Assembly (NCBI GenBank): GCA_046563655.1
Contig: CM102284.1
Coordinates: 930,001-994,000 of the forward strand
DNA: 64,000 nt
Reading direction: 5' to 3'
Source: Yuukianura sp. NJ FZ-2021
Lineage: Eukaryota
Position 1 is the stretch's first letter. Every line of letters begins with the position of its first letter. The notes beneath the pieces were generated by a model. That model searched no databases, was not told the origin of the DNA, and worked only from the letters and a program-made list of their open reading frames with translations. The translations under genes were made by a program, and so were the position numbers. This document shows positions 1 through 64,000 of this stretch, piece after piece.

Positions 1-1669
1 AAAACTTTGGGTTGGGTCCACCGTTGTTTTTCATCCACTGCTCAAATGCCATGTTTATATGGTAGATTTAGTCCAATTCCAATGAATGCTTAACTCTTAC
101 TGAAATTCTTGAGAAAAAGGCGCGGCAATGGGTGTCCCAGACGGAGTACAATGGACAGTAAGTTTCCAGTCCAGTTACACTGTCCAAATTAACAAAGTTG
201 AACGTTAACGTTGATGATTAACGTACACTGCTGTCACGGTTTAATAAGTTGTTTTTATCTAAATAAAAACTTTGTTTTCGGTTTCATAAACCCGACCGGA
301 TCGATTCGGCTCACAAAATCAGCATAAGTATAAAAAGAAATGGTTGAGGTAAGGTTTAACAAGCATAATAGTTACACATTGTAGACACTGTACATATTTC
401 AAGTGGCTTCAATAGCCGGATACAGTTTAGTGGCAACAATTCTAGCCGTTTCAACGTAACCAAAGCTACTCTAAAGTGGCAACGTAAATAGTCGCATAAG
501 ATAGCCACCAACTGCACTTGCAAAGTGGCTAAAGAGCGAGGTCCTAATAATTATCATTATTCCTTACTGCACCAAAACATTGGAAGCGTTGATTATTAAC
601 AAAATTGGTTGAACGCGCAACCCCACATCCTATTGTAATCACGATGCAGAAAGCCAGTTTACTTTTAGCAGCATTATGTCGTCGCACGCTCAGCAGTATC
701 ATTTAGTACGCAGAGCTGTATTATAAGCCAATTATAACATAAGATTACTACAACTGCAGTGGAGCGCCATAATAGTTGTGAATATTGACAGTAAAACATT
801 GATAATGTATAATATATTTATAGATTTCATATTTTATTTTTATATTTATAGGTTTTTGAAGGGCCTAGCATTGGTGGGTACAGCGTTACTCTTCCTGACG
901 TCAACCTACAAAATCGCTAGACGGCACTAACTAATCCTCGGCAACGCAGATAATGCAGAAATTTTCAACCAAGGGTGGTGTTGAGCTACGGAAGTTCCAA
1001 ATGCAAAAGCAACGGCGACGGTTGAACCCTAACTATTTTTGCAATTTCACATGCTAAAAAAATATAATGTAATAATAATGTGTAATACAACTATCATAAA
1101 CATAAAAAATAAGATGGTACTTGACTTGACTTGTACAGACTTGGTTTAAATTTTATTCCAGGTCGACAGTTATTCCAAAAATTTTCAATTTGAAAAAATT
1201 CCAAAAGTACAACATTATAATTTAGTCTTTTGGGGTGATTCGGTATTCAAATTCAAATCAATCAATGAATTCAAAAGAACCAAATTCACAGAAAAAAAAC
1301 ATCGGCTTTTTTTTTAATTCATGGCGACAACAAAATTTTAATAATTCTATTGATTTTTCAAACAAAAATTTATGCCAATCGTATTTTAAAACTGGCACAT
1401 AGTCTGTTCACTCTTTGCATGCATCATGAAAGGCGGAGTTCAACGCTTGAAATTATTAATGCTTTTATTTGAGAGACAATAGGTATTTGAATATTGCCTG
1501 ATTATGACAATTTTTTTTAAATCGAAAATTGTATAACAAATATCACGAACATCTCTCAAATTTATCACCCGTGCTTCCTCAGAACCCAAAAAACTGTTAA
1601 ACTTTGTAGTCAAGTTGACTTATAAGTTACATAAAAGCATTAAACAGAAATTTAGGAATATTTTACACC

Positions 1670-4061
1670 ATGGATTTCAAAATTTCGTGCATTTTAGTTT
1701 ATATGACATTAGGTTGCTTAGCAACCGAGTCTCCGGTGGTTCAAAATTTATCTTTCTACATAAGTGCTTACAGGGACTGCAAAGTTATTTTATGGCTTCA
1801 CCCAATCAACAACTTGGACACAAGCATTCAACCAATCAGCGATCCCGTTTACATCAACATAGGAAGCTATAGACATCCAGTGCCAAACTGGCGGGATTTT
1901 TCAAAAATGAAACTTCCATTTTGCACCGTGTTTTTCTTTTTACTTGAATACATCAGTTTTCAAAATTTTGAAAATTCTGTACAATTGTTGGAGCACGCAA
2001 ACAGAGGTGTCCCAAATCAAAGAGTTGCGTTTATTGGCTTCACGATGCAAAAACAACAATCTTTTCAAAATATTAAACAACACGAATGGGCTTTAGATGG
2101 TATCCTCGTTGAGTCTCCTGTGTTGTTGATTCATAATTTCAATTTGTCTGCAGACCAAGGTCAAACATTTGATGCTAATACTAAAGTCGCACAAAGGTCA
2201 AAGGTCAACGCGTTTTTAGTCGGGAAGGCACCACACAAAAACCTACTTTTCAAAATTCCACTCGTTTGCCGCCTAATTTCTGCTGAAGCATGCTTAATGC
2301 CGGATAAGTTGAAAATGCAGCTCAGGTTTGATAAATACCTGACTTCCGACTTTGAATTTTTCTCACAAACTCCGTGCAGCTCTTACCAAAATTTGTTTAA
2401 CATCACAGAATCCATTCTGAATGAATTTTATGGTCCACTGTTCAACATTCCTATGATAACCAAAGCCTTATTTGGGAAGAGACCTCCTGGAAAAATTGGC
2501 AACTTTTTGTCGTTTTTTGTTTATATGGAAATGGTATCAATTTCAATTAGTTGCATTCAAGTGCATTCGAAACACATTCAAATCAGCAAAGAAGAGTTTT
2601 TCAAAAAACATTTTGTAAAATACTTTGTTCATAGCATCAGAGAGAGGTACAATGATATTGGAATGTCCCATCCTTCTCAATTTTTTACTCACAGATACAT
2701 TGAGGATGCAACAACAGCGGTCATTATCCTTGACATGGCTGAAATGGTATTTTCCACTTGCGACGGCGTGTCAAGGTCACTTGGGTTTGGAATTTACCTC
2801 ACACCAATGGACAACATGAGCTGGATGTTCCTAGTTGCCATGACAACCGTCATCATCCCACTTGCTTTCACAGGAATAGCCATGTTCCGGAAATTACGCG
2901 GGAAAATAATAGTGAAACTATTTTTGAATTCCTTCGTTTCATCGCTCTCCGCCGTTCTTGAAGTTTCTGCTGGCCTCACTCACAAATTTGTAGAAACCTT
3001 GAACCTCGTGCCCTACTATCGCTTGGTATTTGGTTCATTTGTGCTGGTGTTGGTCGTAATTGTGAATGGATACAAAGGTTTTTTTACTGCCCGAATTTTG
3101 GCCCCACCGAAAGCCACCCACCGGTGGGACTCCATCAATCAACTCGAAGGATTTCTTATAATTGATCCCAATTCATACTTTGCTATTCTCTTCGATCGAA
3201 AACTGATTGCTACTCATCTATGTTTGCCTGTAAAATGCAAATGCGAAGCAATGGGGTACTACACTGAACATTACTTGACAAAGTTCGAGATGAAGTTCAA
3301 CCAGAGTCGTGCAACCAAAACAGAAAGATGCAAATTGTGCGAAAAATACGAACAACAATTTGCTCATGTACGACCTTATGATGACCCTCTCAAATCTGTT
3401 GTAGACTGTGGAAAAGAAACTGGTTTAACGTGGCTACGTGACGGATGGGCCATTTCCTTACCTTTAACAGAAATCGCTTCAGATTCGCCTTTACAAAAAT
3501 CAAAATTTGTTGTTCAAAACAAAGGGCAATTTACTTCTTCTAGAGTTGATACTTTGAACTCAATTGGAATTGCTAAAATATTGGAACAGTGCTTTGGTCG
3601 ACTACGTCAAAGCAATGAAGTACTTTATGACGGAACTCCTTTTTCAAAAATTGGAAGCAGGAAATGGGAAGGAAATGCAGGAGTTTCAGATTTCGAAACA
3701 AAAACTGTTGGAAATGTGGGTTGGAGTTGCCTTTACAACATTTTTTAAAGAATTCGAGTTTCCGCGGGACGAAATGATACAGATGATTCACGGAATCATT
3801 GAACATGGAATTTATGAAATGTGGCGTAGAAATGATCAGGACGAAGCAGCACAGAAGTTAGAAAAATATGAACAGGCTATAGCGAAGTATCGAAAGTTAC
3901 CGCGCAAATTGACTTTGAATTTAAACTTGGGGACGGCCATGATTCTATGGGCTGCATCTGCACTACCATCAGCAATTATTTTTGTAATAGAAAATATTGT
4001 TATTAAGGAAATGACTAAAGTTAAAAAAATTGGGTGCAGGATTGGCCCAGTGAAAAACTAA
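1670..4061 (+). pseudogene. Divergent ionotropic receptor (IR/iGluR)-like membrane protein, copy 1, frameshifted
   Basis: ORFs 1670-3748 and 3564-4061 together equal one full paralog. Relative to copies 2/3 (acagtg-tgatcgcaccg-cttt), 11 bp are missing at 3591/3592, moving the C-terminal IEHGI motif and last TM helix out of frame. Confidence 0.8.
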
Positions 4062-5208
4062 AATTAAAATGCGCTTTCAGCTTTTTTGAAACTGAAGAAT
4101 GATCTTAGCATTTTGAAATAAAACAGTCTGCACAGTAGCAATTCTCGTAACTTTAAAACTACAATTTTTTCATTAAAAAGCTTGTTTGTGGAATTGCCAC
4201 GTGAATTCTACTAGGTCTTTCAATTTAAAATTACCGCTTACTTTAGATTCAAAATTCCCTCTCACTTCAAGCATTGTAGCCCCACCCCCTACTACGCAGT
4301 TAGTTTGGGTCTTCCGTTCTGCTTCACACTGTTAAAAAAAGTCGGTTGTACCTGTGAACGTGTACTGAGTACTGTGTACGTTGTCGCACACAGTACACAT
4401 TACTCTCAACAATATCATCAACAACATTATATTATTAGTGTAATAGTGTAAACCAATTCGGGTGCGCGATCTCCGGTAAATGTTATTAGCACTGAATTGC
4501 GCTTAAGAGATCACTGGGTGTATCATCCTTAACATCTGCACTAACCTAAAAACACAAAACATTTTAGCACTTGAAATATAATATTCTGCGCCGTAGCAAT
4601 TCTTGTAACTCAAAACCACATTTTTTCTTCGGAAAAATAAAATTCCACAAAACGTTGGTAGCCAACCATTCAATTTTTTATCAAAATTTGAAAAACATGA
4701 GAAGTTAAACACTTTGAAGTTTTTTTCAAATTCCCTTAAATTATTTAAACAATAATTTCATGTTATGGACTTTTAGATTTAGAAAAAGAGGAGGTTCCTT
4801 AGTCACTCTATATAATTAGTTGACTTATTCAATTAAATTTTAAAACAGAATTTTGTGTCAACCGTGTTTTAATAAAATTTGTTCTTACATATAGTAGCGA
4901 GTATCACGACACTTTGAGTACAATACTTATTCAAACATCTTAAGCGATATTTTTTTTAAAGAAACTCTTTAAGTAAATGTCGATGGATGAAATAAATATG
5001 ATTTAAATATTCCTTCCGTGATTACGACAATTTTTTTAAGAAATCTAAAAATGTATAATTAATATAAAGAACTCACGAACATCTCTAGAAATCGTTTAGA
5101 TCAGCCGCTTCTCTGCCTACAACAAAAGCACGCGTTTGCCTGCAAAGTTTCATACTCCAGTTAACTACATCAACCACATTGGGCAAAAATTTGCAAATAT
5201 TTTACACG

Positions 5209-7647
5209 ATGGATTTCAAAGTTCTGTTAATTTTAGCTCATATAACATTAGGTTGCTTGGCAACGATTGTTCAAAACTTGAACTTCTACATAAGCGCGTA
5301 CAGGGACTGCAAAGTTATTCTGTGGTTTTACTCACCGAACCATTGGGCAGAAGGCGTTCAGATTCTGCCAATCAGGAATCCCGTTTACATCAAAATAGGA
5401 AACCATCCCAACCCACCACTGAAGTTAAACGACTTTTCAAAAATGAAATTTCCGTTTTGCACTGTATATTTCTTTTTGGTTTTTCACATTACCCCGAAAT
5501 ATTTTGAAAATGCTGTGCAGCTTTTGGAATACGCAAACAGAGGGGTGTCAAATGAAATGGTGGCGTTTATTGGATTCACGATGGACAAACAAGAATCTTT
5601 TCAAAATTGTTCGATGCAAATTCAAAAAAACGAAATGCCTGAGCTAAAACTGGCTGTGTCTACTTTGCTGCTGATTGATAGTTTTTCTGAAACCCAAGGT
5701 CAAGTATTTGATGCTAGCGTCACACAGAGGTCAAAGGTCAATGCCTTTTTAATCGGTAAGGCACCAAACAAAAACAACTTTTTCAACATTCCACTCGTTT
5801 GCCGCCTAATTTCTGTTCAAAAATGCTTTACACGCCAAAAATTAAAAATGCATCTCAAGCTGTTTGAAACCATACTAATACACGAACTTATTCCTTATAT
5901 GTCGACGAGTGCTGGTTCATGCAACTCTGGCCAAAATTTGTTTAACCTCACAGATTCCATTGTGAACAAACTCTTTGGACCACTGTCCAACGTTCCTATG
6001 CCAACCAAAGCTCTATTTGGAAACAGACCTCCTGGAAAATTTGGCAAAATTTTGTCGTTTTTAGTTTATATGGAAATGTTATCAGTCTCAACTAGATGCA
6101 TCCAATATCATCCTAAAACACACATTGAGGTCAGTGAAGAAGCTTTTTTCAAAAATTATTTGGTCAAATACTTTGTTCATTTCAGCGCAGCATTGTATCA
6201 CAGTATTGGAATGGTTTTCCCTTCTCAAAATTCGACTCCTTTGTATGAGCATGAAGGTGGTTTGTATCATACAATCGCAGCCGTCATTATCCTTGACATG
6301 GCAGAAATGGTATTCTCCACTTGCGACGGCGTGTCAAGGTCACTTGGATTTGAAATTTACTTTACACCAATGGACAACATGAGCTGGATGTTCCTAGTCG
6401 CCATGACAACCCTTGTCATCCCACTTGCTTTGACAGGAATAGCCATGTTCCGGAAATTACGCGGGAAAATAATAGTGAAACTATTTTTGAATTCCTTCGT
6501 TTCATCGCTCTCCGCCGTTCTTGAAGTTTCTGCTGGCCTCACTCACAAATTTGTAGAAACCTTGAACCTCGTGCCCTACTATCGCTTGGTATTTGGTTCA
6601 TTTGTTTTTGTGTTGGTGGTAATTGTGAATGGATACAAAAGCTTTTTTACTGCAAGTATTTTGGCCCCACCAAAAGCCACCCACCGGTGGGACCGAGTCA
6701 ATCAGCTCGAAGGATTTCTTCTAATTGCACCGGATTCATACTTTCAGAGCCTCAAACAGCGAAAATTAATTTTTGCTCATAACTGTTTGCTTGTCAAATG
6801 CAAATGCGAAGCTATGGGTTTTCACCTTGACGAAAAGAAAGGATGGTTAGATTTTGACAAAAGTCGACCAAAATCAAAAGATTGCAAATTATGCGAAAAA
6901 TACGAAGAAGATTTCGCTCATGTGCGAGCAAGTGTTGAACCGGTGATATCTGCTCTAGACTGTGGAAGTAGTAGAACTTTTATTGGAATGGCTGAAGGTT
7001 CATGGCGGATTTCTTTACCTTTAACAGAAATCCCTTCAGATTCGCCGTTACAAAAATCAAAATTTATTGTTAACAAGAAAGGGCAATTTTTTTCTGAAAC
7101 TACTGGTGAATTAAACTCAAGTGAAATTGCTAAAAGGTTAGAACAGTGTGATCGCACCGCTTTGATCGACTATGTTGAAGCAGTGAAGAACTTTGTAGCT
7201 GAATTACTTTTTAAAAAACTGGAAACCGGAAATACCGGAGAAGACCTACAAGAATTTCCCATTTCAAAACAAAAACTTGTGGAAATATGGATTCCAGCTA
7301 CTTTTTATATACTTCATAAAGGTGTGGAACATTCGCAAGAGGAAATGATGCAGAGAATGCATCAACTCATTGAGCATGGAATATTTGAAATCTGGCGCAG
7401 AAATGATCGGGAAAAGGGAGCAGAGAATTTAGAAAAACACGAACAGGCTATAGCTAAGTACAGAAGTTCGCCGCGGAAACTGACTTTGAATTTAAATCTG
7501 GGGACGGCCATGATTCTATGGATTGCATGTGCACTACCGTCCGCAATTATTTTTCTCATAGAATATTTGAAAAGTGTTGTTTTTAAGTCTATAACTAAAG
7601 TTACAAAAATTAGTAAGAGAACAAGACCAATGAAGAACGGAAATTGA
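5209..7647 (+). CDS. Divergent IR-like membrane protein, copy 2 (intronless)
   Basis: ATG at 5209 (MDFKVLL, signal-peptide-like). IR-type layout: IYFTPMDxMSW before M1, YRLVFGSF..VNGYKS..ILAP, MHQLIEHGIFEIW, KLTLNLNLGTAMILW before the last TM. The ORF is certain; the family call is by motif resemblance. Confidence 0.75.
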   Translation: MDFKVLLILAHITLGCLATIVQNLNFYISAYRDCKVILWFYSPNHWAEGVQILPIRNPVYIKIGNHPNPPLKLNDFSKMKFPFCTVYFFLVFHITPKYFENAVQLLEYANRGVSNEMVAFIGFTMDKQESFQNCSMQIQKNEMPELKLAVSTLLLIDSFSETQGQVFDASVTQRSKVNAFLIGKAPNKNNFFNIPLVCRLISVQKCFTRQKLKMHLKLFETILIHELIPYMSTSAGSCNSGQNLFNLTDSIVNKLFGPLSNVPMPTKALFGNRPPGKFGKILSFLVYMEMLSVSTRCIQYHPKTHIEVSEEAFFKNYLVKYFVHFSAALYHSIGMVFPSQNSTPLYEHEGGLYHTIAAVIILDMAEMVFSTCDGVSRSLGFEIYFTPMDNMSWMFLVAMTTLVIPLALTGIAMFRKLRGKIIVKLFLNSFVSSLSAVLEVSAGLTHKFVETLNLVPYYRLVFGSFVFVLVVIVNGYKSFFTASILAPPKATHRWDRVNQLEGFLLIAPDSYFQSLKQRKLIFAHNCLLVKCKCEAMGFHLDEKKGWLDFDKSRPKSKDCKLCEKYEEDFAHVRASVEPVISALDCGSSRTFIGMAEGSWRISLPLTEIPSDSPLQKSKFIVNKKGQFFSETTGELNSSEIAKRLEQCDRTALIDYVEAVKNFVAELLFKKLETGNTGEDLQEFPISKQKLVEIWIPATFYILHKGVEHSQEEMMQRMHQLIEHGIFEIWRRNDREKGAENLEKHEQAIAKYRSSPRKLTLNLNLGTAMILWIACALPSAIIFLIEYLKSVVFKSITKVTKISKRTRPMKNGN

Positions 7648-8822
7648 AATGTACTTTCCAATACACAAATCACATTGTAGCAATATAAATACGAATATTC
7701 TGCACCGTAGCAATTCTTGCCCTTCTGACACCTTTTCCATAGCAGGTGAAATGGCCAAAAAAATTGGCCAAAATTGAAGTGGGCAAAATAAGTGCACAGG
7801 ATAGGAATGAAATGATCTTAAGGTTTAGGTTACCTGAGTTTCATATTCCTTTTTGGCCATTTTTTCTCGTGTTTTCAATTTTGGCCATTTCACTTTTTGG
7901 CCAAATTGCATGCAATCCACTTTTCTTCGGAAAAATGAACTTTAAGCTTCGCAAAAGAGTATCTGCTTTTGCCACTCAATTTAATTAGTTACGTCTTAAT
8001 CACTACGTATGTACGGTGTGTATGGTAAGGATAACTAAAAATTTATGACATTTTAACTCTATTTTTTTCAAATACGAACACCTCCCAAAGTGGAAATTCA
8101 AGTTAACTACGAATTCAAATGCCAACGTTCAAAAGGTACATGACCATCATATTGTGACTCTGTCTATCTCAGAACATATTTTCACTGAAGCATTTCAAAG
8201 TCTGTACCGCATATTATCTTAGGATCACTGTAGTGGTCCAGAATTGAAAAGGTGAAGGCGAAATTCAAAACTGAATTTTTATAGGTCACTCACAAATTTA
8301 AACGCCAGCCAAAGTAGTTGCTAGTTTTCTTCCACCGTATTCACGCTGAATCATAAATTAAATTTTCAATGCGGCGTAATTCTTTGGAATCTAAATCCAC
8401 ACTTTCCTTCAGACAAATTAATATTTCATTTTGTGTACCTTAAACTTTGCAAAACGATATCTTCTTTTTTCCACTTGTTTTAATTAACCAATTCTATACA
8501 TTTCTCAAAATAATATTCATACCGATCATGTTTTAATACCAGGTGTAGTTTGTTCTTAAGTTGCATGCATCACGATAGTTCGAGTTCATTACTTATGTGA
8601 AGTATTTTTTTTGAAAAAAAAAAAAAACACTATAATTTATTTTAGTATTGCTTCAGTGGTAATGATAATGTATTTTTAAGAAATTAATACCAAGAACTCA
8701 CGAAACATCTCTCAAAATTATCGTGTAAAGCAGTCCGTGTCCAACTCAAAATCTAAGCTAAATCCGTACTCCAGCTGAGTACACCAAAAACAATAAACAG
8801 AAATTTGCAAACATTTTGCACA

Positions 8823-11201
8823 ATGCATTTCAAAATTCTGTTCATTTTAGCTTATTTGACAGCACGTTGCTTAGCAACCGAGATAATGGTGGTTCAAAAT
8901 TTAAATTTCTACATAAGTAAGTACACGGACTGCAAAGTTATACTGTTGTTGAAGTCAACCAGTATTCAACCAATCAGCGATCCCGTTTTCATTAACATAG
9001 GAAACTACAGACACCCAGAATCGAACTGGCGGGACTTTTCAAAAATGAAACTTCCGTTCTGCCGCGTATTTTTCTTTTTGGTTCATTACATTAGTCCTCA
9101 AAATTTTGAAATTTCTGTGAAGCTGTTGAAGTATGCAAACAGAGGTGCGCCTGGAAAGACGGTGGCGTTTATTGGCTTCACGATGCGCAAACAAGAATAT
9201 TTTCAAAATTTCTGTTTGAACATTCAAAAAAACAAACCGCGTCTAGATGGTAGCTGTCATTATGGGCCAAAACTAGCAACTGTGTTGGTCATTGGTAATT
9301 CCACTGAAGGCCAAGTTCAACCATTTGTTGCGAATACTAGCGTCACACACAGGTCAAAGGTCAAAGCATTTCTAGTCGGAAAGGCACCGCCCAAAACCAA
9401 ACTTTTCAAAATTCCACTCGTTTGCCGCCTAATTTCTACTGAAGATTGCTTAATTCCGTACAAGTTGAAAATGCATCTCAGGTTTGATGAATACCTGACA
9501 GTCGATTTTGACTTTCTGTCGGAGAGTCCGTGCAACTCTGACCAAAATTTGTTCAACATCACAGATTCCATGTTGAACAAACTTTATGGTCCACTGTCTA
9601 ACGTTCCCATGGCAACCAAATCCTTATTTGGGAAGAGACCTCCTGGAAAAATTGGCACTATTTTGTCGTTTTTCGTATATATGGAAATGCTATCAATTTC
9701 AGTTAGCTGCATTCAAGTTCACCAGAAGCCACACATTGAAATCAGCCAAGAAGAATTTTTCAAAAAACATTTTGTGAAAAACTTTGTTGATGACAGTGCA
9801 TTCATGTACTTACACATTGGAATGTTCTTTCCTTTTCACTTTCCGACTCCTATGACCCATGAGCAGACGCCCACGGACACTTTGATCCTAGATATGACAG
9901 AGATGGCATTTTCCACTTGCGACGGCGTGTCAAGGTCACTTGGATTTGGAATTTACCTCACACCAATGGACAACATGAGCTGGATGTTCCTAGTCGCCAT
10001 GACAACCGTCATCATCCCACTTGCTTTCACAGGAATAGCCATGTTCCGGAAATTACGCGGGAAAATAATAGTGAAACTATTTCTAAATTCCTTCGTCTCA
10101 TCAATGTGTGCCGTTCTTGAAATTTCTGCTGGTCTCACTGACAAACTTGTGGAAACCTTGAACCTCTTGCCCCACTATCGCTTCGTATTTGGTTCATTTG
10201 TGCTGGTATTGGTAGTAATTGTGAATGGGTACAAAAGCTTTTTTACTGCCAGTATTTTGGCCCCACCAAAAGCCACCCACCGGTGGGACTTCTTCAATCA
10301 ACTCGAAGGATTTCTTATAATTGCTCCAAATCCATACTTTACTACGATCCTTCCTAAGCAAGAACTGGTCGTTACTCATGACTGCGCCCCTGTAAAATGC
10401 AAATGCGAAGCAATGGGTTACTATAGTTACGGATTCGACATGAAGTTCGACAAGAGTCGAACAACTAAGACAGAAGATTGCAAATTGTGTGAAAAATACG
10501 AAAAATATTTTGCTCATGTGCGGCCACACGATGATCCTCTGAAATCTGTGGACTGTGCAAATGAAACTTATTGGACAGCGCTACGTGGTTCGTGGGAAGT
10601 ATCTTTGCCTTCAACGGAATTTCCTTCAGATTCGCCTTTACAAAAATCAAAATATGTTGTGAAAAACAAAGGCCAATTTCGGTCTAGTTTCGCTGATCAT
10701 TTCAACTCAAGTGAAATCGCTAAAATTTTGAAACAGTGTGATCGAACTGCTTTTGTGGACTACGTGGAAGCAGTGAAGTATTTTATGACTGAACTTGTTT
10801 TTCAAAAATTGGAAGCGGGAGATGCGAACGGAGGCCTTCAGGAGTTTCATATTTCAAAACAAAAGTTATTAGAAATGTGGATGGGGATTGCCTTTGCTCC
10901 ATTTCTCAAAGAACATGAACTTCCGGAGGAAGAAATGATGCAGAGGATGCACCAACTCATTGAACATGGAATATTTGAAATCTGGCGAAGAAATGATCAA
11001 GACGAAACAGCACTGAAGTTAGAAAAATACGAAGAGACTATATCAAAGTATCGAAAGTTGCCGCGCAAATTGACTTTGAATTTAAACCTAGTGACGGCCA
11101 TGATTCTATGGGCTGCATGTGTGCTACCGTCAGGAATTATATTTCTCATAGAATATTTGAAAAATGTTGTTAGTAAGTCAACACTAAAGTTCAAAATTTA
11201 G
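8823..11201 (+). CDS. Divergent IR-like membrane protein, copy 3 (intronless)
   Basis: First ATG at 8823 (MHFKILF). Collinear with the other copies and carries the same motifs. Confidence 0.75.
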   Translation: MHFKILFILAYLTARCLATEIMVVQNLNFYISKYTDCKVILLLKSTSIQPISDPVFINIGNYRHPESNWRDFSKMKLPFCRVFFFLVHYISPQNFEISVKLLKYANRGAPGKTVAFIGFTMRKQEYFQNFCLNIQKNKPRLDGSCHYGPKLATVLVIGNSTEGQVQPFVANTSVTHRSKVKAFLVGKAPPKTKLFKIPLVCRLISTEDCLIPYKLKMHLRFDEYLTVDFDFLSESPCNSDQNLFNITDSMLNKLYGPLSNVPMATKSLFGKRPPGKIGTILSFFVYMEMLSISVSCIQVHQKPHIEISQEEFFKKHFVKNFVDDSAFMYLHIGMFFPFHFPTPMTHEQTPTDTLILDMTEMAFSTCDGVSRSLGFGIYLTPMDNMSWMFLVAMTTVIIPLAFTGIAMFRKLRGKIIVKLFLNSFVSSMCAVLEISAGLTDKLVETLNLLPHYRFVFGSFVLVLVVIVNGYKSFFTASILAPPKATHRWDFFNQLEGFLIIAPNPYFTTILPKQELVVTHDCAPVKCKCEAMGYYSYGFDMKFDKSRTTKTEDCKLCEKYEKYFAHVRPHDDPLKSVDCANETYWTALRGSWEVSLPSTEFPSDSPLQKSKYVVKNKGQFRSSFADHFNSSEIAKILKQCDRTAFVDYVEAVKYFMTELVFQKLEAGDANGGLQEFHISKQKLLEMWMGIAFAPFLKEHELPEEEMMQRMHQLIEHGIFEIWRRNDQDETALKLEKYEETISKYRKLPRKLTLNLNLVTAMILWAACVLPSGIIFLIEYLKNVVSKSTLKFKI

Positions 11202-11950
11202 TAATACAGGCCCAATGAAAAATGGAAATTTAAATGCACTTTCAGCACTTTTCAAGAAAACAAAACCAAAACATAAATGACATTTTAACATAAAATAAAA
11301 TATTTGGAATAGTGCTAGCAATACTTGTAATTCTGAAACAACACTTTTTTCTTAAAACACCTTTTTCTCGGCACTTTTTCTGAAACTACACGTTAAATAT
11401 AATAATTATAATTAACAATTAATTAATAAATAATAAAAACAATCAAATATAATAAGCTCCAAAATATTCCTCACAGTGGCAATCCTTTTGATACTAGAAC
11501 TACACTCTTTCATCGGAAGAATAAATTTTAATCTGTGAACTTTAAACTTTGCCAGAAAACATCTTCTTTTTCCACTCAATTTATTCTATTCTATAACTTA
11601 TTCTACTAATTTTATGAGACAAAAGTTTGTGCCAATCGTGTTTTAGTGCCTTTTCAAAATTAGTTGCATGCATCACGAGCGTCCGACTTCAAAACTTATG
11701 CAAACATCTTATGTGAAATGTTTTTTCTTTGTAAAACAGAAAATATTTTCATATGCCTTCCATGATTACGACAATTTTTTTAATGAATCTAAAAATGTAT
11801 AATTAATAAAAAGAATTCACGAACATATCTCCATACTTATCATTCTTGGCAGTCCTTACTCTGCTCGTAACCGAAGAACGCGTTCGCCTGCTAAACTCCG
11901 TAGTCAAGTTGAGTACATCAAAAAACTAAACAGCCCAAATATTCTACAGG

Positions 11951-14371
11951 ATGGATTTCAAAATACTGCTCATTTTAGCTCTCATTACACTTGGTTGCCT
12001 AACAACCGAGTCAACAGTGTTTCAAAATTTAAATTTCTACATAAGTAAGTACAGGGACTGCGGAGTTGTACTCTTGTTGAACTCAACCAACCAATGGGGA
12101 ACCAGCATTCAACCAATCAACGATCCCCTTTACATCAAGACAAGGTACGACAGACACACATTACCCAACTGGCGGAAATCTTTAAAAACGAAACTACCGT
12201 TTTGCCGCGTATTTTTCTTTTTGCTTGAATACATTACTCCTCAAAATTTTGAAACTTCTTTGAAGTTGTTGGAATACATAAACGTAGGTTCATCAAATCA
12301 AAGTGTGACGTTTATTGGGTTCACGATGCACAAACAAGAATCTTTTCAAAATTCATCTTTGAACATTCAAAAGAACAAAGGAACGCCAGATTCCTGTGTA
12401 TTGGTGATAGATTTCTCTGAAGGCCAAGCTCAAATATTGGATGCTAATACTAGCGTCACATACAGGTCAAAGGTCAAGGCCTTTTTAATTGGAAACGCAC
12501 CGCGCAAAAACAAACTTTTCAAAATTCCACTCGTTTGCCGCCTAATTTCTCCTGAAAAATGCTTTATCCGCCAAAAATTGAAATTGCACATCAGGCTTCA
12601 TCGAAACCGTGGCGGTTATTCTTCTTTTTTGATTCGGTCGAAGAATGCTTTTCCGTGTACCTCCGCTGACCAAAATTTGTTTAACATCACAGATTCCATT
12701 GCGCACAAATTTTATGGCCCACTATCCAACGTTCCTATGGCAACCAAAGCCCTATTTGGGAAGAGACGCCCTGGAAAATTTGGCACAATGTTATCATTTT
12801 TCGTGTTTATGGAAATGTTATCAGTCTCAGTTGGTTGCATGCAAGTGCATCCACTTCCATACGTTGAAATGAGCCAAAAAGATTTTTTTGAACATTTGGC
12901 AAAAACCGCTTTTGGTGACGACGATATTAATAGAAAATTTGAAATGAAATTCCCTTCTCAATATGTAAATCCTTTGTTCGATATAGTTCGAACCACGGAG
13001 GTCATTATTGTTGACATGTCAGAAATGGTATTTTCCACTTGCGATGGTATGTCAAAGTCATTTGGATTTGGAATTTACCTCACACCAATGGACAGCATGA
13101 GCTGGATATTCCTAGTTGCCATGACAACCGTCATCATCCCACTTGCTTTCACAGGAACAGCCATGTTCCGGAAATTACGCGGGAAAATAATAGTGAAACT
13201 ATTTTTGAATTCCTTTGTTTCATCGCTCTCCGCCGTTCTTGAAGTTTCTGCTGGCCTCACCGACAAATTTGTGGAAACCTTAAGTCTCGTTTTCTACTAT
13301 CGCTTGGTATTTGGTTCATTTGCTCTTGTGTTGGTGGTAATTGTGAATGGTTACAAAAGCTTCTTTACTGCCAGTATTTTGGCCCCACCGACAGCTACCC
13401 ACCAGTGGGACCTCGTCAATCAGCTCGAAGGATTTTTTATAATTGCTCGGAATTCGTACTTGGCGCTGCTCCTGGGGCGAGGAATGATTGTTCCTTCTTG
13501 TTGTTTTCTTGCAGAATGTAAATGCGAATCTATGGGTTATTTTCGCGGTGTTCGCAAAAGTCGACCAATGTCAGAAGAATGCAAACTGTGCGAAAAATAT
13601 CAAGAACATTTTGCTCATGTGCAACCATATGATGATCCGGTGGTTTCAGCAAATAACTGTGGAAAGGATGCAATTTCATCGAGATGGGATAACTATTTTC
13701 GGTGTATTTCTTTACCTTTAACAGAAATCCTTTCACATTCGCCTTTACAAAAACCAAAATATGTTGTTAAAAACACAGGGCAATTTTTTTCTTCTGCAGT
13801 TCTTGATTTTAACAAAAGTGTTATAACTAATCTTTTGGAAAAATGTGATCGCACAGTTTTGATCGACTATGACTACGCAGTGAAGCACTTTATAGCTGAA
13901 CTACTTTATAAAAAATTGGAAGCCGGTAATATCGAACAAGGCCTACAAGAATTTCCGATTTCAAAACAAAAACTCGTAGGAATGTGGGATCGAGTTATTT
14001 TTGAGCCGAAGTATAGGAGGGGTAGAGCTTACGTTAAAGGAGATTGGGGATTTGAGCACGACAAAATGATACTGAGGATGCACCAACTCATTGAGCATGG
14101 AATTTTTGAAATCTGGCGCAGAAATGATCAGGAGGAAGGAGCAGAGAATTTAGAAAAACACGAACAGGCAATAGCAAGGTACCGAAGTTTGCCGCAAAAA
14201 TTAACTTTGAATTTAAACATGGCGACGGCCATAATTCTATGGGTTGTGTGCGCACTACCATCAGCAATTATTTTTCTCATAGAATATTGCAAAGATGATA
14301 TTGCTATTAAGTTGATAACTACAGCTAAAAAAATTAGCATTAGTTTTTCGTCCATGAAAACGGAATCCTAA
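11951..14371 (+). CDS. Divergent IR-like membrane protein, copy 4 (intronless, 806 aa)
   Basis: Intact ORF with the same signal peptide, TM block and C-terminal motifs. Confidence 0.75.
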   Translation: MDFKILLILALITLGCLTTESTVFQNLNFYISKYRDCGVVLLLNSTNQWGTSIQPINDPLYIKTRYDRHTLPNWRKSLKTKLPFCRVFFFLLEYITPQNFETSLKLLEYINVGSSNQSVTFIGFTMHKQESFQNSSLNIQKNKGTPDSCVLVIDFSEGQAQILDANTSVTYRSKVKAFLIGNAPRKNKLFKIPLVCRLISPEKCFIRQKLKLHIRLHRNRGGYSSFLIRSKNAFPCTSADQNLFNITDSIAHKFYGPLSNVPMATKALFGKRRPGKFGTMLSFFVFMEMLSVSVGCMQVHPLPYVEMSQKDFFEHLAKTAFGDDDINRKFEMKFPSQYVNPLFDIVRTTEVIIVDMSEMVFSTCDGMSKSFGFGIYLTPMDSMSWIFLVAMTTVIIPLAFTGTAMFRKLRGKIIVKLFLNSFVSSLSAVLEVSAGLTDKFVETLSLVFYYRLVFGSFALVLVVIVNGYKSFFTASILAPPTATHQWDLVNQLEGFFIIARNSYLALLLGRGMIVPSCCFLAECKCESMGYFRGVRKSRPMSEECKLCEKYQEHFAHVQPYDDPVVSANNCGKDAISSRWDNYFRCISLPLTEILSHSPLQKPKYVVKNTGQFFSSAVLDFNKSVITNLLEKCDRTVLIDYDYAVKHFIAELLYKKLEAGNIEQGLQEFPISKQKLVGMWDRVIFEPKYRRGRAYVKGDWGFEHDKMILRMHQLIEHGIFEIWRRNDQEEGAENLEKHEQAIARYRSLPQKLTLNLNMATAIILWVVCALPSAIIFLIEYCKDDIAIKLITTAKKISISFSSMKTES

Positions 14372-14617
14372 ATTCAATTTCACACTAATGAATAAAAAAT
14401 AACCGAAGCACGAATCACATTTTATCGCTTCAAATCAAACATTCTGCACCAATTCTTGAAAGTGTAAAACTACTTTTTCTTCAGAAAAATATACTTCAAT
14501 TTAAGAACTTCGCAATCTACAAAAAAAAAAACAACTTCTTTTGCCATTAGATTTTGAGGCCTGAAGAAAAAATGTATTGCATTCACGGGTCACAAACAAG
14601 AATCATTTCATAGAATG

Positions 14618-14900
14618 TCATAGAATATTTGAAAAATGTTGTTAGTAAGTTGATAACTAAAGTTGAAAAAATTAGCAGTAGACAAGGCCCAATGAAAACG
14701 AAATTAAAAATGCACTTTCGACGCTTTTCAAGTAGCAAAAGAAAACATTTTAGCACTTGAATTAAAATACGCTACACATGAGCTATCCTTGTGATGAAAA
14801 AACTACACTTTTTTTTCGGAAAAAGTACATTTCAATCCGTGAACTTTAAAATTTGTGAGATAGCATCTTCTTTTGCCACTCAATTTAATTAGTTATAACG
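14618..14900 (+). pseudogene. 3' remnant of a deleted IR-like copy (last codons plus 3' flank)
   Basis: tcatagaatatttgaaaaatgttgttagtaagt matches the end of copy 3 (~11146 onward) and is followed by the homologous downstream flank. Confidence 0.7.
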
Positions 14901-15117
14901 TATTCTGCTAATTTTTTAGACAAAAATTTGTGCCTATCGTGTTTTAGTGCTGGTTCATGACTTGTTCCTTTAGTTGCATGCATCACGAGCGTTCGACCTC
15001 AAAACTTATGCAAACATCTTATTTGAAATGTTTTTTTTTTGTAAAAACAGAAACTATTTTCATATGCTTTCCGTGATTACGACAATTTTTTTTTAAGAAA
15101 TCGAAAAATGTATATCT

Positions 15118-15903
15118 AACTAGGATCTTCGGTGGCCTGCGGCCACCGAAAGATCCTAGTCTGTTGCGTACGTACCAGTTTGACGGACTATTTGTACAAA
15201 AAAACGATATCCCAATCGATAAATTAACAAAAAGATCGACCAAAAACAAAATTGGGTACAATTAGTTAGTATTTAGCTCACTTCAACCCGTGTGTTGTAT
15301 AAAAGGAGCAACTTGTCATGCGCACAGACGGTGGATGCGCAGCATGCACCCATCATGCAAATCTGAGGAGTGCGAAGGGTCCGGCCTTTAGCCAGACCCT
15401 GCTGAGGAAGAGGACACGAACACACACAGAGGGTTGAGGATAACTCCCCCTTATGTAGAAGATTGGTTATCATTATCAAACTACAAACGGTACTTCTTTT
15501 TCCGTTAACATGCTTTGGCGGTACAAATATGAATTAAAATAAAATCTGTTAAAAAAAGAGAACAACGACATAGTACAAAGTGTACTTCAACCGTCTTTCA
15601 GATGAAAAGTTCTTTTCCGAGGAATAGTCATCCACAAACTTCCCGGTCAGAAAGACGTTATGTCACCCTGATTGTACCCCGAATTGTACATGTGGTTGGT
15701 TTGCCTAACCTAACACTAAATCGATTAAAGTAGGAGCTAAGTTAGGTAACTCAACAAATTATGGAATGTATTTGATTGTTCAGTTGACATACAGTGTGGT
15801 TTAGTAAGAAGTATTAGTTGAAGGGAACAATGACACAGTACAGTGTGTACGTCAGCCTTCTCTAATGCTTTTGGGCCTATGGCCAGACTGACAAACATCT
15901 TGT
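15118..15903. mobile_element. Helentron-associated (HINE/DINE-1-like) non-autonomous insertion upstream of IR-like copy 5
   Basis: Absent from the homologous upstream region of copy 4 (~11800). Starts with a near-perfect hairpin actaggatcttcggtggcc-tgc-ggccaccgaaagatcctagt and ends with a short stem-loop (ggcctatggcc). Family call is tentative. Confidence 0.5.
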
Positions 15904-16032
15904 AATATGTATATGATATGAAGAACTCACGAACATATCTACATATCTCAAACTTATTATTTTTGGCAGTCCTTGCTCTGCTCGCCACCGAAGAACGCCT
16001 TGGCATGCTAATCTCCGTAGTTAAGTCGAGTA

Positions 16033-16936
16033 CGTATTTTCCCTAATAGTACACCATACCTAAATAGTACACCAGGTCCCTAATAGTACACCAGGTCCAG
16101 GGCCCGAAAAATTAATTAGTACACCGTCCCAAATAGTACACCAGGTCTCTAATAGTACACCGGGTCTTTGGTAATACACCCAAGGAGTATGCCCAGTGTT
16201 GCTGTATGCTTAAACATCCAGTGGCTTAATCCATCCGGATATCCAATAGACTAAATGGGGTTGTAGTGGACGGTAAATGCAACAAATTAAAAATTCAGCG
16301 GAGTTCAAATAAATTTAAGTTAACTATTATAAAATAATTTATTTGCATTTTAAACCGTCTCTTGATATGCGCACCCATTGACGAAATATCGAAAAAGTGG
16401 ATTTCCAGCAACTCTGAGTATACGCCTACTGGAAAAGTTTGGCTATATTTAATTAAATTTTACAGTGTTGGTGGATGGATAAAATACTTCTTCCACTTCC
16501 CTCGAAAGTAGTGATATATCCGGATTTTCTTGGTTTCTTCCGGACGAAACTCAATTTCGTCCATCTGAAACTGGATTTCATCCGGATTTATCCATTTATC
16601 CAGTGGATATATCTTGGACGAAATGCTCAAAAAGTGGATATCCACCAACACAGTGATTAAATACAACAGAAATAACATTAATGTTCTTTCTATCTTGTTC
16701 CTACACAACCAATTCTACAAAATACACATCATTTACAGGCTTCTTTAAAATTTTTACAAGCAAAATTCGAATATTTCTTGCGTAATTTCAATGAGAGGTT
16801 AGTAAAAAATAATAAGCTTTTTGGAAAAAAGAATTATTACACCGTCCCTAATAGTACACCAGGTCTCTAATAGTACACCACCCCCAGAAGTCGAAAACAA
16901 AATTAGTACACCAGGTGTATTATTTGGGAAAATACG
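16033..16936. mobile_element. Tc1/mariner-superfamily (pogo/Tc2-like) MITE with nested hAT MITEs
   Basis: TIRs cgtattttccctaatagtacacc / ggtgtattatttgggaaaatacgg, TA target duplication (empty site gagTAcat in copy 4), internal aatagtacacc repeats. Ends ~42 bp upstream of the copy 5 ATG. Confidence 0.8.
16194..16653. mobile_element. Two adjacent hAT-type MITEs of the cagtgttg family (~16194-16416 and ~16463-16653)
   Basis: Termini cagtgttgctg...tccagcaactctg and cagtgttggtggat...atccaccaacacag with many ggatatcc motifs. Same family as 55873-56279 and 60240-60633. Confidence 0.6.
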
Positions 16937-16978
16937 GTACATAAAAAACACTAATAAACAGTCCAAATATTCTGCAAG

Positions 16979-19450
16979 ATGGATTTCAAAATTCTGCCCA
17001 TTTTAGCTCACATGACACTAGGTTGCTTAGCAACCGAGCCAACAGTGTTTCAAAATTTAAATTTCTACATAAGCAAGTACAGGGAATGCGGAGTTGTACT
17101 CTTGTTGAACTCAACCAACCAATGGGAAACCAGCATTCAACCAATCAACGATCCTCTTTACATCAAGACAAGATACGACATAAACACACTACCCAACTGG
17201 CGGAAATTTGTAAAAACGAAACTACCGTTTTGCCGCGTATTTCTCTTTTTACTTGAATACATTACTCCTCAAAATTTTGAAACCTCTTTGAAGTTGTTGG
17301 AACACATAAACGTAGGTTCATCAAATCAAAGTGTGGCGTTTATTGGCTTCACGATGAACAAACAAGAATCTTTTCAAAATTCATCTTTGAACATTCAAAA
17401 GAAGAGAGGAACGCCTGATTCCTGCTTATTGGTGATAGATTTCACCGAAGGCCAATGTCAAATATTGGATGCTAATACTAGCGTCAAACACAGGTCAAAG
17501 GTCAACGCCTTTTTAATCGGAAACGCACCACGCAAAAACAAACTTTTCAAAATTCCACTCGTTTGCCGCCTAATTTTTCCTGAAAACTGCTTTACCCGCC
17601 AAAAATTGAAATTGCACATCAGGCTTCATCGAAACCGTGGCGGTTATTCTTCTTTTTTTATTCGGTCGAAGAATGCTTTTCCGTGTACCTCCGCTGACCA
17701 AAATTTGTTTAACATCACAGATTCCATTGGGCACAAATTTTATGGCCCACTATCCAACGTTCCTATGGCAACCAAAGCCCTATTTGGAAAGAGACGTCCT
17801 GGCAAATTTGGCACAATGTTATCATTTTTCGTGTTTATGGAAATGTTGTCAGGCTCAGTTAGTTTCGTTCAAGTCCATCCGGATCCATACGTTGAAATAA
17901 GCCAAAAAGATTATTTTGAACATGTGGCAAAAATGTCCGTTCGTGGCAAGAATATTTTTACAGATTTTGAAATGGAATTCCCTTCTACGAAATCCGTAAA
18001 TCCTTTGTACGAAAGCGATCTAACCACGGAGGTCATTATTGTTGACGTGTCAGAAATGGTATTCTCCACTTGCGACGGTGTGTCAAGGTCACTTGGATTT
18101 GAAATTTACTTTACACCAATGGACACCATGAGCTGGATGTTCCTAGTCGCCATGACAACCGTCATCATCCCACTTGCTTTCACAGGAATGGTCGTATTCC
18201 AGAAATTAGGCGGGAAAATAATAGTGAAACTATTTCTAAATTCCTTCGTCTCATCAATGTGTGCCGTTCTTGAAATTTCTGCTGGTCTCACTGACAAACT
18301 TGTGGAAACCTTGAACCTCTTGCCCTACTATCGCTTGATATTTGGTTCATTTGTTCTTGTGTTGGTCGTAATTGTGAATGGATACAAAAGCTTTTTCACT
18401 GCCCTTATTTTGGCCCCACCGAGAGCTACCCACCGGTGGGACCTCGTCAATCAGCTCGAAGGATTTCTTATAATTAATCAGAATTCGTACTTGATACTTG
18501 TCATCCAGCAAGAAATGATTGCTCCTTCATATTGTTACCCTGTAGCATGTAAATGCGAATCTATGGGTTATTTTCGCGGTGGCGGAAAGTTTCATATAGT
18601 GCTCAACAAAACTCGACCAATGTCAGAAGATTGCAAATTGTGCGAAAAATATCAAGAATATTTTGTTCATGTGCAACCTTATGATGATTCGGCGGTATCA
18701 CCAAATGACTGTGGAAATGATGCAGTTTCATCGAGATGGAATAACAATGTTCGGTATTTTTTCTTACCTTTAACAGAAATTCCTTCACATTCGCCTTTAC
18801 AAAAATCAAAATATGTTGTTAAAAACACAGGGCAATTTTTTTCTTTTGCAGTTCTTGATTTTAACACAAGTGTAGTAACTAATCTTTTGGAAAAGTGTGA
18901 TCGCACAGTTTTGATCGACTATGACTACGCAGTGAAGCACTATATAACTGAACTACTTTATAAAAAATTGGAAGCCGGAAATATCAAACAAGGCCTACAA
19001 GAATTTCCGATTTCAAAACAAAAACTTCTAAGAATGTGGGATCGAGTTATTTTTGAGCCGGGGTATCAACGGGGTGCAGCTTACGTTAAAGCAGGTTGGG
19101 GACCTGAGCACGACAAAATGATACCAAGGATGCACCAACTCATTGAACATGGAATTTTTGAAATCTGGCGCAGAAATGATCACGAGGAAGGAGCACAGAA
19201 TTTAAAAAAACACGAACAGGCGATAGCAAGGTACCGAAGTTTGCCGCAAAAATTAACTTTGAATTTAAACCTAGTGACGGCCATGATTCTATGGGTTGTA
19301 TGCGCACTACCGTCTGCAATTACTTTTCTCATAGAATATTGGAAAGATGATGTTATAAAGTTTATAACTACAGCTAAAAAATTAGGATTAGAATTCGTCC
19401 ATGAAAAACGGAATCTTAAATTCAATTTCACACTAATGAATAAAAAATAA
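16979..19450 (+). CDS. Divergent IR-like membrane protein, copy 5 (intronless, 823 aa)
   Basis: Intact ORF, closest to copy 4 in the N-terminal and S2-like regions. Confidence 0.75.
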   Translation: MDFKILPILAHMTLGCLATEPTVFQNLNFYISKYRECGVVLLLNSTNQWETSIQPINDPLYIKTRYDINTLPNWRKFVKTKLPFCRVFLFLLEYITPQNFETSLKLLEHINVGSSNQSVAFIGFTMNKQESFQNSSLNIQKKRGTPDSCLLVIDFTEGQCQILDANTSVKHRSKVNAFLIGNAPRKNKLFKIPLVCRLIFPENCFTRQKLKLHIRLHRNRGGYSSFFIRSKNAFPCTSADQNLFNITDSIGHKFYGPLSNVPMATKALFGKRRPGKFGTMLSFFVFMEMLSGSVSFVQVHPDPYVEISQKDYFEHVAKMSVRGKNIFTDFEMEFPSTKSVNPLYESDLTTEVIIVDVSEMVFSTCDGVSRSLGFEIYFTPMDTMSWMFLVAMTTVIIPLAFTGMVVFQKLGGKIIVKLFLNSFVSSMCAVLEISAGLTDKLVETLNLLPYYRLIFGSFVLVLVVIVNGYKSFFTALILAPPRATHRWDLVNQLEGFLIINQNSYLILVIQQEMIAPSYCYPVACKCESMGYFRGGGKFHIVLNKTRPMSEDCKLCEKYQEYFVHVQPYDDSAVSPNDCGNDAVSSRWNNNVRYFFLPLTEIPSHSPLQKSKYVVKNTGQFFSFAVLDFNTSVVTNLLEKCDRTVLIDYDYAVKHYITELLYKKLEAGNIKQGLQEFPISKQKLLRMWDRVIFEPGYQRGAAYVKAGWGPEHDKMIPRMHQLIEHGIFEIWRRNDHEEGAQNLKKHEQAIARYRSLPQKLTLNLNLVTAMILWVVCALPSAITFLIEYWKDDVIKFITTAKKLGLEFVHEKRNLKFNFTLMNKK

Positions 19451-19709
19451 CCAAAGCACAAAGCACACTTTGTCGCTTCAAATCAATATTCTGCACTAAT
19501 TCTTGAAATTATAAATCAACTTTTTCTTCGTAAAAATTAATTTCAACTGATGAACTTCCCAGTCTACAAAAAAAAAAAAACAAGTTCTTTTGCCACTCGA
19601 TTTTGAGGCCTGAAGAAAAAAATTTGTATTTTGCATAGAGTTGGCGATTTCAATTTTTTCTTTTTAACTAGAGTGGACATTTGGCATTTTTAAAACAAAA
19701 TTGTTGAAG

Positions 19710-20200
19710 CAAATGATCATGAGGAAAGCGAAAGGGAATTAAAGAATTATGAACAGACTATAGCGAAATACCGAAAGTTGCCGCGCAAATTGACTTTGAA
19801 TATAAACCTAGGGACGGCCCAAGGTAAATAGAATACTACTAGGTAGTGCGAATGGGAACTTTGTTTGGTTGCCATGTCAAAAAAAATGACGTCACTCGCT
19901 GAAAAATACCGGAATTCTGCTCATTATTGATGGTGTCCTAGGGTGTCCTAGAGAAACCCGTATGACACATTTTGTTTACATAGATGCCAGCGGGTTCCAT
20001 TTTCACGATTACGGTATTTTTTCAGCTGGTGACGTCACAAACAAAAATTGCGTTGGTTGCTATGGGCGCCATTTGCAGGGGGCTGAGGACGGCCATGATT
20101 CTCTGTCCTGCATTTATTTATACAACATGCAGCAATTATTTTCGTCATGGAAAACTGGGAAAATATTGTTAAAGCGAAAAAATTTAAAAAGTTAGTAGTA
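19710..20200 (+). pseudogene. C-terminal remnant of another IR-like copy, split by an insertion
   Basis: Encodes ..YEQTIAKYRKLPRKLTLNINLGTA, then resumes (gccatgattct..gcaattatttt) after 20094 with indels. Confidence 0.75.
19820..20086. mobile_element. 267-bp insertion with an 8-bp target-site duplication
   Basis: ggacggcc at 19812-19819 and 20087-20094. Internal inverted pair tgacgtcactcgctgaaaaataccg / cggtattttttcagctggtgacgtca. No clear terminal IR. Confidence 0.7.
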
Positions 20201-20593
20201 TAAGTCATGCAACGAAACACTAAAATGCACTAGCTGAACCTTCGAAGATGAATAACCACACATTTTAGCACTTGAAATAAAGTATTGTGCGCAATAACAA
20301 TTCTTGTGATTCTAAACCTAAACTTTTCATTTGAAAAATAAACACACACGAAAAAAAAATCCACATTTTTCTCATTCAAAACTTAATTTCATAAATTTTT
20401 GCAAAATTTTGAAACCTGAAAGTTGATAGAGGCTTTGCGAGGAGAATTCGAAAAAGTAGCAGCATATTCATCTCAATTTTGTATGTGTTGTCGAATTTTA
20501 CTTTTGACAGAAGTTGACATCAAAATAAAATTTTTCACAAATGCCAATTTGTCTCAAATCTGTCCAATAAAACTACTAAAATTCTCCTGTTTT

Positions 20594-22903
20594 TCATGCA
20601 ACTGACGACGACTTCTTTTGACTCATGACGCGAAGACAAAACTTTTTCTCAACTCCACCTTCGAGTGTGTTGGGCACAATAACGTATTTTCCCGGTTTCA
20701 GCGTAAATCCAAGCGTGTAGCTCTTCATTGCCGTCGGAGGAGCTTGCGTATGTCCCACCGGAAACACTTCCTTATGACTCCGGAAGTAGTCTGCGTCGTA
20801 GTTCCTTGCATCATTCGCCTAAAACCACAAATTTCATATAAAATGTTACAAGTTTAATAAAATATAATATAAAATAATACAGAATATCATGAGTTTCGAC
20901 AACTTCACCTCAAACAACCGAATGCAAAAACACTCCCCGTCGTCCAAGTCCAAAAGCAGTTTTTGCTGAACAGTCACCGACACAATGAGGACACAAAGTC
21001 CTCCAGCGTCGGAATCAAGTTCCACTGGATAGTACGGACTTTGGTCCGGATGTTCTAAAAAAAAAACAAATTTTGTTAACTTTTTTTTTTTTTTAAACTT
21101 TTTCAAAAAGTAGTTTCAAGGTCACTGACCCCATCCCCCTGCAGTTCGTTTCTCATTACTCCACTCATCATAGTACTGCCTAAACCTCAACTGTGAACTC
21201 GGCTGACTGATCAATTCATGGTCAAAGTAAGTCGCCGAAGAGAGGTCACAGAAGTGATGCAAAAAGTCATCAAAAGACATCCAGAATTCACCGTCCTCTT
21301 TTTCAATCATGTCAAGCGACCGCTTCTGTCGGACACTCACGCACTTCCAAAGTGAAGAACTGTCACACCACGACCCCGTCCACTCCGTATTGCCCCAAGG
21401 ATTGCGCAGACGCAGCAACTTTACTGGCTTGTCATGCCCACTCTCGTCTTTCATCGTCACTGTCTTGGCTCCGGTGATGGAATAAGCATGGTTTGATACA
21501 ATACCGTTCTGAAATAAGTTGATAAAATATAAATATACCATATTTATCGGCGTATAACGCGCACAGGCGTATAACATGCACTGAGATATCATTTGAAGAA
21601 GTCTCTAAAATAAGGCTAATTTTGCCCATTTCTGTAGTTTGGAACTGTGGAAACGGCAGATAACGCGCGCATTATACGCCGATAAATAGGGTAATTGATA
21701 AAATTGAATTAATTAATAATTAAAATAGTATATTTAATTATATTAAATGTGTAATTTACTCCGGGTGTCCTGGAAGTAGCTCCGTTGACACTGTCTTTGC
21801 CAAGCCAGGCGACAATGTCTTGAAAAAGATGCGTGGGAACTCCATTGTCGAACATGACGCATTCACCAAATCCTCCAGTAAGTGCCTCCAGAGCGTACAT
21901 TGGAACGTTGGAGGCAATGTTGCAGTAATTTCCATTGAGTCTAAACAAAAATATGTAATAATATATAAATTATTTTATGTTATTATAAAAAAAAACTTAC
22001 TTGGCAAAAGCTTTCTCCACCAGCATTGGCCAGAACTCAGCTTTGCCATCGTTGATGAAAAAGTTGCAGCCAAGGATGTTGTACTTCTCACCGACGACGA
22101 AAACCGGAATAAAGTCGTCCACAACCAAGTCAACCCAGACACCTTGGTACCAAAACCTGAAATCAAAATTATGAAAAAAACTTAGAATAAAATTTTGAAA
22201 AAGTTTTGAATTTTTAGAAATTTGGACTTCTAAGTACCGGAAATGATACACTCCAGAGTCGTTGGTCGTGTTGTCCTTGGGAATGACCATTTTAATAAGT
22301 GATTTGACCATGCTCACTGCTGACAACGAGCATAAAAACCAACAGTCGCCAGTCAACCCCTGTTGAATGTCCATCCGACCAAGAACTTTTCCAACGTCGC
22401 CACATTTGAAACACGGTGTATATTTTCCTTTGTGCATCTTCTTACAGAGCTCCTAGATACAAAAAAAAAAACAACAAACAAAAAACTTGAGTTTTAACCC
22501 AAATTTTTATCAGTTTTTTTTTTGAAAATCGTTTGCCGTGATTCGAATCCAACTCGTGCGTCCATTCCACCCTTCGTTCCTCCATCCCTGGACCATATCG
22601 GCCACGTCCGGATTGGCAGTATCCAGCAGTTGGTCGATGCTGCCAATACTTTCTTCGGAGTGCGGGAACTCTGGATCTTGGTAAATGGCGCCATCGTACT
22701 GTCGGAGTAGATCTGGATACGACTGGGTCTGCCGGTAGATACTGCGCAGGTCCGTCAGCTTCTCCAGTTCTGGGTCTCCATACTGTTTAGAAAAATTACA
22801 AAAACGAAACAAAAATTTTGTTCAAAATGTTATTTGTAATGAAAGAAATATTATTTTTAAATCTTACATAGTAGACGTTGTTTCCGTGAATTGAGTAGGC
22901 CAT
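20594..22903 (-). CDS. Atypical calpain (CysPc catalytic domain plus calpain III/C2L domain, no penta-EF-hand), about 8 exons
   Basis: Catalytic triad motifs QQGLTGDCWFL, NHAYSITG and LRNPWG; also WVDLVVDDFIP, EFWPMLVEKAFAK, DGEFWMSFDDF; domain III end LKPGKYVIVPNT..FCLRV then stop at 20596-20594. ATG at 22903 opens a 36-bp exon. Confidence 0.88.
21538..21691. mobile_element. 154-bp pogo/Tc2-like MITE in a calpain intron
   Basis: TIRs ccatatttatcggcgtataa / ttatacgccgataaataggg, flanked by TA on both sides. Confidence 0.8.
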
Positions 22904-23769
22904 TTCTTTTATTTATGTGGAAATTTTGTAGGTCAAAGGTCAAATCAAAAATTTAACTAACGTTAGGCTGTGCGGACGACTCAAGCTGAAGTGATTACCC
23001 AGTGCAGGAAACCAAAGGGAATTCAAAAAACTGGGAACGTGGAGGTGTAATTTACACCGCAATTGCTAATTAAGATTAACTCATTAAGTAGTCGCCGATT
23101 TCCGTTTCAATTTTCATGGCCTCCAGACATCAAGACATTTACCTGTGAGAATGGTCTTAACACCGAAAAAAATTGAAAAACAATTTTGAAAATTATCGTT
23201 ACTACATTAGTTTGAAACCTTTTGATTTCCCTAGAAAGTTAAGAAATCGTCACAAATATGAAATATGAAGATTTTGTACAGAACAGAAATTTTTTATTAA
23301 AATTTGATTCAAAATAGAATTAGACAACTTAGCATAAACTATAAAAACTGTATCATATTCTGTTCTTATTAAAATATAGATATTTAGTGTTTATTTTTTT
23401 TTTCACAACAACATTATGATGAAATATTTAGCTTGTCAATCCTATGTATATTTTTAAAATTTTGTAAAGAATAATTTAGTAATCGTAAAGTTAAACTATG
23501 GAAAAGGATACCTACAGAGCATAATATCACAATAACGTACAGTAGTTAACTCAAGGGGTCATGTCAATGCAAGCGATATTGTGTTAAAATATAAGCCGGA
23601 GAAATTATAGCGAACGGACCTATAAATTTTTTAGCTGTGTAGTACATTTTTCTATTGATTTAGCGCTGTTTTCTATAGGGCTGATTCACTCATGGTTTTA
23701 CAAAAAATGAAAACACTTAAGACATCGGGGAGACATAGCGCCAATTGCGCTTACTCTGGTTAGGCTTCC

Positions 23770-23955
23770 CGAGCATGGTATGAAAGATACAAAAGCAGTA
23801 ACACCAAGGTTTCACATGGAACACGTATATAGTTAGTGCTAGGTTTGCTTGCTATCACCTTCTATGCACCGAGATATTTTTGGAAAGAATTTGAACAGGG
23901 GAAAATGAGGATGCTGACGGGAAAACTCCGTCCAATAGTTCTGGGAACATCATAG
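23770..23955 (+). pseudogene. Innexin fragment (TM2 and following loop), decayed
   Basis: Manual translation LVLGLLAITFYAPRYFWKEFEQGKMRML matches the innexin motif FYxPRxxWKxxEGGK. Frameshift just upstream, stop just downstream, YYQW not recognisable. Confidence 0.65.
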
Positions 23956-24064
23956 TGATCCTATGTCACGTAATTATATGTAAGGTGTAAGGTGAGGTGT
24001 CACGTAATGATTTGGGGTTATTTTTCCTAATCTAACCTAATTCAACCGTTCTATTTCTCATCAT

Positions 24065-24425
24065 ACTGTTGAACGTATTGTGTCTACGTTAAATGATGAA
24101 AATACACTGGCAAACAAGAAACCTCCTGGACGACCGAGAACTGCAACTGGACTTCAAAATCGTATAGCCCTTGTGCAGATATGCGAGAATTCGGTGTGGA
24201 ACCAACAACCACTAACCACGTCCGAAACTGGTGCTCAGTTGCCTGGTCCATGTTCACAAGATTCGGTCAACAGAATTATGAAACTGGAAAAGATTAAATC
24301 TTATCGGATTCAATCGCACCAAAAACTTAAACACACGGATCATTTTCCTAGAGCAACGTTTTGTGAGGGCATGATGTAACGCCAACACAACGACCCGGCT
24401 TTGTTCCGACATATTTGTTTGAGCA
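24065..24425 (+). pseudogene. Tc1/mariner-superfamily transposase fragment (HTH and linker region)
   Basis: GRPRTA...SVNRIMK...SYRIQSHQKLKHTDHFPRATFCEGMM*RQHNDPALFRHICLS follows the pattern preceding the first catalytic Asp. In-frame stop, truncated. Confidence 0.7.
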
Positions 24426-24558
24426 CATACAATACAGCAATGTGTTGTATGAGTAGAGTAACAGCTAATAAGATCTTTGAACCTTTGGTAGTCACAAAAA
24501 TCCGTCCTACGCCTCAGCTGAACGCATAATTACGGTTTTCATGAGCAGGTAGTCATAG

Positions 24559-24728
24559 ACAGCACCGCCGACGTCAAGCGAAGACTTCCAGCAACAAATT
24601 GACCCTAGTATGATTTTTAAATTCCCATAGGAAGTTGAAAAGTAAATATTAAAATCTATAGAAACGAACCACCACAGCACCGCCGACGTCAAGCGAAGAT
24701 CTCTACCAACAAATTTGATCAGATAGTA
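24559..24728 (+). repeat. Direct duplication of a ~50-bp unit (acagcaccgccgacgtcaagcgaaga...)
   Basis: Identical 26-bp core at ~24559 and ~24674 followed by similar tails. Confidence 0.8.
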
Positions 24729-25267
24729 CAACACCTAATGAGTTGAGAAAAAGATCTGATGACAAAATTGGATTCGTGGAAACAGGCACTCAGACACAAG
24801 AGAGGAGCAGAACAAACGCAGAGTTGGAAAGATGGTTGCGAGAACAGTAGCCGCCGTAACTTTGGCTCGAGTTGGTTGCTGGAGCTGTATCAATTGTAAA
24901 TAACCAAGCAAATCTAAACAATTTGGCTTCTACGCCGCCAAGTTCAACTGTGTTGTCATAGAAGGAAAAAGTGTAACCAAGAGGCATTGTTGAAATAGGA
25001 GAAATAAAGGGTGCCACTTCTGCCTTCACTACCCCTTTCATTTACACATTAAAAAAAAATGAGAAAAAGAATGGACTCATGGAGTTGGAATAAGTACATT
25101 TACACCAAATACATTACCGTTGGGGTATTGGACAAGGTTTTTGAATTTACCCATAATTGAGATTACGGATTTGCTAAGCTATTCAATAAAGTAATTGTCA
25201 ATTTCATAATATATTAATAACCATAATTACCTAAGTGTTAGATCCACCCTCGGACTCTGCACAAAGG

Positions 25268-25420
25268 GAAATCGAGTACACAGTCTATCTTCAAAGCCCA
25301 GGTGAAATTGTTTTCACTTTGCCTGGTTGCATGTACATGGTATTCAACATGGAGTATACTTGTAAGTTTGATCTAACTTATATTGAATTGATGGATGTTT
25401 AGCGAAGCGTTCCACTCCGG
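25268..25420 (+). pseudogene. JmjC-domain (KDM4/KDM5-like) C-terminal fragment
   Basis: EIEYTVYLQSPGEIVFTLPGCMYMVFNMEYT resembles QxPGEFVxTFPxxYHxGFN. It is followed by a short gtaagt..tttag intron-like stretch and EAFH. The metal-binding His is replaced. Confidence 0.5.
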
Positions 25421-25816
25421 AGACTCCGTCTTACTTCTCTGCAAAAGGTAATTGCCCGCAAAGTTCTCTCGCTTATGGATTTGAAGTTTCATAATAGCCC
25501 TCAGACTTAAATATTAGTTAACCTCTAAAATGCTACGTAAGCATTTCCCGTTGCAAGGTATGCAAGATTGTAAGATTCATTTACCAAGCTTGGAACCCAA
25601 AGGCACCAACTATTAGGCATGAAGCCAAAACTGATCATAAGAAGTTCTTCTACATTGTTGGCGGTCTAACCTATAACTTTTCAAGTCGAAGTGGTTCTTA
25701 AATACTCTGGCATTCAAACCACACCTATATAGACCTCAACTATATTCAGTAAAAAAAATTAGAGGTCTATGTGAATCTAGTTGTATTCCGTAGTATCAGC
25801 CCATGAACGCTGACAC

Positions 25817-26158
25817 ACATTGGCGACCGTGACAGAAGAACCTACAATCTTTCAGAAAGATGGATTTATATAATGTTTATTCGCTGAGGCGTACAAAAAA
25901 GTTACATTACATTTGCCATACCTAGTTTCTTGCATCGATGAAGAAGGAAATCTTGTCATTTAATACTCGACATTGGCGACCGTGACAGAAGAACCTACAA
26001 TTCACCAAAGCAAAGGATGTCCGAAGCAATGTACCTTTTATCTTTTCCGCAATGACTAAAACAGAAAACACTGACAATTAAATATATGATTATGATGATA
26101 GCGACATGAATATCACATAATCGTAAACATTGGCGACCGTGACAGAAGAACCTACAAT
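25817..26158 (+). repeat. Array A: three identical 32-bp repeats separated by unrelated 121- and 125-bp spacers; repeat is tRNA-Arg PBS-like
   Basis: acattggcgaccgtgacagaagaacctacaat at 25817, 25970 and 26127. Confidence 0.9.
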
Positions 26159-26231
26159 TCATCAAAGACAGTGTCTTCGAGAACAAAGTGCGATATAGAA
26201 TGGTGAGAATACTTTTACACTCTCTTCAATA

Positions 26232-27192
26232 CCCTCACAAATGGAGCCTCAGTCGGGAACTCATCTGCTGACCACGCTAACAAGTGCTACAATCTTTCGC
26301 TGATGCTTTTAATATCTTACTACTACGGAATGGGAGCGGCCGTGAATGTGTTATCCACAAAGGGGGAACAAGATACTTGGTATGAACGCGGAAATCTCAA
26401 GGATCTGGTAAAGAATTACTACAAAACTGTGTGTGATGCATGTTCAACTATTTAACCCCCTCAAATGGAGCCTCAGACGGGAATTCAACTGCTGATCTGC
26501 GATTATCAAACAACATTCGCTTTTCAATACATTAGGATGGAGTACTTAGGAACTAAGTGTAGGACGCGTTGGAATGTTTTAAAATTCGTAACAAGTCGAA
26601 ACAAGCTCTGTTATACTATACATGTTATATTACTTAAACCTCTCAAATGGAGCCTCAGACGGGAATTGAACTGTTGATCTTCGATTATAAAATGACCATC
26701 TTCTCTCGCATGCGTAGCTCACGTCGGAACGTTTCAGAATTCGAAGCAGTCAAAGCAATCTCTGTTACGACTGTTTATAACTTAACCCTCTCAAATGGAG
26801 CCTCAGACGGGAATTCAACTGTTGATCCTCGCTTATAAAATGACATTCTTTTTTCACTACATCAATACAAGTACCAGCGAAGCAAGTCGAGGCAAACTCC
26901 GTTATACTATACACTGTTTACTACTTAACCCTCTCAAATGGAGCATCAGACGGGAATTCAACTGCTGATCAAACTCTAAAATTACTTGATTTACAACTAT
27001 AACTTAATGGCTCGCAGAATTCACAAGCTTGCTGTATTAACTCTCAAAACATTGCGTTAGTTTTCTTCAACTGAAACCGACAATTGTTTGTCGAATACAC
27101 TACAAATCACTATGGAGTTTGGTAGGTACAGTAAAGCAAAGTACTGTAGGTAGGTAAACCTCCACAAATGGGCGCTCAGCCGGGAAATAAAC
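26232..27192 (+). repeat. Array B: six ~40-bp repeats (consensus ccctctcaaatggagcctcagacgggaattcaactgctgatc), tRNA-3'-end-complementary, period 143-230 bp
   Basis: The TGG of each copy is at 26242, 26466, 26648, 26796, 26939 and 27169. Outer copies are more diverged; inner spacers are distantly related to each other. Confidence 0.88.
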
Positions 27193-27645
27193 ATGATAGT
27201 AGCGATTCAATACAAGTCTTTACGTGGAATCCAAATCTTTGAGTGTATTACAATGAATGAGAAATATTTGCCAACTGCGAAACTCCTAGAATAAGTAAAA
27301 CGCTCTGTAAAGGCTTGTTTTACTCGTGTAACTAGTTAGTTAAAACCATTAGGAGAATTAGGGCGAGTTGCCCATAAGACTGCGACCGTTGTCTCCTTGC
27401 AACGAAAAAAAACATTGACGTGTCAAGGTGGGACTTCTTTTTTACAGGGTTCCGAAAAACCTATTAAAAGTTTTGAACCTATTCCAATTGAACAAATAGC
27501 CGACATTCATTTCAGAAAATTCCGCAGAGACTCGAATGGGAGCAGAATAATTAATCTATCGCCGAAGCTGATGGATCGGTTTTAAAAGGCTCGGCCAGAA
27601 GCATAAAAATCGAAAAAGTTGCCACATCAGGTGCATGGTCTGTGA

Positions 27646-27700
27646 CCAGTGATTGGTCTTGCCAGTGATTGGCTTGGGCAGCCAGAAATGGGCTATATAA
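27646..27700 (+). promoter_or_regulatory. Pol II promoter-like module: two inverted CCAAT boxes plus TATA box
   Basis: ccagtgattgg at 27646 and 27662; tatataa at 27694. Confidence 0.4.
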
Positions 27701-27844
27701 CCAGTGCTTTGGTGCACATTGTCTCGGTTAGGTCGGTAGGCCCATCAGGCAACGTTTCATCCCGAAATGATAGGAAATTTTTTCAACCATACCCAGTAAC
27801 ACCATGATGTCGGCAATAGTTAGTTCTCTTCAAGATTGAGGATA

Positions 27845-28740
27845 ACTTTTGATTTCGTGATTTCGCGTTGGGTGATTACAGCATCAACTATCATCATCTG
27901 GGAAGTTCGAGATACTGGAGAATCATTCTACCATCATGTGTATAAGAATGTATTAACGCAACACTTTTTGATTTTAAGACTTCGCGTTGGTTCATTACAG
28001 CATCAACTATCATCATCTGGGAAGTTCGAGATACTGGAGAATAATGCTAGAATCATGTGTATAAGAATGTATTAACTTGCTTCAGTTACCCGCAACACTT
28101 TTTGATTTTAAGACTTCACGTTGGTTCATTACAGCATCAACTATCATCATCTGGGAAGTTCGAGATACTGTTGAATAATTCTACCATCATGTGTATAAGA
28201 ATGTATTAACGCAACACTTTTTGATTTTAAGACTTCGCGTTGGTTCATTACAGCATCAACTATCATCATCTGGGAAGTTCGAGATACTGGAGAATAATGC
28301 TAGAATCATGTGTATAAGAATGTATTAACTTGCTTCAGTTACCCGCAACACTTTTTGATTTTAAGACTTCGCGTTGGTTCATTACAGCATCAACTATCAT
28401 CATCTGGGAAGTTCGAGATACTGGAGAATTATTCTACCATCATGTGTACAAGAATGCATTAACGCAACACTTTTTGATTTTAAGACTTCGCGTTGGTTCA
28501 TTACAGCATCAACTATCATCATCTGGGAAGTTCGAGATACTGGAGAATAATGCTAGAATCATGTGTATAAGAATGTATTAACTTGCTTCAGTTACCCGCA
28601 ACACTTTTTGATTTTAAGACTTCGCGTTGGTTCATTACAGCATCAACTATCATCATCTGGGAAGTTCGAGATACTGGAGAATTATTCTACCATCATTTGT
28701 ATAAGGATATACTAACTTACTTCATTTACCCGGCAAGACT
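27845..28740. repeat. Tandem repeat of about 7 monomers alternating 134 and 119 bp (253-bp higher-order dimer)
   Basis: gcaacacttttt anchors at 27958, 28092, 28211, 28345, 28464 and 28598. A 15-bp segment (ttgcttcagttaccc) and diagnostic substitutions alternate between monomers. Confidence 0.92.
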
Positions 28741-29282
28741 TTATCTGATCAGCATTAATAGATCTGTTCTCTCAAGGTTGAACAAAATAAGCAGAAATAG
28801 AATAGTTGTAGGTTAGGTCGCAATAAAATAGTCGGCGTAATCGCCAACTGGTGTTTCTGCCGGATATCCCGCCCCACGCTCCCTCCCATACCGATTCGAA
28901 ATAATTTATCCTTAGTGCTATAATGGTGGGCTTTAAAGTTCCGCATTTAGAACCGAAAAGGTCAAATCAAGCACTAAAGCACTAACCTTACCCCTCGAGT
29001 TAAACTTGTACCTTATAACTTATAACAAGTATTTTTCTATAACTTAAAACAACTTAACCTACAGTATTAGATTTGTAAATATATAAATATTGACAATACA
29101 AAGAATAGCAACCTGTCGTTTGTAAACTGCTTGTTATCATAAATCATCATTTTGACATTGCAAGATCATGACGATGGAGTCTTCGAAGATGACAAACTGC
29201 ATCTTGTCTTCCGCATCAACTCAACAACGGTGACTGGAGTTCACCATGAAGTCACCCTCGCCGGAGTAAAAGTTCAGTTACC

Positions 29283-30363
29283 TTACGTTGCTGACTGCTT
29301 GTAGTTTTTGGTTTGAACCATCTTCACTCCACACATCGCACAGATACCTGAAAATGAAAGTTACAGCATAAAAACATTGAACACTGAAAAAATTTAAAAA
29401 CGATTAAAAGGCACAGATACTACTCAAGGTTACATTGTCGTTCTCGTTTCTGAGGCAGTAAAACTTTTCTCAAAGTTTTTTTTTTTGATACAAATGTTCG
29501 GGTGCCCACTTCGCTTTTGGGTTGATTTAAACCAATTGATTGAAACAGAGGTTTAAATCAAGTGGTTGTTAAAAATAAAAAGCGTAAATTCCTAAGACAA
29601 TTTGAATTTAAAGTGCACAAGCGAAAAGAAATTGAAAAACCCTAGAGCTTTTTGAAAAAAATTGTCAAAGTTAATGGTGTTTACTGTTTTGTTTTACTTC
29701 ATACGGCTATTTTGATGCTTGCTTAGGTTGCATGACTTTTTTGTGCGTATTTGACAATTTCAAATTGAAATTTTAACTAAATTTTGGTCTAAACAAAAAA
29801 AAAGCAACTAAATACACGTTTATGTCTTGTTTAAACGAAAAACCAATCAACCCTGGTAAAATGGCTGGGTACGTACAATGACACCAGCTCTCAAAAATTT
29901 GAACGGTTGGAAAACGTGTAGCCGCCCAAGTTTACTTCAACCAAAATTTTACCTAGCAATCTAAAATACAACGTAATTACCTTTACTGTAGGCACAAGGT
30001 TGGCAGTAGTGAGATCCAGCCTGATGTACTTTTTGTTTACAAATTCTGCAGGAATCGAACTTGGTCTGATAAGGGCTGAATCTGGCCTTCTTCGAAGACA
30101 GCAGTTTGTTCTCACCAACCTGCAAATTAAACAACGTTAGTTAGTTAGACGATGAGTTTATGCACACTAACTTTTAGAAAAAGAAAACAAAACTTCAGAA
30201 ATAAATCGACATACTACTTATTCAGAAATGAAATCAAAAATTCAACTGTTTGTAATTTACATACCTTCCGCCCTCCTCCTTCCGTCGTATTTCTCGCTCC
30301 AGTTTTCCATGGATCTGGGGTTATGACCTTCCCCAACTTCTTTTCGCATTTATCACAAACCAT
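29283..30363 (-). CDS. CRIPT: Cysteine-rich PDZ-binding protein, 100 aa, 3 coding exons (30363-30265, 30119-29981, 29347-29283)
   Basis: Manual splice gives MVCDKCEKKLGKVITPDPWKTGARNTTEGGGRK/VGENKLLSSKKARFSPYQTKFDSCRICKQKVHQAGSHYCQPCAYSK/GICAMCGVKMVQTKNYKQSAT*, with GT-AG introns in correct phase. Missed by the ORF track. Confidence 0.96.
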
Positions 30364-30652
30364 GGATGGATACCAAATGTCGTCACGTTGACTGTGCTTA
30401 TGAGGCCGTACTGCTGCTTTCTCTATCTGGTCTGTATGTATCTTCTAAAACAATTAGCAACTGAACAGATTACATTACGCTTCAATTACGGAAAGTTCAA
30501 ACGAGAGACAACTTTAGAGAGACCACTTAAGTTATGATGTTATGCTTGTGCATGCTGTTCACAAAATGGCGAATATGAGTGATCTAACCTTCAGAGAGAT
30601 TCCACTTTCCACTCCCACCTCCCACTCCCACAAGAGCGCTCCCAAGAATTTA

Positions 30653-31401
30653 TGGGGTGGTGTTGCAAAAACTCAAATTTTACACGTACGAAAATTTAAA
30701 CGCAGTCTGTCATCTTCACACCTCCTAAAAAATATATATCGATGATACTAATAACCTTGTAAACCACAGTGACACTTCAACGTCAATTGTTTTTAATTTT
30801 TGTTTATTAAACTAGCGTTTCTCGCGACGGTTATGATTTTTATGAATTTTCTTTTCAGTTTGACTTTTCCAGCAGTACCAAATTCTTATGTCAAATCAGC
30901 ATGACTGCCTTCTATAATTTGGCAAATAAAACTAGCATTTATAAAACTAGTTTTTCTAGGATTATAGATTCATTTTTTGCATGTTTAGAGTTGTAATTAT
31001 GGAAAAACTTGAGTGCTACGTTGCGTGTGGAAAAGGCCGTTAAGGGTAGTACGACAAATTTAGTCCTTCCATATCACAGCCCTGAAAAGTACTGTTGTTT
31101 ACCAAAAATTACATTACACCCATGTTCTAAATAAATATGCTATAGGATCATAAAGGCCTCCAGCAGCATGAAGAACAAGTATTTAATGGAACAGCTTGAA
31201 AAACAACTATTAATTAGAGAAATTTAACTAAAAAAAATGAACTTGAAGTGTCATTTTGTAAGACTCTCCTCAGGTCAACAAGGAGGATTATTGATAGTTT
31301 TTTTTTTATAGAAGAACTTGTTATACTTTTTGAAGTTTGAAGACAAAGTACGTTTAAATTTTCGTATGAGTAAAAGTTAGCTCTTTTGCAACACCACCCC
31401 A
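30653..31401. mobile_element. ~750-bp MITE with long degenerate TIRs
   Basis: tggggtggtgttgcaaaa...tacgaaaatttaaacg at the left end and its reverse complement at ~31350-31401; TA on both flanks. Confidence 0.75.
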
Positions 31402-32571
31402 TAAACATTCTGTTCATAAAAGATACTTCAGGGGTGTGAATAATGGAGTGGAGCCGATTGCAAGACCACTTCGGCTGATCGATAAGTGGTGTCTTTCGGT
31501 GAGTGATGGACGAATGGTAATATGTACTTACGCTGGATTGGGGTGATGGGGACGAGTCGTGATAATCATGGATGTCAAAAATATTTAGTCCCTTTCCCCG
31601 AAATGTTAACAGAGAAAAAAATATGTGCGGTTTATTTATTACTAAATATTTATTTATTTTCCCAGGGGTTTAATGTTAAATAAGTATATTTGGGCGATTT
31701 TTTTAAAATATTTTTTTGTCCAAATTTTGGGGTTTTTAGCACATATTTTTGGCAACCCTGGTGATAATATACGAAGCGAAGTGGCCATATGGATTATTAC
31801 CAACGGACAACTTTACTGTCTCGTATAGCTGTTTCTTGTTATAGGGCTTTAGTTTTTAGAAATGACCTTCTATTTCTGTCTCGTTTTTCGAAAATTCCGG
31901 AGCCAAGAAACTCAAGGATTTTGTGTGTTTGCTCGATTCATTCCTTTTTAAAAATACATTTTCGAATGGCTTGGCTTCCACCTTTTCGAAATTTCGAATG
32001 GAATTGGCATTTTTTTTTCTTTTGAACAAACATTTTTTTTGTTCCTGAAAAGTAAACTATACAGCTCTTGTCCTTTGTTAAATTTTAAAACCGTGGGAAA
32101 GGTTTCCTAAGCCAAATTCCCTAGAAATCTAAAAATAATTTGAAAAAGACTCCAACTTGTCGTGCAAGTCGAATGGTTTCAAAATTTATGAGGGACCTTT
32201 CCAACCATGAAGGAAGACTTCAAAAAGCTACACATTTCAAAGTATGGTGTTATTTCGTTTGTTAACTTTTGATCTGAATTGAAGATCAGTGTGAGATGAT
32301 TTGGCAATAAGATAACCAGTGTGGCTACAGTTATTACAGGAAATGTGCGGTGGGTGGCGTGGTTTTGTTTCACTCTTTTTCGTTTTCAACTTCACTAAAT
32401 ACTCCTGAATCCTGCAAGGAATCAGAATGTGAAAGAAGTTCGCCCGCAAACAATTGCAAAAAAATGTACGGTTTTGTCATGAGTCGAACTCTGCTAATAA
32501 TAGTAACAAGATTTTAATTTAATTCCTCACGCGATCCTCAACTAAATGCCTAACGGTTTGACTGATCAAGA

Positions 32572-33459
32572 TCATCTTTGTTTCATGTAATAGTCAATAG
32601 CTGTAGAAAAAGCTGCAAAACCTGCTGCTCCGAAGAAGGCCGGCTTGAATCCAGCTGAGTATCAACAAAAGTGATACAGATTAGAACAATTCAAGCAACA
32701 TTTGACTACCAATTTAACAAAATCTCAAATCAGAAAATTACCTCTGAGTCCTATTAGTCCTCCAGTAATTGCCCCAGCACTGCACCCGTTCTTCCAGTCA
32801 CTCTTCCCTCGGTACTAAACAAAAATTCAAAATAAGTTAGTCCTTAACTAACATATGCAATGCTTACTATCAGTTTCAAAACGAATACTGGCCGCATTTC
32901 AATTTAACAGTACGCATAACTCACGGATTCGATGGCACATTCTACTGAAACGAACATGGCTCCTACAATGGCAAAGTTCTTTCCGTGTGTCACACTTGTA
33001 TTTTTCATGTCTCGTAGGATTTCTCGGGCAGTTTGTGGCTTAGCATCTGGTGTCATAGGTGTTATTGGATTCACACTGGATGAAAACAGGCCAATCACCG
33101 CTCCCAATCCAAAACCTGTAGAACAAGAAAGACAGAATAATCATGTGTGTTAAACAAATCGTTTCAGTTTCGACATCAACATAGCCAATTGACTGACTAG
33201 AGCGACATTTACCTAAGACTGTGCTCATAACGATTTTGAAGGCACAGCTTTCGAAAGCAGCTTCAACCATCTTTTCCTCCCGGGTTTTGATAGTGACAGG
33301 ACCATGGGACCGAGGAATGATCATTTCCGGTCTATACCGTGGGTCATTGCTCATCAACGCAAACAAAACGCTCTTGAAATCTTCGGATCCTAAAGTAACT
33401 CTACCATCAGGATTCACCCTAGTGTAATCGTCATCTCCATGACTAGAGCCTTCTGCCAT
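32572..33459 (-). CDS. TIM22: Mitochondrial inner membrane translocase subunit Tim22, 4 exons
   Basis: EAAFESCAFK, KNFAIVGAMFVSVECAIES/YRGKSDWKNG..GAITGGLIGLR/AGFKPAFFGAAGFAAFSTAIDYYMKQR*; GT-AG introns. Confidence 0.93.
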
Positions 33460-34030
33460 GTTCCTGCCTTCTGTCGTTCCAGTACACTGTATCTAAAATG
33501 ACACAAAATCATTACTTTTTGTTTTAATTCAGTTTCCATTTCCAACTTTTAATTAATGATAATCACATACGTTTTAAATGGACCGGCACCGGCAGTAATA
33601 ACAATCAGTCAGCTGATCGAACGCGAACGTTGAAAGTAGATTAGGAAACAACTAAAGGCCTACCTGACCCCTAACAGCAGTGCCTTTTTCGTTTGATCGA
33701 TTACACGATTACTAATTAATTGACAAATGATTTTTGCGATTTATTTTTAACTGTTTAAATCTTTGTCTACGCTTTTCCCGCCTAGCCCATACAAATATCC
33801 AAGATTTTCACACCTCTGCTCGTTTTACCGCTCCCTTAACTAATGAAGTCGTGGGGCGGGTGTACTTGATTGTTAGTTTTATTATTCTTTTTACTTAAAT
33901 TTTATACATTAAAATATAACCCAAATAATTAAATAATTCGTTCTTAATATGCGCTTATTCTAACTATATTTTATAAACAAATACTTTTACTAAACGTTCA
34001 AAATCCGAAAATCCAACATTTATTTAGCAA

Positions 34031-34552
34031 TCAGTGTTTTACTTCCACTGGGTAGCCATAGGCTGTTCCCGGGTAAGCAGGTTGTGCATAAGATCCGTGA
34101 TGTCCGTCTCCATGGAGACCATGACCATTTGGAACGCCGTAACTAGCGTATCCGTGCCCACCATGAGCAGAAGGAACACCGTAACTTGTGTATCCATGTC
34201 CACCGTGGTGAGAATGTCCATGACCATGAGCAGAGTATCCATGGTGCTTACTGTAGTACAATGGTTTCTGGTAGTAGTACACAAAACGTCCTTTTCTAAT
34301 GGGTTTGTACAGCACAACGGCTAAATCTCCCGCCAAACCACGCCAAATTCCGTCTCTGAACGCCTGAGCATAAAGAAGTTTCGTCCGCGGTAAAATTGCA
34401 GTGGTATTTTTAACTTCAAAAGTGGTCATGATGAAGGCAAGACAGCACACCTAAATAAACCAAAAATTTCAAACAGTTGAATTTTTTCAAAAGTTTTCAA
34501 GTAGTTTTGAGAATAATTAAACAGCACCACGCACCAGAACTAGCCGAGCCAT
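34031..34552 (-). CDS. Small secreted His/Gly/Tyr-rich protein (cuticular-protein-like), 2 exons
   Basis: Mini-exon MARLVL (ATG at 34552), then exon from 34450 completing a hydrophobic signal peptide; HGGHGYxSYGVP repeated twice. Confidence 0.7.
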
Positions 34553-35286
34553 TTTTGTGCAACTGTGGTTGATCAAGAGTTTTTTTTAAGCTAAAAGACG
34601 CGATACGAAATCTTTGCCAGTTAAAAAATTTTGCAAATTCCGAACAGTGAATATTAAAAGTTTACAAATTTTGCAGTTGCGAATAATTTGCAACTCCGGA
34701 CGACGGTTGAACGTTGATTGACACCGTTGACTGACATGTACATTACCTTTATTGCAGTCTCCCTTTGATGTTTACGTGATTCCGACATGCCAACTTTTTG
34801 CATCTCAATTTGTGTCTCCCACTAATTTCGTTTGGGGTGAAATTTCGACACTCTTGCGCAGAGATCAGTACCATCCTGCACCCAACCGCCAAAAACCAAA
34901 AAATTGTGCAATTTCAACAAACTCTTGTCACAATTCGCTCTACACATGGAGGGCAAGGTCACAAGAACCACCGGAAGTTCGCAAAAGTAGCCAGCCGTAA
35001 CCTCTGACCTTCAAAGGCCATTCCTCTTTTTGGCGCTAAACTTCTTGTTGAAATTTTAGTTCATCAAACTTTCAAATTTTCATTTTCATTCATGTAAAAT
35101 TTCACAATTTCAGAATCAAAATATTTTCGGTGGGCGTTGGTTTATTTTTAAAAAATTCCGTTAAAATCGAGAACTTACTTGAGCTTACTGTTTAACTAAC
35201 GTTTAATTTATGTTGGTGTTTAATTATATTAACTATATATATAAATTATATTTCTAATTAACAATTTTTTATATGTTATTCAAACA

Positions 35287-37338
35287 CTAACGTTTGATAA
35301 CGTCAGGTATTGCTAGCAGCGGTTTTACCTCATCGTGTTCGTAACTGTGTTTTTTCAGCTTCGAAATGGAGCAATCTCTGACAAAAGTAAAAGTCAACAA
35401 AAAAATGCCCTAAAAACAAAAGGCAAAATTGCATTATTGAAACATTTTTCTGGGTAAAGTTTTTTTGAAACTTACAAAAGTTAAAAAAGTTCCACCCAAG
35501 ACTAACATGGCATCTGAAAATCCAAAAAGTTGCAAAAGGGATCCCGATGCACTAGCGCCTACGAAGTTCCCAACAGAAGCCGCAATGAGGTAAATAATAG
35601 TGACCATACTTTGCTTCATTTCAGGATCCTTGGGGTCATTGACCTCATGACCTTGACCTTGGGCCTTGACCTTTGTACTTTCAAGGTCATTGACCTCGTG
35701 ACTTTCATTGACCTTTTGACTTTGGGTGTCAATATATAGGTGACCAAACTGATGGCTGATGCTGCTAGTACGACGTCTCATTCTTTTTCTTTTCGTTTTG
35801 TTTTCTAGAGCCAAAAATTCCAATTGAAAACAGCAAATGCATGCGATGTCCAGAATCCCCTGTCCTGTGCCGTATATCACCAAACCAATGGCGGCAAGCG
35901 TCGAAGTTCTAAAAACGAAAAATTTGAAAACTTGGAAACAAAATTTCAAAATTTTGAAAAATTTACGCTGTAATGAACGGCATAGGACTGAAGATTCCTA
36001 TTCCAAGGGCAGCTATAAGGTATCCGGAGGCGTAAAAAGCATGTGGAATTGCCACGTTGTCCAAAACGAATCCCCAAAATGGCGCCAAAACTTGACAAAA
36101 TCCTTTAGCTAGGAACATTATGCCAACTTGGTTCTCGGACAAGTTGAACTGACATCAAAATAAAAGAAAAAGTGGTTTTTTTTTTGAGATTTTCAAAATT
36201 TTGAAATTTTTGAACTTACTACTCGTAGTCCAGGTTCCAAAATTGTACCGACATAGTTAAACCCCATTTGAGTCAAAAACATTCCAAGAACGAAGACGAC
36301 CATGGTTTTGTTTTTGAGCAGACGCCAATAAGCCTTCGCAGTTTGGGATGGCGTGAGACGCGGAGACTTCGCGACGTGAATTTTTGGCAAAAACAAAACC
36401 AAAATGGCGCCAAGCAGAATTTGTACAATACCGACGATAACAAAAGCAAAAGTGAAGCCAAAAATACTGGCCAGAAAAGTTCCAATCATTGGTCCAATGC
36501 ATGTGCCGAGTAAGAATCCACTTTCGGATATACCCTACAATTCAACATCGCATTTTCAAAAATGCTAATTTTTTTTAAATTTTCGAAATTTTGAAAAATT
36601 TGATACTCACAACTGCTGTGGAAGGACGTTCCGGAAATCCACTGAAGAAGAGAGAGTACTTAGAACTGACAATAGCAACATTAAGGGCCCCCATCAACAC
36701 ACGAATTAAAACGGTGAGAACACAGTATGTGATAACATTTGTACTAAAATCTGTCAAACTTTTTCAAATTTGAAAAAAAATCAACCAGTTCAAAATTTTC
36801 TGAAAATATTTTACAAAATTAAAATTTTTACCCCATGGCTATTGGAACGACACCGTTAAGTAATGTAGACCAAACGAAAATTCTTTGGAGTCCCACGCTG
36901 TCAATCTGATGCGAGAGTAACAAAACATGTAAAAATCCAAATCATAAAATTTCGAATTCCAAATTTTTAATTCTGAAAAGCCTGTTTGAATTTTGATTTT
37001 GAAAAAGAGAAACTTACATAGTGTCCCGCAACTGGTGAAAAGAACATGCCAACCATCGATTGAACTCCATTGATTAAACCGTACTGATACGGCGTGAGGC
37101 CTTTTGATTCAGCCTGTACAAATTAGTAAACAAACCTAAAATGTGTTTTATGTAATAAAATATATTAATATTGTATAATTTATTTTATTGTTATTTTAAT
37201 ATATAAATATTTACTAACCTCACGGGGAAACAGTGGGCCAAGAATTCCAATAATTACACTTTGTAAAAACGATGATGTAAAAAACAAAGAGAGAACGATG
37301 TAGTGTGTTGGCGTCAATGACTTTAGTGCAGGTACCAT
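35287..37338 (-). CDS. MFS transporter, SLC18B1-like, paralog A (multi-exon)
   Basis: GPLFPRE/AESKGLTPYQYGLING..MFFSPVAG, LIRVLMG, GPMIG, ILEP; multiple hydrophobic helices; C-terminal EVKPLL dileucine-like motif. Confidence 0.82.
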
Positions 37339-37774
37339 TTGTTTTAAAATTTAACATAAAGTTGAAAAACACAAGCAGTTAAAAAATCTGTTAACCTAGT
37401 CTTTTTTGAAACAAAATTTGAAATTGTTTTGGTTTTCGATTCTTCTTGTGACCTTTTCCCTTCAATAAACCAGAAAACTCCGCTTTTTCTTTTGTCTTCA
37501 TCCCACACAATTTCTACTGTCTTTGGAAATCTGTAATCTAATCTGTTCTTTCCAAAATTTGAGTTTGTTTTGTTTTTTTCAAAAATGTGTTTTTGAAAAA
37601 GTGTTGTTGTATTTCCAGAAACTTGTTTTCGAGTTTTCCAAGATGCGCTGATGTGTGTGGCAAATGGTTGAATAAGACTGCGGAATAAATTGTCGTTAAA
37701 CAATTTGGCTCAATTCTTTTCTTAATCATAAAGATTTCTGGTTTTTTTTTGGTATTTGGTAAGTATGGAAAGCT

Positions 37775-37875
37775 GCTTATTAGGATCGTCCTTTTGTCTG
37801 TCTGTCTGTCCGCGTGTCCGCCTGCCCGTGTCTGTCCGTGTGTCTGTCCGCCCGCTTGTCTGTAACGCTTTTTAA
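37775..37875. repeat. (GTCT/GTCC)n microsatellite, probable HINE/DINE-1-like remnant
   Basis: ttgtctgtctgtctgtccgcgtgtccgcctgcccgtgtctgtccg... Confidence 0.55.
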
Positions 37876-38344
37876 ACTGTCGTGAGAACGTTAAGATGCC
37901 AAAGTTAGTTCAGAAGGGTAGGAAGGTATTTGTCTGACAATACTTTGTGAATCATTGCAAACAGTTTACTCAGTTGGAGAAAGTGGTTTAAAAAACACAT
38001 TTGCATTTACCTTTAATTAAAAAAGAAATTTTATGAGTGTTGACACAAGGAATGGCCTGTGCAATTTAGCATATCTGACTCACGATAAAAATCGCAAAAC
38101 TGGAAAAACAACACAAACAAAAGTATTTAGCTCATGTACACTACCTTACTCAGTCACTGGTTTGCATTCTTTGTGCAAATTTTCAAAAACAAGAAGTTTC
38201 TATTATACAACACCTTTATTTAAAACGGAGGTTAGGTGGTAAAAAGGGGGCCATGATTAATTAATTATTGTTTTAGTTATTTAAAATTTTGCGTTATTTA
38301 CAAAGAACTCTAGAATGTTAACATACAAATTATATACAAATGAT

Positions 38345-40330
38345 AGTTTCAAATTAAAGAGGACTCCGAAGCCTAAGTAGATATCAATGTCTAAAGGTGC
38401 TTCTGTGCAGAAGCATTCTTTTGAAGCACCGAACTGGCAACTCTGGTAGTCATACTCACAAGCCCCTGGATTTTGAAGCTATTATCTAAAATTGAAAAAA
38501 AATTATACGTTAAATTAAATTTATTAATTAAACGTTAAATACGTTATTACGTTACATTAAATTTTTACCAAATGCACCTAGTACAAATCATGTTTCTGTG
38601 TCTCTCTTTTTTTTTTAAATATATTTCAGATTTCATGCATTAATCGCATGCTATAAATATTTCGTAAGCCTCAGTGCCAGGGACTGCATTACCTTTGGTA
38701 ACAGAAATCCAAATCCAAGCTTGGAAAGCGATTGCATTCGTATATCCACGTGTTCGTATTCTATTAAAGAGATCTGATTTAGGTATTAGAATTGGATTAG
38801 GTTTCATGGTGTATACCGCTCGCGTTATCTGGCGTTAAAAAAACAAGATAAAAAAAATGAAAAATTGTTCGAAAGTTTAAATTTTTGGCACAATCATAGC
38901 AAAAATTGTAAGAGTCTTCCAAAATCCGCAAGTCTACCTACGCTACTGCCTCAAATCCATCATTTTGTGACTTGTGGTGTCAAAACTTAAAAAGTTTTGT
39001 TTCAATTGGTTTCATGGGAATTATAGGATTCTGCGCGTAAAATACAATAGAACTGTTGTACTGTAGATAATGTTTTATGTATTACTAAATACCCCACGGA
39101 TGAAGTTCCATCGTCAGCTCAACAAATTCGCCATTTTTCAGTAATTGAAATTTTAGTCCACACATCCGACCTTGCGGTTTGGCTCTCTTATGTGTTCGAA
39201 ACAAAAATATTCCCAAGCTTTGAGTTTCAGATCCCAACACAAAAGATAAGGTCTTCACAGTATCTGTTTGGAAAATGGGAGTTAGTGTTTAGTGTTTATA
39301 CTTACGACAGTAACGACTTTCGGTAGTTGGAAGTCAGATTATTATTTATATATATAATATTACATGTATTAATTTTACTTGAGTTAATTAATTTACCTAT
39401 TTGCACTGTATCCTGGCACCATTCCACTGGAGTGGTTTGTGGATCTAATACCAATTCGAATTTGACTTTATTGGTAGAATAGTTTCGCAGAATATTCCAT
39501 GATACGTAGATTGGAAACGTTACACCAGTGAAGGGTTGAATTTGCCCCATGGTAGTAACCTTTGCCCTCCATGCCTCATGACTCCGTGCAGCTAATTCGT
39601 AGTCGACCATCCTTGCGGAACTAACTTCAAAAGAGGTAGCTTTAGTAAATGACTTACTTACAAGGGAAACATTTTGACCGTCTCTCGAAATTTAGAATTT
39701 ACAGTCATATTCTATATATCAAAAGAAAACTTTCTGCCGTAGTTTCGGTTGCCAACGCCAAAAAAATATACCCCGACATGGGCTCGAACATGTATCGCCA
39801 CTACAAAATAACACGATATTTTTTATGCCAAATTGCTCAACATAAAAGAAAGTCGGTTAGGATGTTATATCACATAATGTGTACGTTTTCTGTTGAGAAA
39901 TTCGACATAAAATATTGTTGCGATATTTTGTAGTGGGGGCACGTGTTCGAGCCCAGGTCGCGGCATCTTTGTTGGATATGGCAACCGCAAATATTGCAAG
40001 AAATTTTCTTTTGACATATACAATTCGCCTGTAATTTTTAAACTCAAAGTTTCGAGATACGGTCAAAAGGTTTCCCTCGTAAGGATATTCCATACTTATT
40101 TTATATTATTGTTTATTATATTATTAATTATATTATTATTCCAACCTGGTAGAGCGTAGAATACGGAACAAGTCACAACAGTTCTAACACCACTCCACAA
40201 CTGACGAAAATTATAAATAATCCATGCCGGGACAAGCAAGGGGTCCAATTGTGTACAAATAGCTTTACAGTTATTGTCTTTCCATAATTCTAATACCCTC
40301 GAAGGATTAACGTTCAATAGGTGAAAGGTG
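38345..40330 (-). pseudogene. Unidentified multi-exon gene, probably disabled
   Basis: Exon-like higher-GC blocks with splice-like borders (about 40317-40146, 40093-39397, 39265-39090, 38830-38630, 38487-38350). One is split by a MITE; the last is Cys-rich (CEYDYQSCQFGASKECFC). Family not recognised. Confidence 0.4.
39661..40079. mobile_element. 419-bp mariner-like palindromic MITE
   Basis: TA|caagggaaacattttgaccgtctctcgaaa ... tttcgagatacggtcaaaaggtttccctcg|TA, with inverted similarity extending far inward. Confidence 0.85.
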
Positions 40331-41358
40331 ATTCGATTTCACCAACAATAAGTTCCAAACATTTTGATTTTGAATGTCTATTTGAAAAAAGGACATAGTG
40401 TTTTGCAAGGTTCCTTAACAGCCGAACTATATTTCCTGCCACAGGTTGTCTAATAAAACTCGGAGTTTTCAAAAATCTTGCTTCAAACAACTCCCCCCCC
40501 CCCAATTTTGTTTATGCTGTTTTCAAACTACTAACTCACCAATTGTCATAGAACTGGAGGTGAAGTTTAACTGTTTTACACTTTTCAAATTTTTTACACA
40601 AACTTGAAAAGAAAAACTCGAGTTATTGGACAACCTGATGTTAAAAACACTTTTTTTTTGTTTAAGAACCTTGGCGCGTTGGATTTTAGAACAAATATCT
40701 AGTCAACAGACACAACTTTTAACCAAATCCAAAATTCCTCGAATATGAGCATTAGTTTTAACTAGTTGTGATTTGTACCAAAAATGGTCTACTATACGGA
40801 AAAGTCTTAAGCTTTATAGTGGGTGCAAGAATTTCATTTTAACGAAATAATTAAATAAATTATATGATATGATTAATCCTATGACGCATTAGTGCAAATG
40901 ATCTTTTTGTTCTCCCTTCGGAACCAAACTGCTTCAATTTTGCTCAAAAACTCCGAAAGTTTAGAAACTGTTATGCTAATTTTGTTATTGTTCAAACTAA
41001 AGTTCGAAACGTGTCGTGTCGGAAGCTACTTAATGGGCTCACTCTGTCTATCTGCCTGTCTGTAGAAAACAAGCATAACCCTCTCTTTTTTTGTAACTGA
41101 CGTCATTCAAGTCGTTCTTGCGTCAATTCTATAGATTCTGCGCACAGATTTTCAGAAGCAAGTTAGAATTTTTGAAAAAAAATTGGGTTTAATGTTCAAC
41201 TTCTGTTAACCTTAAACTTAAATTGGATGGTTGCAATACTTAATTATCACGGAATTAGTAGTTTTATTGAGTGAGTCGGTGTTAGTGAATTTAAATAGAT
41301 TATTCACAAGTCTGAAATATTCAATTAAATAATATATTATCTATATAAATATTTTATT

Positions 41359-43447
41359 TTATTCATGTGTTAATTTATCAACGTTCGGGATTAGCAACGG
41401 TGTTACCTCATCAGCGTCAGAACTGTGTGTCTTGAAGCTTGAAAATTCAGACAAAGCCCTCAGACAGATAAAAATCAGCAAGAAGATTCCCTAAAAACAA
41501 CACCAAAATTCGAAAAACTACACCGCTTTTTTGAAAACGTTCTTCAAACCAAGTTTTTTTGAAACTTACAAAAATGAAAAAAATTCCTCCCAAAAATAAC
41601 ATGGCGTCTGAAAATCCAAAAAGTTGCAAGAGTAATCCCGATACGCCTGCACCAGCGAAGTTACCCAGCGAAGACGCAATGAGGTAGACAATAGTGACCA
41701 TACTTTGCTTCATCTCTGGATCCTTGGGGTCATTGACCTCGTGACCTTGACATTGGTCTTTGACCTTTGTACTTTCAAGGTCACTGACCTCACGACCTCG
41801 ACCTTGCTGCTTGACCTTTGTACTTTTAAGGTCATTGACCTTGTCACCTTGATCGACCATTTCACTTTCTGTGTCAATGTAGAGGTGACCAAACTGGTGG
41901 CTGATGCTGCCAGTACGATGTCTCATTCTTTTTCTTTTCGTTTTGTTTTCAGACGCCAAAAACTCCAATTGAAAACAGCAAATGCAGGCAATGTCCAGAA
42001 TCCCCTGCCCTGTGCCGTATATCAGCAGACCAATGGCAGCAAACGTCGAAGTTCTAAAAACGAAAAATTTGAAAATTTGAAAACAAAAGTTCAAAATTTT
42101 GAAAAATTTACGCTGTAATGAACGGCAGAGGGCTGAAGATTCCTATTCCAAGGGCAGCTATTAGGTATCCGGAGGCGTAAAAAGCGTGTGGAATTGCCAC
42201 GTTGTCTAAAACGAATCCCCAAAATGGCGCCAAAATTTGACAAAATCCTTTAGCCAGGAACATCAGGCCAACTTGGTTCTCGGTTAAGTTGAACTAACAA
42301 ACATAAAATTTTGACTTTTTTGAATTTTCAAGTTTTCGAAATTTTGAAACATACAATTCTTAGTCCAGGTTCCAAAATGGTGTTGGCATAGCTGAAGCCC
42401 ATCTCTGCTAAGACCATTCCCAGCATGAAGACGACCATTGATTTGTGTTTAAGCAGAGTCCAGTATGCATTTACGGTTTGGGAGGCCGTGAGACGCGGAG
42501 ATTTCGCGACGTCAATTTTTGGCAAAAACAGAATCAAAATGGCGCCTAAAGTAATTTGCGCGACGCCGATAATCACAAAAGCTGCGGTGAATCCGAAGGG
42601 AGTGGCCAGTGCTGTTCCAATCATCGGTCCAATACTTGTTCCTAATAAGAAACCACTTTCGGATATACCCTATGTTCAAATAACACGTTTTCAAAAAATG
42701 TCAAAATTTTGAAAAACTTTCCAAAAGAGGTTGAAATTTTAAAATTACTACTGCCGTGGATGGTCGACCAGGAAATCCACTGAAACAGAGAGAGTACTTA
42801 GAACTGACAATTCCAACGTTAAGGGCCCCCATCATCAAACGTATGAAAACGGTAAGGGCAACGTACACAGCAAAATTTGTAGTGAAATCTATCAACCTTT
42901 TGAAAAAAAAGCATTTCAGAAAACTTGTTTCTTCAAAATCTTCATAAATTTTTTCAAATTTTGAAATTGTTACCCAATGGTAATTGGAACAATTCCATTA
43001 AACAACGTACACCAAACAAAAACTTTTTGCAGTCCAATGGCGTCAAGCTGTAACAGAACAAATTTGAAATTTATGAAAAAATTTATTAAAATTTTAAAAA
43101 TGAATTTTTTTTCAAGTTTTTTTCAAAACTGAAACTTACATAATGTCCGACAACAGGCGAAAAGAACATGCCAACTAGTGAAGAAACTCCATTGACAAGA
43201 CCATACTGATAGGGCGTCAGTCCTTTTGATTCAGCCTAGGCACAAGTTTTGATATATTATAAAATATGTTTTAATTTATATATAAAATATTATAATATAT
43301 TATTTGGTTCATATAATTACTCACCTCGGGAGGAAAAAGAGGTCCAAGGAATGCAATAATCACACTTTGCACAAAAGCCGAAATAAAAAACAACACCAAC
43401 ACGGCATAGTCTGTCCATATCAGCGGTTTTGGCTGTTGGGATGTCAT
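41359..43447 (-). CDS. MFS transporter, SLC18B1-like, paralog B (multi-exon)
   Basis: Same exon structure as paralog A. ATG at 43447 (MTSQQPKPL), GPLFPPE/AESKGLTPYQYGLVNG, C-terminal EVTPLL. Confidence 0.82.
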
Positions 43448-44878
43448 TTGTGCTAAAAATTTAAAACAAACTGAAACTAGTTTTCAAAATTTGAATTTTT
43501 TTTTTGAACAGGAAAAGAAGAAAAGTGAAGACCTCCAAACTCTTTACCTTTGTGATGTTTTTTAGCGTGAGGTAGATTGCTACCCACCTTGCTTTTGAAA
43601 CTTATCTGTTTCAGAAATTCCCAGAAACAAAAAAAAAATTCAACAAAAAGCTTTTTCTTAAAAGTTGTTTGAAAACTTGTCAGGCACAGAAAGTCGATAA
43701 ATTTTCCAAATCCTACCTCACCTTGACTTCTTATTCATGCCATCTCAGTCAGTGACTGACTCAATACTAGAAAAAATCAAGTTCTTTTTCAACTGCCACA
43801 TATCACCTTCTCGTCTCTTTTAAACCAAAAACAAAACACATTATGTAGAAGGTAGAAGCACTATTTTGTTTTTCGAATTTTAACTTTTCGAAAGGTTTGA
43901 CTTTATTTTTTTACTAATGTTGAAGAGAGGAATTTGAAACTGATTTTAACTGACATTGATTCACAATTAACGGTTTGTTAACTTTTTTTTTGTTAAGTTT
44001 TGGTTATTGTACCGCTATTAAAAATTTTACGCGCGACTTTGCAGTTTAACAGTTACACAAAATGTTCGTTTATCATAGTTTTAGTTAACACTTTCTCAAA
44101 ATGCGGTCACAAATTAGCAGCTTCCTGCATTAGCAAAAACCTCAATTAACCTCATCGGAATCACTGTAAGATTAATTAATTAAGTTAGTCAATTACCTAC
44201 AAAGTATCTAAATGTATGAAAACAAATTCTAAAAGTCAAATTTTCCGCCGTTCAATAAAAATTTGGCTAACCTAACATTATACCATGTTAGTCATACTCA
44301 TCGGTGTTACAATGACTATAGGAAATCGTAGGGTTAATTAACACTAATAATCCAAAAGTAGGCCAATTAAAAGAAAAAGCTGAATTTTGGAAACTCTTTT
44401 AAACTCTTTGCAATATGTTTGGCCGATTGAAAACTTGAAACTTAAATTCTTTGCTTTTTAAGTGTTCGTAGAACTCGCAAGAATGCAATGCATCCCACCA
44501 CACTTTAAAATTTGTACTGCGTAAGCTCCTAGGTGTAGTTGCAACGCTTATGTTCAAAATCCGGTTTCCGTAAAGACAAAAACAAGTTAAAGTTCAAGAC
44601 TATGTTGGTTCCCGGTTTTCTGTTTTTGTTGCATTACTGTTACGAGAAAGAAAACCAAAAACTAGTTAGGCAGGTTTGAGCTAAATTTTTTATGACGAAG
44701 ACATTTTCGCGTTTCATAAAAATAAATTTACACACTAGCGTTCTTTTCTTTTAATTTTTTTTAAATAACACTCGATCAGGACTTCTTTGAGTTAGGCAAA
44801 AAAATTCTTTTTTTTTTGCCTAAGATTCGGTTTGAGAAATGCAGATAAAATTGTTTTTAAACATTAAAAAAGTTGTTT

Positions 44879-47469
44879 TCAAACAAAGTTGGTCTGAATT
44901 TGATCTTGAAGGATGAGGTGAGATGCAAGTTCTGCTATCATAAAAATCGGCGTCTCCGTGTTGCAATTCACAATTTTTGGCATCACAGAACCATCCACAA
45001 CACGCAGTCCTTGGATTCCAATTACTCTACAAAATTTAATTAAACTAGTTAATACAAAATAGTTGAAATAAAGTGATAATATATTCACTTTTTGTATAAA
45101 TTTGGTTTGTACGAACCTCAAATTTGAGTCGACAACACTTCTCGGGTCATCAACATGTCCTGTAAACAAGCGTTTAAGAAAATATATTTTCAAAAATTTT
45201 CACAAATCTTTCACTTTAAAAATTTTTTTTTAAACAAAATTTTGAACCCATTCGACATGTTCCAACGGAGTGCCAACCGCCTGCAGTGTAAAACCGAATG
45301 TAACACTCCCAGAAAGCGTCGCTCCGAAATTCAAAATTTTTGCACATTTTAGGTACCGTAAGAACCAACTGCGTGCCTAAGTTTTTGTACGTTGCTGAGT
45401 TTTCGTAAATTTCAATGATGTACTTAACACCTAAACATAACATTTTCAATTCAAAAATAAAATTTCAACAAAAATTTAAGTCCAACTTTTAATATTTGTT
45501 GTTCGCAAAAGCTTAAAATTTCAAGTGAAAATTTTGTTTCTTGAAACCCTGCTTACCTTCAATGAATCTGGGCATGTCCCGCTCATCGCTGAAAAATTTG
45601 TGATCGATCAACGGCTTATCTATATATGTTACGGTGAAAGTTTAAGTATAATATTTTCTTATAATAATACAATAATTTGTATTACATAAAATATATACAC
45701 TATTATATGAAATACCTTCCGGGTTAGCACTTATCAGCTTTACTTCACCATCGACACTGTGCGGAGTTCCTAGCAAAACAAAAACGGAGTTTGAATCTGG
45801 CTGTTGCGTCGTTTCGGCCAACGAATCAACCAACGGCATTTGTGGAGCTACAATGGGATTTCCATTGAAATAAGTGCTAATCACGATGTACTCGATATCT
45901 GGAATTCCTGAATTTGGATTCTGAGAGGTTGAGTAGTAACCAACAGCAAAGGAGGCAATTGGGACACTTAAGGGCCCTAAAAACAAAACGAACTCGTTTT
46001 TTCAAACATTTAAAATTCAAAATTTTAAAAGAAAAGTTGCTGATGCCTACCAGTTCCATTTACAGCGTAGTCCTGGAATGCAGACGGTGTAAGGTCACGT
46101 GCAGGGTCGTGCGCAACATTTTTGACGCTAAATTCAAACCGATCAATTCCAATTGACAAATGTTCTTGCAAATTTTTTCCAACCGGTAAATTCTTCACAA
46201 CAGGAATCTAAATTTTTTCCAACCGAATTTGATCAGAGTATGAAAAGTTTTTTCTTATGCGTGCTATTCACAAATGCGCGTTATACAACGACAAATAAAG
46301 CAGTGTGGTTTAGAAAATATTGACTTACATTTAGTTCTTCCAGATGCTCTCGGGGCCCAATGCCAGACAACATGAGTATTTTGGGAGAGTCGATTGCACC
46401 TGCGCAGAGGATGATTTCTGTGTGCGCAGTGACGGTGCGTGTGACCCCGTGTCGAATGTAGGTCACACTTCTTGCACGCATGTCTGCGTCCACATTGACC
46501 TTCATGACCCGAGCGTATCTGTACACTTTGAGATTTGGTCTGCCCAGCACAGGGCGAAGGAAGGCTTGGTAGGGACCCCATCTTCTCCCGCCATTAATGT
46601 TGAATTCAACTAAATCGAAGGCGGGAGAATTGTGAACTCCGGTATTCAAATCTCCAATGTTGCAACCCATCTCTTCACAGGCTGCAAAAAAGTACTCTGC
46701 TGAAGGAACGAATGTTGGCGAAGTCACCAAAAGTTCTCCATTGCTGTTGTGATAACGCCTAAAAAATCAGAAGCATTAGGCACAATTTTTCAAAAATCGG
46801 GGTCAAAGTCCTGGAAACCAAAGAATTTCAAAAAATACGTGTCTATCGGTTGATGTCTTGCAAGATACGCTTCAAATTTTTTGAAAAAGTGTAAAACGCT
46901 GTCCCATCTCCAAATGCTGTCGCCAGTTAGCTCCGCCCATTCGTCGTAGCAACTGGCTGCTCCACGCTGGTACGTCATCAGATTTATGTTCCCACTTCCA
47001 CCAAGTCCCTTTCCGCGAAAAACATGATACATCTGAAATGTTCTAAATTTTGAAAATCAAGACTCACAACTTTTAATTTTTTTGAATTTTTGAAAATAAG
47101 TACATTATTAGTGGAATGGAAACTGTTGTCTTGTGGGACTGTGTAATACTCGAAATCCGTGTCCGGAGTCGTTACGATATGAGCATACATGGGCACATCT
47201 TGGATTGGATCAGGATCTCCTCCAATGTCCAATAGGAGAACAGAGATTCCAAGGTCACTTGACAGGCGATTGGTCACTACTGACCCTGCTGACCCCCCAC
47301 CAACCACGATGTAGTCAAAAGTCTCATCTTCCACAACGGGACTCACATACTGATCGTATTGAAATTCGTTTCGGTCGATACTTTCCTTCGTTTTTGCATT
47401 TTGATTTAGAAAAAGCGGAATCGAACTTAACACACTCGTAAAAAACATGACGTTACTCAAAACAGACAT
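44879..47469 (-). CDS. GMC oxidoreductase (glucose dehydrogenase-like), copy 1
   Basis: FDYIVVGGGSAG Rossmann motif, RGKGLGGSGNIN, EIILCAGAIDSPKILMLSGIGP, WHSVGTCRMG (catalytic His), GLRVVDGSVMPKIVNCNT. Confidence 0.92.
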
Positions 47470-48313
47470 TTTTGTTTCAAACAAGTAAAAATACGAGTTT
47501 TCAGTAAAGTTAAATATGGTTATGAATTTTACTTTTTATTTTTTGTATTTTACACCTTTCCGCTACAGGTTCCTCAATCTTACTGAACCTTGCCATTGTA
47601 ACTAATTAGTTAGTGAGTTAATTTGTTATTAGTGAAAGTTGTTGGTTACTTTATGCTTTGCTTAAGTCCGTCTGTCTGTCAATTAGTCCGTTGGTCATTA
47701 TAAATGTGAAACCATTGGGCCGAATTTTCAATCTGTCTTCAGAGTTTAATTTCCAGTAATCTAAGGAATGGCTAATTCATTTACTTTTTGACCAAACATG
47801 TATAACTTCAAAGGCAAAGTATTTTTTTGTAATCGGAGATCGTGTAAAAATGGCATTTGTAAATTTTATTCACTATAAATTTTATAGTGTGCGACTTTTC
47901 CGTTGACGTCACTTCAGCTTCATTTTCCATTTCGCTACTTGCATAAGGCGTTTATAACTGTTTGTTATAATCTCAACCACGGCGATGGAATCAGCAGGAA
48001 CATTTGTCTATGGCCATTAAACTTTACGCCTGACTTTCATATTTAAGTAGCATTTCCGGAGTGAAGTAGGGACAAGTACATAATCTAACTAGTAAGTGTT
48101 TCAAGGAAGTACAGTATCGAAAACATTTATTTTTGAAAACTGTGTCAAGAACACTTCCAAGATGACATAATTTATTTACACCGAGTTAGGTTTTTATATA
48201 AAAACAAATCTTTTTAGTAAATTCAGCTTCGGTTCGATAAATATATTTATCAATATATCGATAAGATTGGGTAAATAAAGACAGTTAAATAATTTAAAAA
48301 ATTTAAAAAAAAT

Positions 48314-50964
48314 TCAAAGAAAGTTGGTCTGAATGTGATCTTGAAGGATGAGGTGAGATGCCAGCTCTGCGATCATGAAAATCGGCGTCTGCGTGTTGCA
48401 ATTCACAATTTTTGGCATCACAGAACCATCCACAATACGCAGTCCTTGGATTCCAATTACTCTATAAAATTTAATTAATTCAAATAATTATAATAAAATA
48501 CCTAAAAAGTGATAGCCAAACATTTTTTTTCGAGTCAAACCTTCGAGTCATACGTACCTCAAATGTGAGTCCACAACACTCCTAGGATCATAAACATTTC
48601 CTGTAAACAAGCGTGTATGAAAATATTTTTCAAAAATTTTTACAAATATATAATTTTCATAATTTTTTTTTCTGAAAATATATAACGTTGTACCCATTCG
48701 ACATGTGCCAACGGAATGCCAACCGGCTCTTGTGTAAAACCGAATGTAACAATCCCAAAAAGCGTCGCTCCGAAATTCAAAATTTTCGCACATTTCTGGT
48801 ACGGTGAGAACCAACTGTGTGCCTAATTCTGCATACGTTGCTGAGTTTTCGTAAATTCCAATGATGTGCTTCACACCTCAAACAGTATTTCAAAAAACTT
48901 CAACACAAATTTAACTTCCACTTTTGAAATTTGTTGTTTTGAAAGGCAAAAAGTTGAAGCAAAAATTTCGATTTTTTAAGACACCGCTTACCTTCTATCA
49001 ACCTGGGCATGTCGCGCTCATCGCTGAAAAACTTGTGATCGATCAAGGGTTTATCTATAATATGTCATCATTCAAATATATATCATAACATGATATATAC
49101 ATATTATGTACATATACATAATATGTACATATTGCTTATAGAAATACCTGTATTACATAAAATAAGCAAAACTTATTAAACGAAATACCTTCCGGGTTAG
49201 CACTGGCCAATTTTACTTCTCCGTAAACACTATACGGAGTTCCCAGGGCAACAAGAGGCGTGTTCGAATCTGGTTGAGGCGTCGTTTGAGCTAGCGAATC
49301 AACCAATGGCGTCTCTGGAACAACAAATGGATTTCCATTGCCGTAAGTGCCAATCACTGCGTGCTGGATATCTGGAATGGCTGGATTTGGGTTCAGAGAT
49401 GTCGAGTAGTAACCAATAGCAAAGACGCCAATTGGGGTACTTAAGGGCCCTAAAAACAAAAACCAAAAGTTTGGCGCCAACTCATTTTTTAAATGGTTAA
49501 AATTCAAAATTTTAAAAGAAAAGCTGCTGATGCCTACCAGTTCCATTTAGAGCGTAGTCCTGGAATGCAGAGGGTGTAAGGTCACGTGCAGGGTCGTAAG
49601 CAACATTTTTGGCGGTAAATTCAATTCGATTAATAGGAACTCCCACATGTTCTTGTAAATTTCGTCCAACCGGCAAATTTTTGACAACTGGAATCTAAAT
49701 TTTTGTCAACTGAAATTTTTTAACATTTGCACTACGTGTATTCGTATGCGCGTTATACACGAGTGCATGTTATACAACAAGAAATAAAGAAGTGAAGTAG
49801 AAAATAGAGATTGACTTACATTTAGTTCTTCCAGGTGCTCTCGAGGCCCAATGCCAGACAACATGAGTATTTTGGGAGAGTCGATTGTACCTGCGCAGAG
49901 GATGATTTCTGTGTGCGCAGTGACGGTGCGTGTGACCCCGTGTCGAATGTAGGTCACACTTCTTGCACGCATGTCTGCGTCCACATTGACCTTCATGACC
50001 CGAGCGTATCTGTACACTTTGAGATTTGGTCTGCCCAGCACAGGGCGAAGGAAGGCTTGGTATGGACCCCATCTTCTCCCGCCGTTAATGTTGAATTCAA
50101 TTAAATCGAAGAGAGGAGAATTTTGGACTCCGATATTCAAATCTCCAATGTTGCAACCCATCTCTGCACATGCTGCAAAAAAGTACTCCGCTGAAGGAGT
50201 GAATGTTGGCGAAGTCACCACGGCTTCTCCATCACTGTTGTGGTAACGCCTAAAAAATCAGCAGCGTTAGACAAAATTTTTTAAAAATCGTGTTCATATA
50301 ACTGGAAACCAAAGAATGTCAAAAAAATACGTGTCTATCGTTTGGTGTCTTCCAAAATACGCTTCAAATTTTTTGAAAAAGTGTAAAACGCTGTCCCATC
50401 TCCAAATGCTGTCGCCAGTTAGCTCCGCCCATTCGTCGTAGCAACTGGCTGCTCCACGCTGGTACGTCACGTAGTTCATGTTTCCACTCCCACCAAGTCC
50501 CCTTCCGGTAATGACATGAAATCTCTGCAAAGTTAGAATATTTAAAAACGGAAACTCAAAACTTTCAAATTTTTTGGACTTTGGAGCATGGTTAGTACGT
50601 TATCAGTAGAATGGAAACTGTTCTCTTGTGGAACTGTGAAGTACTGGAAATCTGTGTCCGGAGTCACTTGAATTGGAGCATGCATGGGCACATCTTGGAT
50701 TGGATCAGGGTCCCCTCCAATGTCCAATAGGAGAACAGAGTTTCCGAGGTCACTTGACAGGCGATTGGTCACTACTGACCCTGCTGACCCCCCACCAACC
50801 ACGATGTAATCAAAAGTCTCCTCTTCCACAAACAATCCAGCGTTCTGACTTTGTAGAAATTCGTTCTCGTCAATATTTTCCCTTGTTTTTGCATTTTGGT
50901 TTAGAAAAAACGGAATAGAGCTCAACACACTCGTGAAAAACATGACGTTACTCAAACCAGACAT
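48314..50964 (-). CDS. GMC oxidoreductase, copy 2
   Basis: Same motifs and exon structure as copy 1. Confidence 0.9.
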
Positions 50965-51696
50965 TTTTCTTTCAAAAAAATACAAGGAAAAAAAATTTGA
51001 GAAATAATATTCAATAACATTATGAGTTATACGTTTATTTTGTTTTTTTGTATTTTATACCTTTCCACCACAAGTTTCTGAATCCTACTGAACCTTATCC
51101 CTTGCGACTAATTTGAGTTAATTCCCAATTATCGAAAGTAAGTTCGCTACTTTATGTTTTTCCCTCATCCTGTCTGTCCGTCTGTTTGTCATTAATTACA
51201 ACTCTGAATCTACTGGGCCGATTCTCAGTCTTCAGAGATTAATTTCCTGTGATTTGGCGGTGATTAATCGATTTCCCAGTTGACCAAAAATGCATAATTT
51301 CCGGGTCAAAGGTTAGTCCTTTAGCATTTTCGCCAAAAGTTAAGTCAATTCCTTTATCTTGTTGACTTGGAAATTAAAAGAAATCACCTATGCATAAGTT
51401 ATTCACTACACCTTCAACTTTTGTGTAGATGACCTATACCATTGATGTCACCCTCGCTACTTGCATACAGCGTTTATAACTGTGTTGTTATAATCTCAAT
51501 CACGGCGATCGAATCAGCAGGAACATTTATCTATGGACATTAACCTTTACGCTTGACTTTCATGTTTTTGCAACATTTCCGGCCTAAATTAGCCAAAAGA
51601 CATTATCTAGCTAGTAAAAGTGTGATTTCAAAGAAATATTTTACGCTTTTTTGTTTTAAAAACTGTGTCAAGGTCTTCTAAGACGCCAAAATTTAT

Positions 51697-54290
51697 TTAA
51701 ACCAAATTAGATTTTATTTGATCTTGAATGATGAGGTGAGATGCCAGTTCTGCAATCATGTAAATCGGCGTCTGCGTGTTGCAATTCACAATTTTTGGCA
51801 TCACTGAACCATCTACTACACGCAGTCCTTGGATTCCAATTACTCTAAAGAAATTAATTAGTTAATTAAACTAATTAATACAAAACAGTTAAAATATATA
51901 TATGTTAGTATAAAATTTTTGGGAAAACTCTGTTCGCAAGAACCTCAAATTTGAGTCGACAACGCTCCTAGGATCATCTGCTCTGCCTGTAAAAATATTT
52001 TAAAAATTTTTACAGAATTATGTATTTCATTCTTTGTAATTTTTTTTATTTCGAAAGCACCAAATTGCGTACCCATTCGGCATGTGCCAACAGAGTGAAA
52101 ACCACCTCCAGTGTAAAACCGAATGTAACATTCCCAGAAAGCGTCGCTCCGAAATTCAACATTTCTGCACATTTCAGGCACGCTGAGAACCAATTGGGCG
52201 CCTAATTTTGCGTAAGTTGCTGAGTTTTCGTAAATTCCAATGATGTACTTAATACCTAGAACATAAAATTCTCACTTCAAATAAAAATTTCAACAAAATT
52301 TGATAAAATTTTACAATTTGCGGAAACCTTAAAAGTTTATACTAAAATATTCCGTTTTTTTAAGTACCTTCAACCAACCTAGGCATATCACGCTCGTCGC
52401 TGAAGAACTTGTGATCGATCAAGGGTTTATCTACATATATCAAAGTGCAAATTTAAATATAATATTTATAATAATAATATAATATTTGTATTACATAAAT
52501 TATTATATGAAATACCTTCAGGGTTAGCACTAGTCAGTTTTACTTCGCCGTTAACACTGAATGGACTTGCCAAAAAAACAAAAACGAGGTTTGAGTCTGG
52601 CTGTGGCGTCGTTTGAGCCAACGAATCAGCAAATGGCATCTCTGGAAAAATTAAAGGATTTCCAATGCCATAAGAGCCACTCACGGCGTACTCGATATCT
52701 GGAATGGCTGGATTTGGGTTCTGAGATGTTGAGTAGTAACCAATAGCAACGCCGACAATTGGGGTACTTAAGGGCCCTAAAAACAACCTTAATTCAGTTT
52801 TTAAAAGTTGAGAATTCAGAGCTTTTAAAAGAATTGTACTGATGTTTACCAGTTCCATTTAGAGCGTAGTCTTGGAATGCAGAGGGCGTAAGGTCACGTG
52901 CAGGGTCGAACGCAACATTTGTAGCGCTAAATTCAAACCGATCAACTGCAATTGCCAAATGTTCGTGCAAATTCTTTCCAACCGGTAAATTTTTCACAAC
53001 AGGAATCTAAATTGTTTTTTCAACTGTAATTTTCAATGTTAAATAAAAACGATGAATGTGTATTCTTTCGCGTGTTATACGCTAGTGCGTCTTATACAAC
53101 GAAAAATAAGGGGTTCGAATAGGAAACCGACATTGACATACATTTAGTTCTTCCAGATGCTCTCGAGGCCCAATGCCAGACAACATGAGTATTTTGGGAG
53201 AGTCGATTGCACCTGCGCAGAGGATGATTTCTGTGTGCGCAGTGACGGTGCGTGTGACCCCGTGTCGAATGTAGGTCACACTTCTTGCACGCATGTCTGC
53301 GTCCACATTGACCTTCATGACCCGAGCGTATCTGTACACTTTGAGATTTGGTCTGCCCAGCACAGGGCGAAGGAAGGCTTGGTAGGGACCCCATCTTCTC
53401 CCGCCATTAATGTTGAATTCAACTAAATCGAAGGCGGGAGAATTGTGCACTCCGGAATTCAAATCTCCAATGTTGCAACCCATCTCTTCACATGCGGCAA
53501 AAAAGTACTCCGCTGAAGGTGTGAATGTTGGTGAAGTCACAACGGCTTCTCCATCACTGTTGTGGTAACGCCTAAAAAAATCAGCAGCGTTGGGCAATAT
53601 TTTTCAAAAAATCGGGTTCATAATACTGGAAACCAAAAAGTAATTTGAAAATTACGTGTCTATCGGTTCGTGTCTTGCAAAATACGCTTCGAATTTTTTG
53701 AAAAAGTGCAAAACACGGTTCCAGCTCCAAATTCTATCGCCAGTTAGATCCGCCCATTCGTCGTAAACAGCAGCAGCACCACGCTGATACACCATATAGT
53801 TCAGGTTTCCACTTCCACCAAGCCCCTTTCCGCGAATGACGTGATACCTCTATAATGTTCAACATTTTGAAAATCAACACCAAAAATTTTCAGATTTTGT
53901 TAGAGTTTTGAAAATATTTAGTACATTATCAGCAGAATGGAAACTGTTTTCCTGTGGAACTGTGTAGTACTCAAACTCGGTCTCCGGAGTCACTTGGATT
54001 GGAGCATACTTGGGCACATCTTGGATTGGATCAGGATCCCCTCCAATGTCCAATAGGAGAACAGAGATTCCGAGGTCACTTGACAGGCGATTGGTCACTA
54101 CTGACCCTGCTGACCCCCCACCAACCACGATGTAGTCAAAAGTCTCTTCTTCCCCAAATGGACTCCCGTACTGATCGTATAGAAACTCGGTTCGGTCGAT
54201 ATTTTCTTTCGTTTTTGCATTTTGGTTTAGAAAAAACGGAATCGAACTTATCACACTCGTGAAAAACATGACGTTACTTAAAACAGACAT
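51697..54290 (-). CDS. GMC oxidoreductase, copy 3
   Basis: Same motifs; active-site segment FHSVGTCRMG. Confidence 0.9.
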
Positions 54291-55043
54291 TTTTGATTAA
54301 CAAAATACAAAAATAAAGTTTCAGTGATGTTAAATAAGAGTATTAATTATATTTGTGAAATTCTTTTCGATATCTTTATACCTTTCTGCCACAAGTTCCT
54401 GAATTCTACTGAATCTTACCTTGTAACTAATTAGTTACAGAGTTAATTCGTTATTAGCGAAAGTTGTTTGGTACTTCGTGCTTTCCACTGAGTCTGTCTG
54501 TCTGTCGGTTTGTCTGCCTGCCTGTCTGTCTTTCTGTTTCTTTGTCGGTCCGTGTGTTCCGTCTTTTGGTCATTACAATACTGAAACGACTGTGCCAGTT
54601 TCTAATCTGTCTCCCTCCAGAGATTAATTCCCATCCATCTGGGAGTAGTTAATCAAGTTGCCGTTGGACCAAAAATTCATACCCTCCGGGTCAAAGCTGA
54701 AATCCTTTTTTGGACTTGGAAATCAAAGAAATGACTTTCAAAAACGTTATTTGGTATATTTTTAAACTTTTGCGTAGATGACTTTGACCGTTGATTTCAC
54801 CCTCGCTACTTGCTTAAAGCATTTTTAACGGTTTACGGTAATCTCGATCACGACGATCGAAGCAGCATGAACATTTATCAATGGCAATTAAACTTCCCGC
54901 TTGAGTTTTACCTTTCTGTAACATTTCCGGCCTAAATTGGCAAAAGTACAAAATTTAACTGGTAAGTGCGTTTTCAAGGAAATACGGTTTCGATTTTTTT
55001 TTTTGAAAACTATGTCAAGGTCTTTTAAGACACTAAAATTTAT

Positions 55044-58000
55044 TTAAAACAAGTTAGATTTTATTTGATCTTGAATGACGAGGTGAGATGCCTGTTCTGC
55101 AATCATGAAAATCGGCGTCTGCGTGTTGCAATTCACAATTTTTGGCATCACAGAACCATCAACAACGCGTAGTCCGTGGATTCCAATTACTCTATAAAAA
55201 TTAATTAATTAATCTAATTAACACAAAACAGTTGAGATATATGTGTTTATATAAACTTTTTTTTGTAGAAATTCGTGCCGTACAAACCTCAAATTCGAAT
55301 CGACGACGCTCCTAGGATCATCAACCCTACCTGTAAACAAGAGGATGATAAAATGTGTCGAAATTTTGACAAGTATTTCACTTTTTCAAAAATCTTACAA
55401 ATAATTCACTTCTCAAAATTTTTATTTTGGAAACACAAAATTTTGTACCCATTCGACATGTGCCGGCGGAGTGCAAACCGGTTCCAGTATAAAACCGGAT
55501 GTAACAATCCCAGAAGGCGTCGCTCCGAAATTCAAAATTTTTGCATATTTCTGGTACGGTGAGAACCAACTTGGCGCCTAATTTTTCATACGTTGCTGAG
55601 TTTTCGTAAATTCCAATGATGTATTTAACACCTAAAACATAACTTTTTAACATTAAAAGGAATTCAAAAAATTACTTGCAACTTTTAATATTTGCGGTTC
55701 AGAAACTGAAAAGTTCAAGCAACAAATTTTTTTTGAAGTTACCTTCAATGAGTCGGTGCATGTCACGCTCATCGCTGAAAACTTTGTAAGCGATCAAGGG
55801 CTTATCTATATATGTCACAGTGTAAATTTAAATGTCACATTTATATAAATATTTAAAATAATATAATACTAGCAGTGTTCCTGGATATCCACTTTTTTGA
55901 TATTTCATCCACGGCTGGATATCCAGTGGAAGAAATGGACGAAATGGATGACTCCAAAAGGGTGGAGCTATACACAAAAGGGTGGTGTTACATCAGCGCT
56001 TTTTGAATTTTTTTATACTTAAGGGACAGAATAAATTCAAATAAGCGCCGAAAAAACGGAATATTGTGTTAAAATATATTTAGTTAATGTAATTAAAGAA
56101 TTCATATTTAATTACATTCTTTTATAATTTATAATTTAAATTTATTTGAAATTTGCGCTTATTTTCTAAACTCAGCTGATTTCTTCCATCCACCGTCCAG
56201 TAGGACCCCATTTCTTCCACCGGATATCCAGTGGAGGTGGCAATTACGCCACTGGATGTTTAAGAATCCAGCAACACTGAATACTAGTATTACATAAAAT
56301 ATACAAAGTATTATTACAAATACCTTCCGGATTAGGACTTGCCAGTTTTACGTGGCCGTCGACACTATACGGAGTAGCCAGAATAATAAGGACGTTGTTT
56401 GAATCTGGGTGTTGTGTAATTTCAGCTAACGGCGTCTCTGGAAAAATGACGGGATTTCCATTGGAATAAGTGCCACTCACGCCGTACTCGATATCTGGAA
56501 TTTTTGTATTTGGATTCTGAGAGGTTGAGTAGTAGCCAACAGCAAAGGCGGCAATTGGGGTACTTAAGGGCCCTAAAAACGGCGCGCATTCAATTTTCAA
56601 GCTTTTTCAAATTCAAAATTTTTGGTAGAAAAGATGTTGATTCTTTGTTGTTTTACCAGTTCCATTTACAGCGTAGTCGAGAAATGCAGAGGGTGTTAGG
56701 TCACGTACAGGGTCGAACGCAACATTTTTGGCGGTAAATTCAAATCGGTCAATCAAAATGCTTACATGATCTTGGTAATTCTTTCCAACTGGTAATTCCT
56801 TCAAAACTGGAATCTAAAAAAGTTTGGTTATTTTTAGATAATTTAGAAATTAATTGACGTATTAAATTAATATAACGATCAAAGTGTATTCTTGTGCAAG
56901 TTATACACAAGTGAGCGTTACAATTAGATTAGCTACTTCTTTTCTCAACCTGCCTTTGGCAGGTGACTGTTAATGTGTAAAACTGACTGACTGAAATAAA
57001 GCAAAAAATTCGTTACATAAAAAAAAAATTAGATTAAGTTAGTCGTATAGAAAATAGAGATTGACTTACATTTAATTCTTCAAGATGCTCTCGAGGGCCA
57101 ATGCCAGACAACATGAGTATTTTGGGAGAGTCGATTGCACCTGCGCAGAGGATGATTTCTGTGTGCGCAGTGACGGTGCGTGTGACCCCGTGTCGAATGT
57201 AGGTCACACTTCTTGCACGCATGTCTGCGTCCACATTGACCTTCATGACCCGAGCGTATCTGTACACTTTGAGATTTGGTCTGCCCAGCACAGGGCGAAG
57301 GAAGGCTTGGTAGGGACCCCATCTTCTCCCGCCATTAATGTTGAATTCAACTAAATCGAAGGCGGGAGAATTGTGCACTCCGGAATTCAAATCTCCAATG
57401 TTGCAACCCATCTCTTCACATGCGGCAAAAAAGTACTCCGCTGAAGGTGTGAATGTTGGTGAAGTCACAACGGCTTCTCCATCACTGTTGTGGTAACGCC
57501 TAAAAAAATCAGCAGCGTTGGGCAATATTTTTCAAAAAATCGGGTTCATAATACTGGAAACCAAAAAGTAATTTGAAAATTACGTGTCTATCGGTTCGTG
57601 TCTTGCAAAATACGCTTCGAATTTTTTGAAAAAGTGCAAAACACGGTTCCAGCTCCAAATTCTATCGCCAGTTAGATCCGCCCATTCGTCGTAAACAGCA
57701 GCAGCACCACGCTGATACACCATATAGTTCAGGTTTCCACTTCCACCAAGCCCCTTTCCGCGAATGACGTGATACCTCTATAATGTTCAACATTTTGAAA
57801 ATCAACACCAAAAATTTTCAGATTTTGTTAGAGTTTTGAAAATATTTAGTACATTATCAGCAGAATGGAAACTGTTTTCCTGTGGAACTGTGTAGTACTC
57901 AAACTCGGTCTCCGGAGTCACTTGGATTGGAGCATACTTGGGCACATCTTGGATTGGATCAGGATCCCCTCCAATGTCCAATAGGAGAACAGAGATTCCG

Positions 58001-58218
58001 AGGTCACTTGACAGGCGATTGGTCACTACTGACCCTGCTGACCCCCCACCAACCACGATGTAGTCAAAAGTCTCTTCTTCCCCAAATGGACTCCCGTACT
58101 GACTGTATAGGAATTCTGATCGGTCGATATTTTCCTTCGTTTTTGCATTTTGTTTTAAGATAAACGGAATCGAACTTAACACACTCGTGAAAAACATGAC
58201 GTTACTCAAAGCAGACAT
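55044..58218 (-). CDS. GMC oxidoreductase, copy 4
   Basis: Same motifs; LHSAGTCRMG; hAT MITE in an intron. Confidence 0.9.
55873..56279. mobile_element. 407-bp hAT-type MITE
   Basis: TIRs cagtgttcctggat / atccagcaacactg; perfect 8-bp TSD aatactag at 55865-55872 and 56280-56287. Confidence 0.9.
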
Positions 58219-58847
58219 TTTTGGTTAAAAAAACAAAGAGAGATTTTCAGTAATAATGTTTAATAAGGTTATAAATTATACTTTAACTTTTTTTTTTGAT
58301 ATTTTATACCTTTACGCTACAAGTTCCTGAATCCTACTGAACCTTACCTTTGCAACTAATTAGTGAGGGAGTTAATTCATTATTAGCGAAAGTTGTTCGC
58401 TAGGTTATGTTTCCGTTTAGTCGGTTTGCCTGTATGTTGGTCATAACAACTCTGAAACCATTTGTTTAAAAAAGAAACGAAAAATTTCCAGTAGTGTTTA
58501 CTAAGATCATGAATTATATTTTTGAAATTTGAATTCTGAAAAGTCTCCACTACAAGTTTTTGAATCCTACTGAATCCCATATCTGTAAAAAAAAGAATTC
58601 TTTAATTTTCATTTTAAAGCGATATAATCATCAGAAACTTTTTATTTATGGCCATTGAACTTTCCGCATGACATTCTCAACATTTTCGCAACGTTTCCGC
58701 TCAAATTGCCATAAGTATAAAAACTACATGAATGTAAATACACTTTCTAAAGTTTCCGGTACACACAATTTTAGAAACAAAATGAAACAAAAGATTGTTG
58801 AAAACTGTGTGAAGATTATTTTATTTTAGACTTGACGAATTATGTGT

Positions 58848-61800
58848 TTACACCAAGTTAGATTTTATTTGATCTTGAAGGATGAGGTGAGATGCCAGTT
58901 CCGCAATCATGAAAATCGGCGTCTGCGTGTTGCAATTCACAATTTTTGGCATTACCGAACCATCCACAACACGCAGTCCGTGGATTCCAATTACTCTAAA
59001 AAAAATTAGTTGATTATATAGTTACCACAGATTAATATTTTGTTGAAATTTTGACTCAGATAATGACCTCAAATTCGAGTCTACGACACTCCTAGGGTCA
59101 TCAACTCTTCCTAAAAACATTAAGTATGAAAATTTGACTTCAAAAAACAAATTTTCAAAAAGAAAAGTTTTTTTTTTTGAAAGAATTTTAAAAATGTGTA
59201 ACCCATTCGACAAGTGCCAACGGGATGCCAAAGCGTTCCAGTGTAAAACCGAATGTAACATTCCCAAAAAGCGTCACTTCGAAATTCAAAATTTTCGCAC
59301 ATTTCGGGTACAGTAAGAACCAACTTCGCGCCTAAATTTTCGTATGTTGCTGAGTTTTCGTAAATTCCAATGATGTACTTCAAACCTCAAAATCAACACA
59401 CAAATTTTAGACAATTTCATATTTTTCGTCTTTGTCATATTTGAACTTTTTAAAATAGTAATTGTGTAGTCCCAACGAAGAAGGGCGTAACTCGGATTTT
59501 GAAATTTTTTTTCCCTTGGAGACGAAAAAAGTAAACAAATTTCGCCAAAACTCGGAATCAAAAATGTCTGCAGATTTCGATTTCAAAAATGCAATTAGAA
59601 ATGGACTTGACAAAGAATCGATGGTGCAAGTAACTTTTTTCCCATAAAAACTTCGTATTTAGCAAAGTAGCGAAAGTGCAGAGTATTTTTTCATTGTATT
59701 CATATAAAACTTTGGAAATTACTCAAATAGTTTCGTACCCTCATTAAGTTGTTGCAACTGCTTTGAAACTTTTTTCAATTGACATTGACGAAAAGAACTG
59801 AAAATTATTTAATAGCCAATTCGTCAAAGTACATATCCAGCCTCACTAAACCTAGATAAGGGCCAAAGTGGGGAAGGGGGCCCTTATTTCAGAAGTCAAT
59901 GTCAACTCGATTCAGAGAACTCAAGTGTTTTCTGTGAGGTCAAAGTTTCGCACATCAGTTTTCACAGGCGCCGGACTCATATAAGTTTAAATCTTCTAAA
60001 AATTTTCGAATATCTTCAATGATATTAAAAGATCAGCGAGACGTAGACCGACCGGAATTTAACCGTACAATATAATCATAGCTCCGCAATAAGGCGGTTT
60101 TCTAAAACAAACTCAACGTAACCTAGTAATCCGCGTTTTAGCCGTTAATAGTGATCAAATCTGGGTCATCATATGTTCATTGGTGAAAACCGAAACGAAA
60201 TACGTCGAGTAGTTTCTGAGTGGTGTGGCTGGTTTTTTCCAGCGTTGCTGTTAGCTTAAACGTCCAGTGGCTTAATTGCCACTCCCACTGGATATCCACT
60301 GGAAGAAATACACTCAGAATTGAAACTTTTAGTGCATTCAAGGAATTAAAAATATAGCGCGAAATTCAAAAAAATTCAAATTTAAAGTTACAAAATAATA
60401 TCAAAAAGACTTTCTTTCATCGTTAAATTTAATTATTTATTCAAAAATCATACAAAAACGTTAGTTCCTTCGTCTCGTATGGTAATTTGAATTGTTTAGG
60501 CTTTTTGTATCTATTTTAAACCCCGAGGGTGACGCTCCGCCGCTTTGGGTTCATCCATTTTGTCCATTTCTTCCATTGGATAACCAGCCGTGGACGAAAT
60601 TTCGAAAAAAAAAATGGATATCCAACAACACTGGTTTTTTAAATAAAAACCACAAATACTTGGTTTTTAGTTTAAACCATGATTTCACGGTTTAAAACAA
60701 AATGTTTAAACCGTTTAAACCAAGTCCACAAAAACTCGATATTTCTCAGAAAATGAATTTATACTTTACAACTATTTAATCCGTTGAAATTCCATTCACT
60801 GATTTCAGTTCCAACAATATTTTAACAATGTGAAAAAGGCGTTAGAACAGTAATTTGTGAAAAGATAAACGAGTTAGTATAAAAGAGCGAATGAATTTCA
60901 TTAAAAAACAAGACTTTTCTGTTAATTCCGTATCCGGTTTTCCCCATTTACTTAAGTTGGTTTAAACCTAATTCATGTGAATAAAAACCACTTGGTTTAA
61001 ATCGTGGTTTAAACCACGGTTTAGATCATTTCTCTTAAACCAAGGCCAAGGTCACCCTGTTTCTGATAATTAATCCGGACAGACAGACTGACAGACAGAC
61101 ATGAAGAATATTATAATAATAGCGCCGCGTCGTAACATTACAATCTCCTAACAGCCCAACGGACACACAACACAGCTCGCCCAAACAGAATGACACACAG
61201 ACAGACACCCAAACATAACATGAATCTTTCGAAAAAAATTTCGGATATGAATTCAGTAATTTTGTTGCCGACTCTCGTTAAATTTTGTTTACGTTTTTTC
61301 TTGGCAACGCAAGTCGTCATCGCGTTTTGAGGTACGCCATACTTCGTCGGAGCTATAGAATTTAAAACACTCTAAACTAAACGAAAACAAGGTCATTTTA
61401 CCTTCGATGAGTCTCGGTATATCTCTGTCGTCGCTAAAAAATTTGGGATCCAGGAATGGATTATCTAAAACAATTAAATGATATGAGTTTTTATACATTA
61501 TACTTGAATACATATTACCATTATGATATTTATACATGCAATGAATGAATTTATATTATTTTAATTATTTCTTGAGTAGCGAAAGTATGAGCTACTTTAT
61601 GTTTTTTGCCGAGTCTGTCTGTCTGTCTGTCTGTCTGCTTGTCAAACTAACTCTGGAACCAATGGACCGATTTTAAATCTATCTTCGCAGATAAACTTCG
61701 TTTGGTCCAGGAACAAGGTAGTCTAAATCGATTTTTTTTTGTTTTTCCTTAACAGGTTATAGCATAACTCTTTTTTTTCCAAATTTGCAAATTTTTTGAA

Positions 61801-63980
61801 CCGCCCATCTGACGTGGTTTATTTGCGTTAACAATTCGAAATTCAAACTATGGCTCAGCAACGTCAAAATTAAAAAGATTAAAATAATATTGTGAAAATA
61901 AAAAAAATTGGTCCAAAAGTTGTTTCGTGTATCGTAAAAAAAATGTAAATTATTGCACAACGTGTTAGTGCATTTCTATAAATCGACGTTATAGCAACCT
62001 TGGTCCAGGGGTGACATTGAATTTCACGAGCTGTCCACTTGTACTCTAATTTCCTTTCTCTACTTACATATGGCGTTTACAACGGTTTATTTTTTTGTTT
62101 ATACGTTCTAAAAAACCGCAAGTACCTTCTGGACCAGTGCTTTGTAATTTGACTTCTCCTGCAACACTATGTGGAATTGTGAGAATGACAATGACGCCGT
62201 TTGAGTCTGGTTGGGGCATCGTGAGACTTAAATCTTCCAGCGGTGAGCCTGGAACGCAAAGTGGGTTTCCAGCACAGTAAGTTCCAAAAATTGAGAATTG
62301 GATATCCGGTATTTCTTGATTCGGATTTTGAGACGTCGAGAAGTAGCCAGTAGCAAATGCCGCTGCAGGAACACTCAATGGTCCTGGAGGATTTTGCAAT
62401 TATGAAAATTTCAGAGTTTCCAAAAAACGCAGTTTTTTTTTTAAATTTGTGTAATTTGGTGTTTCACATCTTGTTTTAAACATACCAGTTCCGTATTTCA
62501 CGTAGTCTAGAAAGTCGGAGGCGTTGAGGTCACGTACAGCGTCATAGGCAACGTGATTGGCGGAAAATTCAAATCGATCAATCAATACAGTTACATGTTC
62601 TTGGTAATTTTTTCCAACTGGCAAATCTCTCAAAACTGGAACCTAAAAAATAGTAAAACTTTTTTTTTATTAGTTTGTGAAGTTGGAGTGTATTCCTATG
62701 CGTGTTATATGCAAGTGCGCGTTATACGAAAAGAAATGAACTAGTCTATAAAAAACACAGATTGACCTACATTTAGTTCTTCCAGATGCTCTCGAGGCCC
62801 AATGCCAGACAACATGAGTATTTTGGGAGAGTCGATTGTACCTGCGCAGAGGATGATTTCTGTGTGCGCAGTGACGGTGCGTGTGACCCCGTGTCGAATG
62901 TAGGTCACACTTCTTGCACGCATGTCTGCGTCCACATTGACCTTCATGACCCGAGCGTATCTGTACACTTTGAGATTTGGTCTGCCCAGCACAGGGCGAA
63001 GGAAGGCTTGGTAGGGACCCCATCTTCTCCCGCCATTAATGTTGTATTCATATAAATCGAAGGCGGGAGAATTGTGCACTCCAGTATTCAAATCTCCAAT
63101 GTTGCAACCTATCTCTTCACATGCTGCAAAAAAGTACTCCGAGGAAGGTGTGAATGTTGGCGAAGTCACGACGGCTTCTCCATCACTGTTGTGGTAACGA
63201 CTAAAAATCAGCAGGTTTAAGGAAAATATTGAAAAATACACTTAAAAACAAAAATTTCAAAAATTACGTGTCTATCGGTTGGTGTCTTCCAAAATACGCA
63301 TCGAATTTTTTGAAAAAGTGTAAAACACTGTTCCAGCTCCAAATGCTGTCGCCGGTTAGCTCCGCCCATTCGTCGTAGCAACTGCCTGCACAGCGCTGAT
63401 AAATCATGTAGTTCATGTTCCCGCTGCCGCCTAGTCCTTTGCCACGAATGGCGTGTAGCTTCTAAAACAAAAAACAAAACAAAGAAATTATGTTTTCAAA
63501 ATATTGAAACCAGGCTTATATCTTAAAAACCAAAAAACTATGAAATATTTGAATTATGATTTATTTATTATTATTATTTGAATTTTAGAATGAAGTTGGA
63601 AAGTATAAAATTACATTTCCAGTAGAATGGAAACTGTTTTCCTGTGGAACTGTGAAGTACTGGAAATCCGTGTCTGGAGTCACTTGGATTGGGGTATACA
63701 TGGGCACATCTTGTATTGGATCAGGATCTCCTCCAATGTCCAATAGGAGAACAGAGATTCCGAGGTCACTTGACAGGCGATTGGTCACTACTGACCCTGC
63801 TGACCCCCCTCCAACCACGATGTAGTCAAAAGTCTCTTCTTCCGCAAACAATCCAGCGTTCTGACTTTGTAGAAATTCGTTCCGATCAATATTTTCCCGC
63901 GTTTTTGCATTTTGTTTTAGAAAAAACGGAATTGAACTCAACACGCTCGTAAAAAATAGGACGTTACTCACTGCAGACAT
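58848..63980 (-). CDS. GMC oxidoreductase, copy 5 (introns expanded by transposons)
   Basis: Same motifs; WHPVGTCRMG; ATG at 63980. Confidence 0.88.
60221..61059. mobile_element. hAT-like element rich in ggtttaaacc motifs, nested in 59465-61357
   Basis: Flanked by tttctgag / tttctgat (7 of 8 match); right terminus gtcaccctg; left terminus degenerate. Confidence 0.55.
60240..60633. mobile_element. hAT-type MITE (cagtgttg family) nested in 60221-61059
   Basis: Termini cagcgttgctg / tccaacaacactg; TSD gttttttc / gtttttta; inverted homolog of 55873-56279. Confidence 0.8.
61572..62090. mobile_element. HINE/DINE-1-like element in a GMC copy 5 intron
   Basis: agtagcgaaagtatgagctact 5' hairpin, (gtct)n tract, 3' ctctacttacatatggcgtttacaacggtt, in T-rich flanks. 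Related decayed copies lie upstream of GMC copies 1-4. Confidence 0.6.
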
Positions 63981-64000
63981 CCTGTGATCCGAAAACCGTT

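What the first reader, a model, noticed from the sequence alone, without database searches (positions are those of the whole stretch)
25817..27192. CRISPR-like array of nine repeats complementary to mature tRNA 3' ends (tandem primer-binding sites) with no retroelement ORF or LTR pair
Seen: two adjacent same-strand arrays, 3 identical 32-mers then 6 ~40-mers, spaced roughly 110-230 bp apart. Every repeat reads ..CA + 1-2 nt + TGG.., the geometry of an LTR end followed by a primer-binding site (PBS). The repeats are far better conserved than the DNA between them. Established: eukaryotic CCA is added after transcription, so TGG-initiated complementarity points to mature tRNA; LTR elements normally carry one PBS; 3'-tRNA fragments silence LTR elements via the PBS. 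Inference: a transcript of this region could bind many tRNAs of two kinds. It could be a multi-primer cassette for a trans-acting reverse transcriptase making short cDNAs of the spacers (retron-like), a tRNA/tRF decoy or sponge, or a tRNA-guided processing array releasing the spacers. I know of no described eukaryotic system of this form.
Basis: partly seen in the sequence, partly recalled or inferred. Interest (0 to 1): 0.9.

Follow-up and report, generated by a model that had tools for sequence, protein, structure and literature searches.

The report
Array of reverse-copied tRNA ends
Nine short repeats in a gene-poor stretch of an arthropod-type genome are DNA copies of the tail ends of two mature tRNAs, most likely leftovers of retrotransposon-style reverse transcription that were multiplied on the spot, although why the copies stay so much better preserved than the DNA between them is not explained.

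Summary
There are three identical 32-mers (25817, 25970, 26127) and six ~44-mers (26231-27201), all on one strand and 143-230 bp apart. Each reads CA, then 1-2 nt, then TGG. Cores are 80-95% alike and flanks 27-74%.

Family 1 is the reverse complement of the last 31 nt, CCA included, of eukaryote-type tRNA-Arg(TCG). It has a 3-nt gap in the T loop. None of 66 such genes encodes CCA. Family 2 is the reverse complement of the T-loop-to-CCA end of a Thr-type tRNA. It matches prokaryotic tRNA-Thr genes 24 of 24; the host's own tRNAs could not be checked.

Both copies run past the 18 nt of a normal primer-binding site. I read them as footprints of reverse transcription that copied the primer tRNA, or jumped onto a tRNA end.

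Stretch 26436-26970 is an ordinary diverged tandem repeat (71% over 399 columns). Its unit resembles the repeat unit of tandem miniature LTR elements (TRIM). I found no reverse transcriptase, integrase or LTR pair in the window.

Nothing here shows a CRISPR-like, primer-cassette or sponge function. The perfect family-1 cores between unalignable spacers remain unexplained. Interest is moderate.

The parts
25817..25848 (+). Family-1 core a1. It reads CA (25818-19), T, then the reverse complement of the last 31 nt (CCA included) of tRNA-Arg(TCG). Similarity to the tRNA runs a few nt further, to about 25855.
25970..26010 (+). Family-1 core a2. The 32-mer is identical to a1, and 9 further nt are shared with a3.
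26127..26167 (+). Family-1 core a3. The 32-mer is identical to a1 and a2.
26262..26300 (+). Probable decayed fourth family-1 unit. It shares a 12-mer (26287-26298) with a1 in the same register and abuts family-2 core u1.
   Evidence: 1 of 1000 shuffles reach the score
26231..26274 (+). Family-2 core u1. It reads CA, AA, then the reverse complement of the T-loop-to-CCA end of a Thr-type tRNA. Only the core is shared with the other units.
26455..26498 (+). Family-2 core u2
26637..26680 (+). Family-2 core u3. The 24 nt at 26648-26671 are the exact reverse complement of the last 21 nt plus CCA of tRNA-Thr(GGT) genes in L191, L193, L205 and L212.
26785..26828 (+). Family-2 core u4
26928..26971 (+). 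Family-2 core u5
27158..27201 (+). Family-2 core u6, the most diverged copy (59-64% to the others). It keeps CA-AA-TGG and the T-stem motif.
26436..26970 (+). Diverged tandem repeat of units u2-u5, with period 143-182 bp. Each unit has the tRNA-derived core, about 50 nt of poorly conserved sequence, and an 83-88-nt better conserved piece that starts TG and ends CA just before the next core (for example 26558-26645 and 26711-26793).

Best explanation
The nine repeats are DNA copies, antisense on the + strand, of the 3' ends of mature tRNAs. Family 1 copies the last 31 nt of tRNA-Arg(TCG). Family 2 copies the last 24 nt of a Thr-type tRNA. Each copy starts 1-2 nt after a CA, which is where an LTR retroelement has its primer-binding site.

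Both copies run past the 18 nt of a normal primer-binding site. I therefore read them as relics of tRNA-primed reverse transcription in which the polymerase also copied part of the primer tRNA.

The relics were then multiplied on the spot by unequal exchange into a minisatellite-like array. The units u2-u5 have the layout 'short LTR-like piece, primer-binding site, short inner piece', as in tandem arrays of miniature non-autonomous LTR elements (TRIM). The array is most likely inert today.

Shown: the tRNA identity of the cores, the CCA, the geometry, the tandem-repeat nature of u2-u5, and the absence of retroelement genes.

Inferred: the reverse-transcription origin, the LTR-element parentage, the local amplification and the inertness.

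Not explained: why the cores, above all the three identical family-1 cores, are so much better preserved than their surroundings.
For: Family 1 matches tRNA-Arg(TCG):
- A metagenome scan gave 71 loci with 74 matches, 66 of them in tRNA-Arg-type bodies. ARAGORN calls tRNA-Arg(tcg) in 6 of the 6 loci I sent it.
- The minus strand of all 3 family-1 cores aligns to the last 31 nt of that tRNA plus CCA. There are 26 identities, 2 mismatches and one 3-nt gap in the T loop; the last 15 nt are exact.
- A profile of family 1 finds these tRNA genes by itself, E 5.7e-4 to 1e-2 for the 20 rows shown.
- 0 of the 66 genes encode CCA, so the CCA points to a mature tRNA as template.
- An 18-nt insect small RNA ending in CCA, printed in PMC9184468 (passage), contains the same 15 nt.

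Family 2 matches Thr-type tRNA ends:
- A 19-nt pattern from its minus strand hits 45 prokaryotic or viral loci. ARAGORN calls a tRNA in 28 of them: Leu 10, Thr 9, Pyl 4, Gly 2, and Ser, Ala and Glu 1 each.
- Copy u3 matches 24 of 24 nt, CCA included, in four tRNA-Thr(GGT) genes.

Geometry and conservation:
- CA + 1-2 nt + TGG is present in 9 of 9 copies.
- The 18 nt at the primer-binding-site position are the best conserved part of family 2: 2 mismatches in 5 copies.

Local amplification:
- 26618-26970 aligns with 26436-26827 at 71% over 399 columns.
- The unit layout is seen.
- A decayed fourth family-1 unit lies in register at 26262-26300.

No retroelement genes or structured RNA:
- 18 of 22 ORFs of 150 aa or more were scanned and none is a retroelement family.
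- ORFs in and beside the array gave nothing except one JmjC exon.
- No flanking repeat pair was found.
- No tRNA gene or Rfam family was found, and no fold beats the shuffles.

Literature:
- TRIM arrays of the form TDRx_I(x-1), each inner domain starting with a primer-binding site, are described in PMC6934838 (passages) and PMC7215508 (abstract).
- Retroviruses copy the primer tRNA during second-strand synthesis, and reverse transcriptases err at 1-methyladenosine (PMC7472051, passages).
Against: - The family-1 spacers do not align with each other, and u1 and u6 share only the core. Simple tandem duplication followed by neutral decay should have damaged the cores as much as the spacers. Instead the three 32-mers are identical and the u1-u5 cores are 80-95% alike.
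- No terminal direct repeat is detectable in the family-1 part.
- No consistent polypurine tract precedes the TG...CA piece. The tract is purine-rich before 26558 and pyrimidine-rich before 26711.
- The candidate LTR-like piece is only 83-88 nt, below the 100-250 bp quoted for TRIM repeats (PMC6934838 passage).
- The two substitutions and the gap shared by all three family-1 cores show that they are copies of one another, not three separate copies of the tRNA. The spread of so short a piece therefore needs its own mechanism.
- A Logan contig holds the family-1 core (26132-26164) between quite different flanks (table 7). The core exists elsewhere in that data set and may belong to a dispersed family that I could not see.
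- The host's own tRNAs were not available. Family 2 is matched only by prokaryotic tRNA-Thr genes, and the best of the 119 ARAGORN tRNAs from the metagenome loci reaches 15 of 21.
Confidence: 0.55

Rival explanations
1. Functional array of primer-binding-site-derived target sites. A + strand transcript would carry nine sites complementary to the 3' ends of tRNA-Arg and a Thr-type tRNA (or to their 3' fragments). It would act as a target, sponge or decoy primer template, and selection would keep the cores intact.
For: - Cores are far better conserved than flanks.
- In every unit the conserved piece is the tRNA complement that directly follows CA + 1-2 nt. The 18 nt at the primer-binding-site position are the best kept part.
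- The decayed family-1 remnant behind u1 is not conserved.
- The array is collinear in contigs filed under a second organism label.
- An exon-like JmjC piece with a GTAAGT donor lies 455 nt upstream on the same strand, so + strand transcription across the array is conceivable.
- Primer-binding-site-derived 3'-tRF target sites in retrotransposon-derived transcripts are reported to be functional in mouse (PMC12853362, abstract).
Against: - No transcript evidence could be obtained.
- Against the tRNA-Arg genes found, family 1 pairs perfectly over only 15 nt. The rest of the identical 32-mer has a gap and two A-C mismatches, so pairing with the tRNA does not explain why those positions are conserved.
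- u6 has lost 36-41% of the core.
- The surroundings are a mosaic of gene fragments and satellite DNA.
- The two other genomes differ from the window by only about 3%, too little to show selection.
Confidence: 0.15
2. Template-jump chimeras of a non-LTR (LINE-type) reverse transcriptase. While copying some RNA, the enzyme reached its 5' end and jumped onto the CCA end of a tRNA, then perhaps onto a second tRNA. This left tRNA 3' pieces at the 5' junction of a retrocopy, which was later duplicated locally.
For: - The tRNA pieces start exactly at CCA and stop inside the tRNA, at the T loop for family 2 and at the variable or anticodon region for family 1.
- In u1 the Thr-type piece is followed directly by a decayed Arg-type piece, as head-to-tail jumps would give.
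- There is no LTR pair and no polypurine tract.
- Template jumping onto RNA 3' ends, and chimeric retrocopies with small RNAs, are known from my own recall. No paper on this was read here.
Against: - No poly(A) or LINE tail, no target-site duplication and no LINE ORF was seen in the window.
- CA + 1-2 nt before TGG in both families fits an LTR end better. I estimate the chance of this in both families at roughly 0.02.
- Like the main reading, this does not explain the preserved cores.
Confidence: 0.15
3. DNA-level protein-binding box. The cores would be conserved boxes in a satellite-like array of ~150-bp units, bound by a sequence-specific protein. The analogy is with host zinc-finger proteins that recognise primer-binding-site DNA, or with conserved boxes in centromeric satellites (both recalled, not read here).
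For: - The period is 143-230 bp with one conserved 32-44-bp box per unit.
- A 253-bp satellite lies next door at 27847-28742.
Against: - Two unrelated boxes occur in one array.
- There is no evidence for any binding protein.
- The B-box-like part of the T loop is broken in family 1 (3-nt gap) and changed at a key position in 5 of 6 family-2 copies.
Confidence: 0.06
4. Small exons or genes on either strand. Candidates are alternative first coding exons on the + strand (ATG inside the family-2 core), or a short leader exon followed by GT on the minus strand.
For: - Open frames of 60-73 codons start at the ATG of cores u2-u4.
- On the minus strand every core is followed within a few nt by GT.
Against: - Units differ by indels that are not multiples of three, so the frames are not kept.
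- Family 1 has no ATG on the + strand.
- Pfam finds nothing in 4 array ORFs.
- There is no Rfam family and no fold.
- The cores are demonstrably tRNA-derived.
Confidence: 0.03

Closest known systems
[quoted passage not shown]
   Same: Both are non-coding and have no gag or pol. Units repeat head to tail, with one tRNA primer-binding site per unit placed directly after a terminal repeat that ends in CA. In u2-u5 an 83-88-nt TG...CA piece precedes each site (PMC6934838 passages; PMC7215508 abstract).
   Different: Here the units are only 143-230 bp and the repeat-like piece is under 100 bp. There is no consistent polypurine tract. Two different tRNAs are used in one array. The tRNA complement runs 24-31 nt instead of 18 or fewer. 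Five of nine units (a1-a3, u1, u6) share nothing but the core.
Primer-binding site of LTR retrotransposons and retroviruses, and copying of the primer tRNA during plus-strand synthesis
   Same: TGG-initiated complementarity to a CCA-tailed tRNA sits 1-2 nt after a CA. The site is regenerated from the tRNA by reverse transcription (PMC7472051 passages).
   Different: A normal site stops after 18 nt, at the methylated A58 (my recall). Here copying continues into or through the T loop, in family 1 with a 3-nt gap over that position. No element body is attached.
Primer-binding-site-derived 3'-tRF target sites in domesticated LTR-retrotransposon transcripts (mouse; Peacey, Steinberg and Schorn, preprint PMC12853362, abstract only)
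   Same: These are relic primer-binding sites outside active elements that could still pair with 3' tRNA fragments.
   Different: Those are single sites in 5' UTRs of expressed genes and were validated with reporters. Here there are nine sites in an array, with no known transcript and no test.
Reverse-transcribed tRNA inserted into chromosomal or proviral DNA (for example tRNA-Gly next to an HIV provirus, PMC12220202, abstract only)
   Same: A DNA copy of a mature tRNA is present in the genome as a by-product of reverse transcriptase activity.
   Different: That is a single insertion of a whole tRNA, not an array of 3' pieces in the primer-binding-site position.
CRISPR arrays
   Same: Only the look is shared: short conserved repeats with different sequences between them (the family-1 part).
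   Different: The host is eukaryotic. The repeats are tRNA-derived and not palindromic. Most 'spacers' of family 2 are homologous to each other. There are no cas-like genes, and nothing suggests spacer acquisition.

Membership tests
tRNA primer-binding site of an LTR retroelement | Complementarity to the 3' end of a mature tRNA, starting with TGG (the complement of CCA) | tested here: met
   Family 1 is exact over 15 nt and matches 26 of 28 aligned nt to tRNA-Arg(TCG)+CCA. Family 2 copy u3 matches tRNA-Thr genes with CCA at 24 of 24 nt, but these genes are prokaryotic. Host tRNAs were not available.
tRNA primer-binding site of an LTR retroelement | Position 0-5 nt downstream of an LTR that ends in CA | tested here: inconclusive
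   CA + 1-2 nt is present in 9 of 9 copies. An LTR-like conserved piece precedes only u3-u5, and partly u2. Nothing is conserved upstream of a1-a3 beyond ACA.
tRNA primer-binding site of an LTR retroelement | Belongs to an element with two LTRs and, if autonomous, gag-pol | tested here: not met
   The self-comparison finds no LTR pair. No retroelement family was found in 18 of 22 ORFs of 150 aa or more, nor in ORFs around the array.
TRIM tandem array | Terminal direct repeats of about 100-250 bp alternating with inner domains | tested here: inconclusive
   u2-u5 have whole-unit homology of 71% with an 83-88-nt TG...CA piece. This is shorter than the quoted range and is absent from the family-1 part.
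TRIM tandem array | [quoted passage not shown] | tested here: met
TRIM tandem array | Inner domain ends with a polypurine tract | tested here: not met
   The sequence before 26558 is purine-rich (15 of 23), but the sequence before 26711 is pyrimidine-rich and the region is deleted in the next unit.
TRIM tandem array | Dispersed family with canonical two-repeat copies and target-site duplications elsewhere in the genome | not testable with these tools
   No genome is held. The only hint is one Logan contig with the family-1 core in other flanks.
tRNA gene or tRNA-derived SINE | Full cloverleaf, or a 5' tRNA part with A and B boxes | tested here: not met
   ARAGORN finds 0 genes in the window. 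There is no tRNA match even at E up to 10. Similarity upstream of the last 31 nt is not above shuffles: 81 to 462 of 500 shuffles reach the score.
CRISPR-like array | Conserved repeats separated by unrelated, acquired spacers, with associated genes | tested here: not met
   The spacers of u2-u5 are homologous to each other. No associated genes were found.

The most novel reading that the evidence does not exclude
The array is a host-retained, transcribed cassette of nine primer-binding-site-derived sites for two tRNAs. Selection keeps the site next to each CA intact. The RNA either soaks up 3' tRNA fragments or primer tRNAs, or serves as a decoy template that retroelement reverse transcriptases prime on. 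That would be a multi-site tRNA/tRF-responsive element of a kind not yet described in arthropods.
Probability: 0.12. Interest if true: 0.85.

Novelty: new variant of a known kind. Interest (0 to 1): 0.42.

Why it matters
If the main reading is right, the locus is a clear fossil record of reverse transcriptase copying its primer tRNAs beyond the usual stop. Two different tRNAs are recorded side by side, and the locus shows how such debris can seed a minisatellite. That is useful for repeat annotation, because these cores would otherwise be mistaken for tRNA pseudogenes or active primer-binding sites. It is not a new biological system.

The part that could matter more is the sharp contrast between intact cores and scrambled flanks. 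If comparison across species shows that this is due to selection, the array would be a natural multi-site target for tRNAs or 3' tRNA fragments. That would connect to the recent finding that relic primer-binding sites regulate host transcripts.

Tried and rejected
- **tRNA genes and known RNA families.** ARAGORN finds 0 genes. Rfam finds 0 matches at gathering score. At E up to 10 there are only three weak chance-level matches (snoR25, RAGATH-33, 5.8S rRNA) and no tRNA.
- **Own genome.** Not held, so no genome-wide copy count and no host tRNA set.
- **Other copies in public collections.**
  - The family-1 15-mer in viral contigs gives 96 stretches. All have unrelated flanks, which I take for chance matches.
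  - The family-2 18-mer in viral contigs gives 0.
  - The family-1 21-mer gives 0 in metagenome contigs and 0 in genome contigs.
  - Core profiles against the 71 metagenome loci find only the tRNA-Arg genes themselves for family 1, and nothing below E 0.7 for family 2.
- **Earlier findings of this scan.** Nothing relevant.
- **Expression.** No RNA holder is listed.
- **Logan contigs.** The shown tables do not give the positions of most differences (593 rows are not shown), so substitution rates in cores and spacers could not be compared.
- **RNA structure.** The consensus fold of the six family-2 cores has 8 pairs and no compensatory change. Six single folds give z from -1.56 to +1.65.
- **Coding.** Pfam finds nothing in 4 ORFs inside the array, and the frames are not conserved.
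- **Host tRNA for family 2.** Among 119 ARAGORN tRNAs from the metagenome loci, the best end-anchored match is 15 of 21.
- **Extension of tRNA-Arg similarity beyond the last 31 nt.** Not above shuffles.
- **Family-2 tails as decayed family-1 copies.** Significant only for u1. For u2-u6, 103 to 875 of 1000 shuffles reach the score.
- **Mapping the JmjC gene.** The word-index search found nothing. The full HMMER search gave 6 hits; the four I read are internally repetitive proteins, which I take to be artefacts. No further JmjC exon was found in 10 upstream ORFs, and there was no PDB match.
- **Paper searches for the core motifs.** Only an insect small-RNA list (PMC9184468), one paper seen only in the listing (PMC11547106), and chance matches in unrelated sequences or primers.
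- **Failed paper searches.** Two searches failed on term syntax and were not repeated, so I read no paper on template-jump chimeras.
- **Supplementary files.** None were opened.
- **Helitron ends, hammerhead ribozymes and spliced-leader genes.** I considered and dropped these: there are no hairpins, no Rfam match, and the cores are tRNA-derived.
Full report
**What is there.** Between 25817 and 27201 the + strand carries nine short conserved cores.
- Family 1 consists of three identical 32-mers starting at 25817, 25970 and 26127, spaced 153 and 157 bp apart.
- Family 2 consists of six ~44-mers starting at 26231, 26455, 26637, 26785, 26928 and 27158, spaced 224, 182, 148, 143 and 230 bp apart.
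- The leading 15-mer of family 1 occurs 3 times against 0.02 expected. The 18-mer of family 2 occurs 5 times against 0.01 expected.
- Profiles of both cores find all nine copies and nothing else in the 64-kb window.
- Every core reads CA, then one base (family 1) or two bases (family 2), then TGG.

**Context.** The window looks like arthropod nuclear DNA with about 37% G+C.
- Five tandem intronless ~800-aa membrane-protein genes lie at 1.6-19.4 kb. The protein atlas places them nearest to arthropod ionotropic-receptor-like clusters.
- Calpain exons lie on the minus strand at 21.1-22.5 kb.
- Five tandem GMC-oxidoreductase-type genes lie at 44-64 kb.
- The array sits in a 6-kb gene-poor stretch that is a mosaic. 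It holds a weak innexin-like fragment at 23833-23955 (E 4.8e-5, below Pfam's cut-off). It holds one JmjC-domain exon at about 25228-25362 on the + strand, with an AG acceptor and a GTAAGT donor (E 2.3e-9). It holds the array itself, and then a 253-bp-period satellite at 27847-28742.
- No reverse transcriptase, integrase, gag or protease family was found in 18 of the 22 ORFs of 150 aa or more. Of the four not scanned, three are paralogues of the GMC genes and one is antisense to calpain.
- A sensitive self-comparison of 25600-27400 against the whole window shows no LTR-like pair.

**Family 1 is a copy of the end of mature tRNA-Arg(TCG).**
- A paper search for the core found an 18-nt insect small RNA ending in CCA whose last 15 nt are the exact complement of the head of the repeat (PMC9184468, passage).
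- To get tRNA sequences from a tool rather than from memory, I scanned the metagenome contigs for that 3' end behind a T-loop motif. This gave 71 loci and 74 matches, of which 66 are eukaryote-type tRNA-Arg bodies.
- ARAGORN calls tRNA-Arg(tcg) in 6 of the 6 loci I gave it.
- The minus strand of all three cores aligns to the last 31 nt of this tRNA with CCA added: 26 identities, two mismatches (both C to T in the T stem) and one 3-nt gap in the T loop. The terminal 15 nt are exact.
- Copy a1 continues a few bases further. Similarity upstream of that is not above shuffles.
- A profile built only from the three window copies finds these tRNA genes on its own, with E from 5.7e-4.
- None of the 66 genes encodes CCA. 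The CCA in the repeat therefore means the template was a mature tRNA, that is, reverse transcription.

**Family 2 is a copy of the T-loop-to-CCA end of a Thr-type tRNA.**
- A 19-nt pattern from its minus strand hits 7 viral and 38 prokaryotic genome loci.
- On short excised segments, ARAGORN calls a tRNA in 28 of the 45: Leu 10, Thr 9, Pyl 4, Gly 2, and Ser, Ala and Glu 1 each.
- The loci that continue exactly as the window does (discriminator T, then CCA) are tRNA-Thr(GGT) genes. Copy u3 matches four of them over 24 of 24 nt, and two archaeal tRNA-Thr genes over 21 of 21.
- These are prokaryotic genes, some of which encode CCA. No eukaryotic tRNA in my small sample comes close; the best is 15 of 21 among 119.
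- The tRNA nature of the core is therefore shown, but its host source is inferred by analogy with family 1.
- The match starts at the last base of the 5' T-stem strand. The rest of the T stem is not there, which fits copying from the 3' end inward and not a piece of a tRNA gene.

**More than a primer-binding site.** By my recall, a normal site is at most 18 nt because plus-strand synthesis stops at the methylated A58 of the primer. PMC7472051 (passages) states that retroviruses copy the primer tRNA in second-strand synthesis and that reverse transcriptases err at 1-methyladenosine.

Here the copies are 24 and 31 nt. The family-1 copy has its gap exactly over that part of the T loop. I read this as read-through of the primer, or a jump onto a tRNA end, not as a site shaped for binding. 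Against the tRNA found, the part of the 32-mer beyond 15 nt would pair with a bulge and two A-C mismatches.

The three family-1 cores share the gap and both substitutions. They are therefore copies of each other, not three separate copies of the tRNA.

**Array structure.**
- 26618-26970 aligns with 26436-26827 at 71% over 399 columns. Units u2-u5 are therefore an ordinary diverged tandem repeat of 143-182 bp.
- Read from one TGG to the next, a unit has three parts. First comes the tRNA-derived core. Then come about 50 nt of poorly kept sequence. Last comes an 83-88-nt better kept piece that begins TG and ends CA two bases before the next TGG (26558-26645, 26711-26793).
- This is the layout of tandem TRIM arrays, 'terminal repeat, primer-binding site, inner domain' repeated, as described for plants, bivalves and cestodes (PMC6934838 passages; PMC7215508 abstract).
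- It is not a clean member. The repeat piece is short, there is no consistent polypurine tract, and the family-1 part has no detectable repeat piece at all.
- Directly behind core u1 lies a decayed family-1 unit in the right register (12-mer shared with a1; 1 of 1000 shuffles reach the score). The two families were therefore once contiguous parts of one structure. The order, Thr-type piece then Arg-type piece, is what two successive template jumps would give.

**What is not explained.**
- Core identity among u1-u5 is 80-95%, while aligned flanks are 27-74%, mostly at the level of unrelated sequence.
- The three family-1 cores are identical while their spacers do not align.
- Within family 2, the 18 nt at the primer-binding-site position are the best kept: 2 mismatches in 90 nt over five copies.
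- In each unit only the tRNA complement that directly follows the CA is kept, whereas the Arg remnant behind u1 has decayed.
- Simple duplication plus neutral decay does not give this picture.
- Possible causes are selection on the cores, repeated copying from a master (the cores being part of a dispersed family), or local conversion. One Logan contig has the family-1 core between quite different flanks, which hints at copies elsewhere (table 7).
- I could not decide between these. No genome is held, the collections hold no other copy, and the one read-laying run does not show where most differences lie.
- That call does show that the array is real and stable. Contigs under two organism labels cover it, contigs break at the 32-mers as expected for exact repeats, and a 1780-nt contig of the second label spans 26132-27904 collinearly with 48 substitutions and 27 gap letters.

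**Function.**
- No tRNA gene, no Rfam family and no fold better than shuffles was found on either strand.
- The open frames that start at the ATG inside family-2 cores are not conserved in frame and match no family.
- The JmjC exon with its donor 455 nt upstream, on the same strand, makes it conceivable that the array is intronic and transcribed in the sense in which it would pair with tRNAs. No downstream exon could be found.
- A recent preprint reports that relic primer-binding sites in retrotransposon-derived mouse transcripts are working targets of 3' tRNA fragments (PMC12853362, abstract). The bold reading, a multi-site target, sponge or decoy template, is therefore not absurd, but nothing here supports it beyond the conservation pattern.

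**Verdict.**
- The best-supported reading (about 0.55) is a relic of tRNA-primed reverse transcription with primer read-through, multiplied locally into a TRIM-like minisatellite and now inert.
- Rivals are a selected array of tRNA/tRF-binding sites (0.15), template-jump chimeras of a non-LTR enzyme (0.15), a DNA protein-binding box (0.06) and small exons (0.03).
- It is a new variant of a known kind rather than a new system. Interest is moderate because of the unexplained core conservation.

Noticed in passing
window 25228-25362 (+): A single exon-like piece of a JmjC-domain protein (Pfam PF02373, E 2.3e-9, profile positions 69-110 of 114), with an AG acceptor and a GTAAGT donor. The residue where my recalled JmjC motif has the last metal-binding histidine reads tyrosine (no alignment was printed). 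No other exon of the gene was found, so it may be a stray gene fragment, or an exon of a gene whose next intron holds the array.
   Followed up: partly
window 27847-28742: A satellite with alternating 119- and 134-bp subunits (period 253 bp, 3.4 copies at 96%) lies directly downstream of the array. Summed contig depth is much higher here in the public runs, so it is probably multi-copy in the genome.
   Followed up: no
window 1619-19450 (+): Five tandem intronless ORFs of 709-852 aa with predicted membrane segments. They have no Pfam match, and their nearest atlas clusters are arthropod ionotropic-receptor-like proteins (scores 0.90-0.97). This looks like a lineage-specific, divergent chemoreceptor-type gene cluster.
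   Followed up: partly
window 44800-63900 (-): Five tandem copies (period about 3.4-5.7 kb) of a multi-exon gene with GMC-oxidoreductase N-terminal domains.
   Followed up: partly
window 23833-24385: A weak innexin-like ORF fragment (23833-23955, E 4.8e-5, below Pfam's cut-off). Next to it is a 112-aa ORF (24041-24379) that reminds me of a transposase helix-turn-helix region but has no Pfam match. Contigs of public runs align here at only about 85% and run on into other sequence, suggesting a dispersed repeat.
   Followed up: no
window 27015-27051: A 37-nt piece inside the u5-u6 spacer is found in contigs of several runs with different sequence on both sides (loose ends at 27015 and 27051). 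It is another short dispersed repeat.
   Followed up: no
window 25908-25958 (+): The first family-1 spacer contains a run resembling the conserved core of 5.8S rRNA (Rfam RF00002, 10.8 bits, E 7). This is at chance level, but I noted it because captured RNA fragments would fit a template-jump origin.
   Followed up: no

What the first reader, a model, noticed from the sequence alone, without database searches (positions are those of the whole stretch)
25817..26158. Array A repeat matches ~30 nt of tRNA-Arg with a gap at the T-loop, and its spacers look unrelated
Seen: TGGCGACCGTGACAG-AA-GAACCTACAAT, three exact copies, spacers of 121 and 125 bp with no similarity I can see. Recalled (not looked up): the reverse complement of insect tRNA-Arg(UCG)+CCA is TGGCGACCGTGACAG-GAyTC-GAACCTGCAATCTT, and TGGCGACCGTGACAG is the mdg1/412-type gypsy PBS. 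The match therefore resumes beyond the usual 18-nt PBS and skips the region around m1A58. Inference: either a bipartite site built to pair around the modified base, or a footprint of reverse transcription across m1A58. Exact repeats around non-homologous, similar-length spacers suggest selection or iterative spacer acquisition.
Basis: partly seen in the sequence, partly recalled or inferred. Interest (0 to 1): 0.8.

Follow-up and report, generated by a model that had tools for sequence, protein, structure and literature searches.

The report
tRNA-complementary repeats in retroelement-like arrays
Three identical 32-base repeats are copies of the end of a mature arginine tRNA, lacking three bases at a known reverse-transcriptase stumbling point, and most likely come from the primer site of an old retroelement, not a spacer-collecting system.

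Summary
ACATTGGCGACCGTGACAGAAGAACCTACAAT occurs three times exactly (25817, 25970, 26127). The 121- and 125-nt spacers are no more alike than shuffled sequence.

Five tRNA-Arg(TCG) genes fetched from unnamed metagenome contigs (not the host's) show what the repeat is. It is the reverse complement of tRNA positions 46-73 plus CCA. It has a 3-nt gap at positions 57-59 and two transitions, at positions 50 and 61.

The repeat is not alone. Directly downstream, 5-6 repeats carry the complement of a tRNA-Thr-type 3' end plus CCA. Their cores are 96% alike and their flanks 51-55% alike. Both cores follow CA plus 1-2 nt, as a primer-binding site follows an LTR.

Independent assemblies hold the arrays with unchanged cores and variable spacers. 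No LTR pair, gag/pol, RNA evidence or host genome was available.

Best reading (0.4): a low-copy relic of a non-coding LTR retroelement leader. Its tRNA-pairing module arose by read-through of the tRNA primer past m1A58. It was then multiplied in tandem and kept by selection while the spacers drifted.

CRISPR-like spacer acquisition is not supported. A host-level function, such as small RNAs or a tRNA/tRF-binding array, stays open.

The parts
25817..25848 (+). Array A, copy 1: ACA-T, then the complement of tRNA-Arg(TCG) positions 46-76. The match runs 3 nt further (CTT, to 25851).
25849..25969 (+). Spacer 1 (121 nt). It holds a purine run GAAGAAGGAAA (25940-25950), followed by TCT and a TG...CA stretch of 19 nt that ends 1 nt before the TGG of copy 2.
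25970..26010 (+). Array A, copy 2: the 32-nt core plus TCACCAAAG, which it shares with copy 3.
26011..26126 (+). Remainder of spacer 2. The full spacer is 26002-26126 (125 nt). Two variants exist in public runs, one with 3 differences and one with 11 differences plus a 6-nt insertion.
26127..26167 (+). Array A, copy 3: the 32-nt core plus TCATCAAAG.
26231..27201 (+). Array B: six units, with TGG at 26242, 26466, 26648, 26796, 26939 and 27169. The core CTCAAATGGAGCCTCAGACGGGAATTCAACTGCTGATC is the complement of a tRNA-Thr-type 3' end plus CCA. The end units B1 and B6 are degenerate.
27847..28742 (+). Array C: a young 119/134-bp satellite with a 253-bp higher-order unit. No tRNA-like core was seen in it.
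24559..24715 (+). A pair of 42-nt repeats (90% alike), 115 nt apart, with unrelated sequence between them. They are not tRNA-like.
24960..24971 (+). Purine run AGAAGGAAAAAG followed directly by TGT. AGAAGGAAA occurs only here and at 25942 in the window.
25726..25732 (+). TATATAG, 89 nt upstream of the first TGG. Read from the sequence only.

Best explanation
Array A is the remnant of a retroelement leader. Its only conserved part is a tRNA-pairing module. The proposed steps are as follows.

1. A mature, CCA-bearing tRNA-Arg(TCG) served as primer of an LTR-type retroelement.
2. When the plus strand copied the primer, the reverse transcriptase did not stop at m1A58. It skipped about three nucleotides and went on to the variable loop.
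3. This fixed a 28-nt complement of the tRNA just behind the CA end of the LTR.
4. The module, with about 120 nt of leader, was multiplied in tandem, like the internal arrays of non-coding LTR retroelements of mosquitoes.
5. The spacers drifted until they were unrecognisable. The module was kept because it pairs with the tRNA, for priming or primer capture.
6. The same happened next door with a tRNA-Thr-type module (array B).
7. What sits in the window now is a low-copy relic without LTR pair or genes.

Shown: the tRNA complementarity with CCA, the position of the gap, the CA-N-TGG context, the core-versus-spacer contrast in both arrays, and the presence of the arrays in independent data. Inferred: the reverse-transcription origin, the retroelement origin, and selection as the cause of the conservation.
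For: - The core equals the complement of tRNA-Arg(TCG) positions 46-76 with CCA. Eukaryotic tRNA genes do not encode CCA (established knowledge), so the source was a mature tRNA or a primer-binding site.
- The gap covers positions 57-59, around the m1A58 stop. RTs are reported to skip nucleotides at m1A.
- Both cores are preceded by CA plus 1-2 nt: ACA-T-TGG in array A and TCA-AA-TGG in array B.
- The 3' motif of array B occurs in real tRNAs. It is carried by 16 of the 49 tRNAs that ARAGORN called in 25 prokaryote loci, and 12 of those 16 are tRNA-Thr.
- In array B the cores of B2-B5 are 218/228 alike. The flanks are 249/489 and 93/168 alike. Units still align at 71% over 399 nt. This shows duplication followed by divergence.
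- Culex has 38 non-coding LTR element families with internal tandem arrays. Their periods include 117, 144, 150, 155 and 164 bp, and PBS-Arg is the commonest primer type. One element carries CCA-bearing tRNA copies at the LTR/PBS border, and a 30-nt LTR/PBS border is conserved between elements that are otherwise unalignable (PMC3286476, sections 13, 14 and 16 read).
- The arrays are real. Contigs of two studies hold them. Contigs break at the exact cores, and a 33-nt core contig has depth 23.5 against 6.9 for its flank, about 3 copies.
Against: - No second LTR copy, inverted repeat or other match of 23000-29500 exists anywhere in the window.
- No gag, pol or integrase domain was found in 18 ORFs scanned around the arrays.
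- Two different primer types side by side are unusual for one element.
- The core is about single-locus in one run, so no active family is visible.
- Array A has perfect cores with random spacers, while array B has less perfect cores with more similar spacers. One common age-plus-selection history does not explain this easily.
- The published m1A skips are of one or two nucleotides, not three.
- The tRNAs compared are not the host's.
Confidence: 0.4

Rival explanations
1. The arrays are a host-level functional locus, whatever their origin. The cores are kept by selection in the host because they act through RNA or as binding sites. Three forms are possible. (1) They give about 29-30-nt small RNAs, as the tapiR satellite of Aedes does. 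(2) They act as a target or sponge for 3' tRNA fragments or tRNA primers. (3) They form an array of sites for a multi-zinc-finger protein that recognises primer-binding sites.
For: - The core-versus-spacer contrast appears in both arrays.
- One spacer-2 variant carries 11 substitutions and a 6-nt insertion, yet is bounded by unchanged cores.
- All three A cores are unchanged in a second organism label whose flanks differ by 2-3%.
- The block starting at the second T (TTGG...CAAT) is 29 nt and begins with T, which is piRNA-like. This was read.
- Precedent: the tapiR monomers diverge strongly while the 29-30-nt piRNA parts are far more conserved (bioRxiv 10.1101/2020.01.15.907428, passages).
- PBS-derived sites are used by 3' tRNA fragments in mouse (bioRxiv 10.64898/2026.01.22.698655, abstract only).
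Against: - The contigs are unitigs that end at repeated 31-mers. Identity of the A cores at contig ends is therefore partly built in.
- With about 3% divergence, only about 3 changes are expected in 96 nt of cores, so zero changes is weak evidence.
- Neither strand of either core folds better than shuffles: z = -1.81 to +1.26 in 6 folds.
Confidence: 0.22
2. The cores are retro-copies of 3' tRNA fragments that have nothing to do with LTR elements. A non-LTR reverse transcriptase switched templates onto the CCA end of a tRNA, or a SINE-like RNA ended in a tRNA 3' part. The arrays then arose by ordinary tandem duplication and decay neutrally.
For: - CCA is present, and both cores end near the variable loop (about positions 44-46). 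This looks like a common copying limit.
- No LTR or retroelement protein lies nearby.
Against: - Neutral decay cannot give three identical 32-mers next to spacers that are at chance similarity. Nor can it give 96% cores next to 51-55% flanks.
- The CA-N-TGG context in both arrays is not predicted.
- No tRNA-like 5' part, A box or full tRNA fold is present: ARAGORN found 0 genes in the window, and Rfam gave no tRNA match at E up to 10 in 23000-29500.
Confidence: 0.12
3. The array grows by iterative acquisition. Unrelated pieces of DNA are inserted between copies of the repeat, as in CRISPR arrays, integron cassettes or islands inserted serially into a tRNA 3' end. The repeat is the duplicated target.
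For: - The repeats are exact, and the spacers are unrelated and of similar length.
- In runs X1 and X5 a contig carries the core between two other flanks that are absent from the window.
Against: - Array B, with the same architecture, has homologous spacers.
- The spacers match nothing else in the window.
- No recombinase, integrase or Cas-like gene is near. The only hits were a weak HTH fragment and a JmjC fragment.
- No eukaryotic system of this kind is known (from my own knowledge).
- There are only three copies.
Confidence: 0.04

Closest known systems
Primer-binding site of mdg1/412-lineage Ty3/gypsy LTR retrotransposons (tRNA-Arg-TCG primer)
   Same: - It is the complement of the tRNA-Arg(TCG) 3' end including CCA, with 15 nt perfect, placed 1 nt behind a CA.
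- The same primer type is listed for mdg1, 412, blood, Tabor and Stalker4.
   Different: - It is present three times.
- The match continues to position 46 with a gap at positions 57-59.
- No LTR pair, polypurine tract with 3' LTR, or gag/pol is present.
Non-coding LTR retrotransposons with internal tandem arrays (cqUNK families of Culex quinquefasciatus; LARD/TRIM-like)
   Same: - No coding capacity.
- Several consecutive complex tandem arrays with periods of 115-230 bp.
- PBS-Arg and PBS-Thr types occur among those families.
   Different: - Those elements have >98% identical LTRs, one sharply defined PBS, a PPT and a target-site duplication.
- The sections read do not report arrays that carry the PBS.
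- Here no LTRs are found, and the PBS-like module itself is the repeated unit.
tRNA copies with CCA at the LTR/PBS border (cqgypsy_1 of Culex)
   Same: Reverse-transcribed mature tRNA sequence far beyond 18 nt sits next to an LTR end.
   Different: There two whole tRNAs lie head to head, once. Here only the 3' third is present, with a T-loop gap, in tandem arrays.
tapiR1/2 satellite locus of culicine mosquitoes
   Same: It is a head-to-tail array whose monomers diverge in length and sequence, while a segment of about 30 nt is far more conserved.
   Different: There about 20 units give abundant Piwi4-bound piRNAs and the locus is conserved over long times. Here there are 3 and 6 units, no expression data, and cores that are tRNA complements.
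CRISPR arrays
   Same: Exact direct repeats separated by unrelated spacers of similar length.
   Different: - The host is a eukaryote.
- The repeat is a tRNA complement.
- There are no cas-like genes.
- The spacers are about 120 nt.
- The neighbouring array shows spacer homology.

Membership tests
LTR-retrotransposon primer-binding site | Complementary to the 3' end of a host tRNA, including CCA | tested here: met
   15 nt are perfect and 26 of 28 aligned letters match tRNA-Arg(TCG) genes from metagenome contigs. The host tRNA itself was not available.
LTR-retrotransposon primer-binding site | Lies 0-5 nt behind a 5' LTR that ends in CA and has a matching 3' LTR | tested here: not met
   CA plus 1 nt is present. 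No second copy of the upstream sequence exists anywhere in the 64-kb window on either strand.
LTR-retrotransposon primer-binding site | Element carries a polypurine tract next to the 3' LTR, and gag/pol or a known autonomous partner | tested here: not met
   Purine runs followed by TGT lie at 24960 and 25940, but without an LTR. None of the 18 ORFs scanned has a retroelement domain.
Non-coding LTR elements with internal tandem arrays (cqUNK-like, LARD/TRIM) | Complex tandem arrays between the LTRs, with no ORFs | tested here: met
   Four consecutive arrays lie in 24559-28742. Their periods fall within the range of Table 2 of PMC3286476.
Non-coding LTR elements with internal tandem arrays (cqUNK-like, LARD/TRIM) | Two near-identical LTRs and a target-site duplication | tested here: not met
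tRNA-derived SINE or tRNA pseudogene array | A tRNA-related 5' part with A and B boxes, recognisable as a tRNA fold | tested here: not met
   ARAGORN found 0 genes in the window. Rfam gave no tRNA match at E up to 10. Only positions 43/46-76 are present, and CCA is included.
Satellite-derived piRNA locus (tapiR-like) | A conserved segment of about 30 nt within diverging monomers | tested here: met
Satellite-derived piRNA locus (tapiR-like) | Abundant PIWI-bound small RNAs from the conserved segment | not testable with these tools
   No RNA holder was listed.
CRISPR-like acquisition array | Spacers acquired one by one from foreign DNA at one end, with dedicated machinery | tested here: inconclusive
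   No machinery genes are nearby, and the spacers match nothing in the window. Order across strains could not be read from the unitigs.

The most novel reading that the evidence does not exclude
A domesticated, host-maintained battery of extended tRNA-3'-end complementary modules: three for tRNA-Arg(TCG) and five to six for a tRNA-Thr-type end. Each module spans the acceptor 3' strand, the T arm and CCA. The battery would work through RNA, in one of two ways. It could be a source of about 29-30-nt small RNAs. Or it could be a multi-site trap for tRNA primers or 3' tRNA fragments that tunes the priming or silencing of LTR retroelements. On this reading the fossil 3-nt skip at m1A58 shows that the first module was made by read-through of a modified tRNA.
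Probability: 0.15. Interest if true: 0.75.

Novelty: new variant of a known kind. Interest (0 to 1): 0.42.

Why it matters
If the reading is right, the locus preserves two things that are rarely seen in genomes.

First, it holds a natural record of a retroelement reverse transcriptase passing the m1A58 stop of its tRNA primer, by skipping about three nucleotides.

Second, it holds primer-binding modules multiplied in tandem and conserved much better than their surroundings, for two different tRNAs side by side. That pattern says the tRNA-pairing sequence itself was the unit under selection.

Whether the selection acted on a mobile element or on the host decides what the locus is. It is either a curiosity of retroelement evolution or a new kind of tRNA-directed regulatory array.

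Tried and rejected
- **Whole genome of the window:** not held. The host tRNA-Arg and tRNA-Thr, the genome-wide copy number and any LTR-bearing relatives could therefore not be examined.
- **Earlier notes of this scan:** nothing by place, sequence or words.
- **Literature by motif:** the 14-mer of the repeat is in no paper of the library. Shorter 11-mers hit only unrelated primers in the 20 papers listed of 34 that hold one. The array B motif hit one unrelated plant-virus paper. A search for phrases on multiple or duplicated primer-binding sites gave only PCR and prime-editing papers among the 25 listed of 111. Supplements are closed, so the element sequences of PMC3286476 (file S1) could not be compared.
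- **Relatives of the 22-mer TGGCGACCGTGACAGAAGAACC:** 0 in viral contigs and 0 in prokaryote genome contigs. Its two GGTTCTTCTGTCACGGTCG hits (L075, L083) lack CCA and look like chance.
- **Array B motif in viral contigs:** Among the 11 tRNAs that ARAGORN called in the loci fetched up to then (L001-L119), none fits array B.
- **Canonical tRNA-end pattern** TGG-N12-G-NN-TYGAAC: only unit B3 fits, and 27 of 100 shuffles also give a match, so it is not significant on its own.
- **RNA folding of the cores on both strands:** not better than shuffles.
- **Sequencing runs:** no RNA holder was listed, so expression is untested.
- **Two loose-end flanks of another core context:** not in the window.
- **JmjC fragment:** no longer relative was found.
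- **Considered and dropped:** concatenated strong-stop DNAs or serial template switching between tRNA and about 120-nt RNAs. Three independent events would not give identical ends, the same ACAT and the same gap.
- **A 9-mer of the core in opposite orientation at 28806:** at chance level.

Full report
**What is there**

The window is arthropod-like DNA.
- Five tandem intronless ORFs of 709-852 aa lie at 1.6-19.4 kb. One of them was searched, and its nearest protein-atlas clusters are arthropod proteins, some of them ionotropic-receptor-like.
- A calpain gene lies on the minus strand at about 20.6-22.9 kb.
- The finding sits in the non-coding stretch that follows this gene.

The reported repeat is real and slightly longer than described. 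ACATTGGCGACCGTGACAGAAGAACCTACAAT (32 nt) stands at 25817, 25970 and 26127 without a single difference. Its 15-nt head occurs nowhere else in the window even with three mismatches allowed. Shuffles give a mean of 0.30 matches.

The two spacers (121 and 125 nt) and the outer flanks are no more alike than shuffled sequence (p = 0.41-0.95). With the alignments anchored at the cores, only the nine letters TCAyCAAAG behind copies 2 and 3 stand out.

**The tRNA match, tested with fetched sequence**

No genome is held for this window and the window has no tRNA gene. I therefore scanned metagenome contigs with a pattern made only of window letters and a gap.
- Among 119 stretches, 21 had the 5-nt gap of a normal T loop, and eight of these looked tRNA-like.
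- ARAGORN, run on those eight, called five tRNA-Arg(TCG) and one tRNA-Arg(CCG), and found nothing in two.
- The five TCG genes differ in their 5' two thirds but are identical from position 46 to 73.

In the alignment the reverse complement of the repeat equals positions 46-49, 51-56, 60 and 62-73, followed by CCA.
- Positions 57-59 (G, A, G) are missing.
- C50 and C61 appear as T.
- Copy 1 continues for three more matching letters.

In the tRNA sense both substitutions are C to T and would keep G-U pairs in the T stem. With only two events I draw nothing from this.

CCA is not encoded by eukaryotic tRNA genes (established knowledge). The sequence therefore goes back to a mature tRNA or to a primer-binding site.

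**The neighbourhood changes the picture**

Array A is the second of four consecutive short arrays on the same strand:
- a pair of 42-nt repeats 115 nt apart (24559, 24674);
- array A;
- array B, with six units and TGG at 26242, 26466, 26648, 26796, 26939 and 27169;
- a young 119/134-bp satellite at 27847-28742.

The core of array B also begins with TGG. A scan of prokaryote genomes for its reverse complement, with two T-loop letters left free, found 25 stretches. ARAGORN called 49 tRNAs in them, and 16 carry the motif at their 3' end: 12 tRNA-Thr, one Gly, one Ser, one Ala and one ambiguous.

Unit B3 equals such tRNA-Thr genes from G53 to the discriminator base and then adds CCA. Weaker likeness runs on to the variable loop. 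These are prokaryotic tRNAs, so they show only that the motif is a genuine tRNA 3' end of the Thr type. They do not show which host tRNA it is.

Both cores follow a CA by one or two letters (ACA-T-TGG in A, TCA-AA-TGG in B). This is the arrangement of an LTR end and its primer-binding site.

In array B the spacers are still recognisably homologous: 71% over 399 nt between units. Yet the 38-nt core of units B2-B5 is 218/228 identical, against 249/489 upstream and 93/168 downstream. Array B is thus a duplicated and diverging array with a protected core. Array A looks like the same thing carried further.

**Independent data**

No RNA run was listed for the stretch. Contigs of four DNA runs were laid, from two studies and two organism labels.
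- They carry the arrays, so the arrays are not an assembly artefact.
- The contigs end at the exact cores, as unitigs do at repeated 31-mers.
- In run X4 a 33-nt core contig has depth 23.5 against 6.9 for the adjoining 1.8-kb contig. That is about three copies, so in that genome the core is essentially confined to this array.
- Spacer 2 exists in two forms, one with 3 differences and one with 11 differences plus a 6-nt insertion. Both are bounded by unchanged cores.
- None of the 40 substitution rows shown (100 more were not shown) falls inside a TGG core of A1-A3 or B1-B5. However, differences near contig ends are not listed, so this is weak evidence.
- One haplotype or paralogue skips 475 nt inside array B.
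- Two runs hold a contig with the core between flanks that are not in the window.

**What it most likely is**

The features listed above are hallmarks of retroelement priming: CCA, the tRNA complement, the CA-N-TGG context and the gap at the m1A58 stop. Passages of PMC7466121 report that reverse transcriptases answer m1A with arrest, misincorporation or skipping of one or two nucleotides. A three-letter loss at positions 57-59 is therefore a plausible scar of read-through, but it is larger than the reported skips.

PMC3286476 (sections 13, 14 and 16 read) describes close relatives in kind from Culex:
- 38 families of non-coding LTR elements filled with complex tandem arrays, with periods such as 117, 144, 150, 155 and 164 bp;
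- PBS-Arg as their commonest primer type, and one family with PBS-Thr;
- an element with CCA-bearing tRNA copies at the LTR/PBS border;
- a 30-nt LTR/PBS border conserved between elements that are otherwise unalignable.

I therefore read arrays A and B as leader arrays of such an element, or of two elements. In them the primer-pairing module itself was multiplied and kept while the rest drifted (confidence 0.4).

Against membership:
- No LTR pair or any other repeat of the flanks exists in the window.
- No retroelement domain was found in 18 ORFs.
- Two primer types lie side by side.
- No multi-copy family is visible.

The locus is derived from such elements at best. It is not a demonstrable member.

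**Rivals**

1. A host-level function is the main alternative (0.22). The tapiR satellite of Aedes shows that monomers can diverge while a 29-30-nt piRNA segment stays fixed. PBS-derived sites are used by 3' tRNA fragments in mouse (abstract only).
2. LTR-independent tRNA retro-copies decaying neutrally (0.12) do not explain the protected cores.
3. Iterative spacer acquisition (0.04) is contradicted by the homologous spacers of array B and by the absence of any machinery or spacer matches.

Whether the gap is a footprint or an adaptation for pairing around m1A58 cannot be settled here. Both predict it. A random 3-nt deletion would include position 58 about one time in ten (my estimate).

**Verdict**

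The tRNA part is supported. This is a new variant of a known kind, of moderate interest. The interest would rise sharply if the cores prove to be expressed or constrained in the host.

Noticed in passing
window 1619-19450 (+): Five tandem intronless ORFs of 709-852 aa, 62-100% alike in blocks. They have no Pfam domain. For the one ORF searched (11930-14371), the nearest atlas clusters are arthropod hypothetical proteins and ionotropic-receptor-like families.
   Followed up: partly
window 44800-64000 (-): Five tandem units of about 3.4-5.7 kb, 69-97% alike, with ORFs of 120-183 aa on the minus strand. One ORF was scanned and has no clear domain.
   Followed up: no
window 25235-25402 (+): A 55-aa frame matches the end of a JmjC domain (E = 2.3e-9) and ends at a GTAAGT. 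It lies in a 392-nt block (24994-25385) that one contig of run X1 skips. It is therefore a gene fragment inside a polymorphic insertion or deletion. No longer relative was found.
   Followed up: partly
window 24041-24379 (+): A 112-aa frame with a weak homeodomain-like HTH match (E = 0.015, below the Pfam cut-off). It may be a transposase N-terminal remnant.
   Followed up: no
window 27636-27676: A 16-nt tandem motif (CCAGTGATTGG...) whose bin has by far the highest summed contig depth in the runs: 1365 in X1 against about 50-70 nearby. It is therefore a high-copy repeat of the genome.
   Followed up: no
window 24559-24600 and 24674-24715: Two 42-nt repeats (90% alike), 115 nt apart, with unrelated sequence between them. 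This is the same architecture as array A, but without tRNA likeness. A contig of run X1 joins this motif directly to 25345.
   Followed up: partly
window 24960-24978 and 25940-25960: The only two AGAAGGAAA in the window. Each lies in a purine run followed within 3 nt by TGT, and each lies upstream of an array A core. This is polypurine-tract-like, but the count alone is not significant: 30 of 100 shuffles give two or more.
   Followed up: partly
window 20600-22900 (-): A multi-exon calpain-family protease gene (Peptidase_C2, E = 8.7e-32 and 3.6e-23). Its start faces the arrays from about 2.9 kb away.
   Followed up: no

What the first reader, a model, noticed from the sequence alone, without database searches (positions are those of the whole stretch)
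26232..27192. Array B repeat has exact tRNA acceptor/T-arm geometry but homologous spacers: a second specificity grown by duplication
Seen: the reverse complement of copy 3 is GTTCAATT-CCCGT-CTGAGGC-T-CCA, i.e. G53 plus T-loop, 5-nt T-stem, 7-nt acceptor strand, discriminator and CCA at canonical spacing. The last copy (TGGGCGCTCAGCCGGGA, 27169) is close to the recalled tRNA-Pro PBS TGGGGGCTC(A/G)xCCGGGA. Inner spacers share motifs (gattataaa, caagtcga, gttatactatac) with large indels. Inference: old tandem duplications in which only the tRNA-complementary core was preserved; the cognate tRNA is uncertain.
Basis: partly seen in the sequence, partly recalled or inferred. Interest (0 to 1): 0.7.

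Follow-up and report, generated by a model that had tools for sequence, protein, structure and literature searches.

The report
Array of proline-tRNA-binding retroelement repeats
Six repeats in an animal genome are imperfect copies of the site where retrovirus-like elements bind the host's proline tRNA; they changed more slowly than the DNA between them, which hints at an RNA that captures tRNAs or tRNA fragments, but neither transcription nor function is shown.

Summary
The repeats are real. All six cores best match the CCA end of this host's own tRNA-Pro (15-16 of 18 nt; 20-21 of 24 plus one G:U in copies 2-4), so the cognate tRNA is settled. It is the primer of live LTR elements in this genome. 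The tRNA 'geometry' is only the complement of a 3' strand: no 5' partner strands exist and only copy 3 keeps a canonical T-loop. Every copy has a non-wobble mismatch at positions 4-6, so they are poor primer sites. Conservation is not flat: a ~48-nt block (LTR-end-like CA-AA, core, short hairpin) beats homologous spacers (Fisher p 0.0008-0.036). Only spacers 2-4 are homologous. The locus is single in the assembly, follows three tRNA-Arg repeats (noted earlier by this scan, e1-7393122) and precedes one old LTR-like piece; no LTR pair or purine tract. Best reading (0.45): PBS-derived, duplicated, non-priming tRNA/3'-tRF-binding modules kept by selection in a retroelement-derived RNA. Main rival (0.3): a dead remnant homogenised by recombination. 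Expression could not be tested.

The parts
26242..26265 (+). Array B core 1: complement of mature tRNA-Pro 3' end, 15/18, mismatches at 4, 6, 12
26466..26489 (+). Array B core 2: 16/18; 20 WC + 1 G:U of 24
26648..26671 (+). Array B core 3: 16/18; 21 WC + 1 G:U of 24; the only copy with a canonical T-loop complement
26796..26819 (+). Array B core 4: 16/18; identical to core 2
26939..26962 (+). Array B core 5: 15/18, mismatches at 4, 6, 7
27169..27192 (+). Array B core 6: 16/18, mismatches at 5 and 12; hairpin arm lost; overlaps an AATAAA at 27186-27191, the only one on + between 25401 and 27900
26226..26273 (+). Example (unit 1) of the ~48-nt conserved block: C-rich end in CA, then AA, core, and an 8-nt arm that folds back on core positions 8-15
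26490..26938 (+). Spacers 2, 3, 4 (158, 124, 119 nt; cores 3 and 4 lie between them): mutually homologous with large indels
26266..26465 (+). Spacer 1 (200 nt), no significant homology to other spacers
26963..27168 (+). Spacer 5 (206 nt), no significant homology to other spacers
25817..26158 (+). Array A: three identical 32-nt repeats complementary to host tRNA-Arg-TCG (15 nt perfect, then extended past the T-loop); same strand, 111 nt before core B1
27324..27760 (+). Single diverged LTR-like piece, related to the 560-nt LTR of a Ty3/gypsy-type family of this genome; boundaries approximate
25271..25360 (+). JmjC-domain fragment upstream of the arrays (broken gene piece); link to the arrays not shown
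   Evidence: Pfam PF02373, E 1e-6
24753..24993 (+). Intron-less copy of two exon pieces of a gene on contig C3; part of a stretch that one other sample lacks

Best explanation
Array B is six copies of an LTR-end/primer-binding-site module that came from a tRNA-Pro-primed Ty3/gypsy element. Steps: (1) the core is a reverse-transcribed copy of a mature tRNA end, since it includes the CCA complement that the host genes lack [shown]; (2) it was multiplied by tandem duplication [shown for units 2-4, inferred for 1, 5, 6]; (3) a ~48-nt block was held while spacers drifted [statistically supported]; (4) on a plus-strand RNA each block can anneal tRNA-Pro or its 3' fragments through tRNA nt 69-59, often to nt 53, but mismatches next to the CCA make it a poor primer site [computed, inferred]; (5) with array A it would form a nine-site, two-specificity tRNA/3'-tRF-binding RNA, serving as auxiliary tRNA-binding sites of a non-autonomous element or as a decoy [inferred, untested].
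For: Best host match is tRNA-Pro for 6 of 6 cores among 48 distinct 3' ends; whole-assembly pattern searches found no gene with a better end. 13 of the first 18 positions are invariant and all 13 pair; 3 of positions 19-24 are invariant and all 3 pair. 12 loci elsewhere carry the perfect Pro site; 2 of the 3 examined for it sit behind a 5' LTR with a 95-97.5% identical partner, and two others are 37- and 39-nt tRNA-Pro cDNAs, a precedent for copies longer than 18 nt. The CA + 2 nt + TGG context equals that of a real element here. Core vs homologous spacer: 23/24 vs 75/99, 24/24 vs 71/95, 23/24 vs 65/88; Fisher p 0.020, 0.002, 0.014 (the three pairs are not independent). In public contigs a ~9% diverged version has 25 substitutions and 6 gap letters over 26154-26427 and none listed in 26233-26267, and unitigs of two runs meet there on a shared 31-mer; chance 0.011-0.021. 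The hairpin uses G:U pairs on the plus strand (88% of cells paired vs 19-52% when slid). An LTR-related piece follows on the same strand.
Against: No evidence of transcription. No compensatory change in the hairpin (0 of 7 pairs), and copy 6 lacks it. All changes within positions 1-18 break pairing with the tRNA; predicted binding is -14 to -22 kcal/mol against -29 and -32 for two real sites. The upstream 16 nt are also conserved and do not pair with tRNA. The locus is single in the assembly. No source family was found: the best post-PBS likeness (L099) has p=0.007, 1 of 10 tested, about 0.07 after correction. One search showed only 40 of 347 difference rows, so a change inside the block could be hidden. 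The block was chosen because it is conserved.
Confidence: 0.45

Rival explanations
1. Functionless remnant: a decayed PBS region was duplicated, and the blocks look conserved because of unequal exchange or gene conversion between short similar tracts, plus ascertainment.
For: Single locus among debris (transposase-like piece, intron-less gene copy, JmjC fragment, old LTR piece, satellite). Fixed non-wobble mismatches. No covariation. A joint going back 68 nt at 26511 suggests unit-number change between versions.
Against: Units 1, 5 and 6 keep the same block while their spacers are unrelated; conversion would have to stop at the same edges each time. Invariant positions are those that pair with the tRNA. 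The unit-1 block shows no listed change in a 9% diverged version although that core is unique in sequence.
Confidence: 0.3
2. The minus strand is the working one: it carries mimics of tRNA 3' ends, a source of antisense small RNAs against the PBS of Pro- and Arg-primed elements, the site they cannot easily mutate.
For: Both target sites exist in live elements of this genome. Read this way position 4 becomes a G:U in 5 of 6 copies. An array-A unit lies antisense, after env, in an 18-kb Ile-primed env-bearing element present twice.
Against: No tRNA-like fold in cis. The hairpin and the invariant position-20 wobble work on the plus strand only. That element has no significant B unit (p 0.045-0.95 over 12 tests), and 0 of 17 post-env regions of related elements hold an array.
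Confidence: 0.12
3. A cluster of DNA protein-binding sites (silencer or enhancer) derived from the PBS, as for the mouse PBS-Pro repressor system (recalled, not tested).
For: Explains a conserved block wider than the tRNA match and indifference to pairing.
Against: Does not explain two different tRNA complements side by side or the position-20 wobble; no binding data.
Confidence: 0.07
4. A tandemly arrayed TRIM, or a CRISPR-like array that gains spacers at a repeat.
For: Repeated LTR-end/PBS junctions at 140-230-nt spacing; spacers 1 and 5 unrelated to the others.
Against: No purine tract in spacers 2-4 (longest run 4-5 nt), no shared LTR in all units, no target-site duplication found, no dispersed copies. 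Spacers 2-4 are duplicates. A 37-nt piece of spacer 5 matches other contigs in public runs but no second place in the assembly.
Confidence: 0.04
5. Bacterial origin: integration-site copies of a bacterial tRNA-Thr(GGT) end.
For: 1 of 55 metagenome hits matches copy 3 over 24 of 24 nt; 4 of 55 are tRNA-Thr(GGT) genes.
Against: A scan of 241 million records yields such matches by chance; 0 of 55 share the upstream CAAA context; copy 6 and array A fit host tRNAs; the neighbourhood is intron-rich animal DNA.
Confidence: 0.02

Closest known systems
Primer-binding site of tRNA-Pro-primed Ty3/gypsy LTR retrotransposons (present in this genome)
   Same: Complement of the mature tRNA-Pro end including CCA, 2 nt behind a CA.
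   Different: Six copies instead of one; mismatches at positions 4-6; match runs on to nt 53; no 5' LTR, no gag-pol.
Bipartite or multipartite PBS of Ty3, Ty1 and Drosophila Gypsy (PMC1635307, abstract and sections 19 and 22 read)
   Same: Extra, non-priming tRNA-binding sites in a retroelement RNA; Gypsy's lies near the 3' end and bridges RNA ends through the tRNA.
   Different: Those are single 11-nt sites for another region of the element's own primer tRNA. Here nine near-full-length acceptor-end complements of two tRNAs lie in tandem.
[quoted passage not shown]
   Same: Imperfect PBS remnants can still be bound by 3'-tRFs without a perfect seed.
   Different: Described as single sites in mammals, mainly in lncRNAs and 5' UTRs; the passages read show no arrays ('tandem' occurs 0 times in the text).
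Tandemly arrayed TRIMs (PMC4717578, passages read); Helenus/Ajax TRIMs (PMC10886601, parts 1-3 of 6 read)
   Same: Short non-coding units with repeated LTR-end/PBS junctions.
   Different: No alternating LTR and internal region, no purine tract, no target-site duplication, no dispersed family, no Pol III tRNA promoter.

Membership tests
Functional PBS of an LTR retrotransposon | Complement of a host mature tRNA 3' end with CCA | tested here: met
   15-16/18 to tRNA-Pro in 6 of 6 copies
Functional PBS of an LTR retrotransposon | Unbroken pairing at the primer's 3' terminus | tested here: not met
   mismatch at positions 4 and 6 (5 copies) or 5 (1 copy)
Functional PBS of an LTR retrotransposon | Lies directly behind a 5' LTR that has a 3' partner | tested here: not met
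   CA-AA context present, but no LTR pair in 20000-32000; the downstream LTR-like piece has no upstream partner above shuffle level
Tandemly arrayed TRIM | Alternating LTR and internal region with PBS and polypurine tract | tested here: not met
Tandemly arrayed TRIM | Dispersed copies with target-site duplications | tested here: not met
   single locus in the assembly; these searches give lower bounds
tRNA gene, pseudogene or tRNA-like structure | Cloverleaf or T-arm/acceptor fold in cis | tested here: not met
   ARAGORN 0 genes; no Rfam match below E 0.45; no partner strands
Auxiliary (3') tRNA-binding site as in Gypsy/Ty3 | Anneals tRNA without priming, in the element's RNA | not testable with these tools
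   binding energy only computed
Auxiliary (3') tRNA-binding site as in Gypsy/Ty3 | Located upstream of the 3' LTR in sense orientation | tested here: inconclusive
   LTR-like piece about 130 nt behind core 6, same strand, but no purine tract before it and 340 nt of it are skipped in a diverged version
3'-tRF target or sponge RNA | Transcribed, and bound by tRNA fragments | not testable with these tools
   no usable RNA data
CRISPR-like array | Unique spacers of even length from foreign DNA | tested here: not met
   119-206 nt, three are duplicates; no source found

The most novel reading that the evidence does not exclude
Arrays A and B form one transcribed, selected RNA with nine modules matched to the two primer tRNAs (Arg-TCG and Pro) of retroelement families active in this genome. 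It acts either as a multivalent non-priming tRNA/3'-tRF trap (plus strand) or as a source of anti-PBS guides (minus strand): a programmable layer of the host-retroelement conflict aimed at the primer step, which gains specificities by capturing and duplicating PBS modules.
Probability: 0.2. Interest if true: 0.8.

Novelty: new variant of a known kind. Interest (0 to 1): 0.45.

Why it matters
The primer step is the one sequence that LTR elements must keep, and tRNA fragments exploit it in mammals. A natural multi-site, two-tRNA array would be a ready test of whether invertebrates or their retroelements build decoys or guides for this step. I found no description of such an array in nine full-text searches (open-licence PubMed Central and bioRxiv only). 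If it is only a remnant, it shows how PBS duplications can imitate CRISPR-like arrays.

Tried and rejected
Expression: no RNA holder listed among 5 runs; the 4 runs laid are contigs from 2 samples and show presence only; this says nothing for or against transcription. A perfect cognate tRNA: none; of 14 other loci with the 12-nt core, 11 are a hairpin arm inside an unrelated LTR family and none is a tRNA gene at the match. Relatives in viral contigs: 0 hits for 2 patterns; metagenomes: 55 single hits, none an array. Known RNA families or ribozymes: none. B-like motif in the env-bearing element: not significant. Homology of array-A spacers to that element beyond the core: not significant (best p=0.054 of 6). 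Arrays after env in related elements: 0 of 17. Arrays inside the family related to the downstream LTR piece: 0 of 3 internal regions. Source locus of the spacer-5 piece: not found. A search for relatives of the JmjC fragment was not completed, so its origin is open. The host species was not identified.

Full report
Setting. The window is G000:C2:930001-994000 of a 98.7-Mb animal assembly in 22 contigs. The finding lies in a 6-kb intergenic stretch without long open frames.

Observation. Six repeats begin with TGG at 26242, 26466, 26648, 26796, 26939 and 27169. It is the only copy with a canonical T-loop complement, and no copy has the 5' strands of a T-arm or acceptor stem. ARAGORN finds 0 tRNAs in the window and Rfam nothing below E 0.45 in 24400-29000.

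Cognate tRNA. A pattern search of the whole assembly gave 7 one-mismatch hits outside the window (100 of 802 rows shown, all 0- and 1-mismatch rows among them). Four are intron-containing tRNA-Pro genes (TGG twice, AGG, and one I read as CGG although ARAGORN labels it Thr), two are tRNA cDNAs, and one is an isolated 3' half. I compared the cores with 48 distinct 3' ends from 59 of 60 genes called in the loci I held (50 of the 58 Rfam hits plus the loci; one Ala gene dropped for lack of a recognisable T-loop; His, Met and most Leu and Val are missing). tRNA-Pro was best for 6 of 6: 15, 16, 16, 16, 15, 16 of 18. No gene with a perfectly matching end exists among 14 other loci with the 12-nt core. 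Only the 9 array cores reach 15/18 in the window; shuffles give 0.2. The genes lack CCA, so the repeats descend from a copy of the mature tRNA (inference from established biology).

Retroelement link. Twelve other loci carry the perfect Pro site. Ten look like LTR ends; 2 of 3 examined with long flanks have LTR pairs of 97.5% and 95.2%. Six loci carry the Arg site of array A. The CA-AA-TGG context of array B equals that of an Ile-primed element here. None of these families shares flanking sequence with array B; the closest post-PBS likeness is weak (p=0.007, 1 of 10). About 130 nt behind core 6 begins a piece related to the LTR of another Ty3/gypsy-type family: 83% over 54 nt (E 1e-8) and local alignment scores of 187-198 against shuffle maxima of 143-157. 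It has no partner upstream, and 3 of 3 internal regions of that family hold no array. So the locus is retroelement-derived but is not an intact element.

Conservation. Identity peaks at core positions 1-18 (0.89) and stays high from -20 to +32, then falls to 0.33-0.37. Spacers 2-4 are homologous, 1 and 5 are not. Within the homologous trio the core and the 48-nt block exceed the spacers (Fisher p 0.002-0.020 and 0.0008-0.036). Thirteen of 18 positions are invariant and all pair with tRNA-Pro; the variable ones are 4-7 and 12. No change within 1-18 is a G:U. Positions 25-32 fold back on 8-15 with position 12 bulged, in 5 of 6 copies, using G:U pairs of the plus strand, with no compensatory change. 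Public contigs show the array in two samples: one contig of X4 spans 26132-27800 with 48 substitutions and 27 gap letters, and sample S1 also holds a ~9% diverged version whose unit-1 block shows no listed change (40 of 347 rows visible; chance 0.011-0.021).

Mechanism. All six copies are mismatched within positions 4-6, next to the CCA. Predicted binding of the 18-nt tRNA end is -14 to -22 kcal/mol, against -29 and -32 for two real sites. What is kept is the part that anneals to tRNA nt 69-59 and often to nt 53. I therefore favour non-priming tRNA-Pro/3'-tRF-binding modules on a plus-strand RNA (0.45). A single AATAAA on the plus strand falls in copy 6, which fits a transcript ending there but proves nothing. 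Rivals: homogenised remnant (0.3), minus-strand anti-PBS guides (0.12), DNA binding sites (0.07), tandem TRIM or CRISPR-like array (0.04), bacterial tRNA-Thr sites (0.02).

Against my reading. No transcript data; no covariation; weaker binding than real sites; conserved upstream bases that do not pair with tRNA; one locus only; three non-independent pairs behind the statistics; 0 of 17 post-env regions and 0 of 3 internal regions of related families hold arrays; the B-like motif in the env-bearing element is not significant.

Known systems. It works like the extra tRNA-binding site of Drosophila Gypsy, which anneals tRNA without priming (PMC1635307; abstract and sections 19 and 22 read), and like PBS-derived 3'-tRF target sites (PMC12853362; passages), but it is a member of neither by test. 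It fails the tandem-TRIM features (PMC4717578; passages) and is not Helenus/Ajax (PMC10886601; parts 1-3 of 6). PMC13524379 (passages) gives PBS lengths of 8-18 nt for such elements. No supplements were read; those of PMC12853362 and PMC13524379 could list multi-site loci. Nine searches found no described multi-PBS array (listings only).

Verdict. Real, tRNA-Pro-specific, PBS-derived and partly duplicated; probably under some constraint; function unproven. New variant of a known kind; interest 0.45.

Noticed in passing
G000:C10:542645-542687 and C9:883660-883695 (L002, L003): One array-A unit (89% over 47 nt, TGG interrupted) lies antisense about 680 nt after env in an 18-kb Ile-primed Ty3/gypsy element with F-type env, dUTPase and exonuclease-like frames; two copies, 96% identical. 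Related elements lack it.
   Followed up: partly
L097 (G000:C5:574580) and L095 (G000:C3:5595504): tRNA-Pro cDNAs of 39 and 37 nt with the CCA complement, one fused directly to an LTR end; read-through past position 58 that stops near position 37 (the stop at a modified base is inference).
   Followed up: partly
L059 (G000:C6:5885778-5885855): A variant tRNA-Pro gene is followed, 37 nt later, by an isolated T-arm plus acceptor 3' strand of the common tRNA-Pro.
   Followed up: no
window 24746-25115: Stretch holding the intron-less copy of a C3 gene piece; a contig of run X4 joins across it, so it looks like a polymorphic insertion.
   Followed up: partly
window 27015-27051: 37 nt of spacer 5 match other contigs with unlike flanks in 3 of 4 runs, but no second place was found in the assembly.
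   Followed up: partly
window 24400-27800: One sample holds a near-identical and a ~9% diverged version of the locus, with large flank indels (24726-25452, 25512-25638, 27290-27631) and probably an extra unit; allele or unassembled paralog is unknown.
   Followed up: partly
L233, L238, L240, L243-L250: An LTR family has a hairpin arm that matches the tRNA-Pro site at 15 of 17 nt, about 600 nt inside the LTR; no other likeness to the array.
   Followed up: partly
window 27847-28742: Young satellite of alternating 119- and 134-nt units, 96% identical at period 253, right behind the LTR-like piece.
   Followed up: no
window 1619-19450: Five tandem intron-less open frames of 709-852 aa; the one tested has no Pfam match.
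   Followed up: no
window 44800-64000: A second five-copy tandem gene cluster on the minus strand, period 3.3-5.8 kb.
   Followed up: no
L265-L274: LTR family whose LTRs appear to begin TATG and end CATA rather than TG...CA, with a primer site matching no tRNA of my incomplete set above 12/18.
   Followed up: no
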